Source: Paenibacillus allorhizosphaerae
GTDB lineage: Bacteria > Bacillota > Bacilli > Paenibacillales > NBRC-103111
Direction: 5' to 3'
Length of the DNA stretch: 64,000 nt
Assembly (NCBI RefSeq): GCF_910594985.1
Contig: NZ_CAJVCE010000016.1
Location: forward strand, 97,726 to 161,725
Shown: piece after piece, positions 1 through 64,000 of the stretch
How the letters are laid out: each line of letters begins with the position of its first letter
Position numbering within the stretch: the first letter of the stretch is position 1
Made by a program: the position numbers and the translations under genes
Notes under the pieces: generated by a model
Seen by the model: the letters and a program-made list of their open reading frames with translations, nothing else
Database searches by the model: none
What the model was told of the DNA's origin: nothing

Positions 1-7
1 CGTCTGT

Positions 8-307
8 ATGGTAACGGGTGCATCTGCCGACGCTACAAATGTTGTGCCGAATATTGGTAACCTTCCAAATGCTGGTCAAGGTACTAATGATGTTAATAAG
101 TTAGTAGATGATTGGGTAACCAATCTTCGTATTATCGGCATCGCCCTAATCCTTATTCCGATTGCCGTTGGAGCCATTATGCTCGGCTTCTCAATGGGTA
201 ATGCACAAAAAAGAGGAATTGCGGTGGGTTGTCTATTAACAGCTGGTGTAGGTATTGTTATTCTAGCGAAAATGCATTCCCTTGCAGGTTGGATTGCTCA
301 CCAATAA
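8..307 (+). CDS. Small two-TM membrane protein of the conjugation module; the gene may start upstream of the window.
   Basis: 99-aa ORF with two hydrophobic helices (IIGIALILIPIAVGAIMLGF, GCLLTAGVGIVILA). It is followed by a hairpin plus T-tract at 324-355. It sits directly upstream of the TcpE/VirB4 genes. Confidence 0.35.
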   Translation: MVTGASADATNVVPNIGNLPNAGQGTNDVNKLVDDWVTNLRIIGIALILIPIAVGAIMLGFSMGNAQKRGIAVGCLLTAGVGIVILAKMHSLAGWIAHQ

Positions 308-379
308 GAAGAAGGTAATGGTAAAGCCCTACCCCCGCGTAGGGCTCATTTTTTAAGGTCATAACGAAAGGAGGCTCAA

Positions 380-703
380 TTGGTAATGCGTACTGCAATG
401 CCTTTTGACACGGAAAAGGAACGTCGACCGGTCAAGATCTGGGAACTAAGCTTCTCCTGGAGACAAACCGCTTATTTCTCAATCGCTCTTCTAGCATTTA
501 TCGAATTGGTTCAATATACGTATAACGATGATTTTCCGTTTGCATTATCTTTCGTAGTCTTTTTCATGTGTGCGATGGTATTCGTTCCTGCAACTCTGCT
601 ATCGTTTATTAAGCACCCTCAAAGTGGACTTTTCCTTGACCGTCATCTCTTGTATAGAATGCGCCATAAGAAAAAAGAAAGTGGCTTGTGGAGGAGATTT
701 TAA
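380..703 (+). CDS. TcpE/ConD-like conjugative-element membrane protein.
   Basis: 107-aa ORF with two TM helices. An AAGGAGG RBS lies at 369-375. Position and size match TcpE-family proteins found immediately upstream of the VirB4-like ATPase in Tn916/ICEBs1-type elements. Confidence 0.45.
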   Translation: MVMRTAMPFDTEKERRPVKIWELSFSWRQTAYFSIALLAFIELVQYTYNDDFPFALSFVVFFMCAMVFVPATLLSFIKHPQSGLFLDRHLLYRMRHKKKESGLWRRF

Positions 704-1599
704 TGAGTGATATTTTTATGTTTTTGGGACTCGGACTAATTGGATGGTTAATTTACCGAGTGATGACCAATAAGCCGATTATTCCCATAAATAAATCAAA
801 GAAGAAAACAGAAAAAAAGAAAGTTTCCTCGCAAACGAAAGAACTTGAGGGAGACTGGAAGAAAATAATCGGAATAAAACAAATCGTTGGAGACCATCAG
901 CTTGAGCTAGAGCCAAAAGGCGATGTAAGAACTTTTGTTGGAGCTGTCAAAACGGAACCGATCAACTATCAGCTTCGCTCCATTATTGAACAAGAAGATA
1001 CCGATCGAGCGTTCGAGAGGCTGCTTGCCCAACTGTCACTCGGTCCAGGCCGTGAAGTGAAGCTCGCGATTCATGTGCAGTCCCGTCCCATCGAACTTGT
1101 TGATCAGATGCAGCAGTATTTTGATGCCTTCCCTTCTCTACAGCCTATCGCACAGCGCTATGCAGAAAGTATGTTTTTTCCCTTTATGGAACATTGGCAG
1201 AAGAGTACGGACGAATATAACTATGTTCGCTACTTCTTCATTATCTTAGAATACCCGCCTAAGTTGATCGATGATATGGACGATGATCTCGTTTATTCCA
1301 AAGCGATCAATGAATACATCCGTCTAGGATCTACAATTATTGGAGGGTACGGACGCATGGGAGGGGTCGCCAAGCTTGCCTCTTTGGAGGACCTACTTGA
1401 ATCGCAATACTTTGCAACACATAAACAATCAGGAACCGTCAAAGGTTTTCGATCGATTGTATCGACTCCAGGGAGACTCGGAAATATCGTAATGTCAGAC
1501 TACTCTCGTCCGGCAAATCGATTTTTAGACGAAGATTTGGAAGAGCAGGCGGAGGAGATCAAAGATGAAAAATCTGCTTCAAAAAATATTTGGCAATAA
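703..1599 (+). CDS. Hypothetical ICE protein with an N-terminal TM helix.
   Basis: Start reassigned to the ATG at 703, which has a GGAGGAG RBS and overlaps the stop of the upstream gene (TAATG). It has an N-terminal hydrophobic helix and a Lys-rich linker. It lies in the conjugation operon between the TcpE-like and VirB4-like genes. Confidence 0.45.
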   Translation: MSDIFMFLGLGLIGWLIYRVMTNKPIIPINKSKKKTEKKKVSSQTKELEGDWKKIIGIKQIVGDHQLELEPKGDVRTFVGAVKTEPINYQLRSIIEQEDTDRAFERLLAQLSLGPGREVKLAIHVQSRPIELVDQMQQYFDAFPSLQPIAQRYAESMFFPFMEHWQKSTDEYNYVRYFFIILEYPPKLIDDMDDDLVYSKAINEYIRLGSTIIGGYGRMGGVAKLASLEDLLESQYFATHKQSGTVKGFRSIVSTPGRLGNIVMSDYSRPANRFLDEDLEEQAEEIKDEKSASKNIWQ

Positions 1600-3637
1600 A
1601 AAATCACCTGTTGATCCAGGTGAACTACAGTCCCAGGAACTGAAGAGTGGAATGCCGGTACCCACTTTGTCCTATTTTGATTTCGTTGCACCAACCGGGT
1701 TCGAAGTCCCCGAACATACCCGTGATATTGGGAATGTTCTTGATGGTGCTGCAGGGGCGTACCCGTTCCGCTCGTTTATTCTTGAGTTCGGAACTACCTC
1801 ATTAACAACTGGATCTCTTGATGTTTTATATCGCTCGGGGCCTGTTAATATGATGTTCTATATAACGAAATTGACACGTAATCAAGCAATTCGTACCTAT
1901 AAAAATGCCGCTACTGATGAAGGAACGCGTTTAATCAACATGCTCAAATCCGGGAACGAAATCGAAGCTCGAGAAGCCCAAAAGTCCGTAGATGCAGCCG
2001 GTCGTTTGCTCGATGAGCTCAGTGATGGTTATAACGATGGTTTCCTAGGAACGTGTCTTGTGACTGTATTCGCTAAGGACGAAAAAGGACTCGATAATGT
2101 CGGTATGCACATGCAGGATGATTTGATGGGTAACGACCATTATCTAAGAGTGCTTTATAATCGCCAGAGGAGCGGGTATATTTCTACATTGCCTATCGCA
2201 AATAACAAGATAGATGACCGGAACGATCGGAGATTTTTCGACCGTACTGCCATTGTAGCGGCTTCCCCATTTTACAGCTCAGAAATTCCTTTTAGCGGTG
2301 GCGTCCCGCTAGGTGTCAACCAGCACTCAGGGACGATGGAATTTCTAAATACGTTCGCTAAGTATCTCGATAACTACTCCTCTATGATCGTCGGTTCCAG
2401 CGGATCCGGTAAATCATTTAGTAATAAGTATATCTCCAGTTCTCAAATTTGCCTTGGTTATCGTATATTTTCGATTGATCCTGATGGAGAAAATGGGCCT
2501 GTTTGCAGGCTCCTTGGTGGACGTGAAGTAGAAATTCGAGAGGGTGGAAAAGTTTGTATTAACCCATTTGCAATTTCTGAAGAAGAGGTCGAAATTACAG
2601 ATGAAGTGGGCCGTAAAAAGGCAATCGTTGTTGTCCCTCTCGGCCCCAAAATTGGCCAACTTCTCAAATTCTTTGATCGTCTACTTGGCGGAATGACTAG
2701 TGAGGAAGAAACTCATTTAAAGAAGGCAATTCTTGATACTTATCAGGATGCCGGTATAACGGAAGACCCCGCTTCTCTTTACGAACCTGGTCTCGTGCCA
2801 GAGTTTAATCGTTTTACCCGAGAGGTAGAGCAAGTTCGTAAGCGAAAACCGGAACGAACATTAACCGATGTGTACAAACGGTTACTTAAAAATTGTGCTG
2901 TTAATGTAGATTGGGAAACTCTCGAATTTGAAGATCTAAAAGAAAAGTACGCTGAACGGCTGCTTACGGTAATTCGTGGATACTTGCGAGATTTTCCGGA
3001 CGGTGCGCTTATTGATGGGCAGACAAATTTCGGGGATGATATGCCAGTCGATAATATGCTCGACAATGTATGCTGGATCAACTTTAACATTAAAGCCATC
3101 GAAAGTTCTCGCATATTCGATATTATGATGCTTGTCATTACGACACTTGGCTGGGAGTACTTTATTAAACGCCCCAGTCTTCGTAAATTCCGAAAGAGAC
3201 TGAAAATTGAAGAAGCGTGGAAAATGAAGCGAATTCCTGGAGCGATGGAATTCATCGAAGATTTAGCCCGACGCTCCCGTAAATACAATGCCGGCGCCGA
3301 CATCATCACGCAAGACCTTACGCCGTTTTTGGAAGATTCTAGTGGGATCGCACTGGTTAAAAATGCTACGACCGCATTATTCCTACGTATTGGCCAAATC
3401 TCGACGGATGAAAAACTGCAATTGAAGAGTATCTTTAACTTTTCTGAAGGTGAACTTGAGGTCATATGCCGTCGCCCTCCGGAGCGAGAGGAAGACGATT
3501 CCCGCGGCGAAGGTATCTTAAGAGTCGGTGGCAGCTCTGCTTTTATTAAAGTGACAGTCAGTAAAGAGATGAGACGATTTATAGACACCGATCCGGATTG
3601 GCTGCAAGAGCAAGGATTGCTTCCGGAGGTGGGGTAA
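1565..3637 (+). CDS. VirB4-like conjugative transfer ATPase (ConE/TcpF family).
   Basis: 690-aa ORF with Walker A GSSGSGKS and a downstream acidic Walker B region. There is a GGAGGAG RBS. Its size and position in a Gram-positive conjugation module are typical of this family. Confidence 0.8.
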   Translation: MKNLLQKIFGNKKSPVDPGELQSQELKSGMPVPTLSYFDFVAPTGFEVPEHTRDIGNVLDGAAGAYPFRSFILEFGTTSLTTGSLDVLYRSGPVNMMFYITKLTRNQAIRTYKNAATDEGTRLINMLKSGNEIEAREAQKSVDAAGRLLDELSDGYNDGFLGTCLVTVFAKDEKGLDNVGMHMQDDLMGNDHYLRVLYNRQRSGYISTLPIANNKIDDRNDRRFFDRTAIVAASPFYSSEIPFSGGVPLGVNQHSGTMEFLNTFAKYLDNYSSMIVGSSGSGKSFSNKYISSSQICLGYRIFSIDPDGENGPVCRLLGGREVEIREGGKVCINPFAISEEEVEITDEVGRKKAIVVVPLGPKIGQLLKFFDRLLGGMTSEEETHLKKAILDTYQDAGITEDPASLYEPGLVPEFNRFTREVEQVRKRKPERTLTDVYKRLLKNCAVNVDWETLEFEDLKEKYAERLLTVIRGYLRDFPDGALIDGQTNFGDDMPVDNMLDNVCWINFNIKAIESSRIFDIMMLVITTLGWEYFIKRPSLRKFRKRLKIEEAWKMKRIPGAMEFIEDLARRSRKYNAGADIITQDLTPFLEDSSGIALVKNATTALFLRIGQISTDEKLQLKSIFNFSEGELEVICRRPPEREEDDSRGEGILRVGGSSAFIKVTVSKEMRRFIDTDPDWLQEQGLLPEVG

Positions 3638-3638
3638 C

Positions 3639-5861
3639 TTGAGGAATCCTTTTAAAAAGGGGAACAAAAAATCTAAGCGACTACTAATCTCCCTTGGATT
3701 GGTTTCGATAGTTTCCAGTATTTTTGCTCCGGCCGCTTTCGCAGGTAGTGGTGATCCTTGGTATGCGCAGCCGTTTACTTGGTTTCTAGACTTCATGTAC
3801 GGGATACTAGGTGGTATTCACGACCCTGCCGATCACATTTTTTATCAAGGCTGCGGGATCCTGGGAACTACTTTCAAAGCATGTGCTGATCGATCGGTTT
3901 GGGGCTTATTTACAACGCAGCAATATAATACGGTCCTCTATCGGGGATTCTGGATGTTTGCCGGTTTATCAATGGGTTTCATTTGTGCTTCAGTTATTAA
4001 ATCAGGCGTTTTGCTTTCTTTCAGCAGATTATCTTCTACACTTAAATTCGAGGTCAACGATGCTCTAATCAAAACAGTGGTAGCTACCATCCTAATTGGG
4101 CAGTTTTTTTCGATTACATCCGCGTTTTTTTCATTAAATAACGCTGTAGTAAATATGGTTGCTAAAGATTTAATGAAACCCCAAGTCGTCGTTGATAACA
4201 AGGGAAATGTCATTCCAAATGATGGACGGAGCATACAAGACTGGAGAATAGAAATGAATAGCTTGTGTGAGAACACAAGTGAATTAACGTCTCCAATTGC
4301 TCGCGCTGCGTGCGCACTTACGGTACGTGGTGCAGCTGTTTGGTGGGAAGTATTCTATTTGCAACGCAAGTTTATGATTGCAATTCTCGTCATTCTTGCT
4401 CCACTATGGATAAGTTGTATGTTTTATCCGATGCTGCATGGGGTTACTATGACAGCATGGAAAGAGCTTTGGGCCCAAATCATTTCCCAAGCGCTTCATG
4501 CGGTTTTATTTTGGATCTATTACCACCTAATTGATGATCAAATGGGTTGGTTTCAGATGTTGGTTGGCATGTGTTTGTTTATTCCTATATCTGAAAGCAT
4601 ACGGTTTATTTTCGGAGCGACATCGCGCACAGGAGGAATGCTTGCGGCCGCCGGTACAATGGTGGGAGCAGCCGGCATGATGAATTTAACCAAGGGCATG
4701 ATGACGGTTGGTAAAGGATTAGTCAACGGACACAAAGCTTATAAAGGTATCCCTACGGACAATAACCAGTCCTCCGGAGCAGGTCATGGGTTACCAGGAA
4801 TGGGTGGTAACAAAGCCGGAGGAGGAAGCGCTGGTGCCTCGTACGGAGGAAGTGTAGCCGACAATGGAGCAGGCCGCCCCATTTCGATGCAACAACGTAA
4901 ATTACGTGCTGCCGGGGAAATTGGCGCCGGTTTAGGACGTGCTGCAGGGAGAATGGCATTTGGATTTGCAGGAGCCGGTATGGGTGGGGGTGCAGGGGCA
5001 TACATCGGTGGTGAGATAGGGGAAGCCGTGGGTGATGGCGCTGGCTACCGTGCAGGCGCAGCTGGTCTTATTGGTGGTAGAGCTGTGAGCAAAGGAGCTG
5101 CTGCAGCAGGAAAAAGGATAACTGAGTTCCCATCAAACTTCAAAGAGGCTTATGATAATATGACCAATAGAGATGGTGATTGGTCAGCTAAAGCAGCTAA
5201 GGCTGCTTCAGTTGCTGCTCAGGGTGGGACAGCAAAAGTCGATGCAAAACGTAATCCTCCGCCGCCGACTCCGCAACAAAAAGCCGCGAATCTTGCCGAG
5301 GCACGCGAGCGTGCTGCCGAAAGGGCAGGGGCAATTGGTGAAGTAGTCTATGGTCGAGGGGGCTACGATATCGGTGATAGTAAGGCGCGAAGCTCCCACG
5401 CCGGAAGAACGCTTAATCCCTCGGCATTGACTGATTTGAGAGATCAACAAGGAGCCAAAAAAGTATTCACACTAGAAACAGCAACATCAAGTGTTCTCGC
5501 AACTAAAGATAATATAACCGGCGAATATAAACCTATTTCTAACCTGGGTCGCGGGAACTCTTCTCTGCGAACAGGAGAAACAGTCGTTACCCCTTATGAA
5601 ATTCAGGGTAAAGGGAATTCCGTACGACTTACCCCCGTTAAAGAAGCCGTGTCAATTCCCGGGACTGCTGGAGCAGGAACAGATGGGGGACGTAAAGTTG
5701 AATATGTCACTGCTTCATATTTACATAATGACCAGGGCAAGACGGCTTATAATGGGAAAACAATCGATGCTAATCTTTTTATCAGCCCGTCGCAACAGGA
5801 TGCCGCAGTGGATTTAAGACGTCAGAATTTTGTTCCTAAGAGGAAGACGTCAACGACCTGA
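3639..5861 (+). CDS. VirB6/ConG (TcpH)-like polytopic conjugation membrane protein.
   Basis: 740-aa ORF with a TTG start after a GGAGGTGGGG RBS and an N-terminal signal/TM. It has multiple TM segments and a long Gly/Ala-rich low-complexity central region. It lies immediately after the VirB4-like gene, as in ICEBs1 conG. Confidence 0.55.
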   Translation: MRNPFKKGNKKSKRLLISLGLVSIVSSIFAPAAFAGSGDPWYAQPFTWFLDFMYGILGGIHDPADHIFYQGCGILGTTFKACADRSVWGLFTTQQYNTVLYRGFWMFAGLSMGFICASVIKSGVLLSFSRLSSTLKFEVNDALIKTVVATILIGQFFSITSAFFSLNNAVVNMVAKDLMKPQVVVDNKGNVIPNDGRSIQDWRIEMNSLCENTSELTSPIARAACALTVRGAAVWWEVFYLQRKFMIAILVILAPLWISCMFYPMLHGVTMTAWKELWAQIISQALHAVLFWIYYHLIDDQMGWFQMLVGMCLFIPISESIRFIFGATSRTGGMLAAAGTMVGAAGMMNLTKGMMTVGKGLVNGHKAYKGIPTDNNQSSGAGHGLPGMGGNKAGGGSAGASYGGSVADNGAGRPISMQQRKLRAAGEIGAGLGRAAGRMAFGFAGAGMGGGAGAYIGGEIGEAVGDGAGYRAGAAGLIGGRAVSKGAAAAGKRITEFPSNFKEAYDNMTNRDGDWSAKAAKAASVAAQGGTAKVDAKRNPPPPTPQQKAANLAEARERAAERAGAIGEVVYGRGGYDIGDSKARSSHAGRTLNPSALTDLRDQQGAKKVFTLETATSSVLATKDNITGEYKPISNLGRGNSSLRTGETVVTPYEIQGKGNSVRLTPVKEAVSIPGTAGAGTDGGRKVEYVTASYLHNDQGKTAYNGKTIDANLFISPSQQDAAVDLRRQNFVPKRKTSTT

Positions 5862-5937
5862 TCCTTCCAGTATCCACCATTATAATTTGCCCTCCGTCAG
5901 TCCGGACGGGGGGCATTTATTCGGGAGGTGACCGTGA

Positions 5938-7563
5938 ATGGCAATGTACAACGATCAAGAAGAAGACTCAATGCCTTCCGTAGGCAGAAGAGTGGTAGAG
6001 ACCGGTAAAGACTTTGCCAAAGCGATGGCGCGTAAGGTACTTAAGGAAATCGCTAAAAAACTCATCAAGATGTTAGTTAAATTTATTCTTAAACTCATTG
6101 CTAAATTGATAGCAGCTGTTCTCATATATTTCGGCATTCCGGCAATCATCATTGCGGTACTTGTCATCCTTATAGGTGGGGGCATTATTTACGCCGCTAT
6201 TCATTTTGATTGGCTATCTGACACCAGTGGGGATACTGCATCCAAGCTTCGAGCTCAATATACCAGTGCCATAGAAAAAACAACAGATTTACCGGAATAT
6301 CGTCCGCCAATGATTGTTGTACAAGCGATCGATAACATTCGTATGACGAAAAGCAATCTTGAAAATACAGATATCAAGCCAAGTCTTGCGAGTTCGTTAA
6401 AGCCTGACCTAACGTATAAAATATTCATTAACGTAATTGAAACTAAAGTCGTATGGGATGATCCAAACCCAACCACTGGTGATGATGGTGAAACTCGGGA
6501 TAACCCTATCCATCATGAAGATGTGACTATCGATTATGAGGACGTAAACTTATTGGTTAAAGCTCATGCATGGAATAGAATCGATAATATAACGTATCAT
6601 CAGGAGCAGACAGTTGAATCATCCGGCAATACGACGGTAACCAAGACATTCTGGGTAATGGATGAGGCTTGTAAGACTCCGCCGGCAAGTTCAAACTCAG
6701 GACCACAAGGTGGTACAGGCGGGGTTGTCACTGGAGGTGCTACCGGTTCTACGCACCCATTTTTCCTTTTATACGGGTCATACGCAACGGAGGAGGAGAA
6801 AAAAAGCGGCGTTCCCGCATCTATCACCCTAGCGCAAGCAGCTTTGGAGAGTGGTTGGGGGAGAAGTGAGTTAGCATCCGTTCATTATAATTTCTTCGGT
6901 ATTAAGAAATTTGATGGTGATGGCCATGATAAGTATGTAACGTATACAACAAAGGAACAAAAAGCAGACGGTACCTGGATAACGATCGATGCTAAATTCC
7001 GATCTTACAATAGCGCATTGGAAGGTTTCTCCGATCACTCGGACTTTTTGTTAAAGAATGGACGCTATAAACAAGTCTTACAAGAAAAAAACCCTTATGC
7101 GTTCGCGAATGGATTGCAGGCAGCTGGATACGCAACAGACCAAGAATACGGGTATAAATTACGATCGATCATGCATCAGTACAACTTGCTTCAGTTTGAT
7201 GTAGATAAGGGAATCAATCCGGTCACAGGTCAACCCTACGAAGATGTTGCTTATTCCGGTCCAGTAGGTGGGGGGGGCGGTGGGGAAATGACGGGTTGCA
7301 GCACGCCAAACTTCACTAAATTTGATGCGCTTCTTAGTAGTTTGAATTTCGTTTCTGATGATGTGCAAATAGCGATGCTGAGTATTCATGAGGCGGATGA
7401 ATCTAAAAGCTATCTGAGCACATATAATGGCAAATTTATGGATGCTTACAGAATCATAAGTGAATCGAAAACGTCTATGATACTTGGCAATCAACAGATT
7501 TTTGCCTTAACTCCTAAGTACCATTTAAGTATCCTGCGGTGGAGGAATTATGAGCTGGGATAA
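5938..7563 (+). CDS. CwlT-like cell-wall hydrolase with an N-acetylmuramidase domain.
   Basis: 541-aa ORF with an N-terminal TM anchor. The glucosaminidase/muramidase signature SITLAQAALESGWGRSELASVHYNFFGIKKF is present. A C-terminal Gly-rich linker is followed by a Cys-containing domain. It sits in the position of cwlT/orf14 in ICEs. Confidence 0.75.
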   Translation: MAMYNDQEEDSMPSVGRRVVETGKDFAKAMARKVLKEIAKKLIKMLVKFILKLIAKLIAAVLIYFGIPAIIIAVLVILIGGGIIYAAIHFDWLSDTSGDTASKLRAQYTSAIEKTTDLPEYRPPMIVVQAIDNIRMTKSNLENTDIKPSLASSLKPDLTYKIFINVIETKVVWDDPNPTTGDDGETRDNPIHHEDVTIDYEDVNLLVKAHAWNRIDNITYHQEQTVESSGNTTVTKTFWVMDEACKTPPASSNSGPQGGTGGVVTGGATGSTHPFFLLYGSYATEEEKKSGVPASITLAQAALESGWGRSELASVHYNFFGIKKFDGDGHDKYVTYTTKEQKADGTWITIDAKFRSYNSALEGFSDHSDFLLKNGRYKQVLQEKNPYAFANGLQAAGYATDQEYGYKLRSIMHQYNLLQFDVDKGINPVTGQPYEDVAYSGPVGGGGGGEMTGCSTPNFTKFDALLSSLNFVSDDVQIAMLSIHEADESKSYLSTYNGKFMDAYRIISESKTSMILGNQQIFALTPKYHLSILRWRNYELG

Positions 7564-7771
7564 AGAAGACTTAGATAAAGAAAAGTGGCAGGCTGCTTAC
7601 AATAAACTCAGTAAAGCCATTTGGATCAAATTTTTAAAACCCTCAAATAAATATAGAAAGCTTAGTACCAAAGAGCTTGAATATATGTACGAGGCAATTA
7701 ATCAAGGAAAGTCATTGCAGGAGTCATATGAATACGCTTTGAGGGTGTATAAGGCGCTTGGCGGTGACTAA
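7550..7771 (+). CDS. Small hypothetical protein.
   Basis: 73-aa ORF with a GGAGG RBS that overlaps the end of the hydrolase gene. It is helical and charged. Confidence 0.35.
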   Translation: MSWDKEDLDKEKWQAAYNKLSKAIWIKFLKPSNKYRKLSTKELEYMYEAINQGKSLQESYEYALRVYKALGGD

Positions 7772-7961
7772 TTTTGATCTCTGCTCTCGATTGGATTAGA
7801 TACTTCCAGAGGATACTGCAGAAGATGACAGTCCGGTCGACTTTAATACCAAACTGTTATCAGCCATTAGCTACGGTTTGCCGGTGGCTACGGTCCCCAC
7901 CGTTTATAAATAACCGGTGCCGGCTCGGATCACATCAAGCAAACCAGGAGGGCGGATTTAT

Positions 7962-8507
7962 GTGAGAATAGCCATAGTATTGGTGAGTGCTTGGGTAATT
8001 GTTATAGTCGGTTTTATTATCTATAGTCACGCTGGCCCAAAAGAAAACAAAGACAAAAAGCCCTCGGCAGCCGTGTCAGCTGATCGTAATCCGATTATCT
8101 CATACGAGCAGCCAGGCGGTCCGACAGATCAAAAAAAGATCGTGCAAAGCAGAAAGCCAGAAGATGCGGTTAAATTATTTTTTTCGCTCATTAATGAGGG
8201 AAAGCTTGATGGAGCTGTATCTATAATTGAGCCAGACTATATGCTTCTAGTTGTTAGTAGCCAGAAGAATAAAGCCCCGGTTGAGGTCATGCATTCTTAT
8301 GTTCATTTGTTCAATAAAGGTGAGCTTAAAAGTATTGACTTTACGCCACCTGAGCCGTCAGCAGAACAAATAAAGGCGACCACCATCGTACAATTAAATA
8401 ATGGTACGAAGTTGCAAGTCAATTTTGATATGTACTTCTTAGATATCGATGGTGCCGGTTTAAAGAACTGGTATCTTAAGGACATTCGTTCTCAAAAAAT
8501 GAAATGA
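7962..8507 (+). CDS. Membrane-anchored hypothetical protein.
   Basis: GTG start with GGAGGG 9 nt upstream. It has an N-terminal TM helix (IAIVLVSAWVIVIVGFIIY) followed by an extracellular-type domain. Confidence 0.4.
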   Translation: MRIAIVLVSAWVIVIVGFIIYSHAGPKENKDKKPSAAVSADRNPIISYEQPGGPTDQKKIVQSRKPEDAVKLFFSLINEGKLDGAVSIIEPDYMLLVVSSQKNKAPVEVMHSYVHLFNKGELKSIDFTPPEPSAEQIKATTIVQLNNGTKLQVNFDMYFLDIDGAGLKNWYLKDIRSQKMK

Positions 8508-8759
8508 TATAAAAAGCATTGATGATGTACGAGCAGAATTCTGACGTCAGGTACTTGAAAAGTATACCAAATATAGTACAATGGTCTTAGATATCTCTGA
8601 CGATCTCTCGTCATTTCCGCATATGCGGCAAGTTCAACTCCCTATGGGATGTTATTGCGAAACGGGTTTATTCTATCCGTTAAGGTGCAATCATCCAGGG
8701 AGTTTTTTTGCGTTTCGAGAGATCCTGAGTGATTGAAAAATTTATGGAGGTTGAACTGT

Positions 8760-9746
8760 ATGCACGTTCTGATTTTTGAAGGGGACCGAAAACTTGGGGA
8801 AGTGCTTAACGGCATGATCTCGAAATGGCGCTTTAAGAGCAAATACAGGCATTATAATCGTGTATATCTATGGGACAAATATGGGACAGGCCATAGCGAT
8901 CGAGAGATTCTATACGCCTTAGTTGGTCCCGGCGAATCACTTACAAAGCAATCAGGTTCTATATTATTCATTAAGGAAGATGGGAAAGGAAAGTTCCTTC
9001 CATTATCAGAGGAAGACGTTGACGCGCTCACTCTTTATATGGAAATCCATAAAACAGTTGAGAAGTTGGAGCAGCATCTACGGTACTCCCAGATCAATTA
9101 TGAAGAGGGACTAAAGGAGTTAAAATCCATTCATGAAAAAATTTATAAAGTGGATTCATCTATGGAAGGATGGATCTCGCCGGTTGCCGTATTAAGCCAC
9201 CTCAGCAGTATTATCGCTAAGCATTTTCATGCAAATAATGTGGCCAGGGGATTTCAAATAATTTATAGTTTCTTGTGTGAAACCAAAAACATTAAAGAAG
9301 CAACCTCTGAATTACATCAATTGGCGAATTCCGATCGTTATAACGAAGTGATGGATCCCTCGGATAAGGAATTTGTATATCATCTGTCAAAGTATGATTG
9401 TTTCATGAGGAGAACGGGCAAGTGCTCGCTCGATCTGAGCCCGTCTGAGTTTCAAGAATATCAAATTCAGGACGAAAACAACCGTTCTGAAGCTTCTGTT
9501 CATTACTGTAGAAATTTATTACAGTCGTTTCAAACAATAGGCATTCAAAATAGTGTAGAGATTCAACATAATACAGCTTGTGATCATTACTCATTTACTG
9601 ATGGCCAGCACCGATCCTGTATTGCTAAGAAAGTGCAGATGAATTTACCGGCAAAAATTGCAATACAACAATCATATTGCCGCATCTGCAGCAGCAGAAG
9701 AAGCGGTGACACGAGAATCATCGATGCCGATGATTACATTGCATAA
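8760..9746 (+). CDS. Hypothetical protein with a Cys-rich C-terminus.
   Basis: ATG at 8760 with GGAGG 9 nt upstream. A TTGAAA-N16-TACAAT promoter lies at about 8555-8583. There are several conserved-looking Cys pairs near the C-terminus. Confidence 0.4.
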   Translation: MHVLIFEGDRKLGEVLNGMISKWRFKSKYRHYNRVYLWDKYGTGHSDREILYALVGPGESLTKQSGSILFIKEDGKGKFLPLSEEDVDALTLYMEIHKTVEKLEQHLRYSQINYEEGLKELKSIHEKIYKVDSSMEGWISPVAVLSHLSSIIAKHFHANNVARGFQIIYSFLCETKNIKEATSELHQLANSDRYNEVMDPSDKEFVYHLSKYDCFMRRTGKCSLDLSPSEFQEYQIQDENNRSEASVHYCRNLLQSFQTIGIQNSVEIQHNTACDHYSFTDGQHRSCIAKKVQMNLPAKIAIQQSYCRICSSRRSGDTRIIDADDYIA

Positions 9747-9763
9747 TAAGAATGGAGTATCTG

Positions 9764-10738
9764 CTATCTCGCGGATACTCCATCTTTTTTAAAGGACAGG
9801 ACCGTGCACTTTTTAGCAAGCTCTTTCTCAACTCCTCGTTTTGCCACACGGTGGATCAGCCGTGCACATACTATACAATCAGCCTTAGCTCTATGACTTC
9901 CAATGCCTAACATTCGAATATCCTGATCGTAAGCGGCATCCATCAAGCTAATCCAAGTAAAATCTCGATGATACCTGGAGTAGCTGCCGACATATTCAGC
10001 ATAGGTCTGCATGACACAAAAGTTTTTCAATAAGGTATAAGACTGGTTGTGGCGCTCGCAATTGCTTCGGATCATTTGAAAATCGTAGTCAGCGTTATAA
10101 GTGAGGATGGTCTTATCGACCGAAAGAATCTTTTGGATGTGTACCCAAACTTCGGGCCAGCTCGGAGCGTTTTCGACCATTTCGTTCGTGATGCCATGAA
10201 TGGCGGTCGCTTCTTCCGGGATGGGGCAGACCGGCTTAACCAATGATTCGAATAATACGTTTTCATCAAGATCGATAACGGCTATATCTACGATTTCGGA
10301 GTCGTAATCTAAGCCAGTGGCTTCCGTATCCAAAATGAGGTATTTGGACTTATTGTCAACCCAGTTCCTGAGTAATTTAAAGGCATTCTTACTGATTTCC
10401 TCGATAAAGAGACTTTCCCGGCAATAATCACATATTCCCTGTAACAAGCGCTCCTTTCTTGAAATGATCCCTTCACAACGGGAACATGTCCGAGCGGCCA
10501 ATTGCGCGGTGCGGGCTTTCTCGACTGCTGCCAGTTGCTTTTCGGTAGCTGGTTTGCAAGGGGCTGTTTCGCTAATGTTGTAGAGCTTGACCCAAATGTG
10601 GCCATTCCACACTTCCGCTTTTGCTTCTCCCGTTGGCTTCAGGCCCATTTCCTTGAGATCGGTCTTGCATTTTAAATGTTCCGGAACATTTACCCAACCG
10701 CCACGTATCCGTTCCATAGAATCCAACCCTTCGTTCAA
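9764..10738 (-). CDS. DnaQ-like DEDDh 3'-5' exonuclease with an N-terminal zinc-ribbon domain.
   Basis: Exonuclease motifs are present: ILDTEATGLD (Exo I), HGIT/YNADYDFQM (Exo II) and HRAKADC (Exo III). N-terminal CxxC...CxxC pairs are present. Confidence 0.7.
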   Translation of the reverse strand: MNEGLDSMERIRGGWVNVPEHLKCKTDLKEMGLKPTGEAKAEVWNGHIWVKLYNISETAPCKPATEKQLAAVEKARTAQLAARTCSRCEGIISRKERLLQGICDYCRESLFIEEISKNAFKLLRNWVDNKSKYLILDTEATGLDYDSEIVDIAVIDLDENVLFESLVKPVCPIPEEATAIHGITNEMVENAPSWPEVWVHIQKILSVDKTILTYNADYDFQMIRSNCERHNQSYTLLKNFCVMQTYAEYVGSYSRYHRDFTWISLMDAAYDQDIRMLGIGSHRAKADCIVCARLIHRVAKRGVEKELAKKCTVLSFKKDGVSAR

Positions 10739-10825
10739 TTTTTATTAAATCGGACGTAGCCGCCTTTGATCCTTTGTTTTTGTGCTCAACCAATCATTCG
10801 ATAAGCGTATCCGCATTTGCTGGTA

Positions 10826-11920
10826 TTAGCAGTTCGTTACATCTAGGTCTACGTAATCGCTAACATCTCGCTCCTTCTTTAGTTGTCGACTCAAATAATT
10901 CTCCTTAGTGATCTTGGTCGATGAGTGATCAACCGTTTCAGAAATCCAATCCATGGGAGCTCCATTCGCGTATGCGGTTTGTGCAAAATAATGCCGCATA
11001 AAATGCGGTGTGACTCGATGGCCGTGAATCGTTGTAAGACCGGCCGCCGCCATGTGCTTCGATAGGTAAGTGGATAGACTCGATAAACTATAGCGCAGGC
11101 CCATGCGATTAGGGTAGAATGGTGTATTGTCTTCACTATTCAACTCTGAGCTGAGACCGACCCGTTTGCGATATTCGATTAAAACGGTAAGAGCGTATTC
11201 CTTAATATGCACATGCCTGATCTTATCCCGCTTCGTCCGGGTAATAAGGTAATGCTTCTTCTGGCGCCGGTCGAAATATAAGTCACCCCAACGAGGTTTT
11301 ATCACTTCGTTTAAGCGCATTCCGGAGGTCCCCAAAATTAAAATGAGGGATTGTACCTTCGGATTGTCGCGATAATGCTCAATGGCCAGTTTCAGATCCG
11401 ATTCTTCGATATCCCGCTCCGGAATCTCCTCTTTGATTTTCTTTACCGGCCGCAGGCCGCGTCCAACGTTCTTTTTAAGATACCCTTCCTCAAAGCACCA
11501 TTCCAGGAATGAGTGTATAATGACGATCTTTTTCGCCTGCGTATTGGATTTTGAATATTGCTGCTCCAGATGGGTCTGAAACATCTCCATGTCGAAGCGA
11601 GACAGTTCCCTGATGTCGTTCTTACAAATCGTCTCCACGTACTGCAGAAAGGAGAGCAGCGCCCTTAAGTAATCTTCCTTCGTTTTGTCCTTCCTCTTTT
11701 TCTCACGGTTGTGCACGTAAAGGTACACCATCCCTAAATTCGAAACCTGGGAGTAGTCATAGTTGCCTTCTTCATCCTCCCGCGCAGACACTATTTCTCG
11801 AACGTTAAAGTAGTGATTACTGTTCATCAACACATGAACAAGTTGAATGTCGCTTAAATCATTTATTATAAAGGATGATGAAAATATAGATGATTGTTCT
11901 ATCATTAAAATTCCACTCAA
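10826..11920 (-). CDS. int: Tyrosine recombinase / phage-type integrase.
   Basis: 364-aa ORF with C-terminal catalytic residues in the pattern R...HGHRVTPHFMRHYFAQTAY, ending in the nucleophile Y context. An N-terminal SAM-like domain is present. It is followed by a very AT-rich spacer. Confidence 0.85.
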   Translation of the reverse strand: MSGILMIEQSSIFSSSFIINDLSDIQLVHVLMNSNHYFNVREIVSAREDEEGNYDYSQVSNLGMVYLYVHNREKKRKDKTKEDYLRALLSFLQYVETICKNDIRELSRFDMEMFQTHLEQQYSKSNTQAKKIVIIHSFLEWCFEEGYLKKNVGRGLRPVKKIKEEIPERDIEESDLKLAIEHYRDNPKVQSLILILGTSGMRLNEVIKPRWGDLYFDRRQKKHYLITRTKRDKIRHVHIKEYALTVLIEYRKRVGLSSELNSEDNTPFYPNRMGLRYSLSSLSTYLSKHMAAAGLTTIHGHRVTPHFMRHYFAQTAYANGAPMDWISETVDHSSTKITKENYLSRQLKKERDVSDYVDLDVTNC

Positions 11921-12241
11921 AAGTTATCACTACCTTAATCTACTTTATTATTTCTATTGTACCAAATATAACAGTTGAAGGAACGAATAATCTGAAAATA
12001 TTGTAGAATTAGATTTCAATCAAAAATAATCTTATATTCTTTTAGTTCTATCATAATTATTTCATTCGCTACTTATATAATAATTATTTTATTAATTTAT
12101 GTTGATTATATATCTTAGGTTTTGTGTTTAGTTTTACTTATTTTTATATCTACATGAATTACTAGACTGTGATAAAATGGTATAAATAATAATTCTATTT
12201 AACTGGACCGTTAATAAGATTAGGGGACGAGGACAAAAATT
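11921..12241. other. Very AT-rich spacer (about 20% GC) between the integrase and the excisionase-like gene; candidate att and promoter region.
   Basis: 321 bp without ORFs, made of long A/T runs. It lies between the divergent int (-) and HTH (+) genes. Confidence 0.4.
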
Positions 12242-13207
12242 ATGAGCACATATATCAATATTTCTGAGGCGGCTAAGGAAATCGGGATTACACCGACATC
12301 CCTCTATAAGATTGTCAACCACGAAAACCCAACGAAAAGATTGGAACCGGTGAACAGATCAACGCATCGCGGAGACGGGGGGTACCGCTTTCGTCTTTCC
12401 GATGTTCAGGCGTTTAAGACAAGCTATGTCAAAAAAGATTTGACCTCGATGGAAGCTGCGCAGCGGATCGGCAGGTCCACGACTTACATACATAAGCTAA
12501 TCCGCGACGGACTGATTGAATATTACGAAGAAGAATACCGCGGGAAGAAGACGTACTTTATCAAGGAAGAGGATCTGGAACATTATATCAATGAAAACCC
12601 GGATGCCGGCAAAGTGGAAACGATATATGACAAGCGAAATGGTTTATTCTTATTCCAGCCATTTGTCAAAAATGGCTCCCTGGCCCGTATCGTCGAGTTG
12701 AAGCGGGTGAATAACCGCAAGATTGACGCGCGGCTTAAAACGAGCGACGATCAGTTGCTGACGTATGAGGAAGCTTTGGAACATGGATGGTTACCGCTTC
12801 TAACTATTACCGAACGGAAGCCGATCACTGGCTATGGCTATGCCCGCTTCGAATTTCCAACACAACAAGCACCGAATTCTGTTATCTATATGGTCATTGA
12901 AGAATTGTTTAAGCAAGCAGGTCCGGCAAACATGAAAATCACTCGTGAGGGGCGCATCATTACCGTAGAGGTGCGAAAGACTGTCCTTCTTGGAGTTATG
13001 CCAACAACGCATCCGGATCTGATAGACAAGCTGAAGCTCTTCCTGAAGTCCGGTGAGATTATTCCAAAATATGACGGTACTCTTATCGATACAGGTTTGT
13101 TTCCAGTCACTATATTCTTGTCTAAATCTCAGAAGGAAGCCCTCAACCGGAAGGCGGAGGAAGAAAATATGTCTCTGCAGGAGTGGATCGAGGAGCGCCT
13201 ACTGTAA
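12242..13207 (+). CDS. Tandem HTH (excisionase/MerR-like) DNA-binding protein.
   Basis: Two HTH_17/Xis-like segments are present (EAAKEIGITPTSLYKIV and EAAQRIGRSTTYIHKLIRDG). There is a good RBS. It is divergent from int. Confidence 0.55.
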   Translation: MSTYINISEAAKEIGITPTSLYKIVNHENPTKRLEPVNRSTHRGDGGYRFRLSDVQAFKTSYVKKDLTSMEAAQRIGRSTTYIHKLIRDGLIEYYEEEYRGKKTYFIKEEDLEHYINENPDAGKVETIYDKRNGLFLFQPFVKNGSLARIVELKRVNNRKIDARLKTSDDQLLTYEEALEHGWLPLLTITERKPITGYGYARFEFPTQQAPNSVIYMVIEELFKQAGPANMKITREGRIITVEVRKTVLLGVMPTTHPDLIDKLKLFLKSGEIIPKYDGTLIDTGLFPVTIFLSKSQKEALNRKAEEENMSLQEWIEERLL

Positions 13208-13223
13208 TATAGTGGACACTTCG

Positions 13224-13586
13224 ATGATCAAGGAAGAAAGGATGTATTGCTTCATGGAAGAAGATGAAATTGCAGACAAAAGCGAGCGTGCTCGTGCCGT
13301 ATTATCTAAAGGTATTCGGAAAAAGAGATTTCGCCGGCTGCGGTCATGGGAAGTCAAAAACCGATATCTGCTTGGATTGCTGTTTGCAGAAGATCTTAAA
13401 ATATCCGACTTCGCTGAGCAGCTAGGCGCCTCCCACCGCGCCGTTAATGCGTGGATTTATGAAGGAGTACTTCCAGGAAGAGAGCGACGCAAGAAAGCTG
13501 CCGACATCCTACGATGCCCGGAAGAAGTACTTTTCATGGAGCCAATGTCTGAATACAGAAAGATAGGCAAGAAAATACCCGACTAA
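13224..13586 (+). CDS. Small HTH regulator (XRE-like).
   Basis: The first in-frame ATG of the ORF lies after the stop of the upstream gene. An HTH segment (ISDFAEQLGASHRAVNAWIYEG) is present. Confidence 0.4.
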   Translation: MIKEERMYCFMEEDEIADKSERARAVLSKGIRKKRFRRLRSWEVKNRYLLGLLFAEDLKISDFAEQLGASHRAVNAWIYEGVLPGRERRKKAADILRCPEEVLFMEPMSEYRKIGKKIPD

Positions 13587-13876
13587 TCGGGATCGATCTA
13601 AACAAATCCTTTGATCTGTCCTATAAAAGGGCTTGTGTGGGGAACGGATTGCATCGAAGATTCGAGATGGCGGATTCCCCCCTTGATTGTTCCGTATTTC
13701 TAGGCTACGCTATCCTTGCCGTGCAAAATCTCGGGTACAGTGAGGACTAAACCACGCAGGTCGTCTGGGCGATCTACAGCCTGTTCGATTGGAAGAGTCG
13801 TAGAAGAAGCGCGGAAGGTTATTTGAACAGTCCACCATACTGAGCAAAATCTTTCACCTGCACAGGAGAGGAAAAG

Positions 13877-14515
13877 ATGAATAAGAATATCAGCCGTAAT
13901 GATCCGTGCCCTTGTGGCAGCGGAAAGAAGTATAAGAACTGTCACCTCAATGCTACCGACACACCGACATGGCGAGATATCGCCCAAGGCATTGCGTTTA
14001 ACCACCCTAATAGCGATGAGATCATGCAGACGTTCTGCGCTATGATGGATGATTTTCGGGTACGTCCAATTGCTGGCGGTTGCCATCTGCTTTCGGGGAT
14101 CTTGCATGTGCTGCTGAAGGAGCAGGGTATCGACTCTGATCTCTGTATTGGTGAAGTCCGCCACCCCAGCGGTGCCGCTTTTGATCATTCCTGGGTGGAG
14201 ATCGCAGGGAAAGCATTCGACGTGGCCATTCAACAAACTGATAACGGAGAGCGCCATGCTGCGGTGTTTGCGGGCATAGATTTAGATACAGGGAAGCCTT
14301 CAAAGTTTAATTATCGGCATAAATCTAAAGGTCTTGATTTTATTGGCAGAAATGCGCTCGAAACCCCGCTTGCCGCTTATATGAACGGAGCTCCTCGACA
14401 GTTTGGGAAATGGGGTGGCATCGAGTCTATTGCAAAGCGAATCGGACTCTCTGTGAATATAAACACTCTGCAAATGAAATACCAAGGCGTACAGCGGCGA
14501 TTCGTTCAGCCGTAA
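13877..14515 (+). CDS. SEC-C motif domain protein.
   Basis: N-terminal [13 protein letters not shown] zinc-binding SEC-C motif. A GGAGAGG RBS is present. It is followed by a strong terminator at 14652-14688. Confidence 0.55.
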
Positions 14516-14651
14516 ATCAACCCAGTAATACAAATAGATCACCTAGCTAGACAGAGTAATCACGCGCTTCCAGCAAATTCAGCGGCATAAAGAGGAGTGG
14601 AGAGAGGTGATTAGCGCATTCTCGATAAGTTGAACGAATGGAACTAAGCCA

Positions 14652-14688
14652 AAGGTTGACCCATCGGATGGGGCCAACCTTTTTTTTG
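14652..14688 (+). terminator. Rho-independent terminator after the SEC-C gene.
   Basis: GGTTGACCCATCggatGGGGCCAACC followed by eight T residues. Confidence 0.7.
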
Positions 14689-14817
14689 TATATGGCGTGC
14701 CCAGCTAAGCACGCATCTTCTAGCCGGAGAAAGTCCTTCTTGTGAGCTCGAAATAATCTAGCAGATACTCATTTATGGTACAATAGAGATAGAGAATTTG
14801 CGGAAAGAGGCATTGGC

Positions 14818-16302
14818 ATGTTAAACCCTTACACCAAAGCGATAGATGAAATGAATTATTTACATACGCAGAACACGTCGAGGTATCGACCGATCCTGCG
14901 CTTTTTTTATGAACAACACGGGCGTCGCACCCAGCTCAAAGCGGAGGACATTTTTGAGCATTTACAGCAGTTTCAGGATTTCGAGGACTATACGATTGCG
15001 GAGCTCCGGCAGGACCTCACCGTCCTCGAGAGCCTAGGAAACATCACCTCTCGCCAAGAGACTAACGATTATTACACGATCGAAGAGGTTAAAGCCAAGC
15101 GCTTTAAATATCAGGCAACCCACTATACGATTCAAATTGAGCGTTTTCTGGAGTCGCTGGAAACCAGCCAAGCGGACTTTGGCGGAGGCTCACTCGATAA
15201 AAATTTGTTTGACCGGATCGCCGATGCGCTGGAGTCGCTGTACAGCATTCGGGTCGATACCCCGCCCGAAGAGGTGTTTCGACGGTGGGAGGATGTTATG
15301 GAATATTTCCGCAGGCTCGACCGGAAGTCAAGCGACTACTTAGCCCACATTTCTTCTTTCCAAGCCGAAGACGAGATGATGACCGAGGCGTTTTTAGTCC
15401 GACGACAGGAGCTCATCACCTACCTACGGGATTTTGTGCGGGTGCTGCAGGTCAAGCTTTCACCGATTCAGCATCTGCTGGAACACAAGTTTAATGACGA
15501 ATGGGTAGGGGAAATTATAGATCGCGTCATTGCTTACCAGATTTCCATTTTCCGCTTCGGAGACCGGCTATCGCCGGAAGCGACCAAAAAGCGGCTAAAC
15601 GAAGAATGGGGACTGCTGACCCTATGGTTTCAGGGCGAAGAAAGCGAAGCCAGTAACATCATGAAACAAACGGGCGAAATCATCCGGAAAATGCTTTGGT
15701 TTTCAGCGCGGCTGATTGAAAGCAAAAGCACTCTGCGCAGCCGGAAACAGGAATTTCTCGACCTCGCCAAGCATTTCAGCCGGATGGAAAGCGACATTGA
15801 AGCCCACCGGCTTGCTTCCGTGGTGATCGGCGTGCCGTATACCCGGCACCTCAGCTGCGATGAGTACGACACCTCGGGACGCATCGAGAGCTTTTGGGAT
15901 ATGGGCAACGACCCGATTCCGCTCGGGTCCCGCCGCCCCGGTGCGCGAACCAAAGGGAAAACAAGCGCCATCGCCGATAATGCGAAGAAAAAGAAAGAAC
16001 TGCTGGAAGCTTTCTTTAAAGAGCAGGAGGCGCTCAAACAAGATTTCCAGCGTCTCATTCAAAACGGCAAAATTGAATTGGACTCGCTCCCCGAGATTAC
16101 CCGGGCGCAGCGTCAAAAATTGCTACAGCTCTTAGATCGGTGCATGCTAGCGGGCGACCGCAGCGCCAGGACCGAATGGGGGCACATTTTTATTTGGTCG
16201 CCGAAAACAGGGAGAACCCGGGTTCGCTGCGCCGACGGGGAACTGGATATGCCAAACGGAGAGTTTATCTTACAGCAGCGCAGCAGAGGAGTTGCCGAAT
16301 GA
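14818..16302 (+). CDS. jetA: Wadjet JetA (MukF-like kleisin, DUF3375).
   Basis: 494-aa first gene of a four-gene operon whose order and sizes match JetABCD. Its stop overlaps the jetB start (ATGA). There is an extended -10 promoter (TGgTACAAT) upstream. Confidence 0.75.
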   Translation: MLNPYTKAIDEMNYLHTQNTSRYRPILRFFYEQHGRRTQLKAEDIFEHLQQFQDFEDYTIAELRQDLTVLESLGNITSRQETNDYYTIEEVKAKRFKYQATHYTIQIERFLESLETSQADFGGGSLDKNLFDRIADALESLYSIRVDTPPEEVFRRWEDVMEYFRRLDRKSSDYLAHISSFQAEDEMMTEAFLVRRQELITYLRDFVRVLQVKLSPIQHLLEHKFNDEWVGEIIDRVIAYQISIFRFGDRLSPEATKKRLNEEWGLLTLWFQGEESEASNIMKQTGEIIRKMLWFSARLIESKSTLRSRKQEFLDLAKHFSRMESDIEAHRLASVVIGVPYTRHLSCDEYDTSGRIESFWDMGNDPIPLGSRRPGARTKGKTSAIADNAKKKKELLEAFFKEQEALKQDFQRLIQNGKIELDSLPEITRAQRQKLLQLLDRCMLAGDRSARTEWGHIFIWSPKTGRTRVRCADGELDMPNGEFILQQRSRGVAE

Positions 16303-17444
16303 ACACAGAGGAATTAAGGCAGGCATCCAACCTTCTTTTGGAGCAGTACTGGATTCTCCAGGAAGAGCAGCCAAAAGATTTTGAACTCGTTCGTACCCAT
16401 GAGTCGTTATTGAGAACATGGTTTCGCGAAAGATTAGGGTACGATCTCATCGTTCACCGTAAAATCTTTGCCCGTTTAGAAAAAATTCCGGCAAGAGGAA
16501 GCGACAACATGGCACTGGATCCTGATGTGTTTAAAACACCCATGGATTACACGGTGCTGTTTGCGCTGTTGTCCTTCTTGGAATCGCGCTACGATTTGAC
16601 GTTTCTCATCAGCGAATTTCTTGAGGAACTGCGGATCATCATTGGGGAAGAAGACCATCTCTTTTTGGAAAAACACCGCAACCGCCTGAGCATCATCCGG
16701 GTGTTTAAATATGCCATCAAAACGGGGATCTTGATCAACCGGGATGGGGACATCGATACGTTTGAGAAAGAAGTACTGTTTAAAGTCCCGTCCGTTGCCC
16801 GGTATTTTCTTCGTCCGTTTCCGTGTGAAGTTCAGGAGGGGCTGGAAAACCCGTCGTTATGGGCGCACCTTCCCGAAGAGGACATCAAGCAACGCGTGTA
16901 CCGCCTGCTGCTGCTGGAGCCTGCGCTACTCTTCTCGGAGATGGCACCGGAGGAAGTGCAGTATGTGAAAAGGAATGCGTCATTCATTGCGAAGGATATC
17001 TTGGAATATACGCCGTTTCGTTTTGAGCTCTATGCCGAAGGCGCTATGCTGATCCGCAGCGATCCGGAAGGAAGCATGGCACGGGATTATCCGTCAGATT
17101 CGTCGCTTTCGGATGTGGCGCTGCATCTGGCGGAACGCCTTAAGGAGTATTATTTGGATCACTCCCTGCATCCGGATCACGCCGGCTTGGTGATGATGAG
17201 TACGCTGGAGTGGCGACGCCACCTGCTGAACCTAAAGAAAGAGTACGGCACGTATTGGAAAAAGGAATACGCTGTGGATTTGACCGACAACAAACTCGTC
17301 GAAGAGATTACAAAATACCTGGAAAGCTGGAACATGGTGCAGCGACCAGATGCGCATTCGGTGCGCCTCTCTCCTACCATCGTGAGAGTAACAGGCAAGA
17401 TCGTGGATAAAGGGGAGCCAAAGAATGAACTGGAGACCGACTAG
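16299..17444 (+). CDS. jetB: Wadjet JetB (MukE-like, DUF4194).
   Basis: About 381 aa from the ATG at 16299 (MNTEELRQ...). It overlaps jetA by 4 bp and jetC by 20 bp. It is an acidic helical protein typical of MukE-like subunits. Confidence 0.75.
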   Translation: MNTEELRQASNLLLEQYWILQEEQPKDFELVRTHESLLRTWFRERLGYDLIVHRKIFARLEKIPARGSDNMALDPDVFKTPMDYTVLFALLSFLESRYDLTFLISEFLEELRIIIGEEDHLFLEKHRNRLSIIRVFKYAIKTGILINRDGDIDTFEKEVLFKVPSVARYFLRPFPCEVQEGLENPSLWAHLPEEDIKQRVYRLLLLEPALLFSEMAPEEVQYVKRNASFIAKDILEYTPFRFELYAEGAMLIRSDPEGSMARDYPSDSSLSDVALHLAERLKEYYLDHSLHPDHAGLVMMSTLEWRRHLLNLKKEYGTYWKKEYAVDLTDNKLVEEITKYLESWNMVQRPDAHSVRLSPTIVRVTGKIVDKGEPKNELETD

Positions 17445-20400
17445 AGCGGCGTTAATTGATTTTTGGGTGTTTGACTACGAAGAATTTCATTTTCGCGACG
17501 GCAAAATGTTGCTACGCGGCGGCAATGGTGTCGGCAAGTCGATTACGATGCAAACCTTGCTCCCGGTGATGCTGGATGGTGATATTTCGAGCAAACGTCT
17601 GGATCCGTTTGGCACCCGCGACAAGCATATGGATTATTACGTGCTGTTCGAAAGCAAGATGGAGGAGCGGACCGAACGAAACAGCTATGTACTGTTGGAA
17701 TTCGAAAAGCCGGGACAAAACCGGTATATCACGCTCGGTATGGGACTCAACGGAAAAATCGGCAGAAAAAACGGGCTCGATGTTTGGTATTTCATCGTCA
17801 AAGATAACCGGAGATACCGCATCGATTTTGATGTGATTCGCCCGCGGATTGCACTCGATGGCGGCGAAGAAAGGGTCACGTACCCGAAAGGGGACCTGCG
17901 CAACAAAGTACTGAATACCGGTACCTATCACACAGATAAAAAAGAGGAATACGCGAAAGAAGTCAATAAACTGCTGTTTGAATTTCCCACCATGGACGTC
18001 TTTCAAAATTGGATCGAACTTCTGGTGCAGCTTCGCACGCCGAAACTTTCGAATGCCAAAGACATGAACTTTAAAGCGGTATACGACATCTTGAAAAAGT
18101 CGATGCCGGCACTCACCGATGACGATCTGCGGGTGCTGACGGAGTCCATCCAGCACATCGATAACATTCAAGACGATATTAAAAGCAGCCGGCAAACCGT
18201 GCAGTCGCTCGAGCGCATTGACGACGTGTATCGCGCGTATAATCGAGCTGTCGTGGGAGAAAAGTCAAAACAATATGTGGATGCAGTGAACCGCGAAAAC
18301 GACATTCGAAGAAGGCTTGCCAATGCAAAAGAAGAACTCGAGCGCATCCAAGAGAACAAGCGGCAAGTCGATGAGGTGGTGCTGGAGCTCACTACTGAGG
18401 AGCGGACGCTCAAGGCAGAGTTCGGAGGGTATAATAGGGAGCGTGGGGTAGTATCCATTTTGGAACAACTACAGCAGCTCTCGAGCGACCTGGATAGAAA
18501 AAAGATCAATCAAAAAGATAAAGAAAAGCAGTACAGCGACGAACTGAGCAAAAAGCGAAGTCAGATCGAGGCGCGGGATGCAGCGGAATCGACTCTAGGG
18601 GAAGAACTAGAAAGCCTGGAAGAGCGGTTCGAGAAGGTGACCGAACTGGCGGAACAAAGTGCTTATATGGATCACGAATATTATGCCGAACCGGAATCGC
18701 CGGATTTTAATGCATGGATCCAAAACGCGCAGTCTTATCTAGACATGCTTACCCGGGGGAAAGAAAAACTAGCAGATGTCAAGGAAAAAGAGCGCAGACT
18801 CCAAGAGCTTAAAGATGAGCGGGATGAGATTCAAAAAGAAGACGATCGGGTGAAAGAAGAAATACAGCACCTTCGTGAAGAGCTCATTTCACTGCAAGAG
18901 GATTATATGCAGGTGCTGTCGCAGTGGAGTCTGGAGCTTCAAGGTCTATCCTTAAACGAAGATGATAGCAAGCAGATGTATTCACTGGCTGCTGCCGTCA
19001 GTGAGGATGAGGACGGCTTCCATCCTTTGAAAGAGTGGATCACCCAAATGATCCGGCGTCAGGAAAAAGGTATCACCGAAAAGAAAATGGAGCTCCGGCA
19101 GCGGATGACCAACTGCGATAATTATCGGATCGAGCTCAGCAAAGAGCTGAGGAGATGGCAAAACCTGAAGGACCCTGAGCCGCAGCGTAAGGCAGGGGCG
19201 GATGCGTTCCGTGCTGCCTTGAAGGAAGCGGGAACGCCGCATGCACCGCTCTTCGCGCTGGTCGACTGGAAGGAACATGTAAGCCCCGAGCAGCGGATGG
19301 ATGTAGAGTCCGCCCTGAGTGCATCCGGGCTGCTGGATGCACTGGTGGCGCCAACTCTTGCCGGCGGGGAGATCCGTGAAGACCGGGTCCTGCAGGGCGC
19401 TGCACACGTAGCCGAAACAGGTACGCTGCTGGAATATGTTCAGATTGCGGATCATGGTCTTGCGATAAGCGATGAGGCGATTGCGAAGTGTCTTTCCGCC
19501 ATATCGGTGAGCGGCGAGAGGGACAGCCACACCGTGATCCTGTTAGGGAAGCGGTACCACACGGGAGCGCTTGTGGGCCACGCAGAACAGGCAGAAGCCA
19601 GTTACATCGGAAAAGTGGCGAGGGAGAAGATCCGCCAATCCAAGATCGAAACCCTGAGGGCGCAACTGAGTGAAGCGGATGAAGCCTACAAAGTGCTTCA
19701 ACAAGAGCAGCGTATGCTCAAAGAAAGAATGGATCGCCTTCAGGAAGAAGAGCGTCGCCTTCCGGTACCTACTGTCATCATGAGCCGGCTCAAGGACATC
19801 GGTCTCCTGCAGATTTCTCTGCAGTTCGTGGAAAAACAACTGGAGATCAATCAACAAAACCATAGCAAGGCATTTACAGCGCTCACGGAAACCCGAAAAG
19901 AGCTGAGTCAGATGCGGCTCAGTGTGAATACGATTGAGGCATGCAGGAAGGCGATCCAATTCCTCGGTGAGTATATGGATGAGGTGAGACAAATCCAACA
20001 CCGGATGAGTATTATTGAAAATAAGCGAGCCATCATCCTGAACTTGGAACTGAGAATCAAGGAAATCGAAGACTATATCGTCGACCTTCTAGGAGAAAAG
20101 AATGTTCTTGCTTCAGAAATTACGAAGCTTGAAGGGGAAAAGGTAGCCCTTCAGCTACAAGTCAATAAAATTGGCGGCGAACAGATTAAAGAGCGAATCA
20201 GCTCGATTATAACGAGGCTTGACCAGCTGCCGCAAGAGCTCAAAGAACAAAATGATATGTCGTATAAGTTGAAGTATCAATTGGAGCGCGCGGAGGAAAA
20301 GTTGCAAGAAGAAGAGGGAGAAAGTGTAAAGCGTATCGAATTAACCCAAGCGGCAGAGCGGATCCTGCGCGACGAACTGGCGCTACCGCTTCATGATCAG

Positions 20401-21480
20401 CCGGATACGGATATTTTCACCTATGCCAAGGCGGCAGCGGTCGGCACCATGGAGAGCAGCAGCCACGCCTACGATCACGTCACGAGTGTTTTAATGAATG
20501 AGCGGCTGTTAGATTACGTTTTTGAGTTTAAAACGCTGTTTGACAATACGAACGGACTGATCGCCGAGCGGCGGGTCATTGAAGCCGCAACAGGTCTCAA
20601 GCGGGTGAGTCCGGACGAGGCGCTGCGCGAGATTCGCGAAAAACTTGAGTCACTTGAGATGAATCTGGACGGGCAGGAGCAGAAGCTTTTCGAGGATATC
20701 ATCATCAATACTCTAGGGCTGACGATCCGCGAAAAAATCAAAAAGGCGAGGCGCTGGATTGATGGAATCAATGCGGTGATGAAGCGGCGAAAAGCGTCCA
20801 TCAGCTTCCGATTGGATTGGAAAGGGAAAAAGGCAGAAACGAGCGATGAGATTGACACGCTGGAGCTTGTGCAGCTGCTTACCGCCAGCAGCGAACTGAT
20901 GAAAGAAGAGGATTCAGAAAAGATCACCAAGCACTTCAGGACACAGATCAACCGGGCGCGGGAGTGGACGAGCGAAAACCCGACGAAGAAGCTGCAGGAC
21001 GCGCTGCGCGATGTGCTCGATTACCGGGAGTGGTTTGATTTCAAACTCGACTGCTATAAGGAAGGCAAATGGCATGAAGTGAACAGGACCTTTTTAAATA
21101 CCGCTTCCGGCGGTCAGCGGGCACTATCCGTGTATGTTCCGCTCTTTTCGGCGCTGCACGCTTGCTACGAAGGAGCGAACGAGGATGCGGCAAGGCTGGT
21201 GACGCTCGACGAGGCGTTTGCCGGGGTCGACGAGAAAAATATTGCGGATATGTTTGGACTTGCCGAGGAAATGGAATTTTCGTATATCCTTACCTCGCAA
21301 GTGCTGTGGGGGGACTACCCGACGGTGAAAAGCTTATCTGTTGCTCATATTATCAAACCGGAAACCGCGAACTTTGCAACCATCGCCCACTACAACTGGG
21401 ATGGCGTGGAGCTGGTGCGTCATGACGTCGAGGAAGAGGAGCATCGCGGGTTTGGTGAACAACTCGCTTTTGAGACTTAA
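17425..21480 (+). CDS. jetC: Wadjet JetC (MukB/SMC-like ATPase).
   Basis: 1351-aa ORF with N-terminal Walker A LLRGGNGVGKS. It has very long coiled-coil arms. The C-terminal ABC signature is LNTASGGQRALS and the Walker B is LVTLDEAFAGVDE. Confidence 0.9.
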   Translation: MNWRPTRAALIDFWVFDYEEFHFRDGKMLLRGGNGVGKSITMQTLLPVMLDGDISSKRLDPFGTRDKHMDYYVLFESKMEERTERNSYVLLEFEKPGQNRYITLGMGLNGKIGRKNGLDVWYFIVKDNRRYRIDFDVIRPRIALDGGEERVTYPKGDLRNKVLNTGTYHTDKKEEYAKEVNKLLFEFPTMDVFQNWIELLVQLRTPKLSNAKDMNFKAVYDILKKSMPALTDDDLRVLTESIQHIDNIQDDIKSSRQTVQSLERIDDVYRAYNRAVVGEKSKQYVDAVNRENDIRRRLANAKEELERIQENKRQVDEVVLELTTEERTLKAEFGGYNRERGVVSILEQLQQLSSDLDRKKINQKDKEKQYSDELSKKRSQIEARDAAESTLGEELESLEERFEKVTELAEQSAYMDHEYYAEPESPDFNAWIQNAQSYLDMLTRGKEKLADVKEKERRLQELKDERDEIQKEDDRVKEEIQHLREELISLQEDYMQVLSQWSLELQGLSLNEDDSKQMYSLAAAVSEDEDGFHPLKEWITQMIRRQEKGITEKKMELRQRMTNCDNYRIELSKELRRWQNLKDPEPQRKAGADAFRAALKEAGTPHAPLFALVDWKEHVSPEQRMDVESALSASGLLDALVAPTLAGGEIREDRVLQGAAHVAETGTLLEYVQIADHGLAISDEAIAKCLSAISVSGERDSHTVILLGKRYHTGALVGHAEQAEASYIGKVAREKIRQSKIETLRAQLSEADEAYKVLQQEQRMLKERMDRLQEEERRLPVPTVIMSRLKDIGLLQISLQFVEKQLEINQQNHSKAFTALTETRKELSQMRLSVNTIEACRKAIQFLGEYMDEVRQIQHRMSIIENKRAIILNLELRIKEIEDYIVDLLGEKNVLASEITKLEGEKVALQLQVNKIGGEQIKERISSIITRLDQLPQELKEQNDMSYKLKYQLERAEEKLQEEEGESVKRIELTQAAERILRDELALPLHDQPDTDIFTYAKAAAVGTMESSSHAYDHVTSVLMNERLLDYVFEFKTLFDNTNGLIAERRVIEAATGLKRVSPDEALREIREKLESLEMNLDGQEQKLFEDIIINTLGLTIREKIKKARRWIDGINAVMKRRKASISFRLDWKGKKAETSDEIDTLELVQLLTASSELMKEEDSEKITKHFRTQINRAREWTSENPTKKLQDALRDVLDYREWFDFKLDCYKEGKWHEVNRTFLNTASGGQRALSVYVPLFSALHACYEGANEDAARLVTLDEAFAGVDEKNIADMFGLAEEMEFSYILTSQVLWGDYPTVKSLSVAHIIKPETANFATIAHYNWDGVELVRHDVEEEEHRGFGEQLAFET

Positions 21481-21492
21481 CGGAGGAAGCTC

Positions 21493-22737
21493 ATGGACAT
21501 TGAAAAAGCCATCGCATTTTTTAAGAAAAATGCTGCCGGTTATGAACGATTGTTTGAAGAAATGATCAAAAAATACCGTTCGTATGGGCGGATCGCCGGA
21601 GAGATTACGCTGGAGATTTTGAAGCCTGAGGAGCGACGCGCCATCAGTGAATTTTTCCGAAGCGTCGACGAGCCCAAAGAACCGTATAAAATGAAACTAG
21701 TAAAGTTCGAGAAGATGCTGGCAAATTCGGTGTTTGACGGCATTACCTTAAAAGAGCTGCTGGATGCTTATGCAGGCGAAGAACTGATCTCGAACAAACA
21801 GGCAAGGGAGGACAAACGGTCGCAGCAGCAGCTCTTTTTTGACCGGCTTACTACGGCAGCTGCTAACGCTAACGTCCAAGCGGTGCTGGCGCAGCCGCCG
21901 CGATCCTACATCCGGCTGTACGAGGAAGATGAGCATAAAGCAAAGACCATTCTTTCCTTGGTACTTGAGGCGCTGGCGGCACTCCCCTTACACGGGTACG
22001 AGCGGCTGCCTATGTTTGCCGAGAAAATCACAAAGGACCCTCATGCGTTCGATCCGGACGTGTGGGGGAAATATCTGATCGACGGACTCAAGTTGCTATT
22101 TGACGCACCCGAAGAAGACGAGAGTGAACTACTGGTGGCAGCCGGGATTTTGAAAGATGATATCCATAACTTTGTCAGCGCAAGCGGACTTATTTCTAAT
22201 TTTTCTTTCTGGCAGATCGCAAGCGAGGAAGGCTGCATACTGAACGTTCCCTTACGGGAAGCCATAAAACTGACCTTTGCCGCCCCGGCGCATGGAAAAG
22301 ATGTTTTTGTGGTGGAAAACTCCGGGGTGTTTTCGGCACTCCTCGACCGAATGAAGAATGGGCCCATGCCGCCGCTGCTCTGCCTGCACGGGCAGCCGAA
22401 AGAAAGTTCGCTGATTCTCTTGGACCGCCTGGCAGAGAGCGGCGTGACGATTCACTATGCCGGTGACTTCGACCCGGAGAGCTTGATGATTTGCGAGCGG
22501 CTGTGGCAAAGATACGGAGAGCACTTCACTTTGTGGCACATGGACCGGATCTCGTACGACACGTGCCTTTCACTCGTTGAGCTCTCGACCCGGCGTCTTT
22601 CCATGCTGAAGAACGTGCAGATGCCTGATTTACATGAGGTGAAAGAACGCATGCTGGAGGCTGGTCGCGCGGGCTATCAAGAGCGGCTCGTGCCGCGGCT
22701 GCTGAAAGACCTCAATAACGAAAGAGAGGTGCTTTAG
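21493..22737 (+). CDS. jetD: Wadjet JetD (Toprim/DUF2220 nuclease subunit).
   Basis: 414-aa ORF with a C-terminal Toprim-like YAGDFDPESL motif. It is the last gene of the operon. A hairpin plus T-tract terminator lies at 22713-22742. Confidence 0.85.
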   Translation: MDIEKAIAFFKKNAAGYERLFEEMIKKYRSYGRIAGEITLEILKPEERRAISEFFRSVDEPKEPYKMKLVKFEKMLANSVFDGITLKELLDAYAGEELISNKQAREDKRSQQQLFFDRLTTAAANANVQAVLAQPPRSYIRLYEEDEHKAKTILSLVLEALAALPLHGYERLPMFAEKITKDPHAFDPDVWGKYLIDGLKLLFDAPEEDESELLVAAGILKDDIHNFVSASGLISNFSFWQIASEEGCILNVPLREAIKLTFAAPAHGKDVFVVENSGVFSALLDRMKNGPMPPLLCLHGQPKESSLILLDRLAESGVTIHYAGDFDPESLMICERLWQRYGEHFTLWHMDRISYDTCLSLVELSTRRLSMLKNVQMPDLHEVKERMLEAGRAGYQERLVPRLLKDLNNEREVL

Positions 22738-22742
22738 CTCCT
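22713..22742 (+). terminator. Rho-independent terminator after jetD.
   Basis: AGAGAGGtgctttagctCCTCTCT followed by TTTTTT. Confidence 0.7.
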
Positions 22743-23381
22743 CTCTTTTTTGCGCTGCAGCTTGTTTTCCTTTTTCTCCTCTGCAGGAATTTATGTTGAA
22801 TGTTGGAGAAGCACTTATCATCGTAGTAGCGTACCGGAGGGATAACTTTTTAGCATGACATATGAGGAACGAACAAAACGGTTGCAGCAATTTTGAATAC
22901 GGATCAAGTTGTTTAAGTTGCTGGAAGTGAAGAGGGAGAGATCGTTGGATTTGCCAATTGTTGCAAATGCGTTCGGAGCATCCGATTTATAAGGTTTATA
23001 CGCTTTACATTTTGGAAGCTTTAAGCGGCTTGTAGAATCGGTTATGGATGGGGTATTGTGCAAATAGGTGTACATATCATGTCGAGGGGCGATGGAGGAT
23101 AAACAGGCGAGGGCTATGGTCGGGAAGGAATGGCCAGTGGGAATGGTAAATGAATGTTTTGTTGCAAAAAGCGGAACCGATGAGGATACATGGTGACATT
23201 AGAGCAAGCATATAAGATTAGAAGGAGTCTTGTATGGCGTGATCTTTAGCATTACATTGGAGAACTTGAAATATTATTCTAATTTCAGATATAGTCAATA
23301 GTCTTATAGTAGGAAAGATATTCCATATCTATTACTTTTGTAATATAATAGGTTTATTATCTATACAGATGAGGGATAACA

Positions 23382-24029
23382 ATGACTGATAAGCTGGATG
23401 GCGGGAAAATGAAGATCGACAAGCCATTTTATAAGAAATGGTGGTTTTGGGTTGTCGCGGTGATTGTGGTTTTTGTGGCGATTGGTAATAAGCCAGAAGA
23501 CAAGACTACCCCAAGAAATACGGTGGCCGAAGCTGTAATAGCCAAACAAAATGCCGATGCAGAAAAAGCAGAAAAAGCAAAACAGGCAGAAGTAAAGAAA
23601 GAGCAGCAGCCTGTAATCGCTAAGCTTGATGAAGAAGTGAAGGCTAAAAATTTATCGTTCGTAGTTTCTGAACCAAAGATTACGAATGTAATTGGTAAGA
23701 ATCAATTTCTTCAAAAGAAAACAGAAAACCAATATGTAGTAGTAAAGATAAAGGTCACTAATAATGACAAAGACGCAAGAACAATTGACTCCAATATGTT
23801 TAAAATCAAAGATTCTGCCGGAAAAGAGTATAGTGCTGATTCAGGTGCAGACATATACATTAATGAAAGTGGAAATACATTTTTCTTAAAAAAAATAAAC
23901 CCTGGCTTAACGGCAAGCGGTCACGTTGTTTTTGAAATGCCAAAAGATTTAAAGGGATTAGTCATTACTTGCGATAGTGGTATTGGATTTATGGCAGGCG
24001 CTACAGCGGTTGTTGATCTAGGAATATAA
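23382..24029 (+). CDS. Membrane-anchored DUF4352-like protein.
   Basis: N-terminal TM (WWFWVVAVIVVFVAI), a Lys/Glu-rich linker and a C-terminal beta-rich domain resembling DUF4352 (YVVVKIKVTNNDKDARTIDSNMFKIKDSAGKEY). Confidence 0.5.
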   Translation: MTDKLDGGKMKIDKPFYKKWWFWVVAVIVVFVAIGNKPEDKTTPRNTVAEAVIAKQNADAEKAEKAKQAEVKKEQQPVIAKLDEEVKAKNLSFVVSEPKITNVIGKNQFLQKKTENQYVVVKIKVTNNDKDARTIDSNMFKIKDSAGKEYSADSGADIYINESGNTFFLKKINPGLTASGHVVFEMPKDLKGLVITCDSGIGFMAGATAVVDLGI

Positions 24030-24125
24030 AGGATGATGTGATTTCTTATTCAGATTGCGACTATAGTTATTGGTTTTACATAACTAAAGGCAGAAACAGA
24101 AGCCATAAGAAAAATAGGACGGTGA

Positions 24126-25010
24126 ATGCATATGCGGATTGCAACATCTAATAGTTTCGGAAAATTGAAAAAAGTTATTCTATCCGGCGTTGTTTTAATG
24201 ATGTTTGCAAGCGTAGTAAGCGCTTCAAGTATTAACGGAGATTACAATGGATATCCCATCGTAAATCTTAACGTCAACAGAGAATTGATATCTAGTGACG
24301 TACCCGCTATAAATGTTGATGGGACTGTATTAATTCCATTAGAAGCCGTTAAAGGAATATTTGCTAAAGTTGATTGGGATGAAGAAACTCAAACTGCTAC
24401 GATACTTGGGAAGACTGATTTCAAAAGTATGTCCAAGTTGTTTAATGGACTTTTGAAAGCAACTGGCATTGATGCAAAGCTAACAATTGAACTTAGCGAA
24501 GAATTAGGTATTATGCAATACGTGTATAATTCAAGCGGCAATGCTGATACGGATCGTACAAACATTCTAGTAATGGCGAGCCTCCTTACTTCGTTAAACA
24601 CTCCGCTTGATGGAGTATCCATTCAGATTTATAAAGATCAAGCTTATCAAGCAAGGGTCACGGTAGGCTATTCAGACATAAAAAAGTTTACTGATAACCA
24701 GATATCTCAAGATGAATTTTTAAAACTATGGCTAGTCCAAAACGCGCCAACAATAACCGTACCATCTACGCCTTCAACGCCACAAATAACTAGTAGCGTC
24801 ATCGAAAGCAGAATCGACGGAGATTTTAACGGGTGGGATGGGACTACAATATTCAAATTGCAGAACGGACAAATCTGGCAACAAGATGATTATAAAATAA
24901 GAGTCGCTATAAAATTAAGTCCAAAGGTAATCATCTATAAAAGTGGCACACGTTACAAAATGAAGGTTGATGGTATCGACGATGAAATATATGTTAAGAG
25001 GCTCAAATAG
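24126..25010 (+). CDS. Secreted protein with a copper-amine-oxidase N-terminal-like domain.
   Basis: Signal peptide (VVLMMFASVVSASS). The motif GTVLIPLEAVKGIFAKVDWDEETQTATILG resembles the CuAO N-terminal 'stalk' domain found in Bacillus cell-wall proteins. Confidence 0.5.
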   Translation: MHMRIATSNSFGKLKKVILSGVVLMMFASVVSASSINGDYNGYPIVNLNVNRELISSDVPAINVDGTVLIPLEAVKGIFAKVDWDEETQTATILGKTDFKSMSKLFNGLLKATGIDAKLTIELSEELGIMQYVYNSSGNADTDRTNILVMASLLTSLNTPLDGVSIQIYKDQAYQARVTVGYSDIKKFTDNQISQDEFLKLWLVQNAPTITVPSTPSTPQITSSVIESRIDGDFNGWDGTTIFKLQNGQIWQQDDYKIRVAIKLSPKVIIYKSGTRYKMKVDGIDDEIYVKRLK

Positions 25011-25045
25011 TCATTAATGAAGTAATTACATAATAGAACGTTCAA

Positions 25046-25594
25046 GTGGGGATGCCGATGACAATAAGAATGAAAGCTAGCTTGATTTTCTTAGCAGGAT
25101 TGGTATTGACACTACTATCATTCTTTTACTTCTATAATACATTGCAGTTAGATATTCAATCCATCGAGGATCAGAGGAATAAAGATCGTGCCGCCTTTGC
25201 AGAAGCGAGAAAGGCGGCCGATGCGGAAGCTGCTAAACAACGGGACGCAGAGATAAAAAGGTATGAAGAAGAATCAAAGGCGTCAATTGAGCAACAAAAG
25301 AAAGAAATTGAAGATAAATATAAGTCACGTGTCGGTGATAGATACGCTGAAATAATGAAGGATTTGGAGCTTAGTAATCTAAGACCTAAAGGCGTTGAAC
25401 TCCCGAAATTGGGTAATTCTAATAATGTAATGACTGGAGAGTTTGGGCCAGATAAACATAGCGAGGAAATAAAAAGGCTAGAGTCAAATTTTAAAGGCAC
25501 GATTATGTACCACGTATTAATAGCGGTTTTTCTAATAATAACTGAAATTATTATGCTAATAGTACTTCCTAGATCAGCTAATGAGCAACACTGA
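25046..25594 (+). CDS. Membrane coiled-coil protein.
   Basis: N-terminal TM, a charged coiled-coil (AEARKAADAEAAKQRDAEIKRYEEESK) and a C-terminal TM. Confidence 0.4.
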   Translation: MGMPMTIRMKASLIFLAGLVLTLLSFFYFYNTLQLDIQSIEDQRNKDRAAFAEARKAADAEAAKQRDAEIKRYEEESKASIEQQKKEIEDKYKSRVGDRYAEIMKDLELSNLRPKGVELPKLGNSNNVMTGEFGPDKHSEEIKRLESNFKGTIMYHVLIAVFLIITEIIMLIVLPRSANEQH

Positions 25595-26242
25595 CTAACC
25601 AATATATCGTTGTACAAGCTGGCAAAGAGATTTGATTAACGCCGAGGACATCGAGGAATATCCCAGCTTCCGGGATGAGCCCAGGGGCAAGCCGCAGTTT
25701 GTTTCCGATTCGTTTTTTTCTGTCGGGGAATGGGATAAAGTTCTTGTCAACCGACCGACAAAAAATCGAGGATGATCGATACTTTAATGTTTTAACTAAA
25801 TTTAAGATTTAATCATATTAAGTAACTTGATATCTGTTCGGCGACACAAACATGTGCGCTTTCATCGAATTTCAGATCGATTGTTTGCGGCCATGTCAGC
25901 TAGCGACAGGACAACCCGTTGGAGTGGCGCCCGAAGCTTTCGCGTTCGCACGAATCCGGAGAGGGACGCGAACCTCAAAAGGGCCATATACATACTGCAT
26001 GCAGGCTGGGCCGGGGGAGTTGCTACCCTGGCCCATTCGTGTTTATCATTTTGACAAGACGCCAATGCACAATGCGCCATTCATCGGCATAGCCGGGTCA
26101 AACGGAGCTTATAATTACGAACGAATGTTCTGAAAAATGATTCCGGAATCTTTAAGGTTTTACTTTTTAGGAAAATAGTACTACCCAAATAATCCTATTC
26201 CGTATAAAATTGTTATGGAATAACCATATGGAGGAGATAGAT

Positions 26243-27019
26243 TTGAAACGTAAGCTACTTATCGCGTCTGCCTTATCAGTAATTATCGTTACTTCAATGT
26301 CGTTTGGTGCCTTCGCTGCTTCGAACCTTGATGAAATCTCTGCTTACCTTAATAAGGGGTTAAACCTTAAACTCAATGGTAAAGCGTGGCAGCCTAAAGA
26401 TGAGGAAGGGAACGCACTCTATCCTATTTCATATAATGGAAATACATATCTACCGGCACGAGCAGTTGCTGAAGCTCTCGGCACAGCAGTCGGTTACGAC
26501 AGCGCAACAAATACGGTACTTATTGGCGGGCAAGCCGATTCGAAACCGGCAGGCACACCTGGAAAATCGCGAAGCAACCCCGCACCAATCGGACAGAAAG
26601 TTGACTTCACTGTTAATGATCTTTTGAATGATTATTCCGGAACGCTATCAGTTGATCAAGTAATTCGAGGAGAAGAAGCCTGGAAAATGATTTCCTCGGC
26701 CAATAAGCTTAACAATTCTCCGAAGGATGGTTATGAATACGTATTGGCAAAAGTCAGCATTAAAGTATCAAGCAGCAAGAATAAAGACAAACAAATTGAC
26801 GTGAGCCCGGTTGACTTCTCTATGATATCCTCGGAGGGAAAGGATTATGAACGGGCGATTGTTGTAGAACCTAGTCCAACAGTTAGAACAAAGCTTTATG
26901 AAGGCGCATCGCACACTGGATGGGCAGCATTCTTAGTCAAAAAGGATGACCAGAACCCGGTTATCTCTTACGGCCGGAAGTATGATGGCAGCGGCGGAGT
27001 TTGGTTCTCGACGATGTAA
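26243..27019 (+). CDS. Secreted protein with CuAO-N-like and DUF4352-like domains.
   Basis: TTG start after a GGAGGAG RBS gives a clean signal peptide (MKRKLLIASALSVIIVTSMSFGAFA). The motif YLPARAVAEALGTAVGYDSATNTVLIGG is present. The C-terminal domain is DUF4352-like. Confidence 0.5.
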   Translation: MKRKLLIASALSVIIVTSMSFGAFAASNLDEISAYLNKGLNLKLNGKAWQPKDEEGNALYPISYNGNTYLPARAVAEALGTAVGYDSATNTVLIGGQADSKPAGTPGKSRSNPAPIGQKVDFTVNDLLNDYSGTLSVDQVIRGEEAWKMISSANKLNNSPKDGYEYVLAKVSIKVSSSKNKDKQIDVSPVDFSMISSEGKDYERAIVVEPSPTVRTKLYEGASHTGWAAFLVKKDDQNPVISYGRKYDGSGGVWFSTM

Positions 27020-27305
27020 GATACTGGTGGGAACAAGAAATCCCCGCGGGCCATTGAATTGCACCCTTTAGAACATTGGAAAAAACCTTAGGTTATCCGA
27101 TGGATTCTAGGGGTGCATTTTTATGGCGAAGACTGGCACCCGGCAACTGCAGCCCCTATCCAAACTCCATTTTCAATCGCATTGATATGTGCTTAACCGT
27201 TTTGCGACACTAACATATGCGCATGTTACTAATATAGCTTATATTTCCAGTAATTTCGTTGTCCGATATATACGAAAATGGTAGAATTATGGGTAGACTG
27301 GAGGC

Positions 27306-28604
27306 GTGTATATGCATGAGAGCGAGTGGTTGCCGCAGCTATTATCTAAGCATGATTTGCTGCAGATATGCAACCTGTTTAATTTGTCTGTGCCTGGATT
27401 TCGAAGCGACAAGCTATCCAGCAGACCCGAAGAACAACTGAGGCTCATCGTCACACAGGCGCTAAAAAATGGCATTGGGGCAAAGAAAAACGGGAGCGGA
27501 AAAATACTCACAGAAACGTTTTTTTCTAAAATTGTCGACGAGATGGATGATTTGATTCAACCTCAATGGAAAAACTTAAGTTTTGAAAGTATAGTGGATG
27601 AACTTGATATATCCGTTGCCATTCGTCCCTATCAAAAATTGGCTTTTATTCGTGAGTGGTTCCCTGACAAATACGCCAGCCACGTAGAAACAATTCGTCA
27701 AAACGTCATCGAAAAACAGGAATTGTTTCACAGCATTTCAAAAATTAATGACAGCGATTTCGTCGACCGCATCATCCAAGATCTCAAGAAGGACGTAGAT
27801 TTCCCCGAATCTAATGAATACCTTCAATTCATTGAGCAGATCGGGGTGACGGCGCGGTGGGAACAGATCAAGAGCACCCTTGCAGGAAAACATACTGATC
27901 GCGAGCGCTTGATGTTTATCTCTGGTCTGACTTCACTTGACCGTTTCTTGGGAATTATCGCAGTAAAAGACGACTACGAACCTTTACGACCAGTGGCCTA
28001 CAGCCTTTACGTAAAGGAACGCGAGAAAGCATACCAAAGTGAATATGCAAGGGTTTACGACGAAAGCGCTGCCACGATGCAGCTAGCGACCAGACTAACC
28101 AAAGAGCTTGAAGAACAAACTGACGAAAATACGAAATTAACAGAACAAATAGAGATATTGACATGGGAAATTAAGAGGTTAAAGGATGCGAGGGAAGAGG
28201 ATGTACAACGTGAGGATGCACTTCAGAAAGAGCTGGGAGAACAACGAAAAGCTAGAGAATATGCGGAACAATTTAAGGAGCTTTTTGAGGAACTAGTACC
28301 CGAATCCAGTGAAGCGATGATTATTACAGATAAACCGGACCCGAGAATCAAACAGGTTTTCAATAAGTGTATCTTCTCTAAAAATTTCCTATTAAAAGAA
28401 AAGCTAAACGGAAACATACATAACTTGAAGTCAAAAATTTGGTTCATTGATCGGCAATCGTTTCGAAGTACAAGGGAATGGGTATTGCTGAAACAGTTTC
28501 TGGACGAAAACGACTTTTTCTATGAGGAATATAACGACTACCTTGAATTGCTGAGGCGCTACATGCAAGTAATTCAAAGCGATGATACGGAGGATTATAA
28601 CTGA
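27306..28604 (+). CDS. Hypothetical protein, first gene of a McrBC-like three-gene operon.
   Basis: 432-aa ORF with no recognisable motifs. A central coiled-coil is present (EEQTDENTKLTEQIEILTWEIKRLKDAREE). Its stop overlaps the start of the next gene (ATGA at 28604), implying translational coupling. Confidence 0.5.
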   Translation: MYMHESEWLPQLLSKHDLLQICNLFNLSVPGFRSDKLSSRPEEQLRLIVTQALKNGIGAKKNGSGKILTETFFSKIVDEMDDLIQPQWKNLSFESIVDELDISVAIRPYQKLAFIREWFPDKYASHVETIRQNVIEKQELFHSISKINDSDFVDRIIQDLKKDVDFPESNEYLQFIEQIGVTARWEQIKSTLAGKHTDRERLMFISGLTSLDRFLGIIAVKDDYEPLRPVAYSLYVKEREKAYQSEYARVYDESAATMQLATRLTKELEEQTDENTKLTEQIEILTWEIKRLKDAREEDVQREDALQKELGEQRKAREYAEQFKELFEELVPESSEAMIITDKPDPRIKQVFNKCIFSKNFLLKEKLNGNIHNLKSKIWFIDRQSFRSTREWVLLKQFLDENDFFYEEYNDYLELLRRYMQVIQSDDTEDYN

Positions 28605-30577
28605 TGACCTTGATAAACGAAAAAATGATAGACGAAAAAACAAAACGAGAGATCAATAGTTGTTACATTTTGGGGCGCCTAGCTGATGAGTCTGATCCTG
28701 ACCATCTCCCGGCGCTTGGGGTTGAGCGAAAGTCAGTAACCAAAAGCAATCGAAATGATGTCGTTGTATTTTATTTGCAGGCAGTAAGTGACGAACCCAA
28801 GCTTTTGAAAAATACACTTGAAAAGCAGCAAAAAGATTGTTATGTATCCTTTGACGACCGAAATTACCGGTACCTGCAGAGTATTAAATACTATGATCAA
28901 ACCGATAAAGTGCAGTACCTGCGTGAGCATCTAGAAGGAAAGCTGATTTTATTCAAACCCAAGCTGTCGGTGAGAAATGACAACACGGGTCACCGCTATC
29001 ATTACAATTTTGATATTGTTTTGGTTTCAGAAGATGCCGCGGAGAACAATTACTATGTGGCGGTCCCTCAGGTAAAAAAAGGTGTACCCGCTGCGCGGTT
29101 CGAGAGATCCTTGGTTGATAAATCGCCGGTCCAACTGCCGGAGTATCCAAGCTATATGGAAGTTCCTGAGTTTATCTTATGTGATGGTCAACTCTATTTT
29201 ATTCCAGAGCAGGATATTTTGGAGACCGGAAATAACATCAACTTGTATTACGCGAGAAAACCGCATCTAATAAAAAAGCTGCCTCTTAGTGAGCTTCAAG
29301 ATTTTTGGGATCACATGAAATGTGCTTACCGGGAGTTAGGTTTCTTGCCTGATCAATATGCAGGCCTTCTGCGCGATAAATTCCATCATCAAGGAAAATC
29401 AATTGTGCAGAATGAGGCGCTTGCGGCAGCACCCAAAAAAGAAGAAAAGGCAAAAATGCCTGAGACGCTCAGCGAATCTGATTTCATTTCTCGGTTAAAG
29501 TTCTTTGCTGAAGACGAAGAATTGATTTATCAGGAAGAGGAAGCACTCGTTAACTTCCATACGGCACTCAAAACAGGCAATATGGCAGTGCTTGGAGGCA
29601 TGAGCGGCACCGGCAAAACGCAGCTCGCGCTGCTCTATGCCAAAGCACTCGGGCTGAAAAAAGACGAAAATCTGCTAATTGTGCCGATTTCGCCTGCCTA
29701 CACAGAGCCATCGGACATCCTTGGGTACCACAATCATCAGATGGGACTATATATGGAAAGCGAAACAGGCTTGGTTTCTTTTTTAGAGCGGGCAAGCCGA
29801 AATAAAAACGAACTGCACATGGTGCTTTTTGACGAGATGAACTTGGGTCAGGTGGAGCATTATTTTTCTCCATTTGTATCCTTGCTCGAGATGCCGAAAG
29901 ATCAGAGAGAACTGCAGCTTTTTAGTAAAGATGCGATTTGTCACAATAAAAATCAAAGCCGTGTGATTCCGATTCAAGATAATGTCCTGTTTGTGGGAAC
30001 GGCTAATTTTGATGAGACGACAAAAGATTTTTCCAACCGTATGCTTGACCGGATGAACGTTATTTTTCTTGAAAAGCTCGGTTTTGGCGCATCGCTGGAG
30101 AAAGAAACGGAGACGAAAGATTTCGATAGGCAAACAAAAGTAAACCGCAAAATCTACCGCGAAGACTGGCTGTCCAAACCTGCTTCCCTTGAGGAGCATG
30201 AAATATCACTCCTAGATCGGCTCCATGAGCTGATGAGAGAATACGATAGTCAGGCCGGCGTAAGTTTCCGAATCGCCAAAGGCATCGGTATGTATCTTTC
30301 GAATATTCCGGAAGTGAGTGAAGGGAATCCTTTTGTTACAAGACAAACGGGTCTCGATTACCAAATCAAGCAGCGCATTCTCACAAAAATCCGTGGTCAT
30401 CGGGAACAAATCCAGGAGCTGGTCGGCACGTACGAGCTGGACAGTAACAAATATCAGCCTGGACTTATCGCCCGTTTGCTGATGGAAGAAGGGGATGGTG
30501 AAGAAGAATTTAAATCATCTATCAATTTCTTAAAGCAAAAAGCCAAGGAGATTACGAGGAACGGGTATGCGTTATAA
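28604..30577 (+). CDS. Divergent McrB-like AAA+ (AAA_5) NTPase with a novel ~330-aa N-terminal domain.
   Basis: Walker A is LGGMSGTGKTQ and Walker B-like is MVLFDEMNLGQVEHYF. The segment VLFVGTANFDETTKDFSNRMLDRMNVIF parallels the McrB NTAD...RRRF region. The N-terminal ~330 aa are unassigned. Confidence 0.65.
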   Translation: MTLINEKMIDEKTKREINSCYILGRLADESDPDHLPALGVERKSVTKSNRNDVVVFYLQAVSDEPKLLKNTLEKQQKDCYVSFDDRNYRYLQSIKYYDQTDKVQYLREHLEGKLILFKPKLSVRNDNTGHRYHYNFDIVLVSEDAAENNYYVAVPQVKKGVPAARFERSLVDKSPVQLPEYPSYMEVPEFILCDGQLYFIPEQDILETGNNINLYYARKPHLIKKLPLSELQDFWDHMKCAYRELGFLPDQYAGLLRDKFHHQGKSIVQNEALAAAPKKEEKAKMPETLSESDFISRLKFFAEDEELIYQEEEALVNFHTALKTGNMAVLGGMSGTGKTQLALLYAKALGLKKDENLLIVPISPAYTEPSDILGYHNHQMGLYMESETGLVSFLERASRNKNELHMVLFDEMNLGQVEHYFSPFVSLLEMPKDQRELQLFSKDAICHNKNQSRVIPIQDNVLFVGTANFDETTKDFSNRMLDRMNVIFLEKLGFGASLEKETETKDFDRQTKVNRKIYREDWLSKPASLEEHEISLLDRLHELMREYDSQAGVSFRIAKGIGMYLSNIPEVSEGNPFVTRQTGLDYQIKQRILTKIRGHREQIQELVGTYELDSNKYQPGLIARLLMEEGDGEEEFKSSINFLKQKAKEITRNGYAL

Positions 30578-32384
30578 TGCTGATTCACTCCCATTTGAGG
30601 TAGAATTTTTCACGGGTGCTACACCATCCAGCACTCAAAAGGTAGCTGAGTTTTGGAGCCGCGGCGCGGTTTCGCCAAAGTCGATTGACCATTTGGTGAG
30701 TATAAAAGAGGGAGTCCAAATCGGTGCCCGGTTGTTTGCTAAAGATGGCTTTGAAAAAGATGACAAGGCTAGACTTGTCATCCAAAGCGGTACCTATGAT
30801 GAAGAAGGAAAGCAAATCGAAATTAACATTCACATCACAAGCCAAGGGACCATGGAGTACATCTTTAACCATGAGCGAAATCAGATTTTCCCTTGGCGGC
30901 TTGGGGTTTATTTTTTTGATGTTCATTTTGGTGATGCGATTTACAGTTCTGCGATCTTTGTATCTCCCATCCACTTATCTACAAGTCAGGTTCAGTATAT
31001 GCATCTGCTTTTGGAGCAGGAAGTTGAAGGGATTTGCTATGATCTGATCTATACATCCAAGTCTACCGGCAATGAACATGAATTTTTGAACTCCAAATCG
31101 TATTACGACTATGTGCTTCGGCTGATGAACGAAAAGCACAATATCGATGCGGCTCTTTACGCACTCCAGCGAAATTTGATTACCCAGGTCAAAACAGACT
31201 ATCAGGAAGGTCCTTCAGAAAAAAAAGTTGATCATAAGAGCCTGCGCTGGAAAGCAGTGCGGGGTGAGTCATTCAGCTTAAACAAGAAAAAAAACCTCAC
31301 CTGTGACATTCCGGCTAACCAGTGGATTAAACACGTCCTGTTATTTTGGAAGCAAGATCTTGCTTATATTGAAAAAGATATAGATGAGGACTGTAAGCAG
31401 CTTCAGCTGCTCATCCGCTCCAAGGAAGAGGAGAAGCGTTCCAACGAGGAAAGAAAGCGGAATTGGTGGAATGATCGAGAACTTTCCCAAGAATCAAGGG
31501 ACTCTATGAAATCGATCATGCATCGAATTGAGGACGACATCAAAAAAGCGGAACGACAGCTCAACATCTTGACCCGCTGGAATCAGCTCGTAAAAAACCT
31601 TATTGGTCGTTTTGGATATCTACTTTCTTCCACTGAACTGTCTATCGTCACAAGAGCCCGGAGCAAGCCACAGTTGAAGGATCAAAATTACCGGAAGCTA
31701 ACCGAGCTCTATGAAAAAAGCAGCACTTTACTGATCGGAAACAGCAAGAGCAATCATGTGGTTCCTATTTTAAAGCCGACTTGGAAAATTTACGAGCAGT
31801 TTGTCTATTTCCAAGTCATAGATATCCTGCGCAAATGCGGTTTTTCGGTTCGACCTTGCTGCGATGTGGAGAGTCTGCGCGATATGGCATCGGGTCATTG
31901 CATAGAACTTGAAGATGATGAAACCATCTTGCATGTATGGTATGACAAGCATGTCTATATCAAAGAAGATGCTGTTGCCTCAGGCGATATGTTTTTTTCC
32001 TCCAGGCTGATTCAACCGGATATCCGCATTGATATGTACAAAAAAGAACAACGACCGGTGTTTCTGTCTACACTCGCAATGGATGCCAAACACCGCCGAT
32101 ATAAATCGCTACATAATGAAAATTTTACAAGCAATGTTTCTTCACAGATGTTACGATACGCTCAAATTTTTTACCGCGGCGAATACACCGCCGCAAGCCG
32201 CCGACGCCCGGTAGTCAGCAGCGTGCTATGCGTTTATTCACGGGATAGCGAAGCGCCGATCAAAAAAGAGGAATTGCCTATTGTTTTTATCCAGCTCTTC
32301 CCGGAAATCGATCACGACCAATTGACTGGATATAAAGAACTCATGGGAGAAATTCATGAGTGGCTGAAGGAATATGTGGATTAG
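30567..32384 (+). CDS. McrC/DUF2357-like PD-(D/E)xK nuclease partner.
   Basis: 605-aa ORF overlapping the upstream AAA+ gene by 11 bp. The C-terminal motif QPDIRIDMY...LAMDAKHRRY fits PD-x(n)-D-x-K. An operon terminator lies at 32590-32624. Confidence 0.55.
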   Translation: MRYNADSLPFEVEFFTGATPSSTQKVAEFWSRGAVSPKSIDHLVSIKEGVQIGARLFAKDGFEKDDKARLVIQSGTYDEEGKQIEINIHITSQGTMEYIFNHERNQIFPWRLGVYFFDVHFGDAIYSSAIFVSPIHLSTSQVQYMHLLLEQEVEGICYDLIYTSKSTGNEHEFLNSKSYYDYVLRLMNEKHNIDAALYALQRNLITQVKTDYQEGPSEKKVDHKSLRWKAVRGESFSLNKKKNLTCDIPANQWIKHVLLFWKQDLAYIEKDIDEDCKQLQLLIRSKEEEKRSNEERKRNWWNDRELSQESRDSMKSIMHRIEDDIKKAERQLNILTRWNQLVKNLIGRFGYLLSSTELSIVTRARSKPQLKDQNYRKLTELYEKSSTLLIGNSKSNHVVPILKPTWKIYEQFVYFQVIDILRKCGFSVRPCCDVESLRDMASGHCIELEDDETILHVWYDKHVYIKEDAVASGDMFFSSRLIQPDIRIDMYKKEQRPVFLSTLAMDAKHRRYKSLHNENFTSNVSSQMLRYAQIFYRGEYTAASRRRPVVSSVLCVYSRDSEAPIKKEELPIVFIQLFPEIDHDQLTGYKELMGEIHEWLKEYVD

Positions 32385-32589
32385 CCCAATGGGAGGTTAT
32401 TAACTATGGCGGAAACCTTAGAGAAAGCGGGCAACTCACAGAAGATCACGAGAGAAGGAAAAAGTGAAACGAAAAGAAGAAAAAGAAAACGCAAAGAATA
32501 GCGTATGCCACTCGATTGAGCATGAATTACGAACAAAACATCGGGTCGGAGGAAAAACAAAGTCATTAAAAGTACTTTATCGTAAATCA

Positions 32590-32624
32590 GGACAGCCGGC
32601 CAGATCAATCGGCTGCCTTTTTTA
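32590..32624 (+). terminator. Rho-independent terminator after the McrBC-like operon.
   Basis: ACAGCCGgccagatcaatCGGCTG followed by CCTTTTTT. Confidence 0.65.
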
Positions 32625-32719
32625 CGATACTTTTACTCATAATTGAAGTTTCTCTTCGAGCGGCCTGCCCGCTTGATGCTGAAGCGCTCCCGCGGGATAT
32701 ATACAAAAGTTTTGAAGAG

Positions 32720-34165
32720 GTGACAATATTGAAACGTGTTTCCTTAATCGAATACGAAAAGCCACGCATTTTAGCAGTTGATTTTACTTCAGAGCAAGTT
32801 AATCGAATACAAAATGCCGGTTATCAGGTGTTACGTGCGTCAAGTGGTGTTTTAGTTGATTCGGCGGGTCAATATTCCATTCCTTGCTCTATTCATGATG
32901 TGGACATCTGCTTAATCCATTTGAGAGATAATTCTTTTCGAACCTCAAAAAACAGAGTACGGGCAGATACTTCAATTGAAGCTTCTCCCTGCTTCCAAGC
33001 CTTATTGCAATCAGTGTGGGATAGAAGTGGATATACAATAGTTTTCATTGATGAAAAGACCCATCCTCTTGAATTCGATGAAATAGGTATTCTTAATCTT
33101 GGTGTTATTGATATTGACCGGGTTTATCATCCAAGCTCTGTTTCTTCTGTGAATAGGAAGCATGCGACTATTTCGTTTCCATTGTTTAAAGGACAAGACC
33201 TTTTAATAAATACTAACAACCCTATTGGTATAATCTATGACCATTACAAATCTTACGCTCAACATAAAGTTATCTCTGTTAGCAAAGATATTCAATTCAG
33301 CAATAATAATGAACCAATTTATGATTTTTTGCATGATTGGGTTGTCGTAAATGGTGGAAATAAGCGAGAAGCATTATGTCTTGAAGTACGAAAAATCGAT
33401 CATGATGGTAAACAAGTCAGCGGCATCGCGATACTGCCAAGTTTCGGTGATAAAACAGCTGATGTAAGTATTCAAATAATAAGAGATCATGTCGCCAGTA
33501 TATCACCAAGTCTGTTTTCTAAATCACCGCAAAGCTGGGTCGAAAATTATAAGCCTTTGCCGGTGACGAAAATTGAACAAGAATTGGATGCATTTGTAGA
33601 AGATGCAAAGAGGAAAATTATTGAATTTGAAAGGAACATTGAAATCACACACGAAAATTATGAGTGGCTCGACAGGCTACTAATTGGCGAAGGCGATGAA
33701 TTTTCAAAAGCGGTTCAACAATCTTTGGTATTTTTGGGATTTAAAGTTATTGACGTGGATAGCCTTCCAACAACAGGAAATGCAAAGAGAGAAGATTTTC
33801 GAATAGAAGATGCGGCCGATGCATTCTTTGCCATAGGCGAGGCAAAGGCCACGAAGCGTGGAGCGAATAACGATATGGTCATGGATATACTCTCTCATAA
33901 AGCGCGGTATATGAGTGAGTTTAAAGTTTATGATTTGTCTGCCTTCTTATTTATTAATCACTCTAATCTATTGGAACCGTCTAAGCGACATGACTTTTAT
34001 AAAAGAGAAGACTATCGAAGCCGATTGAAAGAAAACAAAATATCTGCTATCGATTCCTGCTATTTACATAATCTTTGCCAGCGAGTTTTAGGTGGAGAAA
34101 TAAATGAACAAGAAGCAAGGGATCTTTTAAAACAAAACCATCCAGTCCTCAGTCTTCAAAAGTGA
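32720..34165 (+). CDS. Hypothetical protein with a possible PD-(D/E)xK nuclease motif.
   Basis: 481-aa ORF with a GTG/TTG start. The C-terminal segment is REDFRIEDAADAFFAIGEAKATKRG (D...EAK). The N-terminal ~330 aa are unassigned. The gene lies inside the repeat-bracketed island. Confidence 0.4.
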   Translation: MTILKRVSLIEYEKPRILAVDFTSEQVNRIQNAGYQVLRASSGVLVDSAGQYSIPCSIHDVDICLIHLRDNSFRTSKNRVRADTSIEASPCFQALLQSVWDRSGYTIVFIDEKTHPLEFDEIGILNLGVIDIDRVYHPSSVSSVNRKHATISFPLFKGQDLLINTNNPIGIIYDHYKSYAQHKVISVSKDIQFSNNNEPIYDFLHDWVVVNGGNKREALCLEVRKIDHDGKQVSGIAILPSFGDKTADVSIQIIRDHVASISPSLFSKSPQSWVENYKPLPVTKIEQELDAFVEDAKRKIIEFERNIEITHENYEWLDRLLIGEGDEFSKAVQQSLVFLGFKVIDVDSLPTTGNAKREDFRIEDAADAFFAIGEAKATKRGANNDMVMDILSHKARYMSEFKVYDLSAFLFINHSNLLEPSKRHDFYKREDYRSRLKENKISAIDSCYLHNLCQRVLGGEINEQEARDLLKQNHPVLSLQK

Positions 34166-34563
34166 GAGGAACAAGATTCAAAGCGCATATGTTTGTGTCG
34201 CGGTGTGACGACACAAACATATGCGCTTAATCGTTTTGCGACACCAACATATGCGCATAATTGCGGTTGGCTTTCCGTACATCGAAAGTAGCAGCTTAGT
34301 TAACGGAGTACGTTTGTATGGAGCTGCACTATCGGCCAGCCGGGCATGATAGCGTAAAAACCAGTGTTTAGTAACGTAAAGGTTGCCGGACGACACGGCG
34401 GCCCCGGGTTATTATGATAGTGGATCCCAAAGTATCCAATATGAAAAGTGATGGTTCAATATTGACTACAATGAATATATTTATTAGATCTGGAATAAAA
34501 GGTATTTAGTCAGTAATTGTTGAAATACTAGTAGTCATTTTTGATAGGGAATGAGGAACATAT

Positions 34564-35523
34564 ATGACGTTGATTCGGACTTTCACTGAAGGTGACGAAA
34601 TTACCGGCTTTTACTTACTAAAGAAAGCTGATTTAAAACAAACAAACGCCAGTCCACCAAAAGAATATTTTGATTTCGTAATTGCCGATACAAGTGGAGA
34701 AATTCCGGCCAAGATGTGGGAAGTTTCTTCAGCCGACAAAGAGACATATTTCCCGATGATGCTAGTTAAGGTAAACGGTCTTGTTCAAATGTACCGGGAG
34801 AAGCCGCAGCTGAAAATAATGAGGATTCGCAAAGCGACTGAAGAAGACGGGTATTCATTAACGGATTTCGTAAGATCCGCACCGATACAGCCGATCGATT
34901 TGGTTCACATAATAAAGAAGACGGCATCCAGTATCCAAGATGGTGATATTCAGAGTATTGTTCAGTTCTGTATAGCAAAAGTTGAAGAAAAACTCATGCA
35001 TTATCCTGCGGCGAAAGGGATGCATCATGCTTATTATGCCGGCTTAGCATATCACATCTGCCGCATGCTCGAACTCGGTGAATTCGTAGCAAAGCAGCGT
35101 CCGTTCCTTAACCAAGATTTAATCAAAGCCGGTATTATATTGCATGATATTGCCAAGCCTGAAGAAATGATTTCTGAGCTTGGGGTCGTGACAGACTACA
35201 GCTTAAGGGGGAAACTACTGGGCCACATTTCCATGGCGGCTAACTGGATCACTGAAGCAACTGTAGCAATGGGTATGGATACGACCAGTGAGAAGCTCGT
35301 GGTTCTTCAGCATTTGGTTCTGTCCCATCACAATTTAGGAGAATGGGGAAGTCCGGTTCAACCGCAAGTCCCGGAAGCCGTGGCCTTACACTACATCGAT
35401 CAATTGGATGCAAAACTGCAGGCAGTAGAAGATGCACTTGATACAATGCCAGATAACGAATCATGGACGGCTCCAATTCGAGTTATTGAAAACAAATCGA
35501 TCTATCGGGTGAAACGTGACTAA
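34564..35523 (+). CDS. YhaM-like 3'-5' exonuclease (OB-fold plus HD domain).
   Basis: HD-domain motifs are present (HHAYYAGLAYHICRML, ILHDIAKPEE, SHHNLGEWGSP). An N-terminal OB-fold-like region is present. Size of 319 aa matches YhaM. Confidence 0.65.
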   Translation: MTLIRTFTEGDEITGFYLLKKADLKQTNASPPKEYFDFVIADTSGEIPAKMWEVSSADKETYFPMMLVKVNGLVQMYREKPQLKIMRIRKATEEDGYSLTDFVRSAPIQPIDLVHIIKKTASSIQDGDIQSIVQFCIAKVEEKLMHYPAAKGMHHAYYAGLAYHICRMLELGEFVAKQRPFLNQDLIKAGIILHDIAKPEEMISELGVVTDYSLRGKLLGHISMAANWITEATVAMGMDTTSEKLVVLQHLVLSHHNLGEWGSPVQPQVPEAVALHYIDQLDAKLQAVEDALDTMPDNESWTAPIRVIENKSIYRVKRD

Positions 35524-35797
35524 AAGGCGTTCGCGGCGGTAGCATAGGCGACGGTATCGCCTGCAGCGTCTCTTCGGAGGGTGCTTTGTCTTTTATTTGA
35601 ATACTCTTGCCTGGCTCTTAAAGCAGCTCAACAAAAATAAACCCGCTCCATATCAATGAGGCGGGTTCTTCGTGTACAAAGAAAAGAGGGCGGACTATTG
35701 GATACAACGTTTGGATTGATAATATAGTGCTAAAGATGCAGGAAATATTTTCTACCCACCGAATAAGTATTTTATTGTCGATAGGGGGTATTTCCAT

Positions 35798-36397
35798 ATG
35801 CCGTTTTTCAAAATAGCCGACCGTTATGCTTTTCTTCATATTGAGAACTACAATAAGTTAAACGAAATTGCATTAAAAGATAAAACAGCTAAATGGCGGT
35901 TCGACAGTCATGTCCATGGCAGGAAAGAGGCTAATGAAGCCCAGAAGCTTAGGGAAAAAACACTGCATCACTTGTATAAGACATCATCCAGTTTCGTTGA
36001 CTTCTACTGTGAGTGGATTCACTTTGATCTTTCGGATCGAGATTTGATTAATCATGAGGTACCTTTTCTTTTATACGATTATGGCTGTATTAATGAATTT
36101 TTCGCCTATAGGAAGGTAAAGGAAGGTATACAAGAGGAGCTGTTCCCTGATCTTTACTATGATAAAGATGCAACATATCAGCTTTATCTCATTACCACAA
36201 ACAAGAAATTGTTTGGCAAACAGGAGCAGCACATCATCTTCTCGACCATGATAAACACCAATGAAATCATTTCGATCACAGGTGAACTAAAGGAATTTAT
36301 TATCGAGCTGCCAACATCTTATATTATTTGCAGCGAGTATTTAAAAGTGGTACAGAAACAACAAGTTTGCGTTGTAAAGGATGGTAAAACTTCATGA
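35798..36397 (+). CDS. Hypothetical protein, gene 1 of a two-gene cassette.
   Basis: 199-aa ORF with a GGGGG RBS. Its stop overlaps the start of the next gene (ATGA). No motifs recognised. Confidence 0.4.
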   Translation: MPFFKIADRYAFLHIENYNKLNEIALKDKTAKWRFDSHVHGRKEANEAQKLREKTLHHLYKTSSSFVDFYCEWIHFDLSDRDLINHEVPFLLYDYGCINEFFAYRKVKEGIQEELFPDLYYDKDATYQLYLITTNKKLFGKQEQHIIFSTMINTNEIISITGELKEFIIELPTSYIICSEYLKVVQKQQVCVVKDGKTS

Positions 36398-37122
36398 ATA
36401 TCGATTGGGGAACATTTTTTGTTTCAGTACCCACTACGCTTGTTATTGTCGGAGGATTCTTTAAGCTCGCAGTCAATTCTTTTATAGATAACAAATTTAA
36501 AGAAAGACTTGAAACTCATAAGAAGGAATTACAGTTGATTGTGGAAGCTAACAAATTTGATTATCAAAGAAAGATCGCTGATTTTAATTTGTATACAGCT
36601 AAAAGGCATGAATCATATATGGATTTATATGATAAGGTCTTGTTGGCCGATGGTTATATCCGTTCTTTAATGGGGTTTCAAAATAGACCCGATTATAGAG
36701 AGTATGGATTAGAAGACTTAGAAAAATGGCTTAAAAGCTTTAATCTATTATCAAATAAAATTGAGGAGTTTAAGAATAAATGGACTAAGACTGAAGGCGT
36801 AGATAAAACTAGAGAGAGGCAGGAACTTCATAGAGAGATTGGAAATTACATTAGAATGGTCGAGGTTCAAGTAGCGAACCTTAAACTAAGTGAGGCTAAG
36901 AACTATTTTTTATCCAAGAGGTTGTACTTTTCGGATGAGGTTATAGTGCTTACTTCAGCTATAATTGCTGATTTAAACAATTTTTCAACTAGAGTCGAAT
37001 ATCTACGCGCGCATCAGGAGCCATTTCTCGATAGGCAAAGTTTAGAACAGGCCATTGAGAACAATTTAGAATCAGTGAGAAAAAAAATAAAAGCAGAGCT
37101 AAGCGTTGGTGACTACAATTAA
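36394..37122 (+). CDS. Hypothetical membrane-anchored protein, gene 2 of the cassette.
   Basis: 242-aa ORF with an N-terminal TM helix (FFVSVPTTLVIVGGFFKLAV). The remainder is predicted helical and charged. Confidence 0.4.
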   Translation: MNIDWGTFFVSVPTTLVIVGGFFKLAVNSFIDNKFKERLETHKKELQLIVEANKFDYQRKIADFNLYTAKRHESYMDLYDKVLLADGYIRSLMGFQNRPDYREYGLEDLEKWLKSFNLLSNKIEEFKNKWTKTEGVDKTRERQELHREIGNYIRMVEVQVANLKLSEAKNYFLSKRLYFSDEVIVLTSAIIADLNNFSTRVEYLRAHQEPFLDRQSLEQAIENNLESVRKKIKAELSVGDYN

Positions 37123-37493
37123 TTCATGCTGAAAACCTTGATCAATTTTAAGAGTGTAATAAAAGAAATGACACTAAATTAGAAGAGGGGGCTGGACGGT
37201 GCCGTGCTCCCGGTCTATTATTTTAATTACGTAAAACAGCAGTTTGATGAAATAAAATCCGGCTAAGTCATTCGTATTTGATGCCATACTACTAGGATAG
37301 GAGAAATTGAGTACATTTCCGAGTAGCGTTATAGTGCCCCCATCATTTCCCTAATTATTCATACATTCCTACCGTGCCTAATTTATAGTAATACATAAAC
37401 ATTTTTCGATAATAGCACAACATTATTTCAGATTCCGATATGATACAATTCATGTAGTAAGCGCTTTCATATATAAAAAAAGGTGGGAACGCA

Positions 37494-38834
37494 ATGAAAG
37501 TATCAAACTGTTTGGCTACAATATTGGCCCTAAGTATGCTGGTTACTGCATGTTCAAGCGGCGGAACTCAAGGAACAGGAAAATCTGGCGAAAACAACAA
37601 CAAGCCCGCAGAACTTGTAAAGCGAGAGCCGACCGAAATTGTTTTCGCGTCGGAGCTGGGTAAAACTCCGGAAGATTTTGAAAAAGAAATCGGCGATCCG
37701 CTTCGAAAGAAATTCCCTTGGCTTACGGTTACTTACATTGAGCGTGGTACCGGAAAAGATATTACCGATCTTCTTACGGCCGGGACACCGCCGGATATTT
37801 ATTGGTATGTATATAATCGTTTTCCTAACAAGATTCAAAGCTTGGGCCTCGAATACGATATGACGGATCTTATCAAAAAATACAAATTCGATACGAGCCG
37901 CCTGGAATCGGCATCGCTGAAAGCTTTGGATCAGTTTACCGGCGGCAAAGGCATATATGGATTGCCGTTCGTATCCAGCACTTCTGTTATGTTTTATAAT
38001 AAGGACATTTTTAACAAATTCGGCGTACCTTATCCGAAAGACGGAATGACATGGGAGGAAGTGCTTGATTTAGCCAAAAAAATGACCCGGAACTTTGACG
38101 GGACAAGTTACCGGGGACTGGCATCATTCCACGCTTATCTTTTGAGGGAGAATCCGCAGGGCTTGAAGCCGATTGATCCGAAGACCGGGAAGGCAAGCTT
38201 GAACACGGAAGAATGGAAGAAATTATTCCAAAGCCTGCTGCGTATTTATGAAATTCCCGGCAATATGAGGCCGAAATCAAGAGCTACGAACCCGGAACTT
38301 CAAGCGTTTGCCAAAGATCAGAACATCGCGATGGCTGTATTGAACAATGACCTCAACCACGTAAAATTAATTCCCGAAGGCATGAACTGGGATGTTGTTT
38401 CCATGCCGACTTATGCGGATAAACCGAAGACGGCGGACCAAGCGTCCCCTTGGATGTACAGCATCATGTCGACAAGCAAGCAGAAGGAAGCGGCCTTTGA
38501 GGTGCTATCTTATCTGTTATCGGATGAGTTTTTATTGAATGAATCGAAGCGCGGCGTTCGCACCCCAACGACGAATGAGCAGATCAAAAAAGCGTTTGGC
38601 TCCGACTCGCCATTTTTCAAAGGCAAAAACGTAGGGGCGTACTACTATCACCAATCCGCCCAACCGCCTTCGGTGAGCGGCAATCCGCAAATCATGTCTC
38701 TAATTTTGGATGCAGACACCGTCGTTAACAATAAATTCCTCGATATCATCCTCGATGGGAAAGATATTAATACCGCGCTGCGTGAAGGGGATGAGGAAAT
38801 AAATAAGTTGATTGAAAAGGCGCAGAAAAAATAA
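37494..38834 (+). CDS. ABC-transporter extracellular solute-binding lipoprotein (family 1, sugar-type).
   Basis: Lipobox LVTAC|SSG after a signal peptide. The 446-aa length and composition are typical of SBP_bac_1. No adjacent permease genes are present. A terminator hairpin follows. Confidence 0.75.
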   Translation: MKVSNCLATILALSMLVTACSSGGTQGTGKSGENNNKPAELVKREPTEIVFASELGKTPEDFEKEIGDPLRKKFPWLTVTYIERGTGKDITDLLTAGTPPDIYWYVYNRFPNKIQSLGLEYDMTDLIKKYKFDTSRLESASLKALDQFTGGKGIYGLPFVSSTSVMFYNKDIFNKFGVPYPKDGMTWEEVLDLAKKMTRNFDGTSYRGLASFHAYLLRENPQGLKPIDPKTGKASLNTEEWKKLFQSLLRIYEIPGNMRPKSRATNPELQAFAKDQNIAMAVLNNDLNHVKLIPEGMNWDVVSMPTYADKPKTADQASPWMYSIMSTSKQKEAAFEVLSYLLSDEFLLNESKRGVRTPTTNEQIKKAFGSDSPFFKGKNVGAYYYHQSAQPPSVSGNPQIMSLILDADTVVNNKFLDIILDGKDINTALREGDEEINKLIEKAQKK

Positions 38835-39403
38835 TCGAGTTCAAGCCTGCTCAGCGCGGTAATCGAAATTTCAACACCGCGCCTTACAAATCAAATTCAA
38901 ACGTAAAGCGGTCGAGCAGGATGCGTCATTTTTGCTCGACCGCTTTATGTTTGCCGCCCCAATAAGAAACGGATCTAGCTTAAAAGCCCAACAGGATCGC
39001 CGTCTTATCGTCGGGGCGGATGCGGCTGCTTCGTCCCAATCTTCCATTCCAGCATGTACGGCTCGATTACCGCTCTCCAGCAATTAATGAAAAACGGCTT
39101 CATGGCTGCCTCCGGGTAAACCATTCCGTCTGAGACCCGAAACAAAAAAAAGAACGGCATATCCGCAGCACCGTCCGTTTGCCGGTTACGTTATGGATTT
39201 GCCGTTCTGCTCAGATCGGCCAGCTTATTTATCGTTTGCCAATTGCGTGTACAGCCGGCTCCCGACGATTTTCGGGGCCAGAAACACCGACATTCGTGAG
39301 GGCTTTTTTGAAAATGACGGAAAGCCCGTCGTCGTCCGAAAAGCGTGAAGAACCTGTTCCTTCTTATTTTTTTCTATTATAATAATTTGACGAATTTAAG
39401 TTT

Positions 39404-40084
39404 TCAAGCGGATTCTGATTCACTGACATAACCTAATATGGTGAGTATTTCATTACTCTTTGTAAGTATATCCGGTATTGATCTCCAATAAATTTGATTC
39501 ACACTAATTGGCTCTGCAAATCCATCAAAATGCGGTGAATCTAAAAAAAATCTGTAACCTAGATCATTGAAGTTTGCTTGACCTTTTTTTCTTATTTCAA
39601 GCTGATAGGCGTCTTCAGTAAATTTAGACTTATTATCCAGCACTTTAGTTACTTGCTGAATTAATTTCAATCTAAACACGTATGATCCATTTGAGGACGC
39701 ATAGTCTCTACCATCTACACTCTTCCACATAATTCGCTTATTAAAGTTACTGTTATTCGGTCGGTTTTTATTATACAACTCATAAAAGTGATCAACAGTA
39801 CTGAACATTATTTTATCTGTCAGTATCACATCTTCGCCTATTTTATAAATAAATTCATAGCAGCATTTGTCGTCAGGAAATGAAGATATATCGCATGCGA
39901 TTATCGAAATTAACCAAATTGATTCATAGCATACTAAACTTGCTTCAAAAAAATAAGCATCACTTGGAAGATGCGAAAGAATGCCGCGTACAATCCGTTC
40001 GCCATACTTAATTGATAGCAATTTGTCATAGTCAAGAATCCCGGAAGTTGTAACTAGATCATAAATGTCCGGCTGGTTCGACAT
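39404..40084 (-). CDS. Hypothetical protein.
   Basis: Start at the ATG with a GAGGGG RBS (MSNQPDIY...). It is AT-rich and has no recognised motifs. It lies downstream of and co-oriented with the 103-aa ORF. Confidence 0.4.
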   Translation of the reverse strand: MSNQPDIYDLVTTSGILDYDKLLSIKYGERIVRGILSHLPSDAYFFEASLVCYESIWLISIIACDISSFPDDKCCYEFIYKIGEDVILTDKIMFSTVDHFYELYNKNRPNNSNFNKRIMWKSVDGRDYASSNGSYVFRLKLIQQVTKVLDNKSKFTEDAYQLEIRKKGQANFNDLGYRFFLDSPHFDGFAEPISVNQIYWRSIPDILTKSNEILTILGYVSESESA

Positions 40085-40249
40085 AAAACCCCTCACTCAC
40101 AGTACTAGATTATCAATCTACCATTATCCATTTAGTTCCTCATGACGTGAAAATCATACTTTGAGATAATATTAATTGTTATCGTAATAACTCCAAAGAA
40201 TGCTACATCAGCGATTGTGGGCATCATAAGAAAGTTTCTTTTGAGACTT

Positions 40250-47842: not shown

Positions 47843-48949
47843 ATGCTAAAGAAAATTATCGTCAAAACCGACGAACGAGGATTGTTGTTCAAGAAAGGCA
47901 GTTATGTGATGCATCTGCAGCCGGGAATTTATCGACTCACCCCTTTATCTGACGATGCGGTCGTGCTGCTGAGCGTTTCAAAGCCTTTTACCGTACAGGG
48001 GAAAGAGCTGAACTTGTTTCTTCGGGATGAGCGGCTGCTGGAGGAGCTAACTGTTATCGATGTTCAAGATCATGAATACGTACTTCATTACGAGGATGGA
48101 AAGTTCGTCTCGCTGCTGACAGCTGGCAAATACGCATTCTGGAATGTGCTTAAGAAGCATGACTTTGTCCGGGTAGATATTCGTCAGCCGGAGGTGGGGC
48201 CAGAGGTGGATAAGGCGATCTTGCCGAAAGTAGCGGGATATTACTATACTTCCGAAGTGGCCAGCCACGAGACGGGAATGCTCTTCTACAACAACGTGAT
48301 GCAGAAGGTGCTGGCGCCGGGGAAATATTACTTCTGGAAGGGACCTGTTTTGGCGTCGCTAAAAACCGTGGATTTGCGGCAGCAGCAGCTCGATATGACC
48401 GGACAGGAGATCATGACGGAAGACAAGGTGACGCTGCGCCTGAATTTCGTCTGCCAGTATAAAATCATCAATCCGTTGCGGGCGCTGGAGATCAAGTCCT
48501 TCGAGGATCAAGTTTATATTTTGCTGCAGCTAATACTGCGTGAATATGTCGGCACACTGAAGCTTGATGACCTGCTGCGGATGAAGCAGGAAATTGCCGC
48601 ATTCGTATTATCTCGCCTGAATGAAAAGAGCGAGGACTATGGGGTTATGTTCCTTTCCGCAGGCGTCAAGGACATTATTCTTCCTGGCGATATCAAAGAG
48701 ATTCTCAACACGGTGCTGCTCGCAGAGAAGAAGGCTCAGGCGAACCTGATTACCCGCCGCGAGGAAACGGCTTCGACCCGCAGTCTGCTTAACACAGCCA
48801 AACTGATGGACGAGAATCAGACGCTGTTCCGGTTAAAAGAGCTCGAGTTCCTCGAAAAAATTTGCGAAAAAATCGGGACGATTTCGCTCACCGGCGGGGG
48901 AAATTTGCTGGAGCAGCTGAATTCTCTGCTTGGAGGAGCCAAACAATGA
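47843..48949 (+). CDS. SPFH/band-7 (stomatin/prohibitin-like) domain protein.
   Basis: ATG at 47843 after a GAGGAGG RBS. The central region is typical of SPFH domains (VTLRLNFVCQYKIINPLRALEIKSFEDQVYILLQLILREYVGTLKLDDLL). A C-terminal coiled-coil is present. Confidence 0.65.
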   Translation: MLKKIIVKTDERGLLFKKGSYVMHLQPGIYRLTPLSDDAVVLLSVSKPFTVQGKELNLFLRDERLLEELTVIDVQDHEYVLHYEDGKFVSLLTAGKYAFWNVLKKHDFVRVDIRQPEVGPEVDKAILPKVAGYYYTSEVASHETGMLFYNNVMQKVLAPGKYYFWKGPVLASLKTVDLRQQQLDMTGQEIMTEDKVTLRLNFVCQYKIINPLRALEIKSFEDQVYILLQLILREYVGTLKLDDLLRMKQEIAAFVLSRLNEKSEDYGVMFLSAGVKDIILPGDIKEILNTVLLAEKKAQANLITRREETASTRSLLNTAKLMDENQTLFRLKELEFLEKICEKIGTISLTGGGNLLEQLNSLLGGAKQ

Positions 48950-49248
48950 TCATAGGAAGTCTGAAGAACCGGGTTATAAGGAGTCCCCGGTTTTTCACGT
49001 GTTTAAATGTAAATTAGAGTGGAATGGGAATGAAAGGAGGAACATCTCCATGCTAATAAGATACATAGGCGAGAGGCTCCGATTCATACGACGATACGTA
49101 TATAAATCGAATCATATGACAAAGCGCCACTTAGTGGTAGGTGGCGCTAATTTCATTAATTGTTCGTATAATATCTGTCAAGACTGGGCAATGCGAGGAA
49201 CGATAGATAATACCAATTTTCCGAAGGCAGCGCGGGTGGGGCTTAAAA

Positions 49249-50199
49249 TTACATTGCATAATCAATTTGTGCCTTAACTGATTTCGACTTGGATAAGTCA
49301 TCTTTTGTTATTAATTTAACGGTTTTTGATTCTCCGGACCGTATATCCAATATTGCCCCTTGAGATGTCCCAACCCTCTTACCATCCTCAGCATAAAAAG
49401 TGATTGTAAATCCCATCCCCTTAACATCCTTGCCTGCATTGTTGACTTCGACAGTTGCTTCCCAACCAACTGAACTTTTCATAATTTGAAGGTCACGAAA
49501 TTCAAAATCCCTAACTCTAAACACTTCGCTTGAATTTTTTTCATCAGGATTTTGTTGTGTAGTTGGTGAGGCTTCCTGAGCTTGTTGCGAGGTCGTTGGC
49601 GATGTTGCTGCGGGAGCCGCCGCTGAAACAGCTCTGCTATTTGTTTGTTGCGTATTCGGTAATTTTGAGGACGGAACAAATTTTACAAATAATCCGAAGA
49701 GTACAAGAATCATGACACCGTATACACCTAGTACTTGTTTCCGGGAAGTTGATCCACCTGGTATGATGGACGGATTGATAACTCCGAAAAATAATTGAAC
49801 TATACCCATTAATAGCAGAGTAACAAATATAGATGATATTTTGTCATTAACCGTCGATGTGAGCAAAACTATTCCAAGCAGCACTGCTAAAGCTAGGAGA
49901 ATATATACGATCACTCTGAAGAATTTAATTAGTCCGCTTCCAGCTGATGCAGATACATTGATTTCTTTCGTCTTATATTCCGTACTAAACAATGGTTTAA
50001 GGCATTTCTTGCAGGCATTTCTTCCGGGCTCGTTAGCCGTATCGCAAAAAGAACAAATGTATAGCGTTCCCGACGTTATGCCTGCTTTAACTTTCTGCGC
50101 TGGGAAACGATCACTAAGAAGCCATGTGCCACATTGCATGCAATATTTTTGATCTTCCTCGTTCTTAGATTTGCAAACCGGACAAACGTATAAATACAA
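49249..50199 (-). CDS. Membrane protein with N-terminal tandem zinc-ribbons.
   Basis: CPVC...CMQCG and CSFC...CKKC motifs at the N-terminus. Two or three TM helices follow, then a Ser/Thr/Ala/Gln-rich linker and a C-terminal beta domain. Confidence 0.5.
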   Translation of the reverse strand: MYLYVCPVCKSKNEEDQKYCMQCGTWLLSDRFPAQKVKAGITSGTLYICSFCDTANEPGRNACKKCLKPLFSTEYKTKEINVSASAGSGLIKFFRVIVYILLALAVLLGIVLLTSTVNDKISSIFVTLLLMGIVQLFFGVINPSIIPGGSTSRKQVLGVYGVMILVLFGLFVKFVPSSKLPNTQQTNSRAVSAAAPAATSPTTSQQAQEASPTTQQNPDEKNSSEVFRVRDFEFRDLQIMKSSVGWEATVEVNNAGKDVKGMGFTITFYAEDGKRVGTSQGAILDIRSGESKTVKLITKDDLSKSKSVKAQIDYAM

Positions 50200-50650
50200 T
50201 TAACCTCCACCTCTTTTTGGATAGGTTCTATTTTGATATATAAGTAAAGCCCCCGAGGTATTTCCTCAGAGGGCTAATGCCGATACTTCCGATCACGAAA
50301 ATAATACCATGTTTATCCAAAAAACGTCAACGAGCAATTAAAAGCGATTTATACCTATAGTTAGCTTCAGGCTGCGTATTACGAGGTTTTTTTATTTTAT
50401 GATTACAACTTCTTGTCCTTTCTAAAAGACAAGAAGTTGTATTGTTTTCCAATGATGGACATAAAAATGATGTATTTTCCACGATTACAGAACAATGCAT
50501 TATTATGGGGTTATTATTCATAATTCAAAAAACTTAAAGTGTCCCGAATTTGGATTGTTATGTAATTTGCATTTGCACGGGTACTCTCAGAGGTAACTTT
50601 ATGCTTCAGCAAAATGTAAAAGTGGGAAGAAAAATACCCCTCTATGATCA

Positions 50651-51313
50651 TCATTCTTTTAATGCTTTGGCAGCATCAAGTACCCACCAAGCAATGCCCC
50701 GCTTCACAAACTCACTTTCATTTTGAAGCCCTTTTTCGATAATAAAATCATTCACCTTGTCCCGCACTTGGTACTGCACAAGTTCAAAAGCAACACCTTT
50801 GCTCTTGATCCCCAGAACTTTCGCACTCTCATCCAGCTTGACGCGATCCGCGATAGAAGTAAACAACTCCGGAAAGATCATGATTAGCATGCGATGGACA
50901 AAGAAAACAGGCTTGTTTCCCCGTGAAAAATTAAAACGATCCAGGTGCTCTATAAGTCCAACTTTCGAAATTTTAGCCGGCAGCCTGTAATCCAGTTCAG
51001 CATTTTTGCGGAGCATGAGCAGCTGCTTTAATTTTTCTTGAGTAGTTGGGTCATTCACAAAGACATTGAAATTAGCTTTGTTCATTTTAGCAACGCCTTC
51101 GGCCGAGACATCATTCGCGTTTTTATTAATCCAGTAGGGGTCGAAAATCGAAAGTGAAGTAGATTCATCCCAGTTGCTAATTTTTTGATGAATCTCGTTC
51201 AAAAACCGTGTGGCAGAAGGTTCGATATGTTCATATTCAATCTTAGATAAATCATTCTTTAGTAGTTCACGAGCCTTCTTGAGCAGTAGTGTAAGATCTA
51301 GAGTCTTAGTCAT
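50651..51313 (-). CDS. Hypothetical protein.
   Basis: Start at the second ATG (MTKTLDL...), which has a GGAGG RBS. 220 aa. No motifs recognised. Confidence 0.4.
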   Translation of the reverse strand: MTKTLDLTLLLKKARELLKNDLSKIEYEHIEPSATRFLNEIHQKISNWDESTSLSIFDPYWINKNANDVSAEGVAKMNKANFNVFVNDPTTQEKLKQLLMLRKNAELDYRLPAKISKVGLIEHLDRFNFSRGNKPVFFVHRMLIMIFPELFTSIADRVKLDESAKVLGIKSKGVAFELVQYQVRDKVNDFIIEKGLQNESEFVKRGIAWWVLDAAKALKE

Positions 51314-51843
51314 ATTTGTCCTCCATATCATTCCATCTTCATCATCTATTTATATCATGAGAATCAAAGAAAGTGATAGACAATTATAAAAAGGTAAGAG
51401 ATTTGCTTTTACAGTGGTTCGTGTTCACTTTCTTAACATTTATTAATGTGCTGTTGGTCTTAAAAATGCAGGCTTTTTCTTGTAATATGAAGAATACAGT
51501 AATCGTTCAATTCTGATTCAAGGGGGCTTCTAAATGGATGAAAGATTAGATACTAAGGATACTCATGGTACTTGGTACCAAAGCTTTATTATTACCGGAT
51601 AATTTATAAGTAAAGGTCTTCCCCCGTACTTGAAATAATATGGCAGCGCATCATTGAGAACGTCGGAAGTGAGTTTCGACAATATGCCGGTTTCCGGACC
51701 AGGAGCGTTACAAGATCTAATTGGACCATCATATTTGTTGTATGCAATCCTAACGGATCCTCGCATCTGTGCTTATTGAATCCTTGTTCAGGAGAGCAAC
51801 AAATAGAATAAATATAGACGTCTTAAGAAGGAGATAATCAAAT

Positions 51844-54096
51844 ATGCCGCTGTCGAAGATTTTAGAGAACAGTCACAGTTCTATGCCTAGTAAGGAAAAT
51901 ACGCGGGCTCGTATTCAAGGCAGAGAAGAATTTGTTAACAGGTTTCCTATGGAGCATTTAGAGGATATGACCTTAGAAGAATATGCGAGCATTCATTCCA
52001 AAGATACCTTCATCTATTGGCTGGAACGTAAGAATATCCTGGCGGGAATCGGCGGGGGTAACTCTTCAAAGTTTGGCATATATTGTGCAAAGGACGGTAA
52101 GTATTACAAGGGCTACGGTAACAAAAAAACGTTGTTAGAAGGTGTTATCTTACAGGAGGAGTTTCAAAAATTGAAGGTTCAAATTCTGACTGCTATTAGG
52201 GCCGCTAAAGATGGGCGGAATGAAGAGATCCCGACGAATGGCCTGCTGTGGGATATGGTGTTGCTAAAAATTTTAAATATTTATGTACCCGAGCATTTCT
52301 TTAATATTTATTCGAGAGCCGTACTTGTTCCATTGGCGGAGGATCTTAACTTAGACAGCAGTTTAAATTTACGGGATACCTCCGTTATTCTCATCAATGC
52401 CGAAGTCCTTAAGTTGCTTCGGGATCAGGAATCTTTCTTGGACTGGGATAACGTGGCCATTGCGACTTACCTATGGAATCAAAGTAATCTGGAGAAGAAA
52501 CGTTCCTATTGGGTGAATGGATACACCTATGGAGGCGATAATTCACAGCTGCAGCGTTTTCTGGAGAAGGGAGTCGTCGGGACGAATTATTTGGACTATG
52601 ATTTCTCCGACAGCCTGGGGCTGGATTATCGCGATCTGGATAAGATTATTGAAAGCAAAGCGACAGAGAACAAGGAACGGAGAGCATTGCAGTCTTTTCT
52701 CCGCATGCGTCAGGGGGACTATGTCGCACTAAAAGCAGCTTACCGGAAACAGGGGAGCTCGATTCTTAAAATATGCGCAATAGGAATCATTTCAGAGGAT
52801 CCTGAAGCGGGATATGATTATGATACTGAGCTAGGTCATACACTGCTAGTTGACTGGCTGGATACAGATGTCGTGGAGTACGAAGGTCTTGGATGGATGC
52901 GCGATACCGTTGTGGCCGTAAGGAAAGAGGAAGACATTAAGAAAATATTCGGTAAATTCATGGAGGAGCAGGGGCAAGACAGTTATGGAAGCCAAGAAGA
53001 TCAGAGTAAAGCAAGTATAGCATTAGCGAGACCTTTCGGTGAACGAAATCAAATTCTGTACGGTCCTCCAGGAACCGGCAAAACTTATCATGTGGTAGAC
53101 ACGGCTCTACAAATCCTTGACCCCGAGAGATATGAAGAATTGAATGAGCTGGGCAATAGGAAGATGATAAGAGATGCTTTCCGCCAATACATAAACAAAG
53201 GTCAACTGATCTTTACGACTTTCCACCCATCATACGCCTATGAGGATTTCATAGAGGGGCTGAAATCGGATGGTCATGGAGGTTTCGAACCAGCAGATGG
53301 GGTGTTCAAGCGTGCAGCTATTGAGGCGTTATTCCTCGGGCTGTCGGTTGAAACCCCAAACAAGAAGGAAATGACCTATGAAAGTAAGAAGGATCGTGTA
53401 ATGCAGGCGCTCCAGAACGGCTCGCCATTTGATTTTAGATATGCAGAGAGAATGGTGATGGTCATCGACGAAATTAACCGCGGTAACATCTCTAAGATAT
53501 TCGGAGAACTCATCACATTGCTCGAACCTGATAAAAGACTGAACGAAGACAATGAAATCATGGTTACGCTGCCGTATTCTCGAGATCGGTTTATTTTGCC
53601 TCCTAATCTGTATATTGTCGGTACGATGAATACGGCTGACCGGTCCATAGCACTGCTGGATACAGCCCTTCGACGCCGGTTTGCCTTCCGAGAAATGATG
53701 CCCGACTCCGGACTTTTGGTTAATACATTAGATGAATTGCAGTTGGATCTAATGTTGGATACTATGAATCGGCGAATTGAGGTTCTATATGATAGAGAGC
53801 ACACTATCGGACATGCCTTCTTCATAGGAGTTCAAAGTGTTGAGGACTTGATCGGGGTGTTCCAGAACAAGGTGATACCGCTGTTACAGGAGTATTTCTA
53901 TGAGGATTGGGAGAAGATTGGGCTGGTTCTCGGGGGAATAGGTCAAAATAAACAGGATCCTTATATCGTCTATAAAAATGCAAGCTCCATAAGCTCTTTA
54001 TTTAAAACGTCTTCTTCTTTAAGCCATTTCCAAGATATTGAGTTCCGCATCAAGAAGTCGTTCTCGTTGGAGGAGCTTCGAGCGATCTATGAGTAA
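51844..54096 (+). CDS. mcrB: McrB-family AAA+ GTPase with a ~380-aa N-terminal putative DNA-recognition domain.
   Basis: Walker A LYGPPGTGKTYHV. Walker B MVMVIDEINRGNISKIFGELITLLEP. The McrB signature YIVGTMNTADRSIALLDTALRRRFAF is present. Confidence 0.85.
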   Translation: MPLSKILENSHSSMPSKENTRARIQGREEFVNRFPMEHLEDMTLEEYASIHSKDTFIYWLERKNILAGIGGGNSSKFGIYCAKDGKYYKGYGNKKTLLEGVILQEEFQKLKVQILTAIRAAKDGRNEEIPTNGLLWDMVLLKILNIYVPEHFFNIYSRAVLVPLAEDLNLDSSLNLRDTSVILINAEVLKLLRDQESFLDWDNVAIATYLWNQSNLEKKRSYWVNGYTYGGDNSQLQRFLEKGVVGTNYLDYDFSDSLGLDYRDLDKIIESKATENKERRALQSFLRMRQGDYVALKAAYRKQGSSILKICAIGIISEDPEAGYDYDTELGHTLLVDWLDTDVVEYEGLGWMRDTVVAVRKEEDIKKIFGKFMEEQGQDSYGSQEDQSKASIALARPFGERNQILYGPPGTGKTYHVVDTALQILDPERYEELNELGNRKMIRDAFRQYINKGQLIFTTFHPSYAYEDFIEGLKSDGHGGFEPADGVFKRAAIEALFLGLSVETPNKKEMTYESKKDRVMQALQNGSPFDFRYAERMVMVIDEINRGNISKIFGELITLLEPDKRLNEDNEIMVTLPYSRDRFILPPNLYIVGTMNTADRSIALLDTALRRRFAFREMMPDSGLLVNTLDELQLDLMLDTMNRRIEVLYDREHTIGHAFFIGVQSVEDLIGVFQNKVIPLLQEYFYEDWEKIGLVLGGIGQNKQDPYIVYKNASSISSLFKTSSSLSHFQDIEFRIKKSFSLEELRAIYE

Positions 54097-55348
54097 TGTC
54101 GTGATAGTTCGAGAAGCGTTCGATTGGTTGGAGGTCCAGCCGGACAGCTCTTTTACAGAGGAGGATATGAAGGAGCTCATTGCCTACATGTCCAGGGTTT
54201 ATCCAAAGCTTGAGTGGTTAGAATTGGGCTTCAATCGGGTTAAATTTATCAACATTGTAGGTACGATCCGTTTATCCCGCGTACAAATTGACATTATACC
54301 AAAGCTACAGTTAGGGGAAGAAGAAGGTAGATTGGCCCTTCTAAACATGCTGGGGATATGCGGCTATGTTCCGTACACCATGGGGCCGGCATCTGCTTCA
54401 GTACAAGTGATAGAGGTGGATTTGTTGAGCTGGATTGCTGCCGGCTTCTGTATGCAATTGGAGAAGCAGCTGAAACGAGGAGTCGCGGCTGACTACGTAG
54501 AGGTGGAAGAGAATTCACTACATCTCAAGGGCAGGCTAATGATTTCGAAGCATCTGCAGCTTAATGCGGCGGATAAGACGCGGGTATATTGCAGCTTTGA
54601 TGAAAGGACCACGGCAATTCCTTTAAACCTTGTGTTCTGCAAAACTTTGGCTGTTTTGAAGCGGAAGATGTTCGATCCCGCAATTCGAAAGAAGTTACTG
54701 CAACTAAGTGGTTATCTAGAGGATCTGGATGAGCCGGGGGACATTAAAGATATGTTAAACCAGGTGCAATTCGACCGGCAGACATCAAGGTTCGAACCGG
54801 CTTTCCGTTTGGCGAAATTGATTCTATCGCAATTGTCGGTTTTACACAGGGGAACGAAAGAGGAATGCTTCTCTTTCTTGTTTGAAGTACACTCCCTCTA
54901 CGAGATGTATGTGGGCCGTGTCCTGCAGCAGATGCCACTTGGGAGTGATGCAGTGGTTTGGCTGCAGCACGACGAAGTCAAACTGTTGAAAAATGAGGAC
55001 TCGGGCCGGGATAACATTCAACTTATTCCCGATATTGTTCTGGGGGAGCGGCAGGAGAATGGGGCAGAAGTTTGGACCATAATAATGGATACGAAATGGA
55101 AGGCTGCCACAAAGTATCAGCAGGATGACATCTATCAGATGTATGCCTATGTGACAGGGTATCCGAATGCTAAAAGTGCTTTGCTCTTGTATCCCGCAAC
55201 GGATATACCTGATCCTAGCAGGAACTGGACGTTGGCAGCTGACTCTGGGAAGCGAATTCGTATGCGGACGATTCGGATTAACCATTGGAAAGATACACAG
55301 GAGGATTTACAGGGAATCTTAGAGGAAGCGGGATGGAACTTGTGTTGA
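54089..55348 (+). CDS. mcrC: McrC-family PD-(D/E)xK endonuclease subunit.
   Basis: ATG at 54089 overlaps the mcrB stop by 8 bp (MSNVVIVREAF...). The C-terminal motif is IPDIVL...IIMDTKWK (PD...D-x-K). A hairpin lies at 55414-55443. Confidence 0.8.
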   Translation: MSNVVIVREAFDWLEVQPDSSFTEEDMKELIAYMSRVYPKLEWLELGFNRVKFINIVGTIRLSRVQIDIIPKLQLGEEEGRLALLNMLGICGYVPYTMGPASASVQVIEVDLLSWIAAGFCMQLEKQLKRGVAADYVEVEENSLHLKGRLMISKHLQLNAADKTRVYCSFDERTTAIPLNLVFCKTLAVLKRKMFDPAIRKKLLQLSGYLEDLDEPGDIKDMLNQVQFDRQTSRFEPAFRLAKLILSQLSVLHRGTKEECFSFLFEVHSLYEMYVGRVLQQMPLGSDAVVWLQHDEVKLLKNEDSGRDNIQLIPDIVLGERQENGAEVWTIIMDTKWKAATKYQQDDIYQMYAYVTGYPNAKSALLLYPATDIPDPSRNWTLAADSGKRIRMRTIRINHWKDTQEDLQGILEEAGWNLC

Positions 55349-56603
55349 TGACGTTAAATCCTTCGGGCTGTTCGGAAGGAAAAAACTAAACGGTGAGCTT
55401 TACCAGGCGGCCGACCCATCGCCAAAAAAAATTTGCGATGGGTTATCGTCTGTCGGGGATAAAGTTTTTATCATTTATGGGATAATGTTCTTGTCATCCG
55501 ACAGACGACGACAACAGCAGCAGCACAGAACAGATTGAAACTTTATCATATTAACGCTTTAACGTAGACATATGTACAAAATCCGATCTTTGTGAACATG
55601 TCTTAAATTTAAGATTTTAATCATATTAAATATCTTGCCGTTTGTTGTAATTGTCCAGCTTTCGCCCGCTACTAGCGAATCTCATAGTTGATCAAATAAC
55701 TTCTTCGGTTTGGCTTAGATAATGTTTTCGTATCAACTCTCCCTAACCTGCATTTGAGTTAGATCCGGGACAAAAACACGCGACAAGAGTCGGGCTAATA
55801 TCTTTAGCATACATATATATATCGGTACTCATGTATCGGTCCGCACCTCGTTTCTCGATAATGTTTTATACCGGTCATTTTTAAATCTTTATATATTCTA
55901 ATTCTATACAAAGAGTGGTAATATAAACATATGGAACATACGTTCTAGATTCGCACGTCTTTCCTCTGTTCATGTGGTTCGTCCTTAAGTTGTTGACCAC
56001 CAAACTTTCTGACCTCTTCCCTTCCTCACTTCTATTTTCCAACGATTTCGAATCAAGCAACATGTTCCCAACAACATATACGACTCGCTCCCCTCCTATG
56101 ATTCTCGCGGTGTCTGGAAAGTAGTAGTGTCGGCGGCCAGCCCGTGCAGCTTGATCGGAACAGGATATCGACGGGCGGTTCACAATCGAGAAAGGCGAAT
56201 TCCGGCTACAAAAGACGCTATAAAAGACCACACGCTGACTGGCTGCCTACTGTCAGGCAGGACGATCAGCGGGCGCCGACACCGCCCATGCTGCAAGCAC
56301 GCTACGACCAGTTGACCACCGCGAGCGACGCTAAGCACTACGCTCCCCCGGATCAAGATAACGCCACCAGCTCCTCCCCCTCCAAGCGAAAATATCGAAC
56401 GCTTCCGTTGCGTAACGGGTTCGTACTACCCCGACGAACGCCGATCCTATGCCAGTGGCAAACCCAATGTGGAAAGGGTTCCGGCCGGGGCACGATGGCG
56501 GTCCATTACTTCAGTCTAATGCGTCTCTGCCGGCCGCGGCTTTTTCGCTTTCAAATATGTTATAATATGTAAGAACATATGTGCTTGGGAGGATGTTGAT
56601 CTA

Positions 56604-59147
56604 TTGCTACAATCTCGTGAATCAGCTATATTACAAGTATTTGAGGAAAAAATCCCGCAACATTATGAATCTTCAGAAATACGAATTGGACAAGTCCAAA
56701 TGGCTTTGGACATTGCTGCATTTCTTCATCGCAACCAGAAAAAACACAATATATTGGTTATTGAAGCTCCAGTCGGTACAGGAAAATCTCTGGGTGCCTT
56801 GGTTCCTGCGATGGTGGAAGCAAAACTCGAGCGCGGATTCACCCACAAACGTGTCGTCTACGCAACTGCTACGATTAACCTTCAAGGTCAGTTGATGCAG
56901 GAAGAGGTACCATTACTGCGAAATTTCGAGCTTATAAATCAAGCCATCCTCGCAAAAGGTAAAGCACATTACTATTGCCATAAGGAATTGAGCGCTTCTG
57001 ATCAGATTGACGAAAGAATTCATCAGAAACTTTCTACGTTTTTCGCAGAAGCGCGGACGGGACATCGCGATGAATTCGAGTCTTCCCATGGTGATATTGA
57101 AAATGCCATTTGGGATCGAGTTAACTTAAAAGCCACCAAAAGAGAATGCGATAACTGTATCTACTCTCTAAGCTGCCCATCCCATACCCATCGTGGCCGT
57201 TTCATGTTGGATAACAATGATCTTGTAATCACCAATCACGAGCAATTAATAAGATCAGTTTTGAATCGGCTTCAAGAACCGGCATTCCCGCCTATTGTGC
57301 CTATTGACCCGGGTATTATTGTAATCGACGAAGCCCATCATTTCCAAGAGAACTTTTTATCACAGCTGCAAGAAACAGTTACTATACGAGATCTGCGTGC
57401 AATCGCAAAGCATAAACGTTTCCCTAGTAGTTTACGAAAGAAGTTACTTCGATTGGTCGGGGATCTTGAACTTAAATTCCATACTGAAGCCATGAAGATC
57501 GAATCCTTACAAGGTCGCTACCCGCTCCCCGATTTTGTCCACCCTACTTTGGAAGATCTGCATGAACTTATCCGTGAAAGCATTGATGTCATTGCTATTC
57601 AAGATCGACAACGGGCTACTCCATGGGAACGTGAAGATGAGTATGTGAACCGATTAGAACTAACGCTCGAAACGCTTAATCATTTACAGAACTCCAAGCG
57701 GTACGTGAGCTGGATAACCTATCAAGACTACGAACTTTCCAGTGTGCCTGTCAATTTCCCTTCTAGGTTCAAGGAGTTGCTTGATTTTTTAACTCTTCGC
57801 AATAAAATCATCGTGATGTCAGGAACTTTAACCACCAATGGAGATTTCGGAAGCTTCCTAAATCAATGGCGCCTCACTTATGACCAGGTGGATGTCAAAG
57901 CTATTAAAGAGTCCTTTCAGTATGAGAAGCAGGCCTTGATTTATGTACCGGAAGGGGTCCAAGATCCAAGAGATGCTTCAAAATCTTGGTATGAGGACCA
58001 AACTCAGCATACAGATAATCTTCTTCGTCTCACAGGCGGACGAACATTGATTCTTTCTACTTCAAAACAACATATGGAGACCATGGCAGAACCGCTTGAA
58101 ACTATTTGTCATTCACTTGGTGTGACCTTCCTACGACAAGAACTTGGCGGAGTGGAGCAATTAACCAAACAGTTTAAACAGGATGAGACCAGCGTATTAC
58201 TTGGAAGTGGCAGCTTTTTTTCAGGTTTCTCGGTATCCGGAAGTTCGCTGGTTTCCGTAATCTTTTCTCGTCTGCCTTTCCCTGTACCCGACGATCCATA
58301 CCTAAAACTCATTGGAGCGGGTTTTGAAGATGTCTTCTTCGAAGAGATCATTTTGCCCAATATGATGACGCGGCTCAACCAAGGCGTCGGCCGCCTCATT
58401 CGCGATATAAAAGATTTCGGAATCATTACGATCCTTGACCCACGCGTATTTGATTCGGAATACGGCAAATTCATTTGTAGTGATCTTGAGCAGAAGGGAT
58501 ATCGGTTTACACGCTCGTTGGAAGAAGTTCGACACTTTTACCACCAAAAGCTTACTGCCGGAAGCGAAGCTCGATACGACCCATATAATCGTTCTTATTT
58601 GACTATTCACGAAACCCTCAAAGAATTTGGTTACGGGGCTCGGGTTCAGGCAAAACCTGAAAAAATAAAGAGACCGAAGAAGCACAAGATTACTGAAGAG
58701 CAAATGATTTTTGCAGAAAGTATCTGCAAAGAAAAAAATAAAAAGCTCACTGCGAAGATAAAATTCGCAGAGGATCTTTATCATTTCCTTGTCGATCTTT
58801 ATTATGTGGAGTACAGCAGCATTACTCCGATACAAGCGCATTTTCCGTATCAAAACGATGAGCAACGTGAACAATTATCGAAGTATTTAGGTTCTGGTGT
58901 CAGGACATATCGGATGAAAAAATGCACGTTTGACGTGTTCGGGTGTGAAGGACAATGTTCCGAACATTTTAGAGATGAACTTTACAATCTTGTAAAAAAT
59001 GCCGGCGGTCATGTTGAAGAAATCCGCCCAGCTGAAAAATTTTGCTGGCTGATGATAAAGCCATTTGATCAAAATGATCAAATAATGGAGACTATCACAG
59101 CAAGAAAACAAGCAGCTGCTAGCATCGATAAATCTCTTTCCCAATAG
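56604..59147 (+). CDS. DinG/XPD (Rad3)-family Fe-S helicase with a C-terminal extension of about 200 aa.
   Basis: Walker A APVGTGKSLGALVP. DEAH box IVIDEAHHF. A four-Cys Fe-S insertion is present (CHKEL...CDNC...C). An extended -10 promoter TGTTATAAT lies at 56556-56564. The C-terminal region contains CTFDVFGCEGQCSEHF. Confidence 0.8.
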   Translation: MLQSRESAILQVFEEKIPQHYESSEIRIGQVQMALDIAAFLHRNQKKHNILVIEAPVGTGKSLGALVPAMVEAKLERGFTHKRVVYATATINLQGQLMQEEVPLLRNFELINQAILAKGKAHYYCHKELSASDQIDERIHQKLSTFFAEARTGHRDEFESSHGDIENAIWDRVNLKATKRECDNCIYSLSCPSHTHRGRFMLDNNDLVITNHEQLIRSVLNRLQEPAFPPIVPIDPGIIVIDEAHHFQENFLSQLQETVTIRDLRAIAKHKRFPSSLRKKLLRLVGDLELKFHTEAMKIESLQGRYPLPDFVHPTLEDLHELIRESIDVIAIQDRQRATPWEREDEYVNRLELTLETLNHLQNSKRYVSWITYQDYELSSVPVNFPSRFKELLDFLTLRNKIIVMSGTLTTNGDFGSFLNQWRLTYDQVDVKAIKESFQYEKQALIYVPEGVQDPRDASKSWYEDQTQHTDNLLRLTGGRTLILSTSKQHMETMAEPLETICHSLGVTFLRQELGGVEQLTKQFKQDETSVLLGSGSFFSGFSVSGSSLVSVIFSRLPFPVPDDPYLKLIGAGFEDVFFEEIILPNMMTRLNQGVGRLIRDIKDFGIITILDPRVFDSEYGKFICSDLEQKGYRFTRSLEEVRHFYHQKLTAGSEARYDPYNRSYLTIHETLKEFGYGARVQAKPEKIKRPKKHKITEEQMIFAESICKEKNKKLTAKIKFAEDLYHFLVDLYYVEYSSITPIQAHFPYQNDEQREQLSKYLGSGVRTYRMKKCTFDVFGCEGQCSEHFRDELYNLVKNAGGHVEEIRPAEKFCWLMIKPFDQNDQIMETITARKQAAASIDKSLSQ

Positions 59148-59226
59148 GACTAGCGCGTCAAACCGGCTCTAAAATTCGCAGAACCTGCATTCTGCAAAGT
59201 ATATTTTCCGAAATTACAGTAGTCTA

Positions 59227-59262
59227 AAATAAACCCGCTCCATATCAAAATGAAGCGGGTTT
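59227..59262. terminator. Bidirectional terminator hairpin between the helicase (+) and the rsfA-like gene (-).
   Basis: AAACCCGCTcc...GCGGGTTT stem with T-runs on both sides. A near-identical element lies at 35631-35668. Confidence 0.55.
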
Positions 59263-59351
59263 TTCTGCTTTCTTATGATTTTCAAGCTGCCGTTTTTGGG
59301 AGTGGCCGCCCCCAATAGTTACGATCTCAATCACCTCTTCGAGGCTTAACC

Positions 59352-59908
59352 CTAAATGGCATCCTGTATAAACCCTAAATCTCTTGCGCGATTAATTATC
59401 GCTATAAGCTTCTGTAGGTCGTCAGTCTGCCCTGCCCCATTTGTTTCCCTTTGCTCCAATTTTGCCATTAAGACTGCATTCTCTTGCTCCGCATTTACTA
59501 ACTTATTACGTAGCGAATGAATCTCCTCCGCCATTTGTTGTATCGATCGCTGCAACCGTCTCCCCATTTGCATAAAATGATCAGTTTGCTGTATCAAGAC
59601 ATCATCAAAGTCTTGAACTATCTCCTCATTAATGGGATGGGGTTGTCTAGTCTTAACAGATGCCGGTTTCTTCTTAGCCTGCTGCCGCTCGAGCTTGGCC
59701 TGTTGATTGCTGTTTCGTAATTCTTCCGGACCTCCGAATTCCATCGAAAACCACTTGCCGCAGCGGTACGTGTTCCTTGTGAAATCTCTTCGTAACGCTG
59801 GAAACCTATGAGCTGCGTTTCGCCATTTCGAATACTATCGAGAACCGTTTCAGCGAGCTTGTTATCTTCTTCACTTGTCCATTCGTCTTTTCGTACACCC
59901 TTATTCAA
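59352..59908 (-). pseudogene. rsfA: RsfA-like (Myb/SANT) prespore transcriptional regulator, interrupted by a frameshift.
   Basis: The N-terminal part (59908..59618) carries DEWTSEEDNKLAETVL...TRTAAASGFRWNSEVRKNYETAI, typical of the RsfA family. The C-terminal coiled-coil part continues in another frame (59744..59352). The two ORFs overlap over 59618-59744. Confidence 0.45.
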
Positions 59909-60244
59909 TGTATAGGTTACCTCCCTTTGTCAGTGTTATATCCAGATATTATCCTTTCAAATAATTATTTATTCTTGTGCAATGCAATAGACAAGGTGGG
60001 AAATAGCTTCGCAATGTTAAACGGAGCACCTCAGACCACCTTTTTAGAGGTCCGATTAAATGTAAACATACTTATCAAGTAGAGTAATTCATGCCTGTTC
60101 TGGTAATACAGACCCTCAACGCGGGATCCTCCTTAAATGACAAAAGGAGGCGGTTGTGATTCGCTGCCCCCGCTTCCCCATCAAGCACAGCTCCTTCGCA
60201 TTAGAGTGGGAAATTATTAGAATTATCGAAAACTGTTCCGAGAT

Positions 60245-61018
60245 TCAATACTCTATCGTAATTACTGGTGTACCGATCGTGAGCCGCCATGCATTGGTAA
60301 ACGAATCCCGGTGCACAGCAGCCTGCAGATGAATTTTTTGCGAGCCGCTGTCTACGGAATGATGCAGCACATTCGATGTATATGAGATGCTGACCGTACC
60401 GGTATCCTCATACCGTTCCACCGCTTTAGCTCGCAACTGTCCTTGCACGTTCCGAAGCGCTTCCTGCGCGCCCTCTCCCGACTGCTCCCTTAACATCCCC
60501 TGTATCATTACATTCCACACGCCTTCAAAAGGAATCTTCTCCAGCTGCCGTTCGACCGTTTCTTGAATAACAGCTGCTTTCATCTTCATTTCTTTGAAAG
60601 GAAGCCCCGGGCATTCCGACTTTACGATGGCGTACGACTGACCGGCACCAAGCCCTGCGAGAAGCAGCGTTTGCGTACAACCTTCAATCGTTTGCCATTC
60701 CTCGCGGTACACGGCTTCTCCCTGCTGCTCTGCTAAGGCGCTTAGTTCAGGTATACCGAGCAGCCTACTCCACTCTTGACCGAGGCGAAGCAAGTCTTCA
60801 TTGCTATTGTACGGGCGGAACGGACCGTTTTTTTTCATCACAAGACGAATAGGCGTATCCTCGGACATCGTTTGCTCCGCGGTTTTCAACAGCAGCATCG
60901 TATCTTCGGAAGCGCCGAGTTCCGGTCTTGCCAAACCGCGCTCCGACTGCAGAAGCCACCATCCGAGAATACCAATCACCATCAGCAAGCATACCGTTTT
61001 AAGCGATTTTGTCCGCAC
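60245..61018 (-). CDS. YwmB-like conserved hypothetical protein (secreted or membrane-anchored).
   Basis: 257-aa ORF with an N-terminal signal/TM (VCLLMVIGILGWWLL). Its composition resembles the Bacillus YwmB family. This assignment is tentative. Confidence 0.4.
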   Translation of the reverse strand: MRTKSLKTVCLLMVIGILGWWLLQSERGLARPELGASEDTMLLLKTAEQTMSEDTPIRLVMKKNGPFRPYNSNEDLLRLGQEWSRLLGIPELSALAEQQGEAVYREEWQTIEGCTQTLLLAGLGAGQSYAIVKSECPGLPFKEMKMKAAVIQETVERQLEKIPFEGVWNVMIQGMLREQSGEGAQEALRNVQGQLRAKAVERYEDTGTVSISYTSNVLHHSVDSGSQKIHLQAAVHRDSFTNAWRLTIGTPVITIEY

Positions 61019-61809
61019 CCGTACTTCACTCCATTTCCGAATCTATCAATCTATCAATCAGTATGCCCAACCGATCCGTGGACTTATACCCTGGAAAATG
61101 GGCACGAGCCTTCGCATTCGTCCGAGGGTTACACTCTCAATAATTCACTGATTACCGCATAAAAAAAGAAGGCGACCATGGCCGGCCGCCCCAGTAAACC
61201 TATTTATAGTAATCAAAAAAATATAACACTGTATAGTTGGTTAGTCAATATTTTGATTTGTATCCATATTTGGGAATATACTGAAAAAAGGAGAGTATGA
61301 TAGTATAGACCAATCCACATCGTTGGTTACGTGATGCCTCAAATGGACCGGCAATAATGTCGGTCCATTTAATTTGAAAAATGATTTATTATGCGGAATA
61401 ACTCGTACCTGCTCCGGTAATACTATGAACCCACAATGTGGGATCCTCCTTAAATGACGAAGGGGCTGCGAAGGTAGCCCCTGGTTATAATTGCAAGAAG
61501 AGGGTCCATCGTAGAAATTTTCTCCTGCATTTGCCGTTTAATCGGCAGTCTCTTGAAAATGTAGGATGCAGAAAATATGGCTTCCGTCATTCGGCCTTAT
61601 AGAATCAATTAATCGATAACCAGATCTTTACTTGCGAGCAAAAAATATATCTGCTGATCGGCACCATGCACAATTATCCGACCCTCAGAATCCGTATCCA
61701 TATCCAACACATCCGCTGGATTCAGGATTTTTAATTCATGAGTCATTTTATGAATTACATGGTACATCATAATCGCTATCCCCCTCATTTTCTTGTCGAT
61801 CCATACGGC

Positions 61810-62484
61810 TCAAATGATTCGTTCTAAGCACTCAGGTATGTCATTCTTAACGTTCCCTACTATATTTGAAACGGGATAAGCTTCCATCTCCTTTGATGAA
61901 TAAGGCGTGAGCAGCGTCTTTAGAAAATCAGTATCAGTTGTCTTCGGTTCTAGCCATGCCTCCTCATTTTCTTTTGGAAGTATAACGGGCATTCTATTGT
62001 GAATTTTTTCCATGAGCTGGTTTGGTTCGATTGTGATGATGCTGCAGGAAGTCACTTCGTTTCCATCTGAATTTCTCCAAACATCATATAACCCCGCGAA
62101 ACCAAATACCTGTCTATCTTTTACCACAATTCTCATAGGCTGCTTTTGCTTCGAATCTTCTTGTACTTGCCACTCGAAAAAACCATTACTTAATATCAAA
62201 GCCCTTGAACGTTTAAATGGCTCCCGGAAAGCCGGCTTTGATATTAAAGTCTCAGCCCTAGCATTAAATGTGGTATACCCCGACTTTGAATCTTTGGACC
62301 AAAATGGAATTAGTCCCCATCTCATTTTCCGTATCTCATTCGTAACGCCATTGTTCGTAATAACCCAAACATTAGAGGTTGGAGCTATGTTAAATCTTGC
62401 TTTGTATGACTCCATCGAGCCGATAAACTGATATTCGTCTCGGATCACGTTCTCTTCAACCGATAAACTGAAGCGTCCACACAT
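61810..62484 (-). CDS. SOS-response-associated peptidase (SRAP/YedK, DUF159), an abasic-site DNA-protein crosslinking protein.
   Basis: N-terminal MCGRF with the catalytic Cys2. The 224-aa size is typical of the SRAP family. Confidence 0.8.
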   Translation of the reverse strand: MCGRFSLSVEENVIRDEYQFIGSMESYKARFNIAPTSNVWVITNNGVTNEIRKMRWGLIPFWSKDSKSGYTTFNARAETLISKPAFREPFKRSRALILSNGFFEWQVQEDSKQKQPMRIVVKDRQVFGFAGLYDVWRNSDGNEVTSCSIITIEPNQLMEKIHNRMPVILPKENEEAWLEPKTTDTDFLKTLLTPYSSKEMEAYPVSNIVGNVKNDIPECLERII

Positions 62485-63165
62485 TTTTACATCGCCCCTA
62501 CCGCATTGGATTCAGTATGATTAACCCGCCTGTTTTATTCTCCAATTATATCACTAGTAATTGATTGCAAGAATCTGAAATTCCTGGATTATGCACCTGT
62601 TATTCCGTTCTTAATGCGGAAATAGGCTCTGGCTAATTAGAAAAAGAAGCGGGACTTGGACTGTTTAAAACATGTCCAGGCTCCGCTCCCTCCAAGCCGA
62701 TTGAGGATGTTAGGCGTCAAAAAATTATCGATCGATAGCAAACCTATTATTAGCGAATGTGTGGTGTCATAATTAGAGAGAAATTGGTTCATAAAAACCC
62801 TGTTATATTACAATACGTTTTCAGAATTATTGAGATTCACCTTGCTCGATCAAGTCCCGGATTCGCTGTTTGTTCATAATTACTGCGAAAAACCACAAAT
62901 AAAAGTTTGCATAAATATCTGTATATCGAAAACCTTTACGCTGGAAGCCCATGTGTCCTCTGTAACGTATATCGTGGCCCCCCTTAAAGTCCGAACCTCA
63001 TTTTGTCACTTAACCCATAAGTTTGCCGCTTTGGCATGCTTATGCTTCCAAATTACCGCGGCAATCTTATGCTTCCAAAAACAAAAAGCCCTTGAATAAC
63101 AAGGACTTTCTTCGATACATCCATAGCTTCGTCTAAGCATTACTCCATTGAACTATCGTCTCCCG

Positions 63166-63669
63166 TTAGTTGAATATTGCTGCTTCTTCAAAAGCCATTC
63201 TAAAGACCTCTTTACTTTCTTTTATTTCGATACTTTTAACGTTTGTTAGATATCTGCTTACTTTCTGCTCATCAATATAAGTGAAAGTACCGCGTAAATC
63301 TTTATGGTGAATCAGCCAGCGTAGAGTTATCACAATCGAATAAAAGATGTTTGGAAACTCTCGCTCAATTTCACTTTGGCGTTGTAATAATGCATCCATG
63401 TATTTTTCAAAATCATGGCAATCGTGAAGTTCTTTTTTTGTCCTATAAAAGGGAAATCCACTGCCATCTTCCCACTCGGTTAAAAGTCCTAAAAACGCAA
63501 TAAGTGACGCTGATCGATATCTAGTATTATTATCATCGAAATGCAAATGGTAAGGGTATAGAAGACTTGTACACCAATCGAAATCAACGATGCCCCCTTC
63601 CTTACGAATGCATTCATACAATAAGTTTACTTTATCTTCTAATTTAGAATAGTCTTTGATATTGCTCAC
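63166..63669 (-). CDS. Hypothetical protein.
   Basis: 167-aa ORF with no recognised motifs. Confidence 0.35.
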   Translation of the reverse strand: MSNIKDYSKLEDKVNLLYECIRKEGGIVDFDWCTSLLYPYHLHFDDNNTRYRSASLIAFLGLLTEWEDGSGFPFYRTKKELHDCHDFEKYMDALLQRQSEIEREFPNIFYSIVITLRWLIHHKDLRGTFTYIDEQKVSRYLTNVKSIEIKESKEVFRMAFEEAAIFN

Positions 63670-64000
63670 CTCAATTTTTTACTGTCCATTACATATTAAC
63701 ACATATTGGAAGTAACCTGCCCGTTAGCGGGGAAAATGCCGCCGAACATTCGCGGCGGCCATTTGGTGTAAATCATTGAACTAACGTTACCCGTTAGCGT
63801 AACGACGCCTCGTGATGCACTGTATTGAGCTCTCTTGGATTTTCTACAATTCATTTATTCATTAAAAAACCAGTTTTCTGGTAGCCCTCTCCAGGATTTT
63901 CTATGAATATCCCCTACAGTATTAGTCGATCGGTACCATGCAATGTACTTATTGTCATTTATTGAGTATGTCACTTTATAATACGCATTTCCAACTATAT

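What the first reader, a model, noticed from the sequence alone, without database searches (positions are those of the whole stretch)
27306..32384. Three-gene McrBC-like operon with an extra upstream gene and highly divergent subunits
An unknown 432-aa protein is translationally coupled (ATGA overlap) to a 657-aa AAA_5/McrB-like NTPase. That protein has a novel ~330-aa N-terminal domain, and its motifs only loosely follow McrB (GGMSGTGKT; VGTANFDETTKDFSNRMLDRMNVIF). The third gene is a 605-aa McrC/DUF2357-like protein with a PD...D-A-K motif. The architecture recalls LlaJI R1/R2-type or McrBC-like restriction modules, but no methyltransferase is present and a third component of unknown function is. 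This could be an undescribed modification-dependent or NTP-driven defence variant, separate from the canonical McrBC at 51.8-55.3 kb.
Basis: partly seen in the sequence, partly recalled or inferred. Interest (0 to 1): 0.75.

Follow-up and report, generated by a model that had tools for sequence, protein, structure and literature searches.

The report
Type I-B CoCoNuT (McrBC-like) defence operon
The three genes are real and form a mobile unit, but they match a published, computationally defined McrBC-type family (Type I-B CoCoNuT: CnuA, CnuB, CnuC) that has been catalogued in hundreds of Firmicute genomes and never tested experimentally, so this is a new member of a known kind.

Summary
The operon exists as described, in Paenibacillus allorhizosphaerae: gene A 27312-28604, B 28604-30577, C 30567-32384, with overlapping junctions, a promoter-like site upstream and a strong hairpin plus T-run downstream. 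It is not an undescribed system. It fits the Type I-B CoCoNuT of Bell et al. 2024 (eLife, PMC11090510).

- B is a McrB-type GTPase with the clade-defining NxD signature (NFDE, invariant in 48 homologs). Its "novel" N-terminus models confidently (pLDDT 90) as an OB (CSD/S1-like) module plus a YTH-like module.
- C carries DUF2357 and an intact PD-(D/E)xK nuclease (D485, D506-A-K508 invariant).

A-B-C are colinear in all 12 distinct related places examined, from Paenibacillus to Bacillus, Priestia and Caloramator, with unrelated flanks that often hold defence or mobility genes. Two details differ from the published description. The would-be phospho-acceptor Asp of the REC-like domain is not conserved, and no death-fold match was recovered for A's N-terminus. 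The mechanism (GTP-driven, modification-sensing nuclease, RNA or DNA target) is inferred and untested. Interest is modest.

The parts
27259..27287 (+). Promoter-like site (TTGTCC, 17-nt spacer, TAGAAT, with TG before the -10 hexamer) about 25 nt upstream of cnuA
   Evidence: Consensus scan. This is a pattern match only; function is not shown.
27312..28604 (+). cnuA-like gene (430 aa): helical N-terminal region (1-218), a single 104-residue helix forming the coiled coil (225-328), and a small REC-like alpha/beta domain (335-424)
28604..30577 (+). cnuB-like gene (657 aa): N-terminal OB (CSD/S1-like) plus YTH-like modules (~20-265), a linker, then a McrB-type AAA+ GTPase (~310-490) with Walker A GMSGTGKT, Walker B DE (410-411) and the NxD signature N468-F-D470-E471, then a C-terminal helical domain
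30567..32384 (+). cnuC-like gene (605 aa): ~110-aa N-terminal region (Ig-like according to the literature, not modelled here), DUF2357/McrC_N (~117-320) with a charged helical stretch (~280-345), and a PD-(D/E)xK nuclease (~405-560; D485, D506, K508)
32589..32623 (+). Likely intrinsic terminator of the operon: G+C-rich hairpin followed by TTTTTT
   Evidence: Sequence. RNA fold -22 kcal/mol, z=-6.5, 0 of 200 shuffles fold as well.

Best explanation
The locus is a Type I-B CoCoNuT, a three-component branch of the McrBC (Type IV restriction) family. It sits in a defence island of Paenibacillus allorhizosphaerae.

Proposed mechanism, by analogy with E. coli McrBC; all of it is inferred unless marked as shown:
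- CnuB assembles into an AAA+ ring that hydrolyses GTP. Shown here: intact Walker A, Walker B and NxD motifs.
- Its N-terminal OB (CSD/S1-like) and YTH-like modules read a single-stranded and/or base-modified nucleic acid. Shown here: fold similarity only. The ligand is unknown; Bell et al. favour RNA, and ssDNA or modified DNA is not excluded.
- CnuC binds the ring through its DUF2357/McrC_N part, stimulates GTP hydrolysis and cleaves the target with its PD-(D/E)xK site. Shown here: catalytic residues are invariant.
- CnuA, a coiled-coil protein with a helical head and a REC-like tail, acts as scaffold or regulator. It may bridge CnuBC complexes or gate their activity. Shown here: it is always co-encoded and translationally coupled, and it evolves fastest of the three.

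Because the would-be phospho-acceptor Asp is not conserved in the family, control by a histidine kinase is unlikely, and the tail is more probably a protein-interaction module.
For: Architecture and linkage: A-B-C are colinear with overlapping junctions in all 15 fetched loci, which are 12 distinct places in Paenibacillus, Bacillus subtilis, Priestia and Caloramator. Flanks are unrelated: Wadjet, Mrr, integrases, transposases, HNH, Cap4.

CnuC: DUF2357 and PDDEXK_7 hits, and an invariant PD...DAK motif.

Literature: the Type I-B definition. A Type I-B CoCoNuT has been annotated in S. aureus. A seven-gene Type II CoCoNuT is reported to protect against RNA phages and one DNA phage.
Against: - No direct comparison with the paper's Type I-B reference sequences was possible, because the sheet was truncated in the held copy. 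Placement in the Type I-B clade therefore rests on architecture and motifs, not on a tree.
- The Ig-like N-terminus of CnuC was not modelled.
- No experiment exists for any Type I-B system. Defence function, the target (RNA or DNA) and the role of CnuA are all inferred.
Confidence: 0.82

Rival explanations
1. It is a classical DNA-targeting, modification-dependent Type IV restriction enzyme. It would work like E. coli McrBC on modified phage dsDNA, with CnuA as a mere accessory; the RNA-targeting idea would be wrong.
Against: The OB hits are overwhelmingly RNA-binding S1/CSD domains from exosome subunits, RNase R/II, ribosomal protein S1 and eIF1A. The genome already has a canonical McrBC. Bell et al. 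argue for RNA targets in this branch. None of this is decisive.
Confidence: 0.3
2. It is a truly undescribed defence system, separate from all catalogued ones.
For: A and C hit no PADLOC model, and B hits only the candidate model PDC-M26A over residues 293-447. No NCBIfam model matches. A has no Pfam domain.
Against: Gene order, sizes, the NxD motif, the CSD+YTH N-terminus, the separate coiled-coil protein, DUF2357 plus PD-DxK, and the Bacillota distribution all match the published Type I-B CoCoNuT. The PADLOC copy used here (version 2.0.0, 2023) is dated earlier than the 2024 paper that names the class.
Confidence: 0.05
3. [quoted passage not shown]
For: In B. subtilis and P. forsythiae the cassette lies in a housekeeping neighbourhood next to rlmH (SPOUT methyltransferase) and yyzF. 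The predicted ligand-binding modules resemble RNA-binding folds.
Against: CnuA is present, whereas Pseudo-Type I-B lacks it. Occurrence is patchy, flanks are unrelated, and neighbours include Wadjet (twice), Mrr, integrases, transposases and Cap4 nuclease. A diverges rapidly. This pattern is typical of mobile defence cargo.
Confidence: 0.1
4. It is an LlaJI-type R-M module (R1/R2 = McrB/McrC-like) that has lost its methyltransferases.
For: LlaJI.R1/R2 are McrB- and McrC(DUF2357)-like (own knowledge). Bell et al. note that many McrBC branches are methyltransferase-associated.
Against: No methyltransferase flanks the cassette in any of the 12 distinct places. The only methyltransferase-family genes nearby are housekeeping RNA methyltransferases a few kb upstream in three loci: a TRAM/U5 RNA methyltransferase in L001 and rlmH in L004 and L006. 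The third gene is a coiled-coil protein instead.
Confidence: 0.03

Closest known systems
Type I-B CoCoNuT (CnuA-CnuB-CnuC), Bell, Sahakyan, Makarova, Wolf & Koonin, eLife 2024 (PMC11090510)
   Same: Three genes in the order coiled-coil protein, McrB-like GTPase, McrC-like nuclease. NxD(E) signature. CnuB has OB (CSD-like) and YTH-like N-terminal modules and no fused coiled coil. CnuC has DUF2357 and an active PD-DxK site. CnuA has a helical head, a long coiled coil and a small alpha/beta tail. Found in Bacillota.
   Different: The death-fold (PYD/CARD) similarity of the CnuA head was not recovered here. The REC-like tail lacks a conserved phospho-acceptor Asp across the family (Thr 20, Asp 10 of 46). 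The Ig-like N-terminus of CnuC was not tested. I could not verify that this exact locus is in their table.
Canonical McrBC (E. coli K-12 type), also present in this window at 51844-55348
   Same: An AAA+ GTPase partner plus a PD-(D/E)xK nuclease partner in adjacent overlapping genes. E. coli McrB is the only PDB sequence hit of the B profile.
   Different: NxD instead of NxxD. The McrC is of the DUF2357+PDDEXK_7 type, not PF10117. The N-terminal reader is different (OB+YTH instead of the 5mC DNA-binding domain). There is an extra obligatory coiled-coil gene. B against the window's McrB gives only E=0.015.
Type I-A and Pseudo-Type I-B CoCoNuTs
   Same: The same NxD GTPase clade. B against Type I-A CnuB TBC54486.1 gives E=2e-21.
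   Different: Type I-A has the coiled coil fused to CnuB and a helical insert between Walker B and NxD. That insert is absent here: ~16 residues lie between the aligned blocks, against ~80 in Type I-A. Pseudo-Type I-B lacks CnuA, which is present here.
PADLOC candidate PDC-M26 (unpublished candidate model)
   Same: B hits PDC-M26A at 1.6e-32 over the AAA+ core.
   Different: Only residues 293-447 match. A and C hit no PADLOC model. The composition of PDC-M26 is not documented in the searchable literature.

Membership tests
Type I-B CoCoNuT | McrB-like GTPase with an NxD (not NxxD) signature, usually followed by E or D | tested here: met
   N468-F-D470-E471 is invariant in 48 homologs. It aligns with NMDETT of a listed Type I-A CnuB. 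The canonical McrB in the same window reads NTAD.
Type I-B CoCoNuT | A separate coiled-coil protein (CnuA) encoded with CnuB and CnuC, and no coiled coil fused to CnuB | tested here: met
   A has a 104-residue continuous helix at 225-328, and its sequence matches are almost all coiled coils. It is colinear with B and C in all 15 loci. The B N-terminal model contains no long helix.
Type I-B CoCoNuT | CnuA N-terminal PYD/CARD-like (death-fold) helical domain | tested here: inconclusive
Type I-B CoCoNuT | CnuA C-terminal REC (receiver)-like domain | tested here: inconclusive
Type I-B CoCoNuT | CnuB N-terminal CSD-like OB fold and YTH-like domain | tested here: met
Type I-B CoCoNuT | CnuC with McrC_N (DUF2357) and a PD-(D/E)xK nuclease | tested here: met
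   14 of 23 members hit DUF2357 and 7 of 23 hit PDDEXK_7. Some exceed the gathering score. D485, D506 and K508 are invariant.
Type I-B CoCoNuT | CnuC N-terminal immunoglobulin-like beta-sandwich | not tested
About 110 residues precede the DUF2357 match.
Type I-B CoCoNuT | Placement of the GTPase domain inside the Type I-B clade of the CnuB tree | not testable with these tools
   The Type I-B sheet of Supplementary file 3 is truncated in the held copy, with 620 rows missing. The reference accession GED20858.1 was not found among the listed cluster members.
Type I-A CoCoNuT | Helical insert between Walker B and NxD, and a coiled coil fused to CnuB | tested here: not met
   The gap between the aligned blocks is ~16 residues in B against ~80 in TBC54486.1. 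B has no coiled coil.
Canonical McrBC (E. coli type) | NxxD signature, McrC of Pfam family PF10117, and two genes only | tested here: not met
   B has NxD. C does not hit PF10117, and profile comparison with the window's McrC gives probability 1.7%. The third gene is obligatory.
LlaJI-type R-M | Cognate DNA methyltransferase genes adjacent to R1/R2 | tested here: not met
   No DNA methyltransferase flanks the cassette in the window or in any homologous locus.
PADLOC PDC-M26 | All components match the system's models | tested here: not met
   Only B matches PDC-M26A, and only partially. A and C match nothing.

The most novel reading that the evidence does not exclude
CnuA may be the variable sensor or switch of the system rather than a passive scaffold. 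It evolves about twice as fast as CnuB and CnuC. Its REC-like tail has lost the phospho-acceptor but keeps an invariant R381/W390/E406 surface. Its helical head could work as a death-fold-like oligomerisation module. On this reading, a phage-derived trigger or inhibitor acts on CnuA and licenses the CnuBC GTPase-nuclease. That would be a protein-sensing layer on a Type IV restriction chassis, and it would contradict the published idea of control by a histidine kinase.
Probability: 0.15. Interest if true: 0.6.

Novelty: new member of a known kind. Interest (0 to 1): 0.3.

Why it matters
The main value is corrective. A locus that looks novel to Pfam, NCBIfam and PADLOC belongs to a class defined in 2024, so it should be labelled Type I-B CoCoNuT and not reported as new. 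I found no experimental study of any Type I-B CoCoNuT. A compact three-gene Paenibacillus cassette with intact GTPase and nuclease motifs is a reasonable candidate for the first functional test: whether the target is RNA or DNA, and what CnuA does. The non-conserved phospho-acceptor in the REC-like tail is a small, testable refinement of the published model.

Tried and rejected
- Direct comparison with the paper's Type I-B reference proteins (TKH01449.1, GED20858.1, GED20857.1) failed, because the supplement sheet is truncated in the held copy. A cluster-member look-up of 10 B homologs did not show the accession.
- Sequence-profile searches of A (15- and 46-sequence profiles) and of C against the PDB gave only coiled-coil noise or nothing.
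- Pfam scans of 46 A-family members found neither a REC nor a death domain.
- Foldseek of the A model against the PDB found nothing at E<=0.001.
- C against a truncated Type I-A CnuC fragment, and against the window's canonical McrC, showed no significant similarity. This is uninformative, since the architectures differ and the fragment lacks the nuclease.
- PDC-M26 could not be traced in the literature.
- A small basic ORF downstream of C (32406-32504) was considered as a fourth component and rejected, because it is not conserved in any related locus.
- The 481-aa ORF at 32720-34165 was rejected as a component. It lies beyond the terminator, has no counterpart in the other loci and has no Pfam or PADLOC hit.
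- The genome-collection scan with the A alignment recovered only 7 Paenibacillus loci, because the back-translated patterns were clade-specific.
Full report
**Observation.** The window comes from Paenibacillus allorhizosphaerae: all three proteins have 100%-identical database entries from that species. Three co-oriented ORFs occupy 27306-32384.

Gene A most likely starts at the ATG at 27312, giving 430 aa. GGAGG at 27300-27304 lies 7 nt upstream of that ATG, and every homolog begins MHESEW. Homologous loci do use a 4-nt overlap. B and C overlap by 11 nt.

A promoter-like site (TTGTCC, 17-nt spacer, TAGAAT, with a TG extension) lies at 27259-27287. A stable hairpin followed by TTTTTT lies at about 32589-32623 (-22 kcal/mol, z=-6.5). 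The unit is therefore a three-gene operon.

**Family scans.** B hits Pfam AAA_5 (1.7e-5) and the unpublished PADLOC candidate model PDC-M26A (1.6e-32, residues 293-447 only). A and C hit nothing significant in Pfam, NCBIfam or PADLOC. This absence is what made the locus look novel.

**Conservation and linkage.** With the word-indexed search, A has only 15 close relatives, and every one that carries an organism name is from Paenibacillus. An exhaustive profile search finds 58 representative clusters, nearly all 410-450 aa and aligned end to end. B has more than 250 full-length homologs across Bacillota, including Bacillus, Priestia, Brevibacillus, Salinicoccus and Caloramator, and NCBI annotates them as 'McrB family protein'. 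C has 24 relatives, annotated as DUF2357 or nuclease-domain proteins.

In all 15 fetched loci, which represent 12 distinct places, the three genes are colinear and tightly packed. The upstream proteins of the distant loci match the A profile: B. subtilis and Priestia at 1e-26 to 1e-30, and Caloramator at 7e-17.

Flanks are unrelated between loci. They include a type II Wadjet (in this window and again in P. elgii), an Mrr-like nuclease, integrases, DDE transposases, HNH, T5orf172 and a Cap4 nuclease. The cassette therefore behaves as mobile defence-island cargo.

A diverges much faster than its partners. In L015, A is 31% identical, B 63% and C 47%. In L009, A is 77%, B 95% and C 89%.

**Anatomy of B.** In an alignment of 48 diverse homologs, Walker A (G332, G335, G337, K338), the Walker B glutamate (E411; D410 in at least 90%) and N468-x-D470-E471 are invariant. 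This NxD(E) signature defines a major branch of McrB GTPases in Bell et al. 2024.

B aligns with the GTPase core of a listed Type I-A CnuB (TBC54486.1) at E=2e-21, and NFDETT aligns with NMDETT. Against the canonical McrB of the same window it scores only E=0.015, and that protein reads NTAD. The B profile hits only E. coli McrB in the PDB, at 8e-5. The helical insert between Walker B and NxD that marks Type I-A is absent.

- YTH/EVE domains: MRB1, CPSF4, YTHDC2, YTHDF1, YTHDC1, Mmi1 and THYN1.
- S1/CSD-type OB folds: exosome Rrp4/Rrp40/Csl4, CRHSP-24, RNase R/II, Unr, ribosomal protein S1 and eIF1A.

**Anatomy of C.** P484-D485 and D506-A507-K508 are invariant in 23 homologs. Of the 23 members, 14 hit DUF2357 and 7 hit PDDEXK_7. 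Individual members exceed the Pfam gathering scores, with DUF2357 over about 117-320 and PDDEXK_7 from about 409. About 110 N-terminal residues precede DUF2357. The paper describes an Ig-like sandwich there, which I could not model. C is not a PF10117-type McrC.

**Anatomy of A.** The AF2 model (pLDDT 81) shows helices over 1-218, one continuous helix over 225-328 and a beta-alpha domain over 335-424. Sequence profiles hit almost nothing but coiled coils.

In a 46-sequence family alignment, the residue at the end of the third strand, which would be the phospho-acceptor, is Thr in 20, Asp in 10 and Asn in 4. By contrast R381 (44 of 46), W390 (42 of 46) and E406 (43 of 46) are conserved. Assigning that position as the phospho-acceptor rests on strand topology, not on a structural superposition. 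I read the tail as a pseudo-receiver used for protein contacts, not as a target of histidine kinases. No kinase is encoded nearby in any locus.

**Comparison with the known.** Bell, Sahakyan, Makarova, Wolf and Koonin (eLife 2024, PMC11090510) define Type I-B CoCoNuT as three proteins:
- CnuA: PYD/CARD-like head, coiled coil, REC.
- CnuB: CSD-YTH-McrB with NxD and no fused coiled coil.
- CnuC: IG-McrC_N-PD-DxK.

The class is mainly in Bacillota, with more than 620 rows in their table. Tested here and met: NxD, a separate coiled-coil protein, the OB+YTH N-terminus, DUF2357 plus an active PD-DxK site, absence of the Type I-A insert, and presence of CnuA (which excludes Pseudo-Type I-B). Inconclusive: the death-fold head and the REC tail. 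Not tested: the Ig-like domain of CnuC. Not testable here: tree placement, because the reference sequences are truncated in the held supplement and the cluster look-up did not show the reference accession.

A 2025 paper already annotates a three-gene Type I-B CoCoNuT in S. aureus by homology. A 2026 preprint reports that a seven-gene Type II CoCoNuT protects P. aeruginosa against RNA phages and one DNA phage. I found no experiment on Type I-B.

**Mechanism (inferred).** By analogy with E. coli McrBC, where a hexameric GTPase is activated by McrC inserted in the ring and the nuclease sits in McrC (Niu et al. 2020, as cited), I propose the following. A CnuB ring reads single-stranded or modified nucleic acid through its OB and YTH-like modules. 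CnuC stimulates GTP hydrolysis and cleaves. CnuA dimerises through its coiled coil and bridges or gates CnuBC complexes. Whether the substrate is RNA, as Bell et al. favour, or DNA cannot be decided from sequence. The intact PD-(D/E)xK site and the DNA-defence neighbours keep DNA plausible.

**Verdict.** The interpretation as a McrBC-like three-gene module is right, but the claim that it is undescribed is not. It is a new member of a known, computationally defined and experimentally untested kind. Interest is 0.3.

Noticed in passing
window 14818-22737: A complete Wadjet (JetABCD) operon lies about 4.5 kb upstream of the cassette: DUF2397, DUF2398, a 1351-aa SMC-like JetC, and JetD (PADLOC JetD2 at 2.6e-125). 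The same Wadjet-then-CoCoNuT adjacency recurs in Paenibacillus elgii (L003). This suggests either a shared island or joint transfer.
   Followed up: partly
window 51844-55348: The canonical McrBC pair is real: AAA_5 at 3e-14 with an NTAD (NxxD) motif, and McrC PF10117 at 6e-66. The N-terminal ~200 aa of its 750-aa McrB hits the PADLOC model PD-T4-1 (6e-23), an unusual reader domain for a McrB.
   Followed up: partly
window 56604-59147: An 847-aa DinG-like helicase hits the PADLOC model typeIV_DinG (CRISPR type IV-A associated) at 1e-81. No cas genes were looked for nearby.
   Followed up: no
window 42953-45026: A dense array of 19 tRNA genes lies on the + strand, about 10 kb downstream of the cassette. 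The defence genes sit on both sides of it.
   Followed up: no
L004 5066-5578 and L006 4646-5125: In both P. forsythiae and B. subtilis the cassette lies just downstream of yyzF and the SPOUT methyltransferase gene (rlmH-like). This may be a conserved chromosomal insertion hot spot shared across genera.
   Followed up: no
window 32406-32504: A small RBS-preceded ORF encodes a 31-aa, very basic peptide (MAETLEKAGNSQKITREGKSETKRRKRKRKE) between cnuC and the terminator hairpin. It is not conserved in related loci.
   Followed up: yes
window 32720-37122: Four ORFs lie downstream (481 aa, 319 aa with an HD domain, 199 aa and 242 aa). Apart from the HD domain they have no Pfam or PADLOC match. They could be further uncharacterised island cargo.
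   Followed up: partly
L007 11335-16058: The Priestia megaterium locus carries T5orf172, a Toprim topoisomerase and a Cap4-nuclease gene immediately downstream of its CoCoNuT, and integrase and HNH genes upstream. This is another composite defence island.
   Followed up: no
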